Assembly: GCA_002269645.1 (NCBI GenBank)
Contig: NIVC01002018.1
Span: forward strand, 1-64,000
Length of the DNA: 64,000 bases
DNA from: Macrostomum lignano
Taxonomy: Eukaryota
Reading direction: 5' to 3'
This document shows positions 1 to 64,000 of this stretch, in pieces; the stretch's first letter is position 1; each line of letters opens with the position of its first letter. The notes below the pieces were generated by a model, which saw nothing but the letters and a program-made list of their open reading frames with translations, made no database searches and was not told the origin of the DNA. Position numbers and translations under genes: made by a program.

Positions 1-3000
1 TCCAGATCGAACTTGCAAAGAGTGCTTCAATCTCGCCGTCAGCGTAACCGCGTCTACAATTTTTTTTTCATAGCGCACAGTGACTTCGCAAAACTTAGCA
101 TCTCTTAAAAAACATCTACAAAAATATCCAGCCATACTTTTAAAAATGTGACCCATATACCAGGCGATCCTTTTACAAAGTTATCTTTTTTTCCAGGTGA
201 TCCTTTTACCAGGTGACCGTTTTACCAGGTGATTCTTGTACCAGGTGACCCTTTTACCGGGTGACCGTTTTCCAGGTGACCGTTTTACCAGGTGATTCTT
301 GTACCAGGTGACCCTTTTACCGGGTGACCGTTTTTCCAGGTGACCGTTTTTCCAGGTGACCGTTTTACCAGGTGACCCTTTTACCAGGTGACCGTTTTAC
401 CAAGCAATCTTTTTACCAGGCGATCCTTTTACCAAGTGACCGTTTTACCAAGTGACCATTTTACCAGGTGACCGTTTTACCAGGTGACCCTTTTACCAGG
501 TGACCGTTTTACCAGGTGACCCTTCTACCAGGTGACCCTTTTACCAGGTGACCCTTTTACCAGGTGACCCTTTTACCAGGTGACCGTTTTACCAGGTGAC
601 CCTTTTACCAGGTGACCCTTCTACCAGGTGACCCTTTTACCAGGTGATCCTTTTACCAGGTGACCCTTTTACCAGGTGACCCTTCTACCAGGTGACCCTT
701 TTACCAGGTGACCCTTTTACCAGGTGACAGTTTTACCAGGTGACAGTTTTACCAGGTGACCCTTTTACTTCTAGTTGGTAGCACTTCTGGGTAAAATTAT
801 ATAGCTCATATATTGAATATAGAGTTTGCTCACTGTTTCAGCTCGGCCCTCCACTCCTCAAAGTCCAGCTGCTTGTCATTGTTGAGATCGGCCGATTGAA
901 TGGCCTTCTGAATGTCGACAATCTTGTCGCGACGCAAATTCAATTTCGACAGCATCCGACTGGCCCTCTGCTTGAAATAGTCGGTCATTTCGAATTCGTT
1001 CTGCTGCATTGACAGGTCAGACTTCACCTGGCTGTAGGTGTCGTTGATGATGGCCAGGAACATGTTGATCAGCACGAAGAAGACGAAGAACACATACAGG
1101 ATGAAGAAGATCGGTCCCAGTACGCGATTGGCAGTTTGCAGCGAGTTGAAATCGAAGTCGCCCAAGATGATGCGGAACAGGGTGAACACCGACTGCTGGA
1201 ACTCGCGGAAGTCTTTCACCTGGGTGCCGAAGATCAGGTAGCCCAGCTGGGCGAAGGCGAAGAACACAATGAAAAACATGATAGCAAAGCCCATCAGATC
1301 CTTGGCGCAGGCGCCCAGAGTGGAGCTAAGCTGCGTCATGGTCTTGTTGAAGCTGATGTACTTGAAGATCTTCACCCAGGCGAAGAACACCGTGATGGCA
1401 ATGCCGTGGTTGAACTGCTGCTGCCAGTAGGACAGGAAGTCAAAGTCAGGAAAGTTATTCTCGTCTTGCAGCAGGATGGTGAGCTTCTGGCCCACCGCGA
1501 CGGTCCGGTAGACGTTAAACGCAGCACAAACAGTGCTGATGACAATGACAAGGATGTCCAGACAGTTCCAGAAGCAGCGGAAGTAGCGCCACTTGTGCTT
1601 CTTGATCTCGAGGGCCTCCTCAACAATGTAGTAAAGGATGAAGAGCATGAAGACGCACTCGCAGGCTAAGATGAAGTAGTCCATGGGCTCAACGTAGCGC
1701 AGCAGCTTGACGGTACGCAGATCCCAGGTGGGTAGACAGCCACCTGTACATTAAATGCGACAGAGCACAGTTTGTATGATCAAACCGAGTGATATTGGCG
1801 TAGATGAATTGCTGTTTCTCTATTTGGAAGCCGAATCGTTTGTTAAGGACATTCTGCAGTATTTTTGCTAAACTCGCCTACGCTAGGGGTTCGGAAAAGT
1901 CCGGCCCGCAAAGCCTCTCCGGCCCGCAAAGCCTCTCCGGCCGCAAAGCCTCTCCGGCCCGCAAAGCCTCTCCGGCCCGCAAAGCCTCTCCGGCCCGCAA
2001 AGCCTCTCCGGCCCGCAAAGCCTCTCCGGCCCGCAAAGCCTCTCCGGCCCGCAAAGCCTCTCCGGCCCGCAAAGCCTCTCCGGCCCGCAAAGCCTCTCCG
2101 GCCCGCAAAGCCTCTCCGGCCCGCAAAGCCTCTCCGGCCCGCAAAGCCTCTCCGGCCCTCAGATCCTTTAAAGCTTCACAATCGCAATCCGGCGCGCTGG
2201 AGGTTTGTGTCTCTTCTCATCTCCACTCGCCTCCTCTTCTCTCCTCTCTCCTGTCGTCTCTCCTCTCCTCTTCTCTCATCTCCTCTCTCCTCTCCTCCCC
2301 TCTCTCCTATATCTTCTCCTCTCCTCTCCCCTCTCATCTCCTCTCCTCTCTTCTTTCCTCTCCTCTCCTCCCCTCTCTCCTATTTCTTCTCCTCTCCTCT
2401 CTCCTTTCCTCTCCTCTCCTCTCCTCTCCTCTCCTCTCTTTTTTCCTCTCCTCTCCTCTCCTCTCCTCTCCTCTCTCCTTTCCTCTCCTCTCCTCTCCTC
2501 TCCTCTCCTCTCTCCTTTCCTCTCCTCTCCTCTCCTCTCCTCTCCTCTCTCCTTTCCTCTCCGCTCCTCTCCTCTCCTCTCCTCTCTCCTTTCCTCTCCT
2601 CTCCTCTCTCTCCTCTCCTCTCCTCTCTCCTTTCCTCTCCTCTCCTCTCCTCTCCTCTCCTCTCTCCTTTCCTCTCCTCTCCTCTCCTCTCCTCTCTCTC
2701 TCCTTTCCTCTCCGCTCCTCTCCTCTCCTCACTCCTCTCTCCTCTCCTCTTCTATCTGATCCTTTTTCCTCTCCTCTCTAGACTCCTCTCCTTTCCTTTC
2801 CTTTCCTCTCTCTCTTTCCTCTTCCTCCTTTCCTTCCTCCTCTCCTTTCCTTTTACCTCGACTCTCATCTCTTATCTCTCATCTCTATGCTTACTTTTCT
2901 CTCTCCTCCTCCGGCCTCAGATAAAAAAGTTTTCAGACCTCTTGGTTTACACAGAAGATCCACATTTGCGATTTCTAGAGATTTTTTATTAATCCCCCTG

Positions 3001-5261
3001 TTAGGAAGCCCCTTAGTGAAGCATGGTCAATGAAGGATTTTATTCCCTGTCAGGTCTAAGCAACAATTTTTGCGTCGTTTGCCCTCTCTCCCTGGGAAAC
3101 AATCAGCTCACCCGTAGCCATGAACTCCGTGACCAGCCGGATGACGCAGAACAAGTTGATGTTGGCATTGTAGAGCGTGAAGTCGATGAAGACGGCCCTG
3201 GTGCCGCGGTTCACCCACAGCTTGTTGTAGAGCTCCTTGAGAATGGCCTGCGTCGTGGCCTTGTCTCGGGATAGTTCAACAGCGAAGCCGCCGCCGTCGT
3301 AGGACGAAATTTCGGCGTTGTGCGACCGGCCGTCGAGCTGCTCCTCGCTGCGGTACTGCCAGGCTGTGCTGTTGCCGAGGCCGAAGCTGCTTTTGTCGGT
3401 GACGCCGTAGCTGTACTTGGCGTAGCAGGTGGAGATTTTGCCCTGAAAGTAGGACGCGATGTTGCAGGACTGGTTGCTGACTCGAAGCTGACGGAGGCGT
3501 GGAACTCCGAGCAATTTGTTCTCGTAGTAGATGAAGTTCTTCTCGCGCGGATCCGAGAAATTGGCGCTGTTGTACCAGGTGTCCCAATACAGGCCGTTCA
3601 TCAGCGGGCCGTTCACGAACTGCGGTTGTTAAATTACGAGCTACATTTGAACTACTTTTCGGCTATGTACTCGAACAAATACGAAAGACCGAATCTTAGA
3701 CATAATTTTTTGCTTTCTCGACGCAAAATAAAAAGGACGTTTTACATCAGATGTCGGCAGGCAAAACTTTTTTAGAAGAACCTATCGCATGACTGCGGAC
3801 CAGAGGAGGGGAGAAATGAGAGAGATAAGCAACAGAGAGATGAGAGGCGAGAGGCGATGTGAAAAGAGAGGAGGGGAGAGAAGGGAGAGGAGAGGAGAAG
3901 AGACAGGAGACAGGAGAAAGGAGAGAGGAGAGAGAGAGAGAGAGCGAGGAGAGGAGAGAGAAGAGAGGAGAGAGAAGAGAGGAGAGAGAAGAGAGGAGAG
4001 GAGACGAGAGAGGAGAGAGGAGAGAGGAGAGGGAAGAGAGGAGAGAGGAGAGAGGTGAGAGGAGAGGGAAGAGAGGAGAGAGGAGAGAGGAGAGAGGAGA
4101 GGAAGAGAGGAGAGAGGAGAGAGGAGAGAGGAGAGGGAAGAGAGGAGAGAGGAGAGAGGAGAGAGGAGAGGGAAGAGAGGAGAGAGGAGAGAGGTGAGAG
4201 GAGAGGGAAGAGAGGAGAGAGGAGAGAGGTGAGAGGAGAGGGAAGAGAGGAGAGAGGAGAGAGAGAGACGAGAGGAGAGGAGGCGAAGGGAGCTGAGAAG
4301 ACACGAACCTTGAGCGGGCCGGATTGCTATTGTGAGTTCCAAAGGACGCCATGGCCGGATAGAGAGGCTTCGCGGGCCGCATATGGCCCACGGTCCGGAG
4401 TCTGCCAACCCCATGCAGTTGTACATGTATAGATTTTGTCTTCAAAAATTTCGGCAAGTATTAAAATGTTCTTTCAAAAAAGGTCAAAGAAAACCAAACC
4501 AAACAGAATTCGGAAGGACGTTCCATCAATTATCACCAAAAAGGCGATCTAGTTTTACTGCCACAATGCCGATAAAAATTGATTCTGAAGCAACCCGGAA
4601 AGACTCACGCTCCACCAGTCGCCCATATTTCCAACGCTGCGATAATTGTTAGTGGTGTTTTCAATTTTGGTATCCAGAAAGAGGTCGCTCAGCACCTTCG
4701 TGTAATAGTACATTGTGCTGCTGGTCATCCCGAAGGTAACTGCAATTAGCGGTAGCGTTAAAATGAAAGCTGTAGTGTCACAGGGACTCTTTTAACTAAC
4801 GGTAATAAAACTTACTGATCATGAGCACAATGATGAAGATGCAATAGATGATTAGCTCCCGCAGAGTGGTCTTGATGTACAGCTCTCGGTCCTCTTTAGT
4901 GTCCTGCGTGTCTCGAGTTCGCCATATCGCTGCAAAATTTTTAGAGGGGGGGACAGAGCATAAAATATTTAATTTTAATAGAGCCGCCATACATGCTAAA
5001 TTTGATTTACAAGCCCCACTCACACTGTAGGCCGTGCTTGCAGGACTTCAGGCAGCCGCAGCCGCTCTTGCCATCGCCGTCGCCGTCTTTGCCATCGGCG
5101 TCGAGCTGACGATGCCCTCCGGCGCTTTGGCCTCGAACGGCGATCGGTTCGGTGTCCAAGACGTTCGGGTTCTCGAGTCCAGTCTCCCAGGCCTGCATCG
5201 TGCTCGATCGGCCGGTAGACGGCCTCGACATTGGTGGCTCGTTTGCTTGGGCAGTCGCCAT
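1..5261 (-). CDS. PKD2: Polycystin-2 (TRPP2/PKD2-family) cation channel, 3'-partial, multi-exon
   Basis: Exons reconstructed with GT-AG sites and consistent phases: 5261-5024, 4929-4816, 4739-4609, 3619-3112, 1743-834, 53-<1. Motifs: [73 protein letters not shown], pore [30 protein letters not shown]-hand [12 protein letters not shown]. Start at [10 protein letters not shown] (5261) is inferred. PKD2 versus PKD2L1 cannot be resolved by eye. Confidence 0.93.
193..767. repeat. 16-bp minisatellite (CCAGGTGACC[C/G]TTTTA)n in PKD2 intron
   Basis: Direct reading of tandem units between exons 834-1743 and 1-53. Confidence 0.95.
1884..2944 (+). mobile_element. Charlie-like hAT MITE copy with internal 18-bp tandem expansion (CCGGCCCGCAAAGCCTCT)n and CT-rich tract
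   Basis: Begins TAGGGGTTCGGAAAAG, ends TTTTCAGACCTCTTG (imperfect inverted match). Core GGCCCGCAAAGCCTCT...CTTCACAAT.GCAATCCGG...AGGTTTGTGTCT is shared with copies at 3748-4415, about 25490-25900, about 38600-38817 and about 39440-39700. 18-bp array about 1900-2157, CT tract about 2205-2900. Confidence 0.6.
3748..4415 (-). mobile_element. Second copy of the Charlie-like MITE family (reverse orientation, GA-rich tract)
   Basis: Ends CAGATGTCGGCAG and CTGCCAACCCCATG. 4290-4400 is the reverse complement of the core seen at 2140-2215. GA-rich tract 3800-4290. No clean TSD found. Confidence 0.55.
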
Positions 5262-5446
5262 TCTTAGTGCTCCTGTTCTCGGTTCAAGAAGAATTAATTT
5301 CCTCCGTGTAATCCTCCGGGTAAAATCCCAACCTTGGCTGCTTTTATGCCGGAATCCACAGGTAAACACACGGTGCGACACGCTCGCAAGCCCAGCCCTT
5401 ACTCGGCAGGCCCATTCTGGACTGAGGAGGGGCCAGAGTTTCTCTC

Positions 5447-5460
5447 ATCTCCATGACAAC
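5447..5460. promoter_or_regulatory. RFX X-box motif upstream of PKD2
   Basis: ATCTCCATGACAAC matches the X-box consensus RTHNYY-WT-RRNRAC at all 14 positions; 186 bp upstream of the inferred ATG (5261). Confidence 0.6.
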
Positions 5461-6411
5461 AATCGGATAAACAATAGAGAGAGAGGAGAGAAAATGAGAT
5501 TCAGAGGTAGAGAGTTGAACGGGGGACGCACGGCTTTTGTTAGGATTCTCAAACAGCAGGAAGAAGTTCGTAGCGACCCGCGGCTAGTGGGAGAAAAGAG
5601 CATTTTAGAGGAAGTTTGACGAGCAAAGCGTGGAAAGGGAGGGGACGCCGGGAACAGGGGGTGGGGACCTGGACCAATATTTGTCGTAGAAACTGGGTAA
5701 ACACGCGAAGGATGAAGGCGAAGCAGCCCAGGCAGACTGAGCAGGGAGTATTGACTGATGGAGGCAGCAGCTGCTGCTTCAGCAGGACCTGCTCCACGGT
5801 TTTGGCCTCTTCCATCTCTGCCTATGGAGGGAAAACAATGGATTTCTGGCTTCGTGTGAAACAGCTGTGTAAAAGCTGGAAAATCGAAGCCCCCAAGCAT
5901 TGATTGTTGCTGCTATTAGTGGACCAAACTGAGCACAGGTATAGCAGCTGATGTGGAGTGTATCGCGAAAGACTTTTGGTGCATTTAGTGCTTGCGTCCA
6001 AGCCCGCGCCGATTTCCATGCAATCCCTTCGGATCTAAAAGCAAGATCTTATAAGTGATTTTCCTATAAGTGAGTACCTCTGAACGTCATGTACTGTAAA
6101 GACGGCGTGGGTTGCACCACAAGACTATATTAAATCGTTACTGTTGTCCTCTTTGTAATGTTGCACTTTTAACGTTTTAAATACAATCGTTTCGGCTTCG
6201 TCTATGGCCCAGCCCGATATCGGGCAGAGAATGGGCCATTTCTTAAGCAGTCTTGCCCGCAAAATCAAGCAAGAATAAGTTGCATGGCTGCTCTTATGTG
6301 AAAATGAATGCACTTTTTAAGCCTCCCGATGTAGCAAGCGTTGAAGAGCCTTCAGTAAAGTTCTTCATCAATCGGTAAATTTAATTTAAAGGGACGTCCC
6401 CTGCCTCTCGG

Positions 6412-8030
6412 TGGGCGCCCGTCTCTTGGTGGGCGCCCCCTGTCTCTTGGTGAGCGCCCCTGTCTCTTGGTGGTGGCCCCCTGTCAATTGGTGGGTGCCC
6501 CTGTCCCTTGGTAAGCGCCCCTGTCTCTTGATGGGCGCCCCCTGTCAATTGGTGGGCGCCCCTGTCTCTTGATGCGCGCCCCTGTCAATTGATGGGTGCC
6601 CCTGTCTCTTGATGGGCGCCCTTTCTCTTGATGGGCGCCCCCTGTCAATTGGTGGGTGCCCCTGTCTCTTGGTGGGCGCCCCTGTCTCTTGGTGGGCGCC
6701 CTTTCTCTTGATGGGCGCCCCCTGTCAATTGGTGGGTGCCCCCGTCTCTTGGTGGGCGCCCCCTGTCTCTTGGTAAGCGCCCCTGTCTCTTGGTGGTGGC
6801 CCCCTGTCAATTGGTGGGTGCCCCTGTCCCTTGGTAAGCGCCCCTGTCTCTTGATGGGCGCCCCCTGTCAATTGGTGGGCGCCCCTGTCTCTTGATGCGC
6901 GCCCCTGTCAATTGATGGGTGCCCCTGTCTCTTGATGGGCACCCCCTGTCAATTGATAGGCGCCCTTGTCTCTTGGTAGGCGCCCCTGTCTCTTGGTGGG
7001 CGCCCCTGTCTCTTGGTGGGCGCCCCTGTCTCTTGGTAGGCGCCCTTGTCTCTTGGTGGGCGCCCCTGTCTCTTGGTAGGCGCCCTTGTCTCTTGGTGGG
7101 CGCCCCCTGTCAATTGGTGGGTGCCCCCTGTCCCTTGGTAAGCGCCCCTGTCTCTTGGTAAGCGCCCCTGTCTCTTGATGGGCGCCCCTGTCAATTGGTG
7201 GGTGCCCCCTGTCCCTTGGTAAGCGCCCCTGTCTTTTGGTAAGCGCCCCTGTCTCTTGGTAGGCGCCCCTGTCTCTTGGTAGGCGCCCCTGTCTCTTGGT
7301 AGGCGCCCCTGTCTCTTGGTAGGCGGCCCTGTCTCTTGGTAAGGGCCCTTTCTCTTGATGGGCGCCCCCTGTCAATTGGTAAGCGCCCCTGTCTCTTGAT
7401 GGGCGCCCCCTGTCAATTGGTAAGCGCCCCTGTCTCTTGATGGGCGCCCCCTGTCAATTGGTGGGCGCCCTTGTCTCTTGGTAAGCGCCCCTGTCTCTTG
7501 GTAAGCGCCCCTGTCTCTTGGTAGGCGCCCCTGTCTCTTGGTAAGGGCCCTTTCTCTTGATGGGCGCCCCCTGTCAATTGGTGGGCGCCCCTGTCTCTTA
7601 ATGCGCGCCCCTGTCAATTGGTGGGTGCCCCTGTCTCTTGATGGGCGCCCCCTGTCAATTGGTGGGCGCCCCTGTCTCTTGGTGGGCGCCCTTGTCTCTT
7701 GGTAGACGCCCCTGTCTCTTGGTAAGGGCCCTTTCTCTTGATGGGCGCCCCCTGTCAATTGGTAAGCGCCCCTGTCTCTTGATGGGCGCCCCCTGTCAAT
7801 TGGTAAGCGCCCCTGTCTCTTGATGGGCGCCCCCTGTCAATTGGTGGGCGCCCTTGTCTCTTGGTGGGCGCCCCTGTCTCTTGGTAAGCGCCCCTGTCTC
7901 TTGGTGGGCGCCCTTGTCTCTTGGTAGACGCCCCTGTCTCTTGGTAAGGGCCCTTTCTCTTGATGGGCGCCCCCTGTCAATTGGTGGACGCCTTTGTCTC
8001 TTGGTGAGTAGTCCTTGGGTGGGCACCCCT
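6412..8030. repeat. 20-21-bp minisatellite (GGGCGCCCCTGTCTCTTGGT and variants with CAATTG)
   Basis: Direct reading; accounts for all ORFs in 6484-8168. Confidence 0.95.
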
Positions 8031-9377
8031 GTCTCCTATCTGGGCGCCCCTATTACCTTGGTAGGTGTCCCCACCCCTGTCTCCAAGGCCTGTGGATGCC
8101 CCGTCCAGGAGGTGACAAAGTTGTTGAAACCATGTTATTTATCAAGCTTGATTGCCTGTTTCATTTAGTTGTTGGAAGAATCAATTTTTGTCGAGCGATG
8201 GAGGGCCGCGGCCCCCTGGTCCCCCCTCTGCGTACTCCACTGCTATACCGTACAGAGTACTGCTCTGGACCGGCTCAACCGCATGGAGACCCCAGAAACC
8301 GATAAAAAGTGGCATGGTAACGAAGCCTTCGGATTGGTTGCATACCCTGCTGTACCGTAATTTTGTCGAAGCAGCCATAGACAGTACGTTGTGGTGTCAA
8401 AGGATCTCTGATAGCTTGTAACATCATTTACTAGCACCTGTGTAGATAAAGGAATTCTTAGGACCCCGGATATTAACCTGGAACTAATTTTAACTTAGAA
8501 CACAAGGCAAAAGCGTGCACATTACTGATTGTCTCTGTTCTATAAAAGTACAGAATTTTGCTATCATTTAAAAATGAGTCATAAAACAAAGAAGTCGGAA
8601 TTTTCTCTTTCTGAAACATTTCTCAGAAAAAAACGAAGAAAAACAAATATTCAAGAATAATAAATGATTAAGACACATATATTCAGCCGATTTTTGTTAA
8701 GACTCAAACAGTAAACGCATATTTAAGTTTGTCTTTAAAATTTTGTATAAAACTTGTCAGAAAAAAAGTGTGCAAGACGAATCATGGCACTAAAAGCCAT
8801 AACATGCATTGCACTTGATAAAATATTTTTAGTAGAATAGCAACAGAAATATTTAAATAACACAGAAAAATTAAATAGTTTGTTAGTTAATTATTAATAT
8901 TGTGCAGCATTATTTCTAAGAAACAACAATCAATGCCGTTTGTTTAAAAATCACTCACGAAATTTAAACAAATATTATTAGAAAATCTAGAAGACTCGAG
9001 GACAAGGCAATTGGTCTGTAGAGGTGCTACTGAATCACAAAATAAGTCTTTATGGCTCTGGTAAACCAAAACTTTTGTAAATTTTTGAAATACATGTAAA
9101 TACAAACATATAGAATTTATCTAAATTAGTAATATTATTGTAATTGCTCAGTGTATGCATAGTGTCGTATAGACAAATTTAACACTAAAATATGTCAACA
9201 GGATTGCAGAAAAACAGAGAATAAATATGAAAAGAAAGGATATATATGCGTATATTGAACTGCGCAATTTCTGATTGAAAAAAATATAAATAAAAACTTC
9301 GAGATTCGGAATTGCAAGTTATATTTTGTTCCCATGCACTACTAACACCAAGTAGAGTTGATTGCATTTTAAACAGT

Positions 9378-12300
9378 TCAATTTTCGCCAATAAGAGCCA
9401 GCAAAATTTTGCAGTAATCCCCGCTTGTATCGTCCTTGATCCACTGGGCCAAACTCTGGCCGAATTCTTTCTGGAAGGCGTCCTTGATCTGCACCATGTC
9501 CACCTCGCAGCGGCTGATAATAATGCGCAGGAGGGTGCGGTCGTCCGTGCCTGTGGGTTCCAGTGAGATCGGCTGTGCACCCTGCATCAATCCAGACTCC
9601 CTGCATCAATCCAGGCACCCTACACCAATCCAGGCACCCTGCATCAATCCAGGCACCCTACATCAATCTAGGCACCCTACATCAATCCAGGCACCCTACA
9701 TCAATACAGGCACCCTGCGTCAATCCAGACTCCCTGCATCAATCCAGGCACCCTGCGTCAATCCAGACTCCCTGCATCAATCCAGGCACCCTGCGTCAAT
9801 CCAGACTCCCTGCATCAATCCAGGCACCCTGCGTCAATCCAGACTCCCTACATCAATCTAGGCACCCTACATCAATCCAGACTCCCTGCATCAATCCAGG
9901 CACCCTGCGTCAATCCAGACTCCCTGCATCAATCCAGGCACCCTGCGTCAATCCAGACTCCCTACATCAATCTAGGCACCCTACATCAATCCAGACTCCC
10001 TGCATCAATCCAGGCACCCTGCGTCAATCCAGACTCCCTGCATCAATCCAGGCACCCTACACCAATCCAGGCACCCTGCATCAATCCAGGCACCCTACAT
10101 CAATCTAGGCACCCTACATCAATCCAGGCACCCTACATCAATCCAGACTTCCTACATCAATCCAGGCACCCTACATCAATCTAGGCACCCTACATCAATC
10201 CAGACTCCCTGCATCAATCCAGGCACCCTACATCAATCCAGGCGCCCTAAATCAATCCAGACTCCCCTGCATCAATCCAGGCACCCTACATCAATCCAGG
10301 CACCCTACATCAATCCAGACTTCCTGCATCAATCCAGGCACCCTACATCAATCCAGGCGCCCTAAATCAATCCAGACTCCCTGCATCAATCCAGGCACCC
10401 TACATCAATCCAGGCACCCTACATCAATCCAGACTTCCTGCATCAATCCAGGCACCCTACATCAATCCAGGCGCCCTAAATCAATCCAGACTCCCTGCAT
10501 CAATCCAGGCACCCTACATCAATCCAGGCACCCTACATCAATCCAGACTCCCTGCATCAATCCAGACACCCTGCGTCAATCCAGGCACCCTGAATCAATC
10601 CAGGCACTCTACATCAATCCAGACTCCCTGCATCAATTCATGCACCCTGCATCAATACAGGTACACAAAAGTACCAATCTAGGCACTTGGTACTGATATC
10701 CAGGCACTCACCCAGTCCTTTCATGGACTTTTGCAGCGCCTTGGCAAAGTAGGCTGGCTTATTCTGCACGCATCTGATGAGAGTCAGCATCGCTTTGAGC
10801 AGGTCGCCCGACATCTCCGACTTCAAGGAATCCTCCAGCGTCTTGCCAGTGAGGCTCTCGTACTCGGCGAACACCGCCCGCAGGTGGGCATTGTTGTTGC
10901 CGCAGAGGATCTCATTAAATTTGCTCTCGTCGGTGCCCCACTTGCCAATGCCGGCCTCCTGCAGGGCCTGGGCGTCCTTCTTGGCCTGCACGGGGTCGAA
11001 GGAGCTGCCCTCGGGCCGGGCGCCAGTCAGCAGCGACACCAGAATGCGCTTGAAGTGGCCGGAGGTCTCCGACATCACGTCCTCCTCGAGGTCGCGATTG
11101 TACACTGCAAAGAGACGGAAGTTGACCGATCAGTTGTCAATCGAGACTAAGACCTGATCACTTCGACACCTAAAATACATCGCGTACGAAGAACAAAATA
11201 AAGCAGTGCGCTCACTGTTGTGGTAGATTTTCTTCACCTCCTGCACCTGGGCTTGGGTTCTGGTGCAGATGACCTCGATCAGGCAGTCCTCGTCCGTGCC
11301 GAGGCCTTTCATAGCCGCGCGCAGCTCCATAGCGTCGTACTCGGCCGCGCCCAGGCACAAGTTCTGGCAGATTTTGTTGAAGTTGCCGCTCAACTCGCTA
11401 TCCAAATCAGCTTTGAGATCCTTGCCGTACTTCATCTTGAAGGCGCGGACAATCTCCTGACGCTGAGAGACGGTCCGATGGCCCAGAACATTGATGATGC
11501 TCTCCTCGTTGGTGCCGAGGCCTTTCATGGCCTTACGCAGCTGCTCAGCGTCGGCGTTGGCGTTGAAGCTGTCGTAGGGCTTCAGCGTGCCCTCCTGGAC
11601 GTACTCCTCCTGCTGGAAGTAGGCCTCGTCCACTGGCTCGGGCGGCTGCTCCTCCGGCGCCTTCAACTTGATGGCGTCGGCCTTCTCGTGACTGGTCTGC
11701 TTGACCTCCGTCTCCATCTTGTGATTCGGCGGGGGCGTCGGGTTCCTGCGCCTCGGCGGCGGCGGAGTCGGCGCCTTCTTGGCTGGCGGCTGTTTCGGCT
11801 TCGGCGGCGGCTGCACCTTCGGCTCGCTCAACGGCTTCTTGTAGCCCGGCTTACCGATCTGCACCGTCAGCAGGTAGGAGTCGGTGGACTCGTCCAGCTC
11901 AGCTGAAATCACCTGCGTCAGGTCGGGTAGTCAGTCGGAGGAAGGGCGTGGTGAAAAAAACAACTTAAAAGCGTTGAAATGTGACTCCAGGACTCCAGGG
12001 TTGAAATGTGACCAGCACAAAATGGAATTCATAGGCAAAATGATCCCACTAGTACCAGTATGAAAATGTGGCATCAACCTGAAGTTCCTTTAACTCCAAG
12101 ATAAACTTCAACGAAGTTTTAAAAGCTTTCCACAAATGCTGGGTGTAAATAATTGGTCTGAGGCTAAAACGTTCCAACCTTTCCAAATTTTGGCCCGCCA
12201 ACGGCCGCCTGAAAGTCGCCATCGGAGCGAGCGTACTGGAGCAGGTGAGCGTAGACGTGCTGCAGCTGCTTCTTGAAGTCGCCGTCTCCTTTGCTGACGG

Positions 12301-14377
12301 GCAGGCAGGCTGGGTCAGCTGACACGGGCTGCTGCGGAGGCTGCGGAGGCTGCTGCTTCTTTTTGTCTTCAACCAGCCGGCGAATGTCCTGCAGCGTGCT
12401 CTGTCGAGTTTCGTCCATGCGTTGGCTCAGCTGAGCAGCGATAAGGTTGAGCTGCTGCGGCGTCACTCCCTGCGGCGTGGCAGATTAGATTATCATAATC
12501 ATAATTATTTCCCTAAATATTACAGGGAAATACAGCTGGTATTTACACAGCTCGGAGCTCTCCTAGATGCCATTGATTTTGTCTTTTGAATTAAAAACAC
12601 CTGTGTAACAGTGCAAAGATGATTCTTACCTGATCCGGAGCAGGCAGCGCCGGCTGCGGCTGTTGCTGTTGCACCTGCGGTGCGAAGCCGCCCCTGAAGT
12701 TGACATTGTTCGGCGTGCGCACCTCCCAGCCCATCAAGCCGCCGGCTGGGCCGCCGAAGCCGCCACCGCCTGTTCCGGCGCCTGGTGGCCCGCCGCCGTA
12801 CAGATTGATCTGCGTGCCGGAGTGATTGACCGCGGCGAAGCCCTGATCTGGCGGGATGCCCAGCTCGTCCAGCGGCGACGGCTCGGCAGGCTTAGGAGGA
12901 GCGGCTTTGTCCCAGGCTCGGCGTCTGGAGCCGCCACCAGAGGCGCCTTTGCGGGTGCGCAGGCCGTCCTCAAGGTCGCTGTCCCAGCTGCGGGGTAGGG
13001 AAGTTCGAATGCTGGTGAGGAATCAGATAGCGCTTGTTGAAGTCTGTCTGGAGGTGACACTCCTGTCTAACAGGTGACACTCCTGTCTAACAAGTGACAC
13101 TCCTGTCTAACAGGTGACACTCCTGTCTAACAGGTGACACTCCTGTCTAACAAGTGACACTCCTGTCTAACAAGTGACACTCCTGTCTAACAGGTGACAC
13201 TCCTGTCTAACAGGTGACACTCCTGTCTAACAGGTGACACTCCTGTCTAACAGGTGACACTCCTGTCTAACAAGTGACACTCCTGTCTAACAGGTGACAC
13301 TCCTGTCTAACAAGTGACACTCCTGTCTAACAGGTGACACCCTGTCTAACAGGTGACACTCCTGTCTAACAAGTGACACTCCTGTCTAACAGGTGACACT
13401 CCTGTCTAACAAGTGACACTCCTGTCTAACAGGTGACACTCCTGTCTAACATGTGACACTCCTGTCTAACAGGTGACACTCCTGTCTAACAAGTGACACT
13501 CCTGTCTAACAGGTGACACTCCTGTCTAACAAGTGACACTCCTGTCTAACAGGTGACACTTCTGTCTAACAGGTGACACTCCTGTCTAACAAGTGACACT
13601 CCTGTCTAACAGGTGACACCCTGTCTAACAGGTGACACTCCTGTCTAACAAGTGACACTCCTGTCTAACAGGTGACACTCCTGTCTAACAAGTGACACTC
13701 CTGTCTAACAGGTGACACTCCTGTCTAACAAGTGACACTCCTGTCTAACAGGTGACACTCCTGTCTAACAGGTGACACTCCTGTCTAACAGGTGACACTC
13801 TTATCCAATACAGACACTCCGATCAGGATGGCACTAATATCTAACAGGTTCCACCTTTGTCCATTAGGTGACAACAACTCTTACAGTCGCTCTCACTTAC
13901 GCAGTAGAATCCGTGGTGACGCTGCAGTCGTCATAGCAGTCGTCGGTCTCATTCCAACCGTGTATATCCTCACAGTGGTAGGTTCTCGTCGTCACTGCGC
14001 TTAATTGCCGGGTAACCCGGTGCATAGCAACCGCCTTGACAACCCGCTTGCCAGGCTTCAAACAGAATGGGGCCCGATATTTAAACGTGACCTCGCGTCC
14101 ATTGACTTTTCGCTGTTCCGGATTGGGTCGAGTTCCGTCCGTATTAAAGAAGATGTGGCAGTTTGAGGAGTCTGCGCGAAAGGCAATATTGCTGAGTATT
14201 TAATGTTATTTTTTAACGCAAGTTTCTAAATAAGCCGTTCAATTTCAAAATCAAATGAGACCCACCGCACGCCATCTCAATATACGTAGCTGAATCAATG
14301 CAGTGAGCTGGTTTTCCAGACACTGGGCCTTTCAGTGCAGTTAGCACTGGTGCAGCAATACCACCTGCAGGCGGCAT
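9378..14377 (-). CDS. Annexin with long N-terminal extension containing a DZANK1-N-terminus-like (Fn3-associated/CHB_HEX_C-type) domain; 764 aa, 7 exons
   Basis: Exons 14377-14266, 14171-13901, 12987-12630, 12469-12179, 11912-11216, 11104-10712, 9550-9378. All junctions GT-AG and in phase; total 2295 nt = 765 codons. Four annexin repeats with MKGLGT/KWGTDE loops and acidic caps (SELSG, SETSG, SEMSG, DDTSG). The annexin core is certain; the N-terminal domain call is from motif memory. Confidence 0.88.
9580..10650. repeat. 19-bp minisatellite (CATCAATCCAGGCACCCT[A/G])n in last annexin intron
   Basis: Direct reading; a 19-aa periodicity in the spurious ORFs equals 3 x 19 nt. Confidence 0.95.
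13064..13800. repeat. 20-bp minisatellite (CTCCTGTCTAACA[G/A]GTGACA)n in annexin intron 2
   Basis: Direct reading; near-perfect units with G/A alternation. Confidence 0.95.
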
Positions 14378-17300
14378 CTGAAAATTATGAAATGATTCAT
14401 ACTAGTTTTAAAGTAATTTCGCAAACTAGTTGAGTTTCAAAAAACTAATAAAAAATAATTTTGGATAAAGTAACACACATTTTTGTATGTCTCTCAGATC
14501 TTAGACAAAATTACTTAGACAGACGAAAAGGTTTTTAATTTTTTTATTATAAATCAATTAAATTCAGTTAACAACTTTGAATTGTAATTTTAACTTTACA
14601 GTTATAAAAGTTGATTTACAAAAGAGTCTAAACATCATTCAACATAAGATGTATATAGTATGCATATGCATCATTTTCAACAAAAAGTTTCCAAACTTTA
14701 CTAAAAAGTAGCCAATTATATTTAAAAACTATTCAAATACATGACCAGTATTCATTGTTATAGATACTTGACCATTATAATGTTAATATATATGATATGA
14801 CTTTTCATAAAGAAAACAAATAAAAATTATATTTTTCAGATGAAATCTGTAAATAACAATCCCAATGCATGTCTTATTTGTCTACTAGACCACACTATTA
14901 TTGATAAGGAACAAAATAGAATTAATTAGCTAGCTAATCGATTCTAAATACATCATTAGTAAATAAATCATTATGATATGGCATGTTGTTTGGCAGCGAT
15001 GAGCGAAGCGAGTTAGCTGGCTTAATTCTGATATTAAATCAATGCATCCATAACGCTTCCTTGTAGGTCCTACTTGTACATATTTTTCACAAAAAGCGAG
15101 CTGTTGTCGCTGGGCAAACATTTTGATATTTTTAGTTAAGTTGCCATGTTATGGAGTGTTAGTCATATAGTAACTTAAAGGGCATTTGCTTTTAAACGTG
15201 TTTATAATGCTTTGTCCAACTGTTATAGATAGGTCTCTCGTTTCTACAAAAATAATATATGTTATTAAAGCAATCTTGAACTAAGCGCTACATAAACGGT
15301 GTTGAATGTTACTATGATACAGTTAAGTAACAGTAATTTACTTTTTGTATGCTTTTAAAGAATAATACTAGTTAGAAAGAAGTACGATGCAAATATTTAA
15401 CGCTGCCTTAATCTAAAGAAATTAAGCTTATTAAACTGTTTCGTTATAGTTTTCCTACGTAATAAGCTTAAAACTGTAAAATATCGAATACAATAAGAGG
15501 AGAATATGTTTGTGTCTTTGTGTCTCTATGTTTGTATCTTATTGTGACACAAAAAGATAAAGAAGTGTACAATAAGTTACACAAGTTACAGAAGTTACAC
15601 AATAAGTGTTTCTCTATTTAAAGAAAGCACTAAAAAGCAAAACAAAGACTTCAATTTCATAATGTTTGTAATTTCACAACCACGGCCTGGCATGTTAAGA
15701 ACCGATCATCCAATTCTTAGGATGCGACGGCTCCGACTGGGTTTTGGAGCCATGGGTCGAGCGTGACTTTTCTCGCCTGTATTATTAGTCCCAGGGACTT
15801 AAGTAGTCCTAGCGTGGTACAACAGGATGTAAAACTTAATTATCGTGTATAAGGCCAATCCTGGAAAAATGCACTGCGGAAATAGAAAATATTCTTTCTT
15901 TCTTCTTATATAGAAAGGATATTATCTCTTCATCACATATTTAGTGATTACATTAAATTGCGACCCCGCCGCGCTAAGGGTCATAAAACTCGGTAACTTA
16001 ATGTGAATGAACATTCGACACTGCATGTGATGGGTTTCGACCTTCCGCCCCCCTTGTGGGGAAGCCTTCGGGCCTCAGGTCTCAGAAATAAATCAATTAG
16101 AGTCCTGCCCCCCCCCCCTCCTGTCAGATGGTCAGCCCCATGGTAGCTTGATCGTGTGGCGAGCAGTCTAGGTCCTATGGCTAAGAGAGGAACAGTGAGA
16201 GACAAGCAGGGAGAATTTTGAAGGTAGAAATTAGTTAATCCGCAGATTAGCCAACTCGCTGCCACCAGCCCGTACGTCCTGGCTCACCACACCGGGACTC
16301 TCGAAATCGGGCTTCCGACTAGAAGGGGCTTTGCCCTTACTTGCCAACTAGTGTCTTTTTGCGGTCAATCTCGAAGTCATAGCCGATGTTAAGGGACACT
16401 GCTGGGACTAGATCGCATTGGCCATGCAGGTACAGAGGGGACTTGTGCAGGGGATTCTTGCAGTGGCGAGACTATGGGGTAGCTACATGTACTATTACAT
16501 AGCTAAATACGAAGATATGTACTTTTGGCCTTCAACGCGCCAACCAGCCTCTCCTAGCGCTGATGATAGGCTAACTCGAACTTCAGAGACCGCATGATTC
16601 GATCATTACCCGAGCCGCTCGGCGAACCTAGAGTGCACAGAGTACATCTCTGGCGCCGATTCTGCACTACTGGCTGTTTTGCTCACTGATTTGATAGATT
16701 GATCGACAGTTTCTTGCCTTGCCATTGGTCCACTGTGACCGGCACCTACTAGCTTAGCTACTCATCTGAGCCATCGGCGAACAAATAAATAAAACCGATA
16801 AAAATAACTGTCAGATTTAACCTTCTCCTCAGATCACTTCACACTTCAGATTGAATTGGAGTTTTAGACTAATAGCAGTATTATTGAATGACTTCTGCCT
16901 CGATTACAGCACTACTGAACAAAATGAGCAAAAGTGTGCGCCTAATCCAGCTACTGAAACAGGGGACAGATAAGGAATCACCCAATCAAGCAAGTCTAGG
17001 TAGCCTCTCACCCAACGAATCAGAAACTCAACAGCCAGCACGCGAAGGTGTATTCAGCACACCAGTGAAGTATGAGACAGACCAGGCCTATGGGCTACGG
17101 TCTGCGATGCTTCACGCCTGCCCCTATCTTCAGCAGGTCAAGGCTGGAGAGGGAGGTCTGCACCCGCTATTTGCCGCTGGCAGCCGCAGACCCCCCCTCG
17201 CGCTGTTTCACAAGTCGACCCAGGGTACTCGTCCCCGCGTGTGTTCAAGGCAGACCTTAGGGCTGCTGGACAGACTGGGCTCCGACGCTGGCGACCCATC

Positions 17301-17507
17301 CAGTGGCTTCGGCCGAACTTGGGTATGCGGGTCTGGCTTGCCAGCCTGCAGGCCGTGGTACTGCTTAACGTACCCCCTAATGCCTAAGGTGTTTGACCGT
17401 GCCGATGGGCTGGAAGGCCGGGGGGTTGTCCGGTTGCTAGCGGTCCTTTTCTTTTTCTTCTTTCCTCTTTCTTTTGTGACTCAGCTCACTCCTTCCCGCT
17501 TTCAGCT

Positions 17508-18933
17508 ATGGCGTCATCCGCCTCTTTCAACCCCGCTGAAGCCGGGGCCCCGGCAACTCCGGCCGGTGACTCTGGCACCAGCGCCGCCCCACCGGGGGCA
17601 GATGGGCCCTCCGCTGAAGCCCGACGCACCCGCAACCAACGCCGCAACGAGCGGCGACGGCGACTACGGGGTACTGCGGGCCGGCCACCGGCGGAGGGGG
17701 AACCTAGGGAGGGCGAGGCTGCTGTTGGGCCGAAAGGAACCACAGCAACCCCTGCCCCCCCCCCAGGATAAAACCCCCGCTGGTGAGCCACCCAGTATAC
17801 CTGCTACAAGCGCGGCCGGGCCTTCGGGAACCGCCGCCACCAACTACGCCTCAAAGGTCAAGCTCCAACCGGCGGTCATCTTCTTCGGGGAAGAGCAGGA
17901 CCTCACGGCCGACGAGCTCGACAGTGCCTGGCGTACCATCGATGCTGCGCTCATCGACCAGCTCCTGGCGGGCCGCCCTGTGAGCGTGGTCAAGTCTGCC
18001 AAGACCGACGGCTGCATTTTCATCTGGTGCAGCTCGGAGGAGAGCAGCCGCAATCTACGCGAGCTTCTGCCAAAGCTGAACTGGCCCAAGAAGCTCGGCA
18101 AGCTCGTCTTCGCCAGCGAGGGCGAACGACAAAAGACCCAGCGCTTTCGCGTCTGGATCCCGGCCGGCAGTGCCATTAAGTCCGGAGATCAGCTTAGGCA
18201 AATATTGCTAAAGCTGCACCCCGACCTTGAGGTCAACGGGCTCCTACACCACGCCACTTCCCGCAAGGAGAAGGGGGCTACGGTGATCCTAGGGCTCTCT
18301 GATGACTGGGCTAAGCGCTTGCCGCCTAAGTCCACAATTCATATTGGTCTGACTCAGCTGACCATCCTCCGTTGCGAGGAGCGGAAAGCTGATGAAGCCA
18401 AGAATGCCAAGGCTTCCGAAACCGGAACTGGGGCCCAGGCTCCTCCGGCAAAGAAGCCGAGGCAAACGGCCGATCCTATGCCCGGCAAGGCAGTTCGCGC
18501 TGCTGAAACCGGAAATCGCAATCGCAGACCCGCCAGGAGCACCCGGAGGTCCGGCCTGATCTAGCGCGCGCTGGACCAGGCCAAGAGCCTTCGTGCGCAT
18601 CGTGAGCGGGCCCGCGCTTCTCGCGCTCCACCCCAACAGCCAGAAGGCCAGGCTCTAAGCGGGGAGGCTCCGGCCGACTGGTTCGAGTCTGTGACTCACC
18701 AGGAGACTGGCGCCACCCGCATCGACCTGACCGACGAGGCAGAGGGGACGGGCAGTGACAGCACCGAAGCACGCAGGGGAGGCGACGGTAACGTCCACGC
18801 TGGGCTCACGTCCGCGGAGGACTCCACAGCCACCCTAACTGCTGAGGACGCTGAAACTCCCATGGAGGTCTGCGGGTCACCCACCACTGAAAAGGAGGAG
18901 GATGACCTGCTCAACGATTCCCCAACTGCGTGA
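17508..18933 (+). pseudogene. ORF1 (gag-like) of the LOA-type element, with one frameshift and one nonsense codon
   Basis: Starts MASSASFNP. A 1-nt change in the C10 run 17755-17764 joins it to the frame with AVIFFGEE..FRVWIP..TVILGLS..IHIGLTQL (resembles DUF4780-type LOA ORF1). TAG at 18562-18564 is followed in frame by 18565-18933, ending in an acidic tail. Confidence 0.7.
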
Positions 18934-18935
18934 TA

Positions 18936-21900
18936 ATGATCAGCAACCAGGGAATCCATTGCCTGCAGATTAATCTGCAGCACTGCGTCGCAGCCTCGGT
19001 CAACCTTATGCGTTACGCCGAGCTCGACAAGCCGGGGCTCATCCTCGTCCAGGAACCCTGGACTCTCAGAGGTAAGCCTCAAAACGCCCCTGCTGGCTAC
19101 AATTGTTTTTATACTTACCCTCGCGAGGCCAACCAGCCTCCCAGAGCTTGCATCTTTGCGAGCAAAACGCTCAGTGCGTGGCTCAGATCGGACCTGTCCA
19201 ACAGGGACATCTGCGTCATCCAATCCGAGGACCTTCTTCCTGGGAAGACCACCCTCATTGCCTCGGTTTACCTACCAGGCGATGCTGCGGTCGTCCCCAG
19301 AGCCCTCGCTACGCTGGTAGAGCTCTGCTCTGCCAAAAACTACGAGCTAATGGTTGCCGGCGACATCAACGCCCACCACACTCACTGGGGCAGCACTGGC
19401 ATTAATCAGAGAGGCGAAGACCTCCTAGCCTACGTTGCCTCTACGACCCTCGAGTTCTGCAACTCTGGGTCCACCCCTACCTTTGACAACGGACGGTGGT
19501 CGGAGGTGATCGACGCCACGCTCGCAACGCCCAGACTCTACCAGAGTATTGGGGCGTGGCGGGTGCTTCCAGTGTCCTCACTCTCGGATCACAAGTTCAT
19601 CTCCTTCAACCTAATGGCCGCGCGTAGCGCAACTCGTGTTACGTGGAGACGGAACGCCAGAAATACTGATTGGGAAACCTTCGGGCTCGCCCTGAAGGAA
19701 TTCCATCGGTCTCCTGGCCAACCATCCACGATCACGTCGTGCCGAGAGGCGGATGAGTGCGCGACTGTTTTGACAGAGACGCCAACCGCCGCCTTTGAGG
19801 CGTCCTGCCCTTTGAAAGCCTATAAAGGGAAAAAATCGGCGCCGTGGTGGAATCCCGAGCTCGGCAACCTCCGTCGCAGGGCTAAGAGACTCCACCGCAG
19901 AGCAACTAAAACTAAGAGCCCTGCGGACCAAACCGCCTATCATGAAGCAATCCATGAGTTTAAAAGGCAGGTTAGGAATGCAAAGGCTCAAAAATGGCGA
20001 CAATACTGTGAGGAGCTAGAGGGCTCACGCCCCACCTCCAGAGTTGTGAAAGCGCTCACGCTGGACAAAATGTCTAAGCTCTCCTCGGTCAAACGCACCG
20101 ACGGTACGTCCACGGACAACCCAGGGGAAACGCTTGATGTAATGCTCAATGCGTTTTTCCCCAACGAGCCAGCTAACCAGACCACTCCGGATCACTCGGA
20201 GGGAGGTCACGGCTGGCTGCCTCTATCATCACGGAAGACCGCATCGTGAGAGCGGCAAATTCCTTCAAGCCTTTCAAAGCCCCAGGACCCGACGGCATTG
20301 TACCGGCCCTCCTAAGAAAGGCGGTTAAATGCCAGGCTTCCTGCGCAAACTTTGCAGCCTTCTTCGGGCATGCATCACGCTTGGTTATGTCCCACAGGCA
20401 TGGATCGAGGCAAAGGTGATCTTTATCCCTAAGCCAGGCCGCCCGGACTACCATTCTATCAAATCCTTCAGACCGATCAGCTTGACCTCCTCCCTGGTCA
20501 AGCTGATGGAGAGACTGGTGCTTTGGCGCCTTCTCTCTGTTGAGCTGAAGAACAAACCTCTCAGCGAGAACCAGCACGCTTTTCGGGCGGGTCGCTCCAC
20601 TGAAAGCGCGCTGCACGTCCTGGTCGATAAACTCGAGAAGGCCGTGCTTGGTAATGGCTTTGCTCTGGGGATCTTCCTGGACATCATTGGCGCCTTCGAT
20701 AACGTCCTCTTTGAGGCGTTCCGAAGAGCTCTTTGTGAGAGGCAAACGCACTCACATCTCACCAGATGGATCATGTACATGATCAGCCATCGCACGGCCA
20801 CCGCTAGTCTGCTGGGCTACCAGAGGACGGTCCCCGTCTGCAAAGGTAGCCCGCAAGGTGGGGTGCTGTCTCCAGTTCTCTGGAATATGGTCATCGATGA
20901 GCTCCTCCGGGATGTTCGGCCTGACCCCATTCTGAAAGTTGGATATACGAACGATGTCACCGCGGTGGCATCTGGTCCGTCCCCTGATACCCTCAGGGAC
21001 CTTCTTCAGAACTTTATCTACGCCGCTGAGCAATGGGCGGACCGCTGTGGTTTAAGGCTCTCTGAGATTAAGACCGCAGCGATCATGTTCACCAGCAGGA
21101 CCAAGTGGCAGATTCGGCCGCTCACGCTTTACGGAAGGGAAATCCCCTTCTGCAAGCAGACTAAATGTCTGGGTATTACCCTGGACCATAGGCTGAACTG
21201 GTCACCCCACGTTCAAACAAAAGCCAAAAAGGCCTTCGCAGTCCTCGCGCAATTGCGCAGGGCTGTCGGCACCACCTGGGGGCTCACCCCCAAGCGCCTC
21301 TGGTGGATCTACACTGCAATGGTTAGGCCCGCTATCTCGTATGGCGGCCTGATCTGGGCTAGCGCCCTGCAGATAAAGACCTGTCTAGAGGCTCTCAGGA
21401 GAGCGCAAGGGCGCGCATGTCGCACGATCATGAGCGCCCCTCCGTCTGCTCCTTACGATGGCCTCAACGCCTTCCTCAACATTCCTCCGCTGGACATCTT
21501 TGTCCGCAGGGAAGCGGCTAAGACTGCCCGCCGTCTAGCTGACGCTGGCATTCGAATCCAGCCCCATAGGGCCATGGCTAAGCGCAAGCTTCTGCCCCAC
21601 GCTGACCTCTGCCTCAAGGACTTGAGAGACAGCGGCGGGCTCCACGTCCTATCTGACGGCGAACCCCGCACTCTCAACCTCTTTCAGCGCTACAAGGTCA
21701 CCATCCCCTCTAGGGATGCTGCCAATGACCACTGGAATTTCCAGGAGGTCCATTGCTACACGGACGGATCCATCAAAGACGGTCGCGCCGGCTTTGGGGT
21801 CTGCATCATCATCAACGGCCGCGTAATTGCCACGCATGCCCAGCACACTGGTAGACTCTCCACAGTCTTACAGAACGAAGTCCTTGCCATCAGCTCTTGC

Positions 21901-22638
21901 GCTGCAGAGCTGAACCCCAAGGTTACGAGAGGAAAGACTATTGTCATCCACTCCGACAGCCAAGCGGCCTACCAGGCCCTTTGCCACACCACAACGAACT
22001 CCCGGACAGTCGCCGACTGCGCCCGGCAGCTCAACCTCCTGGCCAGAAGCAATACTGTCAGGCTGAAGTGGATCCCAGGGCACGCAGGGTTTCCGGGGAA
22101 CGAGCTGGCAGACACCCTCGCCAAGAGGGGCGGCTCTGGCTCTTTCTTCGGCCCTGCCCCCCTGGTCCCTATGCCCTTGACAGTCATCAATCGTCAGATC
22201 GACGACTGGGCTGACTCCCTCCACAGGGACAGATGGGCGGGCACCCAAAACTGCCGGCAATCTCGTGCCGCGGTTCCTTGCCCGTCTCGCAGGCTCAGAA
22301 ACATCCTTCTGAACCAGAATCGGAAGGATATTCGAGCCCCTGTCATGACCCTTACCGGCCATGGCTACCTCGCCAGGCACTGCTTCCTCCGAGGCGACCT
22401 CGAGAGCGAAATTTGCCCCTTTTGCGAGTGCGACAATGAAGATGCTCAGCACTTTGTCTGTCACTGCCCTTTCTTTAACAGAGACCGGCTACGCTACCTC
22501 GGGCCGAGCCCGTCCATTGACGAGGTCTGCCAGCCCGACAGCATCTCACGGCTCATCCAGTTCCTTCGGGCGACTAGACGAGCCAATTTCTTCCCAACGG
22601 AAGATCACGCTGCAGGACGGACCGGCAGACCACCCTGA
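18936..22638 (+). pseudogene. ORF2 (APE endonuclease - reverse transcriptase - RNase H - CCHC-like) with frameshifts
   Basis: APE: CLQINLQH, LVQEPW, VAGDINAHH.HWGS, IDATL, SLSDH. RT: KAPGPDG, RPISLTS, QHAFRAGRST, FLDIIGAFD, GSPQGGVLSP, GYTND, CLGITLD. RNase H: CYTDGS, QNEVLAI, HSDSQAA, WIPGHAGFPGNELAD. CPFC..EDAQHFVCHC. Frame breaks near 20215 and 20325. Confidence 0.92.
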
Positions 22639-23115
22639 CCGGCCCCACGCCTCTGCCTGTCTGCGGGCCTTCAGGGGCTAGCGGAATGGGCGACCCTCGC
22701 CTCCCCGCTGTGTCTACGGACCACCCTGCAGCCAAGTCAAGTAAGTCAAGTAAGTCAACTCAACAGCCGAAGACCAGGTAATCCACAGTGACCGAATCGG
22801 CTTAGTGCTTCGCAGCTGTAGACCCGGGATGATGCTGATGTCACAATTTTCGCAGATAGCTAGCAGGTGATGTTGTTAATCTTGATGTTTGCTGCTGACG
22901 ACCGGGGGATTCGTCCTTGATGATGATGGGGGGAGTCGTGATCCGGGGATCAAGAGACGACGGTCGAGCTCCGGGGATCAAGAGACGACGGTCGAGCTCC
23001 AGGAGGTCTAAGTTAGGCCGAGATCCCAGAAGAGATTTGGTCCAAGCGGGCCAAAAACACCGGTTCAAATAGCCGCCAACTGGACCGCAGTTTGTTATAA
23101 TATAACACGTCAATT

Positions 23116-23202
23116 CTGATTGGCTGAGCCGATTTGTTAAAATGAGCGCCGAATTTTCTGATTGGCTAAGCTTGTTGCTACCCAGAATCACGTGACCGGA
23201 AG
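23116..23202. promoter_or_regulatory. Promoter-like motif cluster: two CCAAT boxes, E-box and ETS site
   Basis: CTGATTGGCT at 23116-23125 and 23158-23167 (42 bp apart), TCACGTGAC at 23188-23196, CCGGAAG at 23196-23202. Confidence 0.45.
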
Positions 23203-23940
23203 ATCCTATCAGTTCCCACAGAGTCGTAAAAAGATGACAGGTGCGGCCATAAATCAATCAAAATCGCAACAAAATGATTTATAACTTTTCGCGTAGGATT
23301 GACAGAAATTAATGAAAAAATATACATTAGAAAGCTCTTATTAAAAAGAAAGTGAAGATAATGAAGAGAAATCACTAATCGTTAATCCCAAAGTACTTTT
23401 AGGGGTAAAACGCATAGCTGTCAAAGCTGTCACACGCTGGAGTGAACACGAACAATAGGCTCTGACTTCATAAATCTTGATGGCCTGTCAAAATGATGAC
23501 AAAAAAGCTACCGCTCGCTTCCTCTCAGACCATCTGGCGCCCGCCTCAACACTGAGTAAGACGCAGGTGGCTGTCAGACCAGCTTCGAAAGCGATTAATT
23601 ATGACCCAAAAAGCTGCGCCTATGTTATTATGACTACTAGTATGACCAAACATTATATCTAGTATAGATTCTATGACTATTCGCAGAAAAAGGATAAAAA
23701 TTAAAAATGCCCATTGCCCACTGTTAGTAGGCTAGTAAGTTTAGAGCCCATGTGCTAGCGTGGGATTTGGAAAAAAGTGAGTCCTCATCACATGTACATT
23801 GGCAAGGAGAGGCCTAAATGGTTGAACTGAACAATTAGGTAATAAAACGGAGCGCCCATTAGAAGCATTAAAAAACGTTTTCCGAATATAAGACCCACTT
23901 CCAAATCGAATTTTTCATCAAAAAAGTTATCAAAAAAACA

Positions 23941-24282
<342 letters not shown>

Positions 24283-25393
24283 TGTTACCATGTTACCATG
24301 TGATATTTTATATGGCTATGAAAGATTTATCTCCATATTACGAGCTACATGTATATCCTTTTATATTTTCATAAACCCCATAGTTGAAAATACTCAACAA
24401 GTGGCAACACATGTAGCTGAAATTTTGTTTTCTTCCTTCTTGAAGCAAGTATACTTTTAATAAAAAAAGTTGTATGCGTGCAGGTACCCTTAAGCCATTT
24501 GTAGGCACAATTCCTCTTCAATACCATATCGACATTCATACTGTACGGCCACATAATTAGTGCCATACAGCGTGGACTACGCAGCTATCCACAACAGAGT
24601 AACATACATGTACGCTATGAATTCAAAGAATGGTAATATTCACACTGCCCTGATTCACCTCGTTTTCACTGTCCAATAATTTAATCAAGCGAATTCCCGC
24701 CGATTGCAAGCTTTTTCCTGCCGAGGTTTGCCCGAGGGGGGCGGGCGGGGCAATGCAGACGAAATCTATGCTCTGTGCGTAGAAGTCACAATAAACTTAC
24801 ATGTATTTACCGTGACTTAGTTTGTTAAAAACCAGTCTGATAAGTCTATTTCGAGTGCTGAAGTAGGCGGTACCCTTCCTAGAATATGTTCCCTACAACC
24901 AGCATTAGATGTTAACATTTTAGATTGCAGGATCGCTAGATCTCGCTCACTTATCATCGACAGCCATGAAGGAGCTGGAAACTTGCGGGAGGCACTTGGC
25001 TATCTGCGGTGTTGCAAAACAGTAAAAAATAAAGCAACAAACACGTATAGCGGACTAATTGGAGCCTCCTCTGCTAGGTTGCGCATGGCTATTCGTACAG
25101 ATTGTGTACAGCTCTTGCACAAATGCGTTTCTGCACTCAAACGGGCTTTTGTTAAGGCTAACTCATGATAATGTTCTCTCAAATAGTAAACCTCGTGTAC
25201 AGGCCTGTCTGTTCTATATTTCTGTGCCTTCGTTAAACCTCCGTTTCTGTTTTCTCATTACTGTTGTACCGTCTCTATCGGCACAAGCACGAGCATTATA
25301 AATCATGCAGCTTATACGCAAGTATCTGATAAAACGAGAAGTCGGGCTTATAGTCAGCAGCCGAGCAACTCTGCGAACGAAAGCTGGATAGAA

Positions 25394-28300
25394 ATGGCCG
25401 CATGTAATCGACAGAGCAGCCACGAAAGTGACCAGGTAATTAGCTACAACCACCTCTTTTCTGACTGACTCGGCACATCCTTGCTAGCTGTACCAAATGC
25501 GGTCCGCAAAGCCTCTCTATCCGGCCCTTGGGTCCTTTGTAACTTTACAATTAGCAATCCGGTCTGCTTAAGGTTTGTGTCTGTTGTCAGCTTCCTTCTC
25601 TCTAATATCCTTTATCTTTTCTTTTCTCACCTTTTATCCCTCTCTCCTCTCATTTCTCTTATCTCCTCACTCCCCCTCCTCTCCTTCTCCTCTCCTCTTT
25701 TCCTTCCTCTCCTTTCTCCTCTCCATTCTCTCCTCTCCATTCTCTCCTCTCTCCTCTAATCTTCCCCTCTCTTCTCCTAAATTCCCTCGCCCCTCCTTTC
25801 TTCTCTCTGTCTTCTCTCTTTTCAATTCCCTCTCCTCTCTCCACTCCTTTGGCTTGCAGTCATACGCTATGCACGCGGCTCTCTATCTGGTCTTTGAGGT
25901 AAGCTAAGTTTGGCGACCCCTACAGCAGAAAGTTTCTTAAATGTCCAAGCGTTCAACATGAAGACAGAAAGAAGCGTCAATCTGGATAGGTTTGAACTAT
26001 AGAATAGAATAGAAAAGACGCATAGGGTTACAGACTCCTAGCGCGCACGCGTTCGCGAAACAGCTCAGAGGGGCAGAGAGCAGTGTTACTCGGGGTCAGG
26101 TCAAAGGTCTCTGAGGTCGTCAGTCAGAGCCTGGATCAGCGTGGCAGCACGGCCTTGGGCGCCTCGAAGCCGTTCTCACGGTGGGTGAAGCAACGCCATC
26201 GCGAGAGGGTTCACTTCACCGCGACCGTGCCGTCGCAGAACGTGGCCGGCGAGGGTTTGTCGTAGCCACCGCAGGATAACGCTGAGAGGCGGAAGGCCGT
26301 TGCGCCGGTCGAGATCGCGGTTCGAGATGGTCTCGGGGAATCGGATGCCGAGTGTGTAGCGGAGAAGCGCCCGGTAGATGCCGTTTAGCGCGTTTTCTCG
26401 GGTGGTGGTCACCGGTACGGCTTCCAGTCCGTAGAGCAGGATCGGTTCGACTGTGGCGCGGAAAAGCTTGATCTTGAGGGCGTCAGGCGCTGCGGAGCTG
26501 AACATAGGGCTGATCTTGACTGCAGCACGCCAGGCTTGTGCTTTCGTAGGTTTGAACTAATTGAACAACTAGGAAATATGGGAATATGGATGAAAGCAGT
26601 CTGTACAGAACTTTATCCATGTGTCCTACACTCGCATTTAGAATAGACGATTTTTATTCAATACGCTTCGCAGGAAACCGCTAGTCTGCTGGACCCCGCG
26701 AGTTCGGAGTCAGCTGATGGCCAGCCAATTGAGGCCAGTCCCATTTGCAAGCTAAAATGCCTCGTCCTTGGTCTGGTTATCGTTGCCATCGGGGTCGTTG
26801 CCTCGCTGAACGAAGGCGCCGCGACCTACCAGGAGAAGCACGAAATCCCGCTCAACAAAAGTAACTGGCCATGGCACCAGAGAGACAACCCAAACTTGTG
26901 GGTCTGCTGGGTTATCAAGTGCATTCAATTGTTGATGGGCATTGCCTCAATGGTCTTCCTGAACAAAAGAGTAATGCAAGAAGGCAGAATTACCAATGCT
27001 ATTTATCAAAACCCGGCTCTACCGCAGTTACGATATTTGCTGGGAAATTTGCGTCGATTTCAAGAACTGCCAGAGAACTTTTCCAACTATCCAACCAAAA
27101 TGTTTATTTCAATATTCATCATATTTGCCATCCTTGGCATAGTCTGTGCCATTGCTGAGACAATTAGCGACCTCATCGAGGCAATTGATCCTAATGTATA
27201 CGAGATGCTGCCGTACGCGGATGTGCTGCGCTGTGTCCTGCTGTTTGCATTCATACTACTGCAGGCTTGGTTCTTTACTAAAAACAATCGGATGTGTCTG
27301 AATTGGAAGCTGGACGGAGCCTGGGTAGCCATGACAATTATACTGGCTACCAATGTGTCATTGTGGTTCTTCTACATCTCCTATGAAATTTCCAAGATAG
27401 CCGGGGAAAACCACACTTGCCATACCAATGAAACAACGAGGAAGAAACTTCACGAGAGCTTTGATATGATAGTCGAGATCATGTTCCCGTTTCTGATTGA
27501 ATTCTTTCTCATGGGAGCCATACTGGCTGCCAGTTTCTTGTCTAACATTGGGCGGCTGAGCTGTATTTTAAAACAGCTGCAGCAGAGTGTCCCCTATCTG
27601 ACTAACGACGCTATTCGGGACAAGCTGTTCAGCTCGTCGGCTGCTCAACGAAGTCTAAGAAATTTCAAATACCATCTTCGTAAACACCTGCGCAGCCTGC
27701 TCTTAGGCATCGCGTTGGCCGGTTCAGCTATCCTCATCTCCTTGATGATGAAACTGTTTACATGCGAAAGAGAACCGTGGCACCTCCTGACACTCTACAT
27801 TCTGGCCGTACTATTCGTGGCCGGATCGGTATGCTGCGTTGTGCTGCTGCGAGCCTTCAGGGCAGCTGGAGAAGCTACGGTTGAGACGAAGGCTCGAACT
27901 GCGGCAGACAGGCTGATGCTCTGGTTCTGTGTTGTGGCCGTAGTAGTAAATGACCTGAACCGGTTATGGGGCTTGTTTCAGAGTGACAAGCCACTCTACA
28001 ATGCTATTGGCACCGGTTTGGTTATTGTGTTTGACATCGTACAGAGCGTGCTGCAAGTTTACGTGCTCGAGTGCATCCTGCTGAGGCGGATTAAGTCCAC
28101 GAACGTGCAGGTTGGCGGCATTCACAGTTGGGGCGCTCGCTTACTCACCGTTCTCATGGTGATCAATGCGCTTGAGTGGCTGGTCAGCGCCGTAGCCTTC
28201 AGTCTGTTTTTCTTCAACAGCAACAGTCAAAGAAGTGCAGCCACTATGGCTCTGGTAGTGATTAGCGCACCTCTGCAGGTGTTCTTCCGGTTTCATTCGG

Positions 28301-28422
28301 TTGGCTGCATCCATGAATTTCGGAAGCACTGTCGCGAGGTCAACGAGCCGAGAAGGCCAGTACCGCCCAGCATCCCGATCGACTTCCCGAGCATAACACC
28401 TCGGTATGGAGCTGTGGTATGA
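25394..28422 (+). CDS. Otopetrin-like proton channel, copy 1 (intact, 596 aa, 2 exons)
   Basis: Exon 1 25394-25435 (MAACNRQSSHESDQ|GTAAT), exon 2 26674-28422 (cttcgcag|GAA). Multi-TM protein with otopetrin hallmarks ATNVSLW, FPFLIEF, and C-terminal PLQVFFRFHS. Confidence 0.82.
26000..26546 (-). mobile_element. 5'-truncated RTE-like non-LTR retrotransposon in otopetrin copy 1 intron
   Basis: 13-bp TSD TAGGTTTGAACTA at 25987-25999 and 26547-26559. (TTCTA)3 tail at the element's 3' end. Residual ORF KIKLFRATVEPILLYGLE...LAGHVLR is typical of the post-RT C-terminal region. Absent from the copy 2 intron. Confidence 0.8.
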
Positions 28423-28546
28423 TCTGCCGTAACTCGACGCAATTCTGTCACATTATGCACAACTTTCTGCGGTTTCGATATTATCCCGGAGACAACCTTT
28501 TAACTAAACTAAACGTCCTGTAAATGTGTTTATCGGATAACTGTTT

Positions 28547-31500
28547 CACAGGTAGGAGGAATTCAAGTTAAATGCAAAAAGGATTGCCCATAATCGGTCT
28601 TTTGCTCATGGGATAGAATTTGTACCCCTGATTCTAAAATGACCTCCCATGAAATCCTAACTGATTGGGTTCGCAAGATATGCTCATAATTAAGTTTTTA
28701 CCATAGATATGAGGCAGTCCAACAAGCAAAACTCGCCATTCAAGGAAAAGTTGAATGTATTTTGTCCAAAACAGTTCTCACCACTGTGAATTCAATTTGT
28801 ATTGAGTGCATGTATGTTTAATCATCCTTTTTGTAGGGTAAAACAAAACAAAAAACTCCAGGCGACTTTGTTAAGTGTGCGATGTTGCAACTGATGCTAT
28901 GCTGTACATTCTTAGCGTAAAGAATTGGCCTCTTCTATATAAATAAGTTTGATTCTCTAAATTAGAGAAGATAACAAGTATTGTACAGTCTTCTAAGTCT
29001 ATTTACCACCACGATCATGAAATATGCAATAAAATCACCTGACGTATAATCGATAAAAATATGTACATTCAACCCGCCACCATTAAACGGCAAAAGGCAA
29101 AATTTTGCTTGTGATCACACTCACACGATTTGCACATTATTTTTTATCGATCCCTTTATACCTAAATCATGAGCAGTTGCTCAATTTATGGTGATGTAAA
29201 TGAGTATTTAGAGCATTTTAGAATATTTTGTTTCAATTGATCAACTGTCCAAACAAATTTCTTGTTTTTACTCATCAACTACAATGCCAAAGAAAAGAAA
29301 CCACGAAGAAAATCTCCAGGCACTGTGTGCCATGTGTCTTCGAAGAGCGCATCGCCCTTTGACGGAGCATCAGATTGAACTAATTCAATCTACAGTGTAC
29401 GAAGGCTTCAAGGTAGAAAGACAATATTTTCCATCTGGCATATGTGACGGCTGCAGAAGGAAGCTTTCGTCTTTGTCCTGCCCAGATTCGCGACCTATTC
29501 CAGTCCTACTGGCGTATGACCAGATAGTTACCGACCTTCATTCTCTGCCGCCTTCAACTCGTGGCAACCCTGACTGCAACTGTGAGCTGTGTAGCTTGGC
29601 CAGCTCACACAGGAGCAGCAGTGCAGTGCCAGACACCAAATACTTGGCCACAGGTCCACCAGCAGGCCGAGGTCGTCCTGCTGTAGCAGAGGCTACTGCG
29701 ATTCAAAAACTCTGCTCGCATTGCATGTCACGGATCGGACCCGGCCTGGAGCATCGCTGCAATAAAACAACCAAATTAAAGAATTTGCGAGACAAAATAT
29801 CTCCTCTTACCAAGCACCAGCTGGCTAGCTCAGTCATCAAGGAGTGTAATGAGGCTGCAGCAGGTGGTATTGTACTAAGTCAAACTGCTGGTAAACCTCT
29901 TCGAGTCAAGGTAGCTTCTAGCTCAGCCGCTGAACCTATAACAAGTGTTTCTAGGAAAGGATATATAAGCCACGAAACAATTTCGGCTTTGAAAGTCGGC
30001 CTTAGTTTAAGCAGCAAGCAGACTCTAAAGCTGGCCAGCATTCTTAGGTTAGGTGCAGGCCGGCATGTGATCGAGCCTAACCTTCGTGAAGAGCTGTAGA
30101 AGAGAGGCCGCTGCCTAACAAGCTTCTTCACGTTAGTTCAGCTGCCATTCATACGTTCATCTGGACAGACTCAGGAGGTTTCGGGACCAAGGCCAGCCGT
30201 GATCTGCTCCGATCTTCAAGGTTTGCTAAATCATATTTGCACCGAGCGTGGCATCGAGAACAGCTTTGTCAAGATTGGAATTGATGGTGGAGGAGGCTCT
30301 CTGAAAGTTGTGCTGACTGTGACCGGTGAGTCTGAGCCTGCAGCATCGCCAGTAAAGAAGTTAGCCTGCAGCCGCCAGTTTCTCAACTCTGGTGTTAAAA
30401 AATTAATGATCATCGCTATTGCTCCTGATGTTAGTGAGACTTATCTCAACGTAAAACTACTACTGGACTCTCTGAATCTACAGGCGATTTCGTTTACTGT
30501 TGCTTGTGATCTCAAGCTTGCCAACATAGTGATTGGCTTGCAGAATCACGCGGCAATGTACCCATGTACATGGTGCGAGGCAAAGGCTCCATTCGCTGCG
30601 GATGGTCTGACGCGCACATTTGGCAGTGTAACAAAGAATGCAGCTGCCTTTTCCGAAGCAGGCAATGAGTTGCGATCGGCCAAGCTTTTTAAAAGCTGTG
30701 TTAACAAACCCCTTTTGTCTGGTGGAGAAGATGAGCCGATACTCAACAAGCTGCCCCCACCTGAACTGCATCTTCTCATTGGAGTTGTTAACAAGATCGT
30801 CGACTCGCTTGAAGCTGACGGAGGTCATGTACTCAGCTGGGCTGCAAGCCATAACATCGGGCGCGCTGACTATCGCGGAGGATCATTCGAGGGCAACCAG
30901 TGCCACGCAATCCTGCAACTAGCTGATGAACTGACGAGCATCCTGCCTGAGCAGCTGAAGCAGTTTGGTGAAGCCCTTCGATGCTTCCGTGAAGTGGTAC
31001 ACGCTTGCTTTGGGGAGAAGCTACAGCCTGAATATGAACAGCTGATTCAGCAGTTTCGAGTCCTACTGCAAGCTACCTATTAGAGTGACACCAAAAGTTC
31101 ACTGCGTGTTCGTCCATGTGGTCGAGTTTTGCAGACTGTATGGCAAAGGCCTGGGCACATTTTCTGAGCAGGCTGGTGAAAGTGCTCACCATGATTTCAG
31201 TAAAGTATGGCAAAACTTTAAGCGCCGGAGTGATGACCCAGCGATGGGACAACAGCTTCTACAGGCCACGGTACAATATAATAGCTGTCATTTGTAATTG
31301 CTTGTAAAACTAAAAATGCTCAATGACAATCTATTTGAATTTACAGCTCAATATCTATTGCATTACAGTTTTCTGTTTTGGTTTAGACTTAGAAAGATTA
31401 GCCATTATCTTAAAAATTCTATAGGTAAATAATGATAATAATTATTAATTTGCTGATTCACTGTTTAAATTAAAATATATATTTTGAAATAGTGCCTGAA

Positions 31501-31765
31501 CTATTGCACACTACAAATTGAATTCACAGTGGTGAGAGCTGTTTTGGACAAAATACATTCAACTTATCCTTGAATGGCGAGTTTTGCTTGTTGGACTGCC
31601 TCATATCTATGGTAAAAACTTAATTATGAGCATTTCTCGCGAACCCAATCAGTTAGGATTTCATGGGAGGTCATTTTAGAATCAGGAGTACAAATTCTAT
31701 CCCATGAACAAAAAACCGATTATGGGCAATTTTTTTGCATTTAACTTGAATTCCTCCTACCTGTG
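28547..31765 (+). mobile_element. Chapaev-family (CMC superfamily) DNA transposon, complete ends
   Basis: Termini CACAGGTAGGAGG...CCTCCTACCTGTG. TIRs about 260 bp (28547-28810 and 31505-31765). 4-bp TSD GTTT on both sides. The flanks join to match the corresponding region downstream of otopetrin copy 2 (about 41670-41810). Confidence 0.88.
29284..31297 (+). pseudogene. Chapaev transposase (about 670 codons) with one nonsense codon and one frameshift
   Basis: N-terminal Chapa-type zinc motif HEENLQALCAMC...PSGICDGC. Core KIGIDGGGG, ACDLK, YPCTWC, PPPELHL, TPKVH, SEQAGESAHH. In-frame TAG at 30097-30099; frameshift near 31060. Confidence 0.82.
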
Positions 31766-31987
31766 GTTTGGATTTTTAATTTTTTTGCTACGATTTTTCC
31801 AGAAAGTTGAACATCTTATTTATTACGCTGACTAAGTAGGAAGTGGTTATTCGACCATCTATTCAGTTCATCAAGCCTTGCCTCTGTTTATCGGTTTTTC
31901 TCTTTTACTGTATAGTTCAGCAGGGTTTGGTTCTGATTATCTCTCTCCCACGCTGGCGCCAGCACGAGTATAAGGAGCTCCAATTTT

Positions 31988-32117
31988 AAGCTAAGGGGCG
32001 CAAAGAATGCGTGTAGGGGGCGAAAAGTCAAGCTTAAGGGCGCAAAGATTGCGTGTAGGGGGCGAAAAGTCAAGCTTAAGGGCGCAAAGATTGCGTGTAG
32101 GGGGCTAAAAGTCAAGC
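31988..32117. repeat. 42-bp tandem repeat, 3 copies
   Basis: AAGCTTAAGGGCGCAAAGATTGCGTGTAGGGGGCGAAAAGTC starting at 31988, 32030 and 32072. Confidence 0.9.
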
Positions 32118-33496
32118 GAAAAGTGTAGCGGGCAATTCTCGGTAAGCAAATCTGGACGGGCAATTAGTCTGCGGGTATTTCTCATGGACCCGAGTAGGTG
32201 TCAGTGTCAGAATCGAGGTTAAATTTACATACAGTCAACAACAATTGGGAGTGTTGGTTTCGAAAAAGTTCAGTTTTAACAACAAAAGACCGGCTACACT
32301 GCAGTGTAAAACCTGAATTCCGTTCAGTCCCAGTTTAACAACAGTAGTAGTAGGGCGAATCATGATACTGCCGCATATGCACTGGCGAGATAGGCGGCAA
32401 AAAGGATAGGAAAAATACACTGCGGAGAGGGATCCTATCTCTATGCAATGGGCCCTTGGGGGACGGCTAAACAATGCGTTTTTGGCTTGTATTCAGGGCC
32501 CTAGCCGGGGGGGGGGCAAGACGGGCCGCGGCCCCCCCCCTCCAATCGGCTGACAAAACTTTGCGGCGCCCCCTCCCATCAGCGAGTCTTGGTCGTCACT
32601 AAGTTGACGGGGGAGCTCAGCGCTTTGCACAAGGGCCGGGGCAGAGGGATAGCGCCCAAGACCACGGGTGAGGATCTAGCCCCCAAACCTTGACCTAGGG
32701 CCCACGCAGGAGGGGGCTCAAGCTAACCCTGGCAGGGTTAGAACTATAAGGGGAGGGGACGAGAAACGCACTTTAGAAGGAGAGGGGCGTGCCACGCGCG
32801 TGCCAAGAAAGTACATCAGTAGCATCTTGGGCGGCATGTGAGTTAAACTCTGTTACTCGCTCTTAAGTCTTAAGCTCTTGGTTTTCTACAGACAGACAGA
32901 CAAACTTTACTGTGTCTTTGTGTCTTTACTACTTTACTGTGGCTTTACTGTGTTTTTTCTAGACATTTTAGGGACAAGCACGAGTCCCATCTGAATTAGT
33001 AATTCGCAAGGCGAAAAATTAAGGCAAACATTTTTATGGAGACTAATATAAAATAATCAAACGCCCTTCTAATCAAATCTAATCTTCTCGAAACAAGAGA
33101 AAAAGTTCCGGGCTTAAATCGTCGTCTAAAGAAAGCAAAGCTTCTAACAGCCTGTGCATCAGGCTGCCAAAAGCTAACATCCATTTTAAAGGTTGTCAGC
33201 AAAACTTCTGACTCTGGTCTTGCGTCTGGCGCTGGTGACGGCGCCCATTCTGCCGGTGATGGCGCCCATTCGTCCGGTGACGGCGCCCACCAAGCCGCCG
33301 GTTCTACTTCTACATGCTCACTCTTGTCATCAAGCTGTCATTCAGCATCTGCTGTGAGAGATATCGGCCTTGCGGTGCAGAAGTCGGAGGTCCTTTCAAG
33401 TGAGGAACGAAGTTATTTTTGGCAGCACTGGAGTTACGCAATAATCTAACATCCAATTTTTCTCACAGCGTGCATGTTAATGTATAAATACAGGCC

Positions 33497-35823
33497 GTGG
33501 TCCGGCGAGACTCACTAAGTTTTTTTCTAACAACCAAACCTACGCGTTCAATACACAACAAAGAGGATTACCCATTTTCTCTTCACCATGTTCAAGGGCG
33601 TTCACGTAAAAGAAAGCTGCTTCCTGTACACCTTGAGCGCTTTCCGTGGTTGTCGGTGAGCAAAATTTCTGAATTAGAAGGTGCATTCTGTACACCTTGT
33701 GTTCCTTTTTCCTTGGGCACTGGAGTTGGTGGCCGCAGCAACGGTTGTGGACAGAAAGCTCGTGCACCTGTTTTGATGCCTCTAGAGAGGTTTGATGATT
33801 CAACAGGAAAACAAGGTGTACTCTCACTGCATGAAAAAAGCGCATACCATATTGCAAACTATGAAAAAATGAAGGAGTATGACAGGCGCGTTCACAATGG
33901 AGAAAAAGACCAGGACATCCGTTCGCAGCTTTTGACCGCAAGGCAGCAGGAGATCACAAAAAATCACGCAGGTCTAATACCAATTATTGACTTCATCCTG
34001 ACATGTGCTCGACAGAACATCGCTCTCCGAGGTCATCGCGGGGAGAATCAGCCACTTCTGTTAGATTGTTGCAAGCCTGAAATGAACGATGGGAACTTTC
34101 GCGCGCTGTTGCGTTACCGAGCTCGAGGTGGGGATGCTGCTCTTGTAAACCATGTGAGTCACGCAGCTGCCAATGCTTCTTATCTTTCTCCACAGATCCA
34201 AAATGAAGTCCTCGATGTAGCCTTGAAGTTGCTGAGAGAGATCATCCATTCATCCTGCGAGTTCAGAATGCTGAATGCTGGGCTATGATAGTTGATGAGA
34301 CCATGGATTTTCAGAAGAGAGAGCAGCTTGTGATCGTTGCCCGCTACCTGTTCGTCGCCGCTGATGGCCCTGTGCAGCAGAATGAGGACCCTGTGTCAAT
34401 GCTAGAGCTTGTGTCTGACATTGGCAGCACCGACTCATGGGAAGATGTTCGGCTTAGTGGTGAGAAGATTGCCGCTGCAATTTTTCGTCGGCTGGAGGCG
34501 ATTGGACTTGACCTTACGCGATGCGTGGCTCAGTGCTATGATGACGCCTCTGCGATGGCCAGTGAGAGGGTTGGAGTCACAGCACACATCCAGAGACAAG
34601 CTCCTCAGACCGATTACTTCTACTGCTTGGCTCATTGGCTAAATCTGAGCGCAGTACGTGCCGTTAAAATTCCGACTGTCAGAAACTCGCTAGGCGTGAT
34701 TCAAGAAGTTGTAGCTGCATTTCGGTCCAGTGGGAAAAGAACTTTCCTACTCAAAGCAGATAATCCAAGAGTCAGATGAGACTGTCGGATCAAAGCGCCA
34801 GCTTGCGAGCCTGTGCGAGACGCGATTTTTGGAGCGTCACACTGCAGTTGTTACGTTTCGTCAGCTTTTCAGTCATGTTGTAGATGCTCTGGAAGAAATG
34901 AAGACCTGGCGTGGATCGGGGGCAGCTCGATCGGCAAAAACTTTGCATGCTGCTGTTCACAACTTTGATTTTATCGTCGGTATGATAGTCCTGGAAAATC
35001 TTGCTGGATTGCTTCTGCCTGTGTCTCGAAGGCTTCAAGCTGCAGACAGTGAGCTTGTCGAGTCCGTCCATGAGGTAAATGAAGTACTGTCATTGCTGAA
35101 GGTTCAGCGAAGTGTGAAGCAGCTTCACGATTTAATTAGAGAGGCGCGGGCTCTCGCACCCAAGCTTGACATAGATCAGAAAATACCTCGACAGGGACGC
35201 CCTGTGGCTCGTTTCAGAATGCGCACGTGAAGCAGATGCAGTCGCAGGTTGTTGTTAGTAGTGTAGAAGACTACTACAGAACTGCTGTGTATTTTCCGGC
35301 GGTAGATGTTATTAAAGACGACATCAAGCTGCGGTTTGGAGTCCCACAGCAGCGTGCCTTTAATCTAGGCTGTCTTCTGCCAGCAAATTTTAATGACACA
35401 AAATTAGACGCGCAACTAGCTCTTGTCCAGGAAGCAGCAAAGAAGTACAGCAGTTTGTTAGCAGATCCGTTTGCTGTGCTTAAGCAAGAGTACCTGCTGT
35501 GGCGTCAGCAGTGGTCAACAGCGGCTTCTGAAGAGCGTCCAGGCACTGCGGTACTATCTTTGCGAGCCTGCAGGAACGTGAAGTTTCCTATCATTTATCG
35601 CCTACTGTCTATCTATGACACTCTGCCTGTGTAAACCTGCGAGCCAGAGATGGTATTCTCTAAGCTGAAGCAAACACTCATTTCAAGTTGTCGCAGCATG
35701 ATGGGTGAAGAGCGCTTGGAATCACTACTTCTGCTTCAGTGCCATCGTAGTGACTGCCCCACTCCGACGGAGGTTCTGGACTCTTTCGCTACGTCGGCTC
35801 GTCGATTAAAATTGCTCCTGTAA
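33497..35823 (+). pseudogene. Decayed hAT transposase (ZMYM1/THAP12-like: DUF4371 plus hAT dimerisation domain)
   Basis: FPWL..GAFCTPC, ARQNIALRGHR, GNFRALL, YLSPQIQNE, IVDETMD...EQL, QCYD, YCLAHWLNL, LCETRFLERH, LPV*TCE..FSKLK..MMGEERL. Several frameshifts and a TAA at 35632-35634. The element's left end is possibly CAGGGCC at 32494; the right end is not clear. Confidence 0.88.
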
Positions 35824-37632
35824 GAGGCACCTGATACGAGCAGCCAACAAATGCTCGTATAGTTTTCGGTACGAGATATAACTATGACTAAAATGTTAGG
35901 TTGATTAATTAAAATTTTACTGCTATGCTTTTGTCTAGTGTGTAGTCATTTCGTAATCACACTTTTACTGTTATTGATTTGATCTAATCGAAAGGCTTAC
36001 AAAATGCCTTTGAGGATATCACTACGTGGCCTACCGTACATGACCTTTTGTGCTTAATTATTGGTAGTTTTATTTGCGCATTTCAATTCGTAAGTACACA
36101 TTTATATAGCTAGCTTTAGACTATTTCTCATTTGTTTTTGACAGCTGTAATCACATTTTTTAGGTCTGAAGAGTTGTTTCGGGAGGTGATCAGTCTCCCG
36201 AAAACTCCCACTTCCAGACACTTTAGCCTGGGAACAAATTTAACGTGTTCACTTACTGTGGCGGGCTCTTCTTCTGTGTCGGGCAGGTTCTCCGAGCTCG
36301 TTCCTTGTTTCTTCCTTGTGGCGCGCGTTTATAGAGTTCGCTTCTACCAATCTTCTTCTTCTCCGGAGGAATCTTCTTGAAGTCTTCGAAGTCCAAAGTC
36401 GGCCGAGAGTGAGAGCAGAACAGTGAAGTCGACGTCGAAATATCTCCTCGAGTGGCAAATCAATATCAACAGTGCGCCCTAATGAACTCAAAATTCTAAC
36501 GCGAGGTCCTCCAAAGGGGGCGTCTTCTTCTAGATCTAACGGAATCGGAGTCGTGTTCTCCTATCGGTTAATCTAGGATAATCCAAATCAACAGTCAGTA
36601 ATCCTCTAAGGGTATCGGAATCGGTCCGCAGATCCTATCCAATCCCTTAGGAAAATGGGAGGCATCTAATAGTCTCAGTAAAGTCAGTGGATCAACAACG
36701 GCTGGCCGGCAATAAAATCGCTCTCAATTAATCAAAATAACGAAGACTTGAACAACGCTTCTCAATTGATACGCTTCTCTCCCAGAGATATAGCCTCGAT
36801 TAGTTGCTCTAACTAACCACAAGATCTTTTGAGGCTGCTCCGAGTCTGAGGTTTCAGCTCGGATTTTACGCTTATATTTATAGTCGAAATTTTAGCATAT
36901 ATTTAGTAGCGCGACTCATATTTCATCAGATTTCAACTTATTTCATCATATTTCACCATGTTGCAATGTATTTCACCATCGTTGCAACTTGTCTCATGCT
37001 TCGTGGTACGTTGTATTCACTGTCTTAAAGTAGAGTATGACAATTTGAAATTTTTATAACATTCAAGTTTTTCGCATTATTATGTTACTACTTACAGTAG
37101 TTTACTTGTATTGTTTCTGGAGATCTCTACAGGTCCTTTAGAAGTTTAAAATATTTTGAGTAATCCTCAATCATCTGTAACTGTCAACAATAAATATAAA
37201 TAAATGATACTGTTGAATATGATCTGCTGTGGTCAAAAACAAATTCTTTATTTGATGAGAAAAATGCAAAAAGTGGCAAAGTTTAAACACCTCGTCAGTG
37301 TGGTACCTTTTCGAGAGAATTGTCCATTATGTTTCGCTTCTTTTTTGTCTGTCGGTGGCCTCTTACCATTTCCATGGTGGAGCACCCAATGGGGTGATCT
37401 ATCCAATATCCAATAAACGTTAAAACTTTATTTGCTCCAACTGTTACTTTCCTTTTTTCTCTTTTCTTGATGCACATATTTTTGTTATCGCGACAGTAGA
37501 ATCGTTTATTTTCGGATTTGACATGCGTCTTGCGATACTTTTGATGATGGGCTAAACACTCGGATGTTTTAGAAGCGTTCCATAGCTTTCTGCCAAGGAA
37601 AATAAATAAAAATAGCAAGTTTATCCCTTTTT

Positions 37633-38270
37633 TCAATTTGCACTAATCACTGAATTATTTGCAGCAGTTAGCTTGACTTGGCTTTTATTTTTATTCACCG
37701 GAGAAACTACATTGAGCAGACGCATGCTATCGGTATGCAACTGATTCATGGACCGAGCTCCACTGAGAACAAAGAAGCCGCTGTGAAAAAAGCAGGACAT
37801 TTACAAAACTTTAAATTGAAAATTAAAACAGAAAAGGCTTCTGGTTCACATTCAACGTTTGGAATAATTGATTTCAACATCAATAATGAAAGTTCGGGAA
37901 CGAAATGGGAGCTGTCCATGAGCAGTAATAGTTTTAATTCGAACACAAATTATTTGATGAGGCAGCAGTTGAGCCAGGCACTTTTCGATGCAGCATAGAC
38001 ACGAAGCGACGGGCAGCCCTTTTGGCGTCTGCGTGGTTCTTGGCACCGCAGATGATCAGTTTTCCAGTAGGGTAGAGTAGCAGAGCGACTCTGGGACTCC
38101 GCATCCGCTTGATGAGCACCCGGGGCCAGACGGGCCGGTAGATCACATGAGCCATGCTGAGAGCCAGTTCCCGTAGAGGCAGCTGGGCACCCCTGTCTCC
38201 ATCCAGCCTCAGATCCATGCAATCCGCCAACAAGATTGGTCACTTTTAGGGCTGTAGCTGGTGGGCTCAT
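37633..38270 (-). pseudogene. Intronless TBP-like (TATA-binding protein fold) gene broken by frameshifts
   Basis: Repeat 1: LKVTNLVG / LPLRELAL..VIYRP..RVLIKRMRSPRVALLLYPTGKLIICGAKN..AKRAARRF. Repeat 2 in successive frames: RIKTITAHGQLPF / VECEPEAFSVLIFNLK / NVLLF / HSGFFVLSGARS. Confidence 0.68.
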
Positions 38271-38599
38271 TGCCGTTGACTTCTTCACCAAATCTGCTTT
38301 CACCATACTCACTGCTCTAGTGCCATGCACACTGCTCGATTCTTAATTTGGTGCAAAACTTTGGCTTAAGCCAATTCTGTAGTGCAGCAATGAATTTCTC
38401 ACTGCACAGCCAGTGTCTGAATCTGCTCGACTCGAGCAGCCAGCTCAAGTTCGGATTCTGCAGCTGCTGAAGACCCGCTGGGCCTTGTCCTTTCCAATGC
38501 AGTGTCATAACTTGACTCAGGTAAGCTGATAGCAGACTCCTTGCAGTTGCCGAGGCACTCTACAGTATGTGTTTTTAGTATCTGTTGGCGTAGACTGAG

Positions 38600-38817
38600 C
38601 TACCCTTGTTTCCTCTAATGGTAGACTGGGCAGGCGAGAGGAGAGGACAGGAGAGGAGAGGAGATAAGAAGAGACAGGTGAGAGAAAAGAGCTGAGAAAA
38701 GACAAAAACCTTGAGCGGGCTGGATTGCTATTGTGAAGTTTCAAAGGACCCGAGGGCCGGATAGAGAGGCTTTGGAGGCCACATGCGGCTCGGGGGCCGG
38801 TAGCTTGCCGACCCCTG
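38600..38817 (-). mobile_element. Charlie-like hAT MITE end
   Basis: Minus strand reads gtctatag|CAGGGGTCGGCAAG...AAAGCCTCTCTATCCGGCCC. The terminus and NTCTA-type flank fit Charlie-group hATs; same core as the PKD2 intronic copies. Confidence 0.6.
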
Positions 38818-39334
38818 CTATAGACAGTGCTTTCTGCATACGGCTATATCAAGTTAATTGTCTGTCAGCTATACCAAACATTCGACCGCACCCAGAGTAC
38901 TTCAAATAGACCCAGAAGCGCTGCGAGACACTTGGCCCACTCACTACATTCGTGCAAAAAGTACAGTAGAAAAACGAAAAACAAGTTTCGGACAAATTGA
39001 GTCCCCTCTGCTAGCTTGAGCATAGCTATTCATACAGATTGTGTACAGCTCCTGCACACGTACGTTTTTTAAACTCAACAGGGCTTTTATTTAAGATATG
39101 CTTTTCTTGAATAATGGCTCGTGTACTGGCTTCTTGTCTCTGTTATACGAGTATATCACTGCTGTCACAGATGCACTTTCGTTAACCCTCCGTCTGTTTT
39201 TTCTATTATTATTTTACCGTCCCTATGGGCACAGGGAGATCATTATAAAGCAGCTTATGCGCAAGTTACCCTGATAAAACGAGAGTCTCCTATAGTCAGC
39301 AGCCGAGAAACATCTGCGAACAAAAGTGATAGAA

Positions 39335-41476
39335 ATGGCAGCAGCTGGTCGACAGAGCAGCTACGAAAATAACCAGGTAATTAACTATATAACCACCTCG
39401 TTTCTAACTGACTTTGTACAACTTAGCTCTATAGAGGTCAGCAAAATCCACATACGGGCCCACAAAGCCTCTCTCTATCGGGCCGTCGGGTCCTTCGAAA
39501 CTTCACAATTAGCAATCTGAACCCTCAAAGGCTTCTCTCTTTTCTTAGCTCACATATCTCTAATCTCTCCCTTCTCCCTTCTCTCCTTTCTTTCCCTTCT
39601 CTCCTCCTCTCTCCTCTCCTACGCTATCTCTCATCTCATCCTTTATCTCCCCACCTCTCATTTCTACTATTTTCTTTTCTCTATTTTCGTTTTTAAAAGT
39701 CTACGAGTAGTCGTAAGTGTTCAACTGACTTGGCTCGAACTTATAAAATACCCGAGAAAGATAGATGAAAATGGTCTGTACGAGTACAAAGCTTTATCTC
39801 TGTATCCTACAAGTAGTTTCTGTGGTCGTTCGCAATTAAAAGAAATGGTTTTCTTCATATCTTCGCAGGAAACCGCTAGGCTGCTGGACTCAGAGAGTTC
39901 GGAGTCAGCTGAAGATCAGCCAGTCGAGGTCAGTCCTATTTGCAAGCTAAAATGCCTCGTCCTTGGCCTGGTCATTGTCGTCATCGGGGTCGTTGCATCA
40001 CTTAACGAAGGCACGGTGACCTACCAGGAGAAACACAATAAAAGTAGGCTCAACAAAAGTAGCTGGCGATGGTACAACAGGGACAACCCAAACCTTTGGG
40101 TCTGCTGGGCCATCAAGTGCATTCAGTTGTTGATGGGGATCATCTCAGTTGTCTTCTTGCTTAAAGAAGTAATGAAAAAAGGATACTTATCAAATTTGCC
40201 TCGATTTCAAGAACTACCAAAGAAATTTTCCAACTATCCAACCACAATGTTTATTTCAATATTCATCATATTTGCCATCCTTGGCGTAGTCTGTGCCATT
40301 GCTGAGACAATTAGCGAGCTTATCAATTCAATTGATCCTAATGTATACGAGATGCTCCCGTATGCGGATGTGCTGCGCTGTGTCCTGCTGTTTGCATTCA
40401 TACTACTGCAGGCTTGGTTCTTTACTAAAAACAATCGGATGTGTCTAAATTGGAAGCTGGACGGAGCCTGGGTAGCCATGACAATTATACTGGCTACCAA
40501 TGTGTCATTGTGGTTCTTTTACATCTCCTATGAAATTTCCAAGATAGCCGGGGAAAACCACGCTTGCGATACCAATGAAACAACGAGGAAGAAACTTCAC
40601 GAGAGCTTTGATATGATAGTCGAGATCATGTTCCCGTTTCTGATTGAATTCTTTCTCATGGGAGCCATACTGGCTGCCAGTTTCTTGTCTAACATTGGGC
40701 GGCTGAGCTGTATTTTAAACTAGCTGCAGCAGAGTGTCCCCTACCTGACTAACGGCGCTGAAATGAATTTCAAAGACCATCTTCGTAAACACCTGCACAG
40801 CCTGCTCTTAGGAATGGCGTTGGCCGGTTCAGCTATCCTCATCTCCTTGATGATGAAACTGTTCACATGCGAGAGAGAACCGTGGCACCTCCTGACACTC
40901 TACATTCTGGCCGTACTATTCGTGGCCGGATCGGTATGCTGCGTTGTGCTGCTGCGCGCCTTCAGGGTAGACGGGGAGGCTAAAGTTGAGACAAAGACTC
41001 GAACTGCGGCAGACAGGCTGATGCTCTGGTGCTGTGTTGTGGCCCTAGTAGTAGATGAACTGAACCGGTTATGGGGCTTGTTTCAGAGTGACAAGCCGCT
41101 GTACAATGCTATTGGCACCGGTTTGGTTATTGTGTTTGACATCGTACAGAGCGTGCTGCAAGTGTACGTGCTTGAGTGCATCCTGCTGAGGCTGGAAGTG
41201 CGGGTAGGCGGCAGTCCCCGTTCTCAGGGCGGCAGTATTGGCGCTCGCTTACTCACCGTTCTCATGGTGATCAATGCGCTTGAGTGGCTGGTCAGCGCCG
41301 TAGCCTTCAGTCTGTTTTTCTTCAACAGCAACAGCCAAAGAAGTGCAGCCACTATGGCTCTGGTAGTGATTAGCGCACCTCTGCAGGTGTTCTTCCGGTT
41401 TCATTCGGTTGGCTGCATCCATGAATTTCGGGAGCACTGTCGCGAGGTCGACTCGACGATCCCAGCATCCCGATAG
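39335..41476 (+). pseudogene. Otopetrin-like copy 2 with a single in-frame nonsense codon
   Basis: Exon 1 39335-39376 (MAAAGRQSSYENNQ|GTAATT), exon 2 39869-41476. Very similar to copy 1; TAG at 40721-40723 where copy 1 has CAG, and the frame continues to 41476. Confidence 0.82.
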
Positions 41477-42421
41477 CACCTGGGTATGGAGATGTGGTAT
41501 GATCTGCTGTCAAAGCTGAAAAATCGCATCAATCGGACGCCATGTTGCCATGTTATGCAAGACTTTCTGCAGTTTTACTTGTAATACATACCACTATAAC
41601 TATATCTAACTATAACTATACTTAAACTTTCGGTGAAGAGCTGAAAACAATCTTTAACTTAACTAAACTTACTGTAAATGTGTTTAACAGATAACTGTTA
41701 GAATTTTTTATTTATACGCTGGCTAAGTACGAAGCGGTTATTCGACCATCCCTTCAGTTCATCAGGCCTTGCCTCTGTTTATCGGTTTTTCTCTTTCACC
41801 GTATAGTTTAGGGCTGTTCTTCTTATTTCTCTTTCCCTCGCTGCCCTCTGATTGGCTCTTCAATCTCGCCTCTCTTCAGCCGCGCACTCCACCCCTACTT
41901 TTTTCTTATTACGAGTGCGTGTACACTCAAGTCCACCTACTTATTTGAATGTCTTATAGATATAATCGTTTTGCACCTTCACCCCCACGTAGCGATTAAT
42001 TTTATTCTTAAAATATATTGTTATCTTTTTTGTGTAGTCTTTACCAGTAGAAGTATCAACGGTAGAAACGTTGATCCAGAGCCACTTAAAACAGTAGACA
42101 ATTTCCTCTGTTGCGCCGGAATGGAGCAACGCAAGCACACGGAATTTCTGAAAACGGGCTAACTTTTTTCTTTTCTCTGCAACTTCTCAAAACAGGAATC
42201 TAGTCGCCAACCCTCCAGACTGTCGAGATTTTCAACGATTCTGCCAGCAGGTTGGATTTTCCTCTCAGATTCCCCTGGTGCCATCGGTTAAAAAGGCCGA
42301 CGGCGTCAGGGTGATGACGAAATGCTCAAGAGACTAGCTTTGGATGTCCAGCAGTTGAGGTTTGCTCACTGTCGAGGCTTGGTGAGCGAAACTAGAAAAA
42401 TATGAATCAGGGTGTCAATAG

Positions 42422-43263
42422 TAGGGTTGTTCGTGTTTCCATTTTTACGGGTTCAGGGTTTACCCAAAAGGACACCCAACCCGAAACCCGACCCGGACTG
42501 AAACCGACCCGACCCGAACCCGAACATTCCCTGAAGGGTGAACGCTTAATCTCAGGCTTTCTGTGATGATCTTTTTTCCAAGATTGACGACTGAAGGGAT
42601 TTACTCGTCCTGAGGTACCTCTAGTAGTCTACTTCTCGTTCTCATTTGCACGAGAATTCTCATCTCCTTGCTCCTTAACTCCTATTTCTAGTCATCAGCT
42701 GGCAATCTCAAGTCTTCACTCGTCTTCTCCCTATAATTTGACTCCTCATTCTTAAGATCTTAGCATTGAGTTTAACATCTACTTATCCAAATGTTTACCA
42801 ACTTGGCTTCAAGTTGTCATTGTTAGCGCAACATTCGAGTGTAGCTTAATGAAGAATTGGAAAATAAAGGTTGAACACCCTTTAATTTTTTATTTAAAAC
42901 TTTTGAATCTACCGCGAAAAAAACAAACAATGGCTTTTATTTACTACTATAATAATTTATAACAATTGCATAGCATACATGTAGGTTCGAACTTTAATAC
43001 AAGCATTAAATCGTTTTTCAAAGTTTAAATATTCGCCTTTTAATACTTAAAAAGCGTTGCATAACGACATTAGGAGAAATTTATTTTAAAATAGCTAAAG
43101 TTTTTTCCTTTAAACCCGAAAACCTCGAAAACTCGAACCCGAACACCTAACCCCGACCTGAAAACCCGAACCCGAACACCCGACCCGATCGACCCCGAAC
43201 CCGGTACCAAAACCCGACCGGAAACCCGACCCGACCCCGAACCCCGAACCCCGAACACCCCTA
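42422..43263. mobile_element. Non-autonomous hAT element with (ACCCGA)-type subterminal repeats
   Basis: TIRs TAGGGTTGTTCG / CGAACACCCCTA. 8-bp flanks GTCAATAG (42414-42421) and GTCCATAG (43264-43271), a 7/8 TSD match. Confidence 0.78.
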
Positions 43264-44171
43264 GTCCATAGTCACCTGGTGCCACCTGTTGAAGGTCCAG
43301 AAGCTCCACCTATGTGAAGGCCAGTAACCAACAAAGTCAGAGTTGATGCGGACACATGTGGTCGATGTGCTGATGAAATTTGGAAGCTTGGCAAGACTGC
43401 ACTGAGGCGCAGTGCTGTTTGGCGAACAGTTGTATATTGAATACACTATAGCGCTTATGGAAAAAAACTGACCTTCTGACAGAATTATTGAACGTCTCAA
43501 TCGTCCGGAGAGCTGGCGACTTGATTCTTATTTGAGAAGGTGCGCAGCAAAACTTTAGCCCGTGCTCTGGAATTTCGTGTGCTGCCCAGCTTCGTTTCGG
43601 CACAGCAAAAAAAGTTCAGGTGTATTTTCCATGGTAGTTCGACAAAAAATGGCTTTGTGTTCCTGTTGTTAATGACGGATGACAAAGGCTTCAAGGCAGT
43701 AAGCGCCGCAGTGAGTGCTAAGCGCTTGAACTTGGGTGCTTGAAAAGCCAGGCATCGACCAACCAGAGTTGCGTGCAGAGCTGTCGTCGTCGGAAAACAA
43801 AAAATTATCGACTTTTCCGTGACTATGCAGCTCCAAAATTAGTAGCTTGATTTCCCAAGACTCTCTTGCAATTAATTTTCTAGCCAGGCGAATGCCGAAG
43901 AAGCTTCTTCTCGTAAATCAATCAGAGCTGTTCTGTTTAGGCATTCGTGCGGGGTCTGCTGTCACCTAATGAAGATGTGATGTGACTAGGATGATGATAC
44001 AAGCTACCATGAGGGTTTGGTTCGTCTAGAATCAGGGACGTTATTAGAGATGTCTATTTCAGAATTGGAGTTAAATTTACATATAGTCAACAACAATATG
44101 GAGTGCATTAGTTCGCTTTTAACAACCAAAAAGAAGCATAGGAAGCATCCTTACTCGAGTTCGCAAAAGGT

Positions 44172-44720
44172 TTGGAAAATGTTTTGAAGGCCACTTTTCG
44201 CTGAAAAATACACCACGGAGATACGCTCGTGGGAGGTTTTCATGTTTCAGCACAAAAATTGTTATTGCTTTTAATAGGAGGCAGACCCAATGTTTATCTT
44301 TTGATATGCTGTGCCTTTCTTATTGCTTTATTTAGAAAATTATATTATATGTTAGTTACATGTACCTAAAAATCATAAAAATGCATGGCACAGCTCGAAT
44401 CCTTGGTTTTATGAGTCTATTTTATCAATTCTGTTACAAATATTGTTACACAATCAGCTAAGAATGACAAAATAGATTTAAAAAGCAATGAACTGAGCCG
44501 TGCCTCAGCTCAAAATGAGAAAGTAACATAGAATCCTAATTTTCAAAACGAAAAACTTTATGAATATCGATAGACCTACAAAAAGGGACAACATATCAAA
44601 AGATGAACATTGGGTCTGCCTCCTATAGAAAGCAATAACAATTTTTGGGCTGAAAAATGAAAAATGTCCTGTCTCCGTAGTGTATTTTTTGACGAAAAGT
44701 GGCCTTCAAAACATTTTTCA
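44172..44720. mobile_element. MITE with about 130-bp imperfect terminal inverted repeats
   Basis: AAATGTTTTGAAGGCCACTTTTCG...GGAGGCAGACCCAATGTT.ATCTTTTGATATG (44175-44310) is mirrored by CATATCAAAAGATGAACATTGGGTCTGCCTCC...CGAAAAGTGGCCTTCAAAACATTT (44593-44716). Confidence 0.72.
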
Positions 44721-45090
44721 TAGATTTGGAGTGTTACATCCTTCTACTTTAGTAGTCCTTGGATACGAATAGATGGATGAAAGTGTCGGCACTTGCAGCG
44801 AGGGGTTGCGCATCGGGTAATGATTTCTGGGTGTGCTTTCTGCTTTGTGCGATCACATCGGCGATTCCATTTTCGGTGACGTTGTTTTCTTGGAAAGAAG
44901 CCTGCAGGAAAAAGTCCAGATTCGAGCTCAATGAGATTGCGATAAGTTCCTTTTTTGTCGTAGTATTTATCGATCTCCTTTTCGGAGAAAAATGAAAAAA
45001 AAGAATGTCCTCTAATCGATGTAGCTAATTCTTCTCTAGCATTTTGTCAAGGATGTGAACAAAATCTGCTCTGCTTTCATCCTTCATCCT

Positions 45091-46632
45091 GGCCGGGATA
45101 GCGAAGTTTGCCTGCAGGACGCTTGCCAGCCGACGTTTGCCAGCCGACGTTTGCCAGCCGACGTTTGCCAGCCGACGTTTGCCAGCCGACGTTTGCCAGC
45201 CGACGTTTGCCAGCCGACGTTTGCCAGCCGACGTTTGCCAGCCGACGTTTGCCAGCCGACGTTTGCCAGCCGACGTTTGCCAGCCGACGTTTGCCAGCCG
45301 ACGTTTGCCAGCCGACGTTTGCCAGCCGACGTTTTCCAGCCGACGTTTGCCAGCCGACGTTTGCCAGCCGACGTTTGCCAGCCGACGTTTGCCAGCCGAC
45401 GTTTGCCAGCCGACGTTTGCCAGCCGACGTTTGCCAGCCGACGTTTGCCAGCCGACGTTTGCCAGCCGACGTTTGCCAGCCGACGTTTGCCAGCCGACGT
45501 TTGCCAGCCGACGTTTGCCAGCCGACGTTTGCCAGCCGACGTTTGCCAGCCGACGTTTGCCAGCCGACGTTTGCCAGCCGACGTTTGCCAGCCGACGTTT
45601 GCCAGCCGACGTTTGCCAGCCGACGTTTGCCAGCGGGACGTTTGCCAGCCGGACATTTGTATGCGGTAATGGGTTAAAGAATTATGCCCTCTCTAAGCTT
45701 ACATGTACTTGCATTTAAAAGCTGTGGACATAGCACTAATCTAATTCCACCTCGCTCCCTACTACTGATATTAAATATACGTACAGGTTACTAACAAACT
45801 ACTGTTCAGGCTTATTGAAGTTATTGAAGTGATTTGCGAATGAATTGACACGCAAATTTAAACGGGTCCAGCGAGCCAAGCTTTGAGCAAATAAAAGAAC
45901 TGCTAGCTTATACATTTCCCAGTTCATCGAGAGATCCAAACGATCCAAAATTCCAATGCAGCTTGTCAAGTGCACGCCGTCATGGCCAAACTCCGTTAAG
46001 CAGAGTTCGGCTTTTGAGTTAAGTGTAGGCGAGACTAAGCCTCAATCCCTGCCGTCTTCTGACTCTCAAACCCTGCTGTCTTCTGACACTCAAACCCTGC
46101 CGTCTTCTGACACTCAAACCCTGCCGTCTTCTGACACTAACCCTGTCGTGATACCATTATTGATGTCTCAGTCTTTTCCCATTTAGCTTGTAAACACTTA
46201 GCTTGTTTGGCCACTGAGATGGAAAGGGCCATTCATAGACATACATAGACATCAACTGTGACAATGGAAACTCCTATTTTGTATTTTTTACCTTCCTATT
46301 TAGGCAGACAAGAGCAATAACTTCAATAAGCCTGAACAGTAGTTTGTTAGTAACCTGTACGTATATTTAATATATCTGGCAGCTGGCAAACGTCGGCTGG
46401 AAAACGTCGGCTGGCAAACGTCGGCTGGCAAACGTCGGCTGGCAAACGTCGGCTGGCAAACGTCGGCTGGCAAACGTCGGCTGGCAAACGTCGGCTGGCA
46501 AACGTCGGCTGGCAAACGTCGGCTGGCAAACGTCGGCTGGAAAACGTCGGCTGGCAAACGTCGGCTGGCAAACGTCCGGCAGGCAAACGTCGGCTGGCAA
46601 ACGTCCGGCAGGCAAACTTCGTAGACCCGCCC
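45091..46632. mobile_element. Foldback-like element: inverted arms built from 14-bp tandem repeats (TTTGCCAGCCGACG)n
   Basis: Array on + at about 45105-45655 and on - at about 46380-46620. Outer ends CGAAGTTTGCCTGC / GCAGGCAAACTTCG. Inner unique inverted segment 45768-45826 versus 46316-46372. Central spacer contains a short 24-bp repeat (46045-46140). Confidence 0.75.
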
Positions 46633-47499
46633 TAATTAGGATCCTGCCAGCCTTCTGGTAGTTGCTCTGACGCTCCTCCTGGGTGTTTGGCTGTTGTCTG
46701 GTCAGCAGCTCGACGACATGGTTGTCTCGGCCACGTATGCAGCGAATGGCTGCTTCTCGACCGCCTAGACGACATACAGCTTGAGTCTCCCTGATCGCCT
46801 TCACATACAAGTCGATTGCTTGGATGCGGTTTCCGGAAACGCGGAAACCGTGGAAGTTCACTGTAAAGTTGGGCGAAGACGCACTTATCGTTGAGCACGA
46901 TGCTGTTCTCTCGAATTGAATGAGGTGTGAAGAAAGCGTATCGAAAATTGATAACAGGGGCATTGAGCAAGAAGCAAGTAAAAACAGTATGTTAGCAAGT
47001 TTTAGGGATAAGATGACATTGTCAAATGCGATTTCTTCGTAATAATGAACATGGAATTAATGCGTTTATGAAGGCAGGGAAAACTTTTGTCCTGAAAGCC
47101 CCCTTCATGACAACTAGCTCGTACTCTCCAATGTTTCCACAGACAATGCTGATTCGAACTCCTATTTAAAGAGGATTAACTAGAGCCAAATTGCGGCTGT
47201 TAAAGTACAGTTCAAGAGGGGTTTTACTCGGTGAGAAAGTGAAATTGTCTTCGAAGAGAAATGGGAAATAATCTTATTGTAAGCACTGATTAGACCACTC
47301 GTGCTTTTTTACGGCTTCTTAAAGAAATAATTGTGACGTAGAAAACAGCTAATCTAACGGGAATTTAAAAAAATAATTTTCAATCTTGGAAGTGTTTAAG
47401 AAATGTTTCTATTTTGCTTTACTTGTCAAGAAGTAAATTGTCTTCGTAAGGTTGCAAAGGTTTGGGGTTGGATGCTGTTCTTACTCGGTCTCCACTGAA

Positions 47500-47810
47500 C
47501 AAGGACGTCGCCATGGATTTTATGGTAGGGGGGGGGGACAAAGCCGAGAATTCTACATGTACATGTACATGACTAAATTTCTATATGTAAATTATTTCCG
47601 AATCGGCGTTTTCATCAATAATTTTGGCGCCGCATGCAGGCACTCATTTTAGCGTCGCAGGCACTCATTTTGGCGCTGCAGGCACTCATTTTAGCGCCGC
47701 AGGCACTCATTTTGGTGTTGCAGGCGCTATGTTATGTCGCCCTGAACCAAAATTATTGACTTTCCATAACGGGTCAACAAGGTGTGGTTGGGGGACAAAG
47801 CATTGGCATC
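47500..47810 (+). mobile_element. Short, right-truncated copy of the hAT MITE family also at 58525-61289
   Basis: C(A)AGGACGTCGCCATGGATTTTATGGT.GGGGGGGGACAAAGCCGA...; about 4 units of the 21-bp repeat, then ATAACGGGTCAACAAGG...GGGGGACAAAGCATTGGCAT as in the large copy. Confidence 0.75.
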
Positions 47811-48179
47811 GCGGTGCATTGTGTACTCTTTCTGGGCTAACATTGAGGTCTTAGGAGCCTTCTGAATAAAATAAGATGGTCCACCATGTCAAACTCACTT
47901 TTTGGCAGACTAAAAGAAAACATCGTGTGGAACTAGCGGCATAAAATAGAGCTGGAATTCAATTTTTCTTTCTGGCAACCAATAAAAAACCGCGGCAGCC
48001 TCACTAGTTTTGGATTGGCTGACAATTTTTGTATATTTGCCCATAAATCTGATGCGCGGTGAAGAGCGCAACACTTGGACCTGGTTCTGTAGGTGAACTG
48101 CAGCCGTTAGTGGATTACCAACTCTTTGAGGTAAGACCGAGCATTTGGGTGGTTTGAAAACACAGAATTAAAGCTAAAG

Positions 48180-49168
48180 TCTGTGCCAGTCTGTGCTAGT
48201 CAGTGCCAGTCAGTGCCAGTAAGTGCCAGTCAGTGCCAGTCAGTGTGTCTCAGTGCCAGTAAGTGCCAGTCAGTGCCAGTCAGTGTGTCTCAGTGCCAGT
48301 AAGTGCCAGTCAGTGCCAGTCAGTGTGTCTCAGTGCCAGTAAGTGCCAGTCAGTGCCAGTAAGTGCCAGTCAGTGCCAGTAAGTGCCAGTCAGTGCCAGT
48401 CAGTGTGTCTCAGCTCCAGTCAGTGTGTCTCAGTGCCAGTCAGTGTGTCTCAGTGCCAGTCAGTGTGTCTCAGCTCCAGTCAGTGTGTCTCAGCTCCAGT
48501 CAGTGTGTCTCAGCTCCAGTCAGTGTGTCTCAGTGCCAGTCAGTGTGTCTCAGCTCCAGTCAGTGTGTCTCAGCTCCAGTCAGTGTGTCTCAGCTCCAGT
48601 CAGTGTGTCTCAGCTCCAGTCAGTGTGTCTCAGCTCCAGTCAGTGTGTCTCAGCTCCAGTAAGTGTGTCTCAGCTCCAGTCAGTGTGTCTCAGCTCCAGT
48701 CAGTGTGTCTCAGTGCCAGTCAGTGTGTCTCAGCTCCAGTCAGTGTGTCTCAGCTCCAGTCAGTGTGTCTCAGTGCCAGTCAGTGTGTCTCAGTGCCAGT
48801 CAGTGTGTCTCAGTGCCAGTCAGTGTGTCTCAGTGCCAGTCAGTGTGTCTCAGCTCCAGTCAGTGTGTCTCAGTGCCAGTCAGTGTGTCTCAGTGCCAGT
48901 CAGTGTGTCTCAGTGCCAGTCAGTGTGTCTCAGCTCCAGTCAGTGTGTCTCAGTGCCAGTCAGTGTGTCTCAGCTCCAGTCAGTGTGTCTCAGTGCCAGT
49001 CAGTGTGTCTCAGCTCCAGTCAGTGTGTCTCAGCTCCAGTCAGTGTGTCTCAGCTCCAGTCAGTATGTCTCAGCTCCAGTCAGTGTGTCTCAGCTCCAGT
49101 CAGTGTGTCTCAGCTCCAGTCAGTGTGTCTCAGCTCCAGTCAGTGTGTCTCAGTGCCAGTCAGTGTGT
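48180..49168. repeat. 20-bp minisatellite (CAGTGTGTCTCAG[CT/TG]CCAGT)n
   Basis: Direct reading. Confidence 0.95.
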
Positions 49169-49800
49169 CATTATGCATAACAAAGCGCTCGTCTGTCTTG
49201 GTTGGCATGGGGGGGGGCAAGTTTAACTCAATGTGAAGATGGAGAGGAGATGGGGGGCTGCACCCAATGGCTGCCATAAAAGCAGGTAGCCAAGCAATTA
49301 ACACCTGACCAACAGAAGCGTCTCGCACGCAAAATAACTCCGAAAAATTTTATTGTCAGCACCTTATTAGCATAACAAAAGTTTTATAATTATTGGGACA
49401 GTCTCTGCCGCTCCGGGGCCGGTTGGAAGAATCACATTTTATTACCTTGGGCTCCTTATGGCGTACTTCAGAAGCACCTTTTCTTTATGGGAGCCACGCT
49501 AGGGAGTGAAAAACTTCTCGAGTGGGTACGGCCACGATTTACTGCCTAAAAAACCCATTTTCTTAGCAAAATACAAGCACTGCACACAACTAATGCGTGA
49601 CTTTGTCTTTGTGTAAGCTGGAAGTATTCAAAAAGATTTTAAATTTTGTCAGAAAAGCAGCAAACCCCGTTAGTACAGTGATTTAGGTGAGCGAAACATA
49701 ACAGTTGAGTGCTTTTGAAATCTAAGACTCTTTCTTATACCTGACAGCTTCCGTGTACCTTTTCAGGACTGCCTGATATATGTGTGCAGGTTATTTACCG

Positions 49801-50655
<855 letters not shown>

Positions 50656-50839
50656 ATTGTTTAGATAGTCCGATATCCACTAAACAACCGCGTCTTTTAG
50701 CTAGGACAAATGGTTCACCAATATGTAGGGATTTTGGCCCGTCATAACAAGATTCGTTATTCTTTCTCCAAACCTCCTAACATTTCCTCGCAAACCCTAT
50801 TGATACACTGCAGCCGTAAGCTGGACATTGGTTGTCAAG

Positions 50840-52482
50840 ATGATTTTCGAAGTCGCGAATCTCCGCAGCCTGCTGCTAACTGCTGCTTTGTTGGCCACTC
50901 TTGGCAACTGCACGCTGCTTGACGATGAGTACCGACTGGAGCGTCACCTGAAGTCTCTGGAGTATAGCACCAACATTGTGCCCATCCGGGATAAGACAAA
51001 GACGAGACAGGTGAAACGTTTTGCACGCACGCGTAGCATTCCGAGAGTACAGTTCAATATTATGAGCTAGAGTGACAAGTGGATGCGGGTAGTCATTGGT
51101 CTGCTCACCTATCTAAGTAAGGGTGTCTTTGGCAGGATGATATTAGCTAACCGTGAGAGATTAAAGGTGAAAGATTCGATAAATATCGCAAGTTTTTTAT
51201 TCAGTTACAAATAAAAGACTTCTCTGCAGCAAGTCAACATTAAATTAATCAATTCACTGTATGGGCTCAGATTTTTTAATTGATTGATTTCTTACCAGAA
51301 CAATAATTATATCTTTAAGTAATAGCTCGTACCGCACCAATGCAGGTTATATTTATGGCCTTCCATCCGGTGAGCCTCGTTGAGCTGAACGGCGCTAGCC
51401 AGGTCATCAAAGTGATGGGGATGCTCAGCATTCGCTGGTTCGATGAAGTGCTGGTGTGGAACAAGACCCACTTTAACGTGTCCTTCTTGCGCCGGACTCC
51501 TGAGGAGATCTGGTACCCCAGCGTCTACGTGTTCAATGGCAACAGCATTCTGAAGCCCGAGCTGCCGATCGGCCTGTACCACCTCAACAGCTCCGTCACA
51601 ATGGCCTACGCAGTCTTCAAGCAGACCTTCGAGGTCAACTGCCAGATGAACATGAGCAAGTTTCCCTACGACACGCAGGCTTGCCAAATCATTCTGGTCG
51701 TGGACTACGACACGGATATACCTCCGGTACTGAGCCTGCAGGACCGCAAACGCAACTACCGAGCTGCCTACTTTGAGCACAGCGAGTGGCGCCTCGCAGA
51801 CCTGCGCAGCCAGCCAGAGAACCTGTGGTTCAATTTTTCCCAGGTCGACCAGACTAAAAACACGCTGCAAGCCTTTGTTGTCAGGATGGAGTTCCAGCGC
51901 CTTGGACTGTACTACACTCGCAACATCGTCATTCCGGTTACTATGCTGACTATACTGCAGATGCTCGTTTTTGTCATTCCGATCGAGAGCAACGAGAAAA
52001 TTACGTTCGGAGTGACGCTTCTACTGGCCTTCACCATCTATATGCTGCTGTTTGAGAAGCTCATTCCCAAGGCTCCGACTGTGCCTGCAATCTTCTCCTT
52101 CATCACGAGCGCTGTTGTGCTGTCGGCCGTGTCAGTGCTACTCAGCTGCTGCGTGCTGGTTGTGTACTACATGCACGAAGAGCTGCCTATGCCGCAGTCC
52201 GTGCACTGGCTGCTGTTCGACATTCTGGCCCGTCTGCTTCGCGTCCACCTGCCCGCCCAGTACCGTCGCCGCCCGCAACATGCGGGAGTCGCGACTGCCG
52301 TTCTGGAGCTCAATGGCCAGGAACTGCTGCCCAACCAGCAGCCGCAGCCGCCAACAACTCTGAAGCCGCAGCTCCGACACCGTTGGCGCCTCGCTGCTCA
52401 GGTTCTGGAGCGATTGCTGACGCTGCTGAGCATCCTGTGCGTGTGCGGGCTGTTGGGAAATTATTACAGGACCTTGCTGTGA
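50840..52482 (+). CDS. Cys-loop ligand-gated ion channel subunit (nAChR/5-HT3/ZAC-like orphan), 435 aa, 2 exons
   Basis: Exon 1 50840-51010 (signal peptide; CAG|GTGAAA), exon 2 51346-52482 (tgcag|GTT). W.DEVLVW, EIWYPSVYVFN, Cys-loop CQMNMSKFPYDTQAC (C-x13-C), four TMs, M2 NEKITFGVTLLLAF. Confidence 0.9.
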
Positions 52483-52944
52483 ACAGGCTGAGCTTTGATC
52501 ATGCGACTAAAGGATACTTTTAGCGGAACGTTGATCGAGCCGTGCATGAAGTTTGTTGGAACTTGTCAAGTGCGCGCCCGATTCTTCAAGAGATCCAATG
52601 ATAACTGAGAGTTTCATAGCCATGAAGCGATAAGTTTTCACAATTTTTGACACAGTCGGTGACCTTTTCTAGTTTCTCTCGTTGAATTGACACTAGAATC
52701 GAAATCGACACTAGCACACTTTATTGCCCACTATACCATCTGAACTATTTGCTTGTTCCACTTCCATGACGACTTTTTATCGATTTGGAAATGTGAAACC
52801 AAGCAATCAATAATCTCTGTTGAACTCTTGCTGATCGTCTTGCCGCTGATCTGATCATATGTTTTATCTGCTCGATGGCCGACGCCATTGTATATATTCC
52901 ATAATTTCTAGACCAGGAGCTACCCTACTTCACTAGTGACAATG

Positions 52945-53637
52945 TTAGCTGATCAAGTTCCAAAAACATTAGCTGATCAAGTCCCAAAACATTAGCTGAT
53001 CAAGTCTCAAAACATTAGCTGATCAAGTCCCAAAACATTAGCTGATCAAGTCCCAAAACATTAGCTGATCAAGTCCCAAAACATTAGCTGATCAAGTCCC
53101 AAAACATTAGCTGATCAAGTCCCAAAACATTAGCTGATCAAGTTCCAAAAACATTAGCTGATCAAGTCCCAAAAACATTAGCTGATCAAGTTCCAAAAAC
53201 ATTAGCTGATCAAGTCCCAAAAACATTAGCTGATCAGGTTCCAAAAACATTAGCTGATCAAGTTCCAAAAACATTAGCTGATCAAGTTCCAAAAACATTA
53301 GCTGATCAAGTCCCAAAAACATTAGCTGATCAAGTTCCAAAAACATTAGCTGATCAAGTCCCAAAAACATTAGCTGATCAAGTTCCAAAAACATTAGCTG
53401 ATCAAGTCCCAAAAACATTAGCTGATCAAGTTCCAAAACATTAGCTGATCAAGTCCCAAAAACATTAGCTGATCAAGTCCCAAAAACATTAGCTGATCAA
53501 GTCCCAAAAACATTAGCTGATCAAGTTCCAAAAACATTAGCTGATCAAGTTCCAAAAACATTAGCTGATCAAGTTCCAAAAACATTAGCTGATCAAGTTC
53601 CAAAAACATTAGCTGATCAAGTTCCAAAAACATTAGC
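52945..53637. repeat. 24-bp minisatellite (ACATTAGCTGATCAAGT[T/C]CCAAAA)n between the two LGIC genes
   Basis: Direct reading; 8-aa periodicity in spurious ORFs. Confidence 0.95.
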
Positions 53638-54147
53638 GTATTATGCGAGCGTATTTCGGAGAGATTTTGGTTTGGTTTTAGCCCGTAATACAAAAATTTT
53701 TGTCGGTATTAATCTTAATCCTTGCCTGTTTTTCCATCGTAAAAAATTCTCGTGAACAAACTTATTTATCATATCGCTGGACCTCGTCACTACGTCTGTT
53801 TTAAAAGTCAGCTTCGAGCTATCAGTGACATTTAAAATGACTCTAATTGTGTTATGCCACAATCAATTTTAAATATTTGACGTATTTTTATCAACTCACT
53901 GATGTCACCTGGTGTTGGTTTGTTTTGCCGCATTCTTCCATTGCTACTGTGTGTTGAAGCATAGCTCGTAGGTTGCATATTGACGCTCATACAATTTTTG
54001 AAAAAGGCCACTAGAGAGTAAAAAAACAGTGACTGACTTCTTGTAATTTTTTTCTAGCTCGTACTTAGATTTGAGTAGCTGTGCTTTCGTAATATTTTAT
54101 TTGGTTTCAAAGAATTTAAAACGCACTTTGAAATTATCACACTCTTC

Positions 54148-55365
54148 ATGCAGCTGAGACAAATCATAGCGACTCGTCGACAGCAACAGCTCCCGTTGCT
54201 GCTGCTGCTGCTGCTGCTACTGACTGCTTCAGCGGTTCTCGCCGACTCCAAAGAACTGGCACTTCAACGGTATCTTGACAGTCGCGCCGTCAGCCGAAAC
54301 ATCTGGCCTCTGAAAGTTGACAGTCCCGAGGCCGCGTGGTCCCTGGTCGTCGACTTCGCGCCCCTAGCCCTGGTGCAGTTGGACTCCACATCCCAGTCGC
54401 TCAAACTGCTCGCCTCTCTGCAAATCGACTGGCCCGATGAGGTCAACGTGTGGGACGTCGGCCGCCATCCGCTTCGACTGACGCATCGACGACCATCGGA
54501 GCTCTGGCATCCGACAGTGTTGCTGCAGAATGCTCTGGACAGTTCGAGCGGCCTGCTGAAACCGCAGGGCTCGATCTTGCTGCGTCACCAGGCTAACAAT
54601 AAAACCCTAGGAAGCATGAAAATCCGTCGGGTCTTTGATGTTGGCTGTTTGGCCGATATTCGAAAGTTCCCTCACGACACTCTGTACTGCAATCTGGTCT
54701 TCGTGGTGATGGGAGCGCCGCCCAACGCCGAAGCTGTTGCACTTCGCCCGGTGCCAACATCTGGTTACGTTGCTCACAGCGAGTGGCAGCTCATGAATGT
54801 CAGCACGCGAACAAAGGTTGAGCTGTTTCCGGGTTACCTGGAGCAGGTCCCAGCCCTCACTGTTGCACTGCAGTTTCAGCGGAACGGAGATTTCTATCAG
54901 CGAAACCTGGTGCTGCCAGTCTGCGTACTGACGGTCCTGCACGTCGTGGTGTTCGCGGTGCCCGCCCAGCCAAGCCGCAAGCTGACGCTGGGAAGCAGCA
55001 TCCTGCTCGGCTTCATTCTCTACCTGTTGCTGTTTGAGCAGATCATACCAAAGTCGCAGCAGCTACCGTCGATTTTCTTTGCCTTCCACGCCGCATTGAT
55101 TTTCTCTGTCGCGACCATCGTGTCGGCGGCCGGGGTGCTGATCATGTACCACAAGAGGGGCCGCGGACCGCCGAGGTGCCTGCAGATGCTGCTGGTTCGC
55201 CTGCTTGGCAGCTGCGTGTTGCTGCCGGCTGAGCGGACGCTGAGCAGCTCGTCGCGACCGCGGCAGCTGTGGCGGGGGGCCGCCAAGATTGCCGACCGAG
55301 TTCTGACCATCGCTGCAGTTGTGGTGGCAGCCATCTGCGTTGCGAGTTTCTCGCGATATTCCTAG
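54148..55365 (+). CDS. Second Cys-loop ligand-gated ion channel subunit, intronless, 405 aa
   Basis: Leu-rich signal peptide, IDWPDEVNVW, ELWHPTVLLQN, Cys-loop CLADIRKFPHDTLYC (C-x13-C), SEWQL, FQRN..FYQRNLVLP, four TMs. Confidence 0.9.
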   Translation: MQLRQIIATRRQQQLPLLLLLLLLLTASAVLADSKELALQRYLDSRAVSRNIWPLKVDSPEAAWSLVVDFAPLALVQLDSTSQSLKLLASLQIDWPDEVNVWDVGRHPLRLTHRRPSELWHPTVLLQNALDSSSGLLKPQGSILLRHQANNKTLGSMKIRRVFDVGCLADIRKFPHDTLYCNLVFVVMGAPPNAEAVALRPVPTSGYVAHSEWQLMNVSTRTKVELFPGYLEQVPALTVALQFQRNGDFYQRNLVLPVCVLTVLHVVVFAVPAQPSRKLTLGSSILLGFILYLLLFEQIIPKSQQLPSIFFAFHAALIFSVATIVSAAGVLIMYHKRGRGPPRCLQMLLVRLLGSCVLLPAERTLSSSSRPRQLWRGAAKIADRVLTIAAVVVAAICVASFSRYS

Positions 55366-56319
55366 ACATGGAATTCGTCGAGATTGCACAATTAAGTGAA
55401 CAATCGATTTTGCAGTCGTGGACCCTGCGGTTGAGGCTACTCGTTTATAATTATTCTTAAGTGGATTTAACTGGTTTGAATGGGTAGAGTGCGGTCACCA
55501 GGTCCCTGATTTTCTCTAATCCTTCAGCGATCCTTCAGCGATTCCTTTAGCGATCAAAGAATAAAGGCAGGAAACCAAAAGATTTATTTACCTGAAGGTT
55601 TACCTGAAGGTTTACCTGAAACTGAGTAACGTAGAAATGAGCATGCAATAGGTATTACAGTTACTTGTCCTAAAATTAGTGCAGATTTAGTTAGGCATTG
55701 ACTACCTTGGTGTACTGTTATGGGCATCGACTACCTGTAACAGTTTTACGTATTCCCCCAATTTCTATTATTCTTGATCTTACCTCTATATTTACCTTGA
55801 AGTTAGAATAAGCTTCAACACTGACACCCAACTTAAAAACCCTTTTGTCTCCCCGAGCTTCAAATGCTCGATACTTATAAGGAACTCCCAAATTCGCGAT
55901 CTAATCTAATCCTAAGCTGAAACTACTGATAGTAGTGCAAAAGCATTTCTGCACTAATACAATATTTTGCCACATCTTTTAACATCGCTGAAAACATTGT
56001 AACGATTAAAAGTACGTAATTGTGCATAAAGATGCTGGTTTTAAGCACTAAAAAAGTAGGAAATTTTCGTAGACAGGTTTATTTGAATGTAAAGTAATAA
56101 AATACAGCTATGGCGGCCTGCCTTTTGTAATTTTTGTCAATTTCAACTACAATAAACATTTTAATCGTAATTCAGTGTCTCGGACCTGCGACCAAAAATG
56201 AGACCAAAAAATCCATTTCCGCCGTCAAACGCTACCGCTCCGATTCTTTGAATGGTTGATTCATATCGGGAATTGAAGTGGGGGCTCAACTGTCTCACCG
56301 CGACTGTCTCACTGAGACA

Positions 56320-57570
56320 CTTGAGAGAGGAGACACATGTAGAGGAGACACAGTGAGAGGAGACACAGGGAGAGGAGACACAGGGAGACACAGGGAGAGG
56401 AGACACAGGGAGAGGAGACACAGTGAGAGGAGACACAGGGAGAGGAGACACAGGGAGAGGAGACACAGGGAGAGGAGACACAGGGAGACACAGGGAGAGG
56501 AGACACAGGGAGAGAAGACACAAGGAGAGAAGACACAGGGAGAGAAGACACAGGAGAGGAGACACAGGGAGAGAAGACACAGGGAGAGAAGACACAGGGA
56601 GAGGAGACACAGGGAGAGAAGACACAGGGAGAGAAGACACAGGGAGAGAAGACACAGGGAGACACAGGGAGAGGAGACACAGGGAGAGGAGACACAGGAG
56701 AGGAGACACAGGGAGAGGAGACACAGGGAGAGAAGACACAGGGAGAGGAGACACAGGGAGAGGAGAGGAGAGGAGACACAGGGAGAGGAGACACAGGGAG
56801 AGAAGACACAGGGAGACACAGGGAGAGGAGACACAGGGAGAGGAGACACAGGAGAGGAGACACAGGGAGAGGAGACACAGGGAGAGAAGACACAGGGAGA
56901 GAAGACACAGGGAGAGGAGACACAGGGAGAGGAGACACAGGGAGAGGAGACACAGGAATAGGAGACACAGGGAGAGGAGACACAGGGAGAGGAGACACAG
57001 GGAAAGGAGACACAGGGAGAGGAGACACAGGGAGAGGAGACACAGGGAGAGGAGACACAGGGAGAGAAGACACAGGGAGACACAGGGAGAGGAGACACAG
57101 GGAGAGGAGACACAGGGAGAGGAGACACAGGAGAGGAGACACAGGGAGACACAGGGAGAGGAGACACCGGGAGAGGAGACACAGGGAGAGGAGACACCGG
57201 GAGAGGAGACACAGGGAGAGGAGACACAGGGAGAGAAGACACAGGGAGAGGAGACACAGGGAGAGAAGACACAGGGAGAGAAGACACAGGGAGAGAAGAC
57301 ACAGGGAGACACAGGGAGAGGAGACACAGGGAGAGGAGACACAGGGAGAGGAGACACAGGGAGAGGAGACACAGGGAGACACAGGGAGAGGAGACACAGG
57401 GAGAGGAGACACAGGGAGAGGAGACACAGGGAGAGGAGACACAGGGAGACACAGGGAGAGCAGACACAGGAGAGGAGACACAGGGAGACACAGGGAGAGG
57501 AGACACAGGGAGAGGAGACACAGGGAGAAACAGGGAGAGGAGACACAGGGAGAGGAGACAAGGAGAGAGG
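56320..57570. repeat. 15-bp purine-rich minisatellite (ACACAGGGAGAGGAG)n
   Basis: Direct reading; 5-aa periodicity in spurious ORFs. Confidence 0.95.
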
Positions 57571-58524
57571 TGGCAGCAAGGAATTTGAAGTCCTCGTACA
57601 ATGGATTGGCGTCATGTGCAAAAAAGGTCGTCATAAACTTTTATCAGCAGTCGCGGGACATCATGACGTGTTTCAATCCTTTTCATCCCCCCAGCATTTG
57701 ACCAGACAGAAAAATGTGACACTGGATTTATTTGCTACAGTGGGAAAAGTTCGGGGCAAACAAAATATTCTCTGCCCCGAAATCGAACCAGCATAAATGG
57801 AGAATTACAGTCATTATGAGTCAGGAATGCGACCCTCCCTCCGTCGCAAAGGGGCTGGTTTAGGGTTCGAATCTTTGTAAAATAAAAATAGCGGCCTCAG
57901 GAACGCTGTGGTTGTTGAAAAAGACGAACATCGTAGGAGGTTGTCGATTTGGTTTCGCCCTGATTTAACCCTCAGAAAGCAAAAAGATGTCTACTGTAGA
58001 AACTGCCTGTAGTGTTCTATCCGCACTATTCAATTCATATTCCCTAACTTTAACTCCCTACTGTTGATGACTACTACACTGCAGCATTGAACTGGACAAG
58101 CGTGAAATATTTATATTTGGCCAAGGAAAGTGCGCTAAAAATTTTGAAATGTCTAACAGTTTAATTGTGTCCTATCTGTAGTAACCTCAATTTGAATGCA
58201 GTTTCAAGCGCATGACATTTTTTAGGGAACAATTAAAGTTCATGACGAACTTGCATTTTTCAGCACTACCTACTAGCTTTAGATAATACGAAGTTACATA
58301 ATGGCAACCTAGAAATGTCGTGTACAATCAGGCATGTACACTCTGCACTTTGGGGTTGGCTCTCAAAGCTGTGAATCGCACGGGACGACCGTGTCGAAAT
58401 AAGCAAAGACAAATTTGACAGAAAAACTTCAGGCCACGATTTTTTTTATTTGTTGACAACCAGAACCACACGGTGATGATTGAATTTATAATTTTTAAGA
58501 GCAGTGTCCGAAGAGGTGCATAGA

Positions 58525-61289
58525 CCGGGGCGTCGCCATGGATTTTATGGTGGGGGGGGGACAAAGCCGAAAATCCCACATGTAGCTCGTACATGACTAA
58601 ATTTTACATGTAAATTATTTCCGAATCAGTGTTGTCATCGTTCATTCTAGCGCAGGTGCCATTTTGGCGCCACAGGCACTCAATTTAGCGTCGCAGGCAC
58701 TCATTTTGGCGCCGCGGACACTCATTTTGGCGCCGCAGGCACTAATTTTAGCGCCGCGGGCACTCATTTTAGCGCCACAGGCACTCATTTTCGCGCCACA
58801 GGCACTCATTTTAGCGCCGCAGGCACTCATTTTAGCGCCGCGGGCACTCAATTTGGCGCCGCGGACACTCATTTTGGCGCCGCAGGCACTCATTTTAGCA
58901 CCGCAGGCACTCATTTTGGCGCCGCGGACACTCATTTCAGCGCCGCAGGCACTCATTTTAGCGTCGCAGGCACTCATTTTGGCACCGCAGGCACTCATTT
59001 TAGCGCCGCAGGCACTCATTTTAGCGCCACAGGCACTCAATTTAGCGTCGCAGGCACTCATTTTGGCACCGCAGGCACTCATTTTAGCGCCGCAGGCACT
59101 CATTTTAGCGTCGCAGGCACTCATTTTAGCGCCACAGGCACTCAATTTAGCGTCGCAGGCACTCATTTTGGCGCCACAGGCACTCATTTTGGCGCCGCAG
59201 GCACTCATTTTAGCGCCGCGGGCACTCAATTTGGCGCCGCGGACACTCATTTTGGCGCCGCAGGCACTCATTTTAGCACCGCAAGCACTCATTTTGGCGC
59301 CGCAGGCACTCATTTTAGCGCCGTAGGCAGTCATTTTAGCGCCGCAGGCACTCATTTTAACGCCGCAGGCACTCATTTTAGCGCCACAGGCACTCATTTT
59401 AGCGCCGCAGGCACTCATTTTAGCGCCGCAGGCACTCATTTTAGCGCCGCAGGCACTCATTTTAGCGCCGTAGGCACTCATTTTAGCGCCGTAGGCACTC
59501 ATTTTAGCGCCGCAGGCACTCATTTTAGCGCCGTAGGCACTCATTTTAGCGCCGCAGGCACTCATTTTAACGCCGCAGGCACTCATTTTAGCGCCACAGG
59601 CACTCATTTTAGCGCCGCAGGCACTCATTTTAGCGCCGCAGGCACTCATTTTAGCGCCGCAGGCACTCATTTTAGCGCCGTAGGCACTCATTTTAGCGCC
59701 GCAGGCACTCATTTTAGCGCCGTAGGCACTCATTTTAGCGCCGTAGGCACTCATTTTAGCGCCGCAGGCACTCATTTTAGCGCCAAAGGCACTCATTTTA
59801 GCGCCACAGGCACTCATTTTAGCGCCGCAGGCACTCATTTTAGCGCCGCAGGCACTCATTTTAGCGCCGCAGGCACTCATTTTAACGCCGCAGGCACTCA
59901 TTTTAGCGCCACAGGCACTCATTTTAGCGCCGCAGGCACTCATTTTAGCGCCGTAGGCACTCATTTTAGCGTCGCAGGCACTCATTTTAGCGCCACAGGC
60001 ACTCAATTTAGCGTCGCAGGCACTCATTTTGGCGCCACAGGCACTCATTTTGGCGCCGCAGGCACTCATTTTAGCGCCGCGGGCACTCAATTTGGCGCCG
60101 CGGACACTCATTTTGGCGCCGCAGGCACTCATTTTAGCACCGCAAGCACTCATTTTGGCGCCGCAGGCACTCATTTTAGCGCCACAGGCACTCATTTTAG
60201 CGCCGCAGGCACTCATTTTAGCGCCACAGGCACTCATTTTAGCGCCGCAGGCACTCATTTTAGCGCCGCAGGCACTCATTTTAGCGCCGCAGGCACTCAT
60301 TTTAACGCCGCAGGCACTCATTTTAGCGCCACAGGCACTCATTTTAGCGCCGCAGGCACTCATTTTAGCGCCGCAGGCACTCATTTTAGCGCCGCAGGCA
60401 CTCATTTTAGCGCCGTAGGCACTCATTTTAGCGCCGCAGGCACTCATTTTAACGCCGCAGGCACTCATTTTAGCGCCACAGGCACTCATTTTAGCGCCGC
60501 AGGCACTCATTTTAGCGCCGCAGGCACTCATTTTAGCGCCGTAGGCACTCATTTTAGCGCCGTAGGCACTCATTTTAGCGCCGTAGGCACTCATTTTAGC
60601 GCCGCAGGCACTCATTTTAGCGCCGTAGGCACTCATTTTAGCGCCGCAGGCACTCATTTTAACGCCGCAGGCACTCATTTTAGCGCCACAGGCACTCATT
60701 TTAGCGCCGCAGGCACTCATTTTAGCGCCGCAGGCACTCATTTTAGCGCCGCAGGCACTCATTTTAGCGCCGTAGGCACTCATTTTAGCGCCGCAGGCAC
60801 TCATTTTAGCGCCGTAGGCACTCATTTTAGCGCCGTAGGCACTCATTTTAGCGCCGTAGGCACTCATTTTAGCGCCGCAGGCACTCATTTTAGCGCCACA
60901 GGCACTCATTTTAGCGCCGCAGGCACTCATTTTAGCGCCGCAGGCACTCATTTTAGCGCCGCAGGCACTCATTTTAGCGCCGTAGGCACTCATTTTAGCG
61001 CCGCAGGCACTCATTTTAGCGCCGCAGGCACTCATTTTAGCGCCGTAGGCACTCATTTTAGCGCCGTAGGCACTCATTTTAGCGCCGTAGGCACTCATTT
61101 TAGCGCCGTAGGCACTCATTTTAGCGCCGTAGGCACTATGTTTTGTCGCTCTAAAGCAAAAATATTGATTTAAATAACGGGTCAACAAGGGGTTGGGGGG
61201 GGGACAAAGCATTGGCATGTCCCCCACATAGCTTTTACTGGGGGGGGGGATATGTCCCCACTGCCCCCCCCCCGGTGGCGACGCCCCTG
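58525..61289 (+). mobile_element. Non-autonomous hAT element carrying a 2.5-kb 21-bp minisatellite
   Basis: TIRs CCGGGGCGTCGCCA / TGGCGACGCCCCTG. Perfect 8-bp TSD TGCATAGA at 58517-58524 and 61290-61297. Confidence 0.88.
58655..61138. repeat. 21-bp minisatellite (GGCACTCATTTTAGCGCCGCA)n, roughly 118 units
   Basis: Direct reading; the 861-aa MSACGAK ORF is its translation. Confidence 0.97.
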
Positions 61290-61479
61290 TGCATAGAGGA
61301 TGAAAAAGACAATTAAAAGAAGGTTATTGCTAAAACACTATTTTAACACTTTGTGGTGCATTCTGTGCATGCATTCGTGGCGCATCCATTAGGGCAAACC
61401 ACCGAGTTATTGTTTCCAGACGCGTGATAGAGAAATAATCAATAAAACAGAGCGCTAAGCATCACCAGCTGTTCACAGA

Positions 61480-64000
61480 TCACTTCGCCTTCTTTCCTTT
61501 CTTCTTTCCCTTTCGCTTGCCCTTCTGCTTTCCCTTGCCCTTGCCGGCCTGGCCTTTGCCAGCTTTGCCGGAACCGCCTCCGCCGCCTCCGCCGCCCAGC
61601 TGGGCCGCCTCCGCCTCTGCCGCCATCGCCTTGGCCCGCCGGCGTCCCATCGGGGTTCGCTCGTACCAACGCTTGAAGGCCTCCTCTTCGTCCGAGTGCA
61701 CGAACTCTTGTCTGCAAGGAGGGGAGGGGGTTGCCATGCTGTTTATAGTCGTGTGAGTGTGTGCCTGTGCGTATGACTGCGTGCTCAGGGGATTCGGCGG
61801 AATGGGCAGTAATGCCTCTTGCCGGTTGTGTGACAATGTCACTTAAAGTGCGCCAGGGTGCATGCAAGGACCACTAGAAGTTACCCTTGTATCAGGACGC
61901 AAAACTCGTAAGTATTGCAAAATTATTTGATGGCCCGCTTGTTTGAGTGTATTTAGCGATGCTTACCTTCAAAAAAGCTTTCTACTGGACTGTTTTAAAG
62001 AAGCCTGCACTACATTTGAGCCTCAGAAGCTCCAGAATAGGTGTGTTTATAATTTATTAAGGCTTTAATCTGTTGAATCTACATATTAAAAGTGTTTATG
62101 CCAAATTTGCAGCCTACTCAACTCTGTACAGATTATCTGCTTTATAAAGCATCCAAACTGCAGGATACAAGGCATGGTCTGCTACTTTATCGAGACTAGA
62201 AGGCAGTGGTTGAAATAACTGAAACTTTATTCATTTTGAATACAATGCAACATTGCGTATTGCCGATACTTTCCACGTAGATATAGCGTAGAATTAGAAT
62301 TATCATTCTAAGTCCAACCAGTCCAGATTTATGAGTATTTAAAGTTTAGTTGCAATGCAAACATGCAAGGACCACTGGACCATGCAGCAGTCCTTGGCCT
62401 CACATTTGTCTCAGCCAGTTGGAGTCCACTGAACAAAGTAAGGGTAGCCCGATGCCATGGCCCTGCTCACCTGGCGATGGCCGGGATGAACTCCTGGGTG
62501 GTCAGCGGCCGATGCTGCAGCGCGGCCAGCCGCCTAGGTGTAAGAACCTCCTCGCAGCACAGCTTGATGTGCCCGATGGTGTTGCCGTCCGTGGCTTTTG
62601 CCAGGGCGCTGATGTCCAGCAGCTGCCCGCCGGGGCCTCCGTGACGAGCCAGAGCTCTGCGCCAAACCACTGCGAAGGAATTTTAAAGATTGATAAAACG
62701 AATAAATCAATTTGTGCCATCTTTAAGATTTTTAGACACATCAAATGTACGCAAGATACAAAATAATAGAATCATCTACTCGTATCTACATATAAAAATG
62801 AAAACTGTGTGTGTGTGCGTGTACAAATTACTTCGCTATGGACTCCCAAACCGCTCAACCAAATTACACCAAATTTTGCACCCACCCTAAATTCACTACA
62901 GAAAGTGTCATAGGCTACCTTAAAATTTCCTATACTCAAGTTTTCCTACCTAAAAGTGCAAAAAACTGCTCAAAATGCGCGATTTGTTTTCACTAAATCC
63001 TCCATAGCGCCGCTCCACTTTTATTAATTGTCTTCAAATTTGACACAATAAATTTTCAACTATTTTGACACAATCGTGTAAAATTTTGAGTCTTAAAGTT
63101 AATCCTGAACAGCGCTGTGCACTTTTAAATTTAGTCTGCTTTTTGTCAGCGTATCAACCACCCGACCCCTGCTTGATACGAGACTCGCCCTTGGTAAATA
63201 AGCTGCCCAGACTCGCTCCAATCTTAATTAAAGCCAGTTCCGTAGACTTCGGGTTTTTCCGCTCTCGGACCTCTTTCCAAAAATGTTCTAAAATCTAGAA
63301 TCCAATCGTAAAGCTTTTTCCGTAGACTAGGGGACTCTAGATCTTGTCGGCTGGGGTCTCCCTCAGAAGTTTCACACAGACAAGCCAACCGCAGATAGCC
63401 ATAGACAACAGAATTTACTTTGGTTTCAAGTGCAAGCAATTTGGGCCAAGACCGACCCAAATGTGCATAAATTTCCCTCCTTTGGAATTCGTTTACTCGT
63501 ACCGCATCAATTGCCATTTTTATAAACCCTCAAAGCGGATTGTAGAACCGCCGTTACAACATGGATAAATTGTCGGGCTTACAGCAGCTGCTTTGTCTTT
63601 ACAGAATTGAGAGTTTGAAAAGGAATGTCACAATTTGAGAACATGATAGATGCTCAGATACATACGAGTAGAGAAGTTTGTGGTTAGAATTTTTCTGCAT
63701 CCTGACTAAAGAAGGCAGGATCCGCGGTAGAGCATGACAGGTCCTATTATTATTTAGGATTTTCCGACAAGATTAACCAGCTAGCTATAAGATCAGCACT
63801 AACTCTAAATTAGAACAGAAAATTGCTACTTCTCCGGCTGTCATTTCGGAGAATCGATGACCGATCGCGGGTGCACACAATTCATCGCGTTTTTTACTCA
63901 CAATGTCTGGACGCGTAGTCCGGTCTGGGGATTAGCAGGATGCGCTGGTAGAGAGCGCAGAACGGCTTCTGTTCCGCCTCCCAGGGAGTTCGAGACGTCC
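61480..64000 (-). CDS. IQCA1: IQ motif and AAA domain-containing protein 1 / DRC11, last three exons (5'-partial)
   Basis: Exons >64000-63902 (GTSRTPWEAEQKPFCALYQRILLIPRPDYASRH), 62669-62471 (LDISALAKATDG..IKLCCEEVLTPRRL...PLTTQEFI) and 61711-61480 (EEEAFKRWYERTPMGRRR...Lys-rich tail). GT-AG junctions in phase. Confidence 0.82.
62785..63010 (+). mobile_element. Possible Helitron/Helentron-type non-autonomous element 5' end in IQCA1 intron
   Basis: a|TCTACATATAAAAATGAAAACTGTGTGTGTGTG followed by CAAACCGCT..ACCAAATT..ACCAAATTTTGCAC resembles short Helitron-derived interspersed repeats; the 3' end was not identified. Confidence 0.35.

What the first reader, a model, noticed from the sequence alone, without database searches (positions are those of the whole stretch)
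9378..14377. Annexin fused to a DZANK1-type N-terminal domain: a chimeric 764-aa membrane/cilium adaptor candidate
Two exons absent from the ORF track (14377-14266, 14171-13901) splice in phase to the annexin. They encode MPPAGGIAAPVLTALKGPVSGKPAHCIDSATYIEMACDSSNCHIFFNTDGTRPNPEQRKVNGREVTFKYRAPFCLKPGKRVVKAVAMHRVTRQLSAVTTRTYHC. This aligns by eye along its whole length with the N-terminus of the ciliary trafficking protein DZANK1 (..IYYTLDGSKP..TFKY..PITL..G...VKAIA..). DZANK1 has zinc ribbons and ankyrins downstream; here there is a Gly/Pro/Gln linker, a helical segment and a complete four-repeat annexin core with all four type II Ca2+ sites. Annexin N-termini are usually short or simply low-complexity, and I do not recall this architecture being characterised. 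It could couple a DZANK1-like interaction module to Ca2+-dependent phospholipid binding.
Basis: partly seen in the sequence, partly recalled or inferred. Interest (0 to 1): 0.82.

Follow-up and report, generated by a model that had tools for sequence, protein, structure and literature searches.

The report
Annexin fused to a DZANK1-like half
This flatworm (Macrostomum lignano) gene really does join the front half of a DZANK1-like cilium-base protein to a complete calcium- and membrane-binding annexin, and the combination is an old, unstudied gene family found in many invertebrate phyla rather than a one-off chimera.

Summary
Seven GT-AG exons on the minus strand (14377-9378) give an uninterrupted 764-aa protein. 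It is identical to the public Macrostomum lignano model BOX15_Mlig011209g4.

Two modules match DZANK1:
- the N-terminal beta-sandwich, aa 4-105 (hhalign E 1e-45);
- a central helix/hairpin module, aa ~306-366 (E 2.8e-22).

Between them, in a disordered stretch, lies a near-invariant motif, NHSGTQINLYG. It resembles the conserved TQTVGLF (LC8-type TQT) motif of DZANK1.

The zinc ribbons and ankyrin repeats are absent. A canonical four-repeat annexin core follows. One exon (11912-11216) encodes both the end of the DZANK1-like module and annexin repeats 1-2, so the fusion is physical.

The architecture recurs in trematodes, cestodes, a monogenean, a nemertean, a brachiopod, snails and a priapulid. 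These form a 95% bootstrap clade. Starfish and an acorn worm have an ankyrin-plus-annexin version. Macrostomum, Schistosoma, Tubulanus and Priapulus also keep a canonical DZANK1, so this gene is an ancient paralogue.

I found no paper that describes it. The proposed function is inferred, not shown: an LC8-dimerised, microtubule- or cilium-base-associated, Ca2+-dependent membrane tether.

The parts
14266..14377 (-). Exon 1 (ATG at 14377; aa 1-37, phase-1 donor). An acceptor-like ttttcag lies directly before the ATG.
   Evidence: orthologues align across this exon junction without a gap
13901..14171 (-). Exon 2 (aa 38-127): the rest of the DZANK1-type N-terminal beta-sandwich plus an acidic, Cys-rich tail
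13960..14365 (-). Coding span of the N-terminal Fn3_assoc/DZANK1-type domain (aa 5-108; includes intron 1)
   Evidence: Pfam Fn3_assoc 27.3 bits; DZANK1 aa 3-103 aligned; hhalign E 1e-45; AF2 beta-sandwich with pLDDT 80-93
12630..12987 (-). Exon 3 (aa 128-247): a disordered Gly/Pro/Gln-rich region holding the conserved motifs
12795..12848 (-). Conserved linear motif DQGFAAVNHSGTQINLYG (aa 175-192), a candidate LC8/DYNLL-binding TQT-type anchor (TQI)
   Evidence: Invariant or near-invariant columns D175 F178 N182 S184 G185 T186 Q187 N189 G192 in 13 sequences from 5 phyla. Priapulus has NYNGTQVNIFG. Canonical DZANK1s carry TQTVGLF upstream of the same central module. The region is predicted disordered.
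12179..12469 (-). Exon 4 (aa 248-344): a long helix (aa 251-284) and the first part of the DZANK1 central module
11847..12295 (-). Coding span of the second DZANK1-homologous module (aa 306-366; two helices plus a beta-hairpin; includes intron 4)
   Evidence: phmmer to DZANK1 aa 448-521; hhalign E 2.8e-22; AF2 secondary structure
11216..11912 (-). Exon 5 (aa 345-576). This single exon carries the end of the DZANK1-like module, the Pro/Lys-rich linker and annexin repeats 1-2. It is the physical fusion point.
   Evidence: Uninterrupted ORF 11130-11912
10712..11104 (-). Exon 6 (aa 577-707): end of annexin repeat 2, repeat 3 and start of repeat 4
9378..9550 (-). Exon 7 (aa 708-764 plus TGA): annexin repeat 4
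9381..11588 (-). Coding span of the four-repeat annexin core (aa 453-764; includes introns 5 and 6)
   Evidence: Pfam Annexin x4, E 4e-96; annexin A4 338 bits; Foldseek TM 0.94-0.96, rmsd 1.6-2.0 A to annexin A4/A11; Ca2+ site residues

Best explanation
What it is (shown): an intact protein-coding gene of Macrostomum lignano for a 764-aa protein. It belongs to an ancient invertebrate paralogue family of DZANK1.

The family keeps three DZANK1 features:
- the N-terminal Ig-like (Fn3_assoc-type) domain;
- a near-invariant GTQ[IV]N short motif in a disordered stretch;
- the helix plus the central alpha/beta module.

It lacks the double zinc ribbons, which are the NINL-binding part of DZANK1. In place of the ankyrin repeats it carries a canonical Ca2+/phospholipid-binding annexin core.

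How it most likely works (inferred):
1. The GTQI motif recruits an LC8/DYNLL dimer.
2. LC8, the following helix and the central module pair two chains. Mammalian DZANK1 does this as a dimer with an LC8 dimer on the A-tubule of the ciliary transition-zone doublet.
3. The N-terminal half thereby anchors the protein to a microtubule, centriole or cilium-base structure, or to an LC8-containing complex.
4. When Ca2+ rises, the two annexin cores clamp onto acidic phospholipid membrane.

The net effect would be a Ca2+-switchable tether between a microtubule-based scaffold and a membrane (ciliary or periciliary membrane, or vesicles). The ~85-residue Pro/Lys-rich linker would act as a flexible spacer.

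My confidence in the identity and the real fusion is about 0.95. My confidence in the tether mechanism is about 0.4.
For: The gene is real and the fusion is physical:
- All splice sites are canonical and the ORF is open.
- One exon spans both halves.
- An identical public model occupies the same 5-kb span.

Homology to DZANK1 in two separate modules:
- PDB DZANK1, E 2.7e-22 in two stretches.
- hhalign E 1e-45 for the N-domain and E 2.8e-22 for the central module.

Architecture and distribution:
- It is conserved in Schistosoma, Trichobilharzia, Echinostoma, Paragonimus, Anoplocephala, Cichlidogyrus, Lingula, Tubulanus, Bradybaena/Candidula and Priapulus.
- The protostome fused proteins form a clade with 95.5% NJ bootstrap on N-domain plus central module.
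- Canonical DZANK1 coexists in Macrostomum (P0036), Schistosoma (P0046), Tubulanus (P0039) and Priapulus (P0042).

The short motif:
- It is near-invariant inside an otherwise unalignable disordered region.
- Canonical DZANK1s have TQTVGLF ~40 aa upstream of the same module.
- LC8 motifs need Q at position 0 and mid-sized branched residues at -1/+1 within disorder (PMC6607443).

What is known of DZANK1:
- It binds only DYNLL1/2 in pull-downs and binds NINL through its zinc-finger region (PMC4617706).
- A DZANK1 dimer and an LC8 dimer were assigned as MAPs on the transition-zone A-tubule (bioRxiv 10.64898/2026.06.11.731632).

The annexin core:
- Four repeats with intact Ca2+ ligands, 51% identity and TM 0.94-0.96 to annexin A4.
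Against: - There are no expression, localisation or binding data for any member of this family.
- The equivalence of TQI with the DZANK1 TQT motif is not established by alignment. hhalign placed TQT opposite VTPQQL at low confidence. The spacing to the central module also differs: ~120 aa here against ~40 aa in DZANK1.
- TQI or TQV anchors did not occur in the main text of the LC8 motif paper I consulted, and many true TQT peptides do not bind LC8.
- One fused-clade member (P0029, unknown organism) lacks the motif.
- The DZANK1 assignment in the cryo-ET map rests on AlphaFold docking. I could not determine which DZANK1 residues contact tubulin.
- AF2 confidence for the central module is only moderate (pLDDT 55-75).
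- Foldseek found only generic Ig/Fn3-like folds for the N-domain, E >= 0.015.
- Several schistosome annexins are tegument-associated, so a non-ciliary role is possible.
Confidence: 0.5

Rival explanations
1. Dynein-cargo adaptor variant. The protein is a mobile adaptor rather than a static tether. LC8 binding couples it to dynein or dynein-associated complexes, and the annexin core picks up vesicle membranes directly in a Ca2+-dependent way. This would replace the NINL-dependent route used by canonical DZANK1.
For: In zebrafish, DZANK1 and NINL co-function in dynein-driven vesicle and melanosome transport. DZANK1 pulls down DYNLL1/2 (PMC4617706). The NINL-binding zinc-ribbon region is exactly what the fused family lacks. 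The candidate LC8 motif is retained.
Against: LC8 is now viewed mainly as a dimerisation hub rather than a cargo adaptor (PMC6607443). Without NINL or another activating adaptor there is no evident link to the dynein motor. No data exist for this family.
Confidence: 0.2
2. Ordinary cytosolic or tegumental annexin whose long N-terminus is only a regulatory or oligomerising appendage, as in annexin A7/A11. On this reading the DZANK1-derived modules have lost any microtubule, LC8 or cilium connection, and the protein acts in membrane repair, aggregation or secretion.
For: The core is a very standard annexin, closest to A4, A6, A11 and A7. Sources name the orthologues 'annexin A7/11'. The middle is Gly/Pro/Gln-rich like A7/A11 N-termini. 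Flatworm annexins are known from the tegument and from secretions (PMC3795353 abstract).
Against: The N-domain, the motif and the central module are conserved at 35-60% identity between phyla that have been separate since the early protostome radiation. This argues for a specific retained interaction, not a loose low-complexity tail. The low-complexity parts themselves are not conserved.
Confidence: 0.2
3. Annotation artefact: two neighbouring genes (a truncated DZANK1-like gene and an annexin) wrongly joined into one model.
For: No transcript evidence could be examined here. The first exon starts directly after an acceptor-like site. An internal Met (aa 404) in exon 5 could in principle start an annexin-only product.
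Against: Exon 5 is one open reading frame. It contains the last 22 residues of the DZANK1-like module, the linker and annexin repeats 1-2. The same co-linear architecture is modelled independently in more than 10 species from 5-6 phyla, including RefSeq models. A second M. lignano paralogue (P0002) has it too.
Confidence: 0.03
4. Carbohydrate-binding or extracellular role. The N-terminal Fn3_assoc/CHB_HEX_C-type domain acts as a glycan-binding module, as in bacterial glycosidases, on a secreted annexin.
For: Pfam matches to Fn3_assoc and CHB_HEX_C_1, which are families defined largely on bacterial glycoside hydrolases. Foldseek gives weak similarity to Ig/Fn3-like domains of bacterial glycan-sensing proteins.
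Against: By eye I see no N-terminal signal-peptide-like hydrophobic stretch in MPPAGGIAAPVLTALKGPVSGK; no predictor was run. The closest relatives of the domain are intracellular DZANK1 proteins, at E 1e-45. The Foldseek hits are weak (E >= 0.015).
Confidence: 0.05

Closest known systems
[quoted passage not shown] PDB 11xu chain G1. The canonical M. lignano copy is BOX15_Mlig021025g1 (P0036).
   Same: N-terminal Fn3_assoc-type beta-sandwich (34% identity over 112 profile columns, E 1e-45). Central helix/hairpin module (DZANK1 aa 448-521, E 2.8e-22). A T-Q-x short motif in disorder upstream of that module. The order of these elements is the same.
   Different: No double zinc ribbons (the NINL-binding region) and no ankyrin repeats. 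The anchor is TQI/TQV rather than TQT, and it lies ~120 aa rather than ~40 aa upstream of the module. The C-terminus is an annexin core. It is a paralogue, not the orthologue, because a canonical DZANK1 coexists in the same genome.
Annexins with long N-termini (vertebrate annexin A7 and A11; core most similar to A4 and A6)
   Same: Four-repeat core with Ca2+ sites, 51% identity to annexin A4, TM-score 0.94-0.96. A long N-terminal extension that is partly Gly/Pro/Gln-rich.
   Different: From background knowledge, A7 and A11 N-termini are low-complexity (GYP-rich) and unfolded. Here the extension contains two folded, deeply conserved modules homologous to a ciliary/centrosomal protein, plus a conserved linear motif.
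Ambulacrarian DZANK1-like-ankyrin-annexin proteins (Asterias rubens XP_033629438.1, 908 aa; Saccoglossus ANK+annexin; Glandiceps DZANK1-like without DZR)
   Same: N-domain, central module and annexin core in one chain. No zinc ribbons.
   Different: They keep the ankyrin repeats and the canonical IGTQTVGLF motif. They lack the pre-annexin YFETEEYEQEGTLKP motif. Orthology with the protostome clade is unresolved: sister position has only 14% bootstrap, and the annexin cores do not group.
Multi-core annexins (annexin A6 type)
   Same: Some members of the fused family have 2 or 3 annexin cores (Bradybaena 8 repeats; Priapulus 11 repeats detected).
   Different: The M. lignano protein has a single core. 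The duplication in those lineages appears independent of vertebrate A6.

Membership tests
Annexin (Pfam PF00191) | Four ~70-residue annexin repeats forming the core | tested here: met
   4 stretches, E 4.3e-96, 315 bits against a cut-off of 25. Full-length alignment to annexin A4, A6, A5 and A11.
Annexin (Pfam PF00191) | Type II Ca2+ sites: GxGT in the AB loop plus an acidic cap 38 residues downstream | tested here: met
   Repeats 1, 2 and 4: KGLGT...E/E/D at +42 from the first Gly. Repeat 3: GKWGT...E, the usual repeat-3 variant.
Annexin (Pfam PF00191) | Annexin fold (right-handed superhelix of 5-helix repeats) | tested here: met
   AF2 pLDDT 85-95 for aa 450-764. Foldseek TMt 0.94-0.96, rmsd 1.6-2.0 A to annexin A4 and A11.
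Annexin (Pfam PF00191) | Ca2+-dependent binding to acidic phospholipids | not testable with these tools
   Needs a liposome co-sedimentation assay or similar.
DZANK1 family | N-terminal Fn3_assoc-type domain at the extreme N-terminus (MxxAG..P.I.PL..., FKY, VKA.A) | tested here: met
DZANK1 family | Double zinc ribbons (Pfam DZR, CxxC pairs) | tested here: not met
   No DZR or zinc-ribbon Pfam hit. No match with a canonical DZR region by phmmer, whereas most canonical members match.
DZANK1 family | C-terminal ankyrin repeats | tested here: not met
   No Ank hit. The Asterias relative does have them.
DZANK1 family | Central conserved module (SPGRGYWRKQ.DH...H......F...I..P..GK...) | tested here: met
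   phmmer aa 282-353 against DZANK1 aa 448-521; hhalign E 2.8e-22
DZANK1 family | TQTVGLF LC8-type motif upstream of the central module | tested here: inconclusive
   A conserved SGTQINLYG is present, but positional homology is not resolved by hhalign, and the anchor is TQI, not TQT.
DZANK1 family | Binding to DYNLL1/2 and NINL; basal-body or transition-zone localisation | not testable with these tools
   Known for vertebrate DZANK1 only (PMC4617706; bioRxiv 10.64898/2026.06.11.731632).
Protostome 'DZANK-N/annexin' fused clade (unnamed) | Co-linear N-domain, GTQ[IV]N motif, helix, central module, linker with EEY.QEGTLKP, and annexin core(s); no DZR, no ANK | tested here: met
   Alignments A1 and A4; domain map; clade bootstrap 95.5%, flatworm subclade 91%.

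The most novel reading that the evidence does not exclude
The family is a previously unrecognised, ancient bilaterian component that physically links ciliary or centriolar microtubules (through a DZANK1-type, LC8-dimerised module) to the ciliary or periciliary membrane in a Ca2+-dependent manner. It would have been lost in vertebrates, insects and probably most nematodes. That loss would explain why it was never studied. It would give flatworm models a direct handle on Ca2+ control of the attachment between the cilium base and the membrane.
Probability: 0.2. Interest if true: 0.75.

Novelty: new variant of a known kind. Interest (0 to 1): 0.55.

Why it matters
Annexin N-termini determine what each annexin does, and DZANK1 is a poorly understood ciliopathy-linked protein that was recently placed on the transition-zone doublet.

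A deeply conserved natural hybrid of the two says something about both. The N-domain, motif, helix and central module of DZANK1 appear to form a self-contained functional unit that evolution has reused with different C-terminal effectors: ankyrins, annexin, or both. In many invertebrates that unit is wired directly to Ca2+-dependent membrane binding.

The family is absent from the standard vertebrate, fly and worm models. It is present in RNAi-tractable flatworms (Macrostomum, and parasites such as Schistosoma and tapeworms), so the hypothesis is directly testable. The gene may also be relevant to ciliated parasite stages or protonephridia.

It is not a new kind of system. It is a new, uncharacterised domain combination of two known families.

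Tried and rejected
- A word-indexed homologue search with an N-domain profile returned only short fragments and no canonical DZANK1. The exhaustive HMMER search was needed.
- A homologue search with the annexin core was swamped by ordinary annexins and did not help with architecture. It did reveal the Saccoglossus ANK+annexin protein.
- The NJ tree of annexin cores has no deep support. It cannot say whether the ambulacrarian and protostome fusions share one origin.
- The first Biopython tree attempt timed out.
- Foldseek with the N-half model gave only generic Ig/Fn3-like hits. Sequence and profile evidence had to carry that point.
- hhalign did not align TQI with TQT, so I do not claim that equivalence as shown.
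- The intron positions of the canonical M. lignano DZANK1 are not shared with the fused gene's N-domain introns. This gives no extra support for or against paralogy.
- The exon map of the S. bovis orthologue could not be made, because locus L002 was not available to the script. An ORF I tried was unrelated.
- Supplements of the planarian 'dzank1' RNAi paper are not held, so I cannot tell which paralogue was knocked down.
- Literature searches for Mlig011209, annexin+Fn3_assoc and annexin+DZANK1 found nothing relevant.

Full report
**1. Observation**

The minus strand of window 9378-14377 was read. Joined in phase 1 they give exactly the quoted 104-residue peptide.

Five more GT-AG exons follow: 12987-12630, 12469-12179, 11912-11216, 11104-10712 and 9550-9378. 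Together the seven exons form a 2295-nt reading frame of 764 codons plus TGA, with no internal stop.

The product is 100% identical over its full length to the deposited protein BOX15_Mlig011209g4 of Macrostomum lignano. The public assembly (GCA_002269645.1, contig NIVC01002018.1) annotates a 764-aa gene on the same 5000-bp span, next to a polycystin-type channel. So the window comes from this free-living flatworm, and the 'missing' exons are part of an existing model.

**2. What the protein contains**

Pfam finds four annexin repeats (E 4e-96). It also finds an N-terminal Fn3_assoc/CHB_HEX_C_1 match, which is just above threshold in the full protein (23.1 bits against 23) and clearer in isolation (27.3 bits). 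That borderline score explains why databases list this protein only as 'Annexin'.

Searching aa 1-452 against PDB sequences gives one significant hit, DZANK1 (entry 11xu), E 2.7e-22, in two separate stretches:
- aa 4-105 matches DZANK1 3-103;
- aa 282-353 matches DZANK1 448-521.

Profile-profile comparison of an alignment of fused proteins with an alignment of canonical DZANK1s gives E 1e-45 for the N-domain and E 2.8e-22 for the central module.

AlphaFold2 with a 13-sequence alignment predicts:
- a beta-sandwich at aa 5-108 (pLDDT ~80-90);
- disorder at aa 109-250;
- a long helix at aa 251-284;
- two helices plus a beta-hairpin at aa 312-363 (pLDDT 55-75);
- a disordered Pro/Lys-rich linker at aa 366-447;
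- a confident annexin core at aa 450-764.

The annexin core superposes on annexin A4 and A11 with TM 0.94-0.96. Repeats 1, 2 and 4 have GxGT-38-[D/E], and repeat 3 has the customary GKWGT...E form.

**3. The fusion is physical**

Exon 5 (11912-11216) is one open frame (ORF 11130-11912). It starts with the last strands of the DZANK1-like module (VISAELDESTDSYLLTVQIGKP), runs through the linker and ends inside annexin repeat 2.

I found no zinc-ribbon or ankyrin coding sequence in the gene or its flanks.

**4. Relatives**

An exhaustive HMMER search of 1.84 billion representative proteins, using a profile of the non-annexin half, found 389 proteins at E <= 1e-3. Local domain mapping of the listed hits, Pfam and source names sort them into three groups.

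(a) Canonical DZANK1: N-domain, zinc ribbons, TQTVGLF, central module, ankyrins. It occurs from a sponge (Sycon) to mammals, and it includes copies in Macrostomum lignano itself (P0036, 812 aa), Schistosoma bovis, Taenia solium, Tubulanus polymorphus and Priapulus caudatus.

(b) The fused type: N-domain, GTQ[IV]N motif, helix, central module, annexin; no ribbons and no ankyrins. It occurs in:
- two Macrostomum paralogues;
- schistosomes and Trichobilharzia;
- Echinostoma and Paragonimus;
- the tapeworm Anoplocephala;
- the monogenean Cichlidogyrus and the tapeworm Dibothriocephalus (both fragments);
- the brachiopod Lingula;
- the nemertean Tubulanus;
- the snails Bradybaena and Candidula (up to two annexin cores);
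- Priapulus (about three cores).

(c) An ambulacrarian type: N-domain, TQTVGLF, central module, ankyrins, annexin. It is seen in Asterias rubens and A. amurensis, with a Saccoglossus ANK+annexin model and a Glandiceps N-module-ANK protein lacking ribbons.

An NJ tree on N-domain plus central module places all protostome fused proteins in one clade (95.5% of 200 bootstraps), with flatworms as a subclade (91%). The starfish and acorn-worm pair is its weakly supported sister (14%). A tree of annexin cores is unresolved.

Conclusion: the gene is a member of an old paralogue family. The duplication and fusion predate at least the split between Spiralia and Priapulida. Whether the ambulacrarian form represents the ancestral state (ankyrins later lost) or an independent fusion is open.

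**5. A conserved linear motif**

The region between the N-domain and the helix is otherwise disordered and unalignable. Within it, DQGFAA.NHSGTQINL.G is invariant among flatworms. Its core, N-[HY]-[SN]-G-T-Q-[IV]-N-[LVI]-[WYF]-G, is kept in Lingula, Tubulanus, snails and Priapulus.

Canonical DZANK1s have a similarly invariant TQTVGLF[YF] about 40 residues upstream of the central module. Priapulus DZANK1 has three TQT motifs.

TQT within disorder is the anchor of LC8/DYNLL-binding motifs. Positions -1 and +1 prefer mid-sized branched residues, and Gly at -2 occurs in the optimal binder VSRGTQTE (PMC6607443).

DZANK1 pulls down only DYNLL1 and DYNLL2 (PMC4617706). It was modelled as a dimer with an LC8 dimer and an adjoining helix on protofilaments A06-A07 of the transition-zone doublet (bioRxiv 10.64898/2026.06.11.731632).

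The inference that GTQI is an LC8 site is therefore reasonable, but it is not shown. hhalign did not align it with TQT, the spacing differs, and one clade member lacks it.

**6. Mechanism**

Shown:
- an intact annexin core with Ca2+ ligands;
- two DZANK1-type folded modules and a conserved short motif, all under long-term purifying selection;
- absence of the NINL-binding zinc-finger region.

Inferred:
- LC8-assisted dimerisation;
- docking on a microtubule-, centriole- or cilium-base scaffold in the manner of DZANK1;
- Ca2+-triggered attachment of the annexin cores to acidic membrane, through an ~85-residue flexible linker.

Together these steps describe a Ca2+-switchable tether between microtubule and membrane.

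Rivals are a mobile LC8/dynein-linked vesicle adaptor, an ordinary cytosolic or tegumental annexin with a derived N-terminus, a glycan-binding extracellular protein, and an annotation artefact. The last two are poorly supported. By eye I see no signal-peptide-like N-terminal stretch (no predictor was run), the closest relatives are intracellular, and one exon spans the junction.

**7. Comparison with the known, and novelty**

As an annexin, it meets every sequence and fold criterion.

As DZANK1, it meets two defining features (N-domain, central module) and fails two (zinc ribbons, ankyrins). A true DZANK1 orthologue sits elsewhere in the genome. It should therefore not be filed as DZANK1 but as a DZANK1-paralogue/annexin fusion.

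Flatworm annexin surveys (PMC3795353, PMC11195529) do not mention such an N-terminus. No paper in the searchable library links annexin with DZANK1 or Fn3_assoc.

A planarian gene called dzank1 has an RNAi phenotype in dopaminergic neuron regeneration (PMC13594227). I could not determine which paralogue that gene is.

The proteins themselves are already in public databases under generic names. What is new is recognising the family, its extent and its DZANK1 modules. I rate it a new variant of a known kind, with moderate interest (0.55). The mechanism is untested, and the family is absent from vertebrates, which limits immediate reach. It remains a clear, testable lead for cilium-base and annexin biology in flatworms and other invertebrates.

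Noticed in passing
window 13052-13800 and 9577-10661: Two large intronic minisatellites lie inside the gene. One is a 20-bp unit x 37.5 copies (95% matches) in intron 2. The other is a 19-bp unit x 57 copies (85% matches), filling most of intron 6.
   Followed up: partly
window 830-3616 (minus strand): Exons of a polycystin-type (PKD2-like) cation channel lie immediately downstream on the same strand: PKD_channel E 2e-76 and Polycystin_dom E 1e-48. It is annotated as a 651-aa gene in the public assembly. The adjacency of a ciliary-type channel gene to this gene is probably coincidental and was not tested.
   Followed up: partly
window 16888-22638 (plus strand): A non-LTR retrotransposon lies upstream of the gene. 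It has a 558-aa ORF with no Pfam hit, an endonuclease ORF (Exo_endo_phos_2) and a reverse transcriptase plus RNase H ORF, apparently intact.
   Followed up: partly
window 26896-28422 (plus strand): A 508-aa multi-pass membrane ORF with an Otopetrin match (E 2e-13), i.e. a proton-channel family.
   Followed up: no
window 1800-4450 and 6480-7760: Long Ser/Pro/Leu-rich, Arg/Glu-rich and 'TGAPTKRQGRPPRDRG'-type repetitive ORFs occur on both strands. They reflect simple-sequence or minisatellite DNA with strong strand-compositional skew.
   Followed up: no
window 14378-14390: The start codon is directly preceded by an acceptor-like ttttcag. This fits either an upstream 5'-UTR exon or spliced-leader trans-splicing, which from background knowledge occurs in M. 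lignano. Not tested.
   Followed up: no
P0028 (Bradybaena similaris) and P0031 (Priapulus caudatus): Members of the fused family in a snail and a priapulid carry 8 and 11 detected annexin repeats, i.e. two and about three cores. Core multiplication therefore happened inside this family independently of vertebrate annexin A6.
   Followed up: partly
P0203 (Plectus sambesii, 377 aa): A nematode annexin groups with the first core of the Priapulus fused protein at 92% bootstrap. It may be a truncated model or a remnant of the fused gene in a nematode that also has a canonical DZANK1 (P0049).
   Followed up: no
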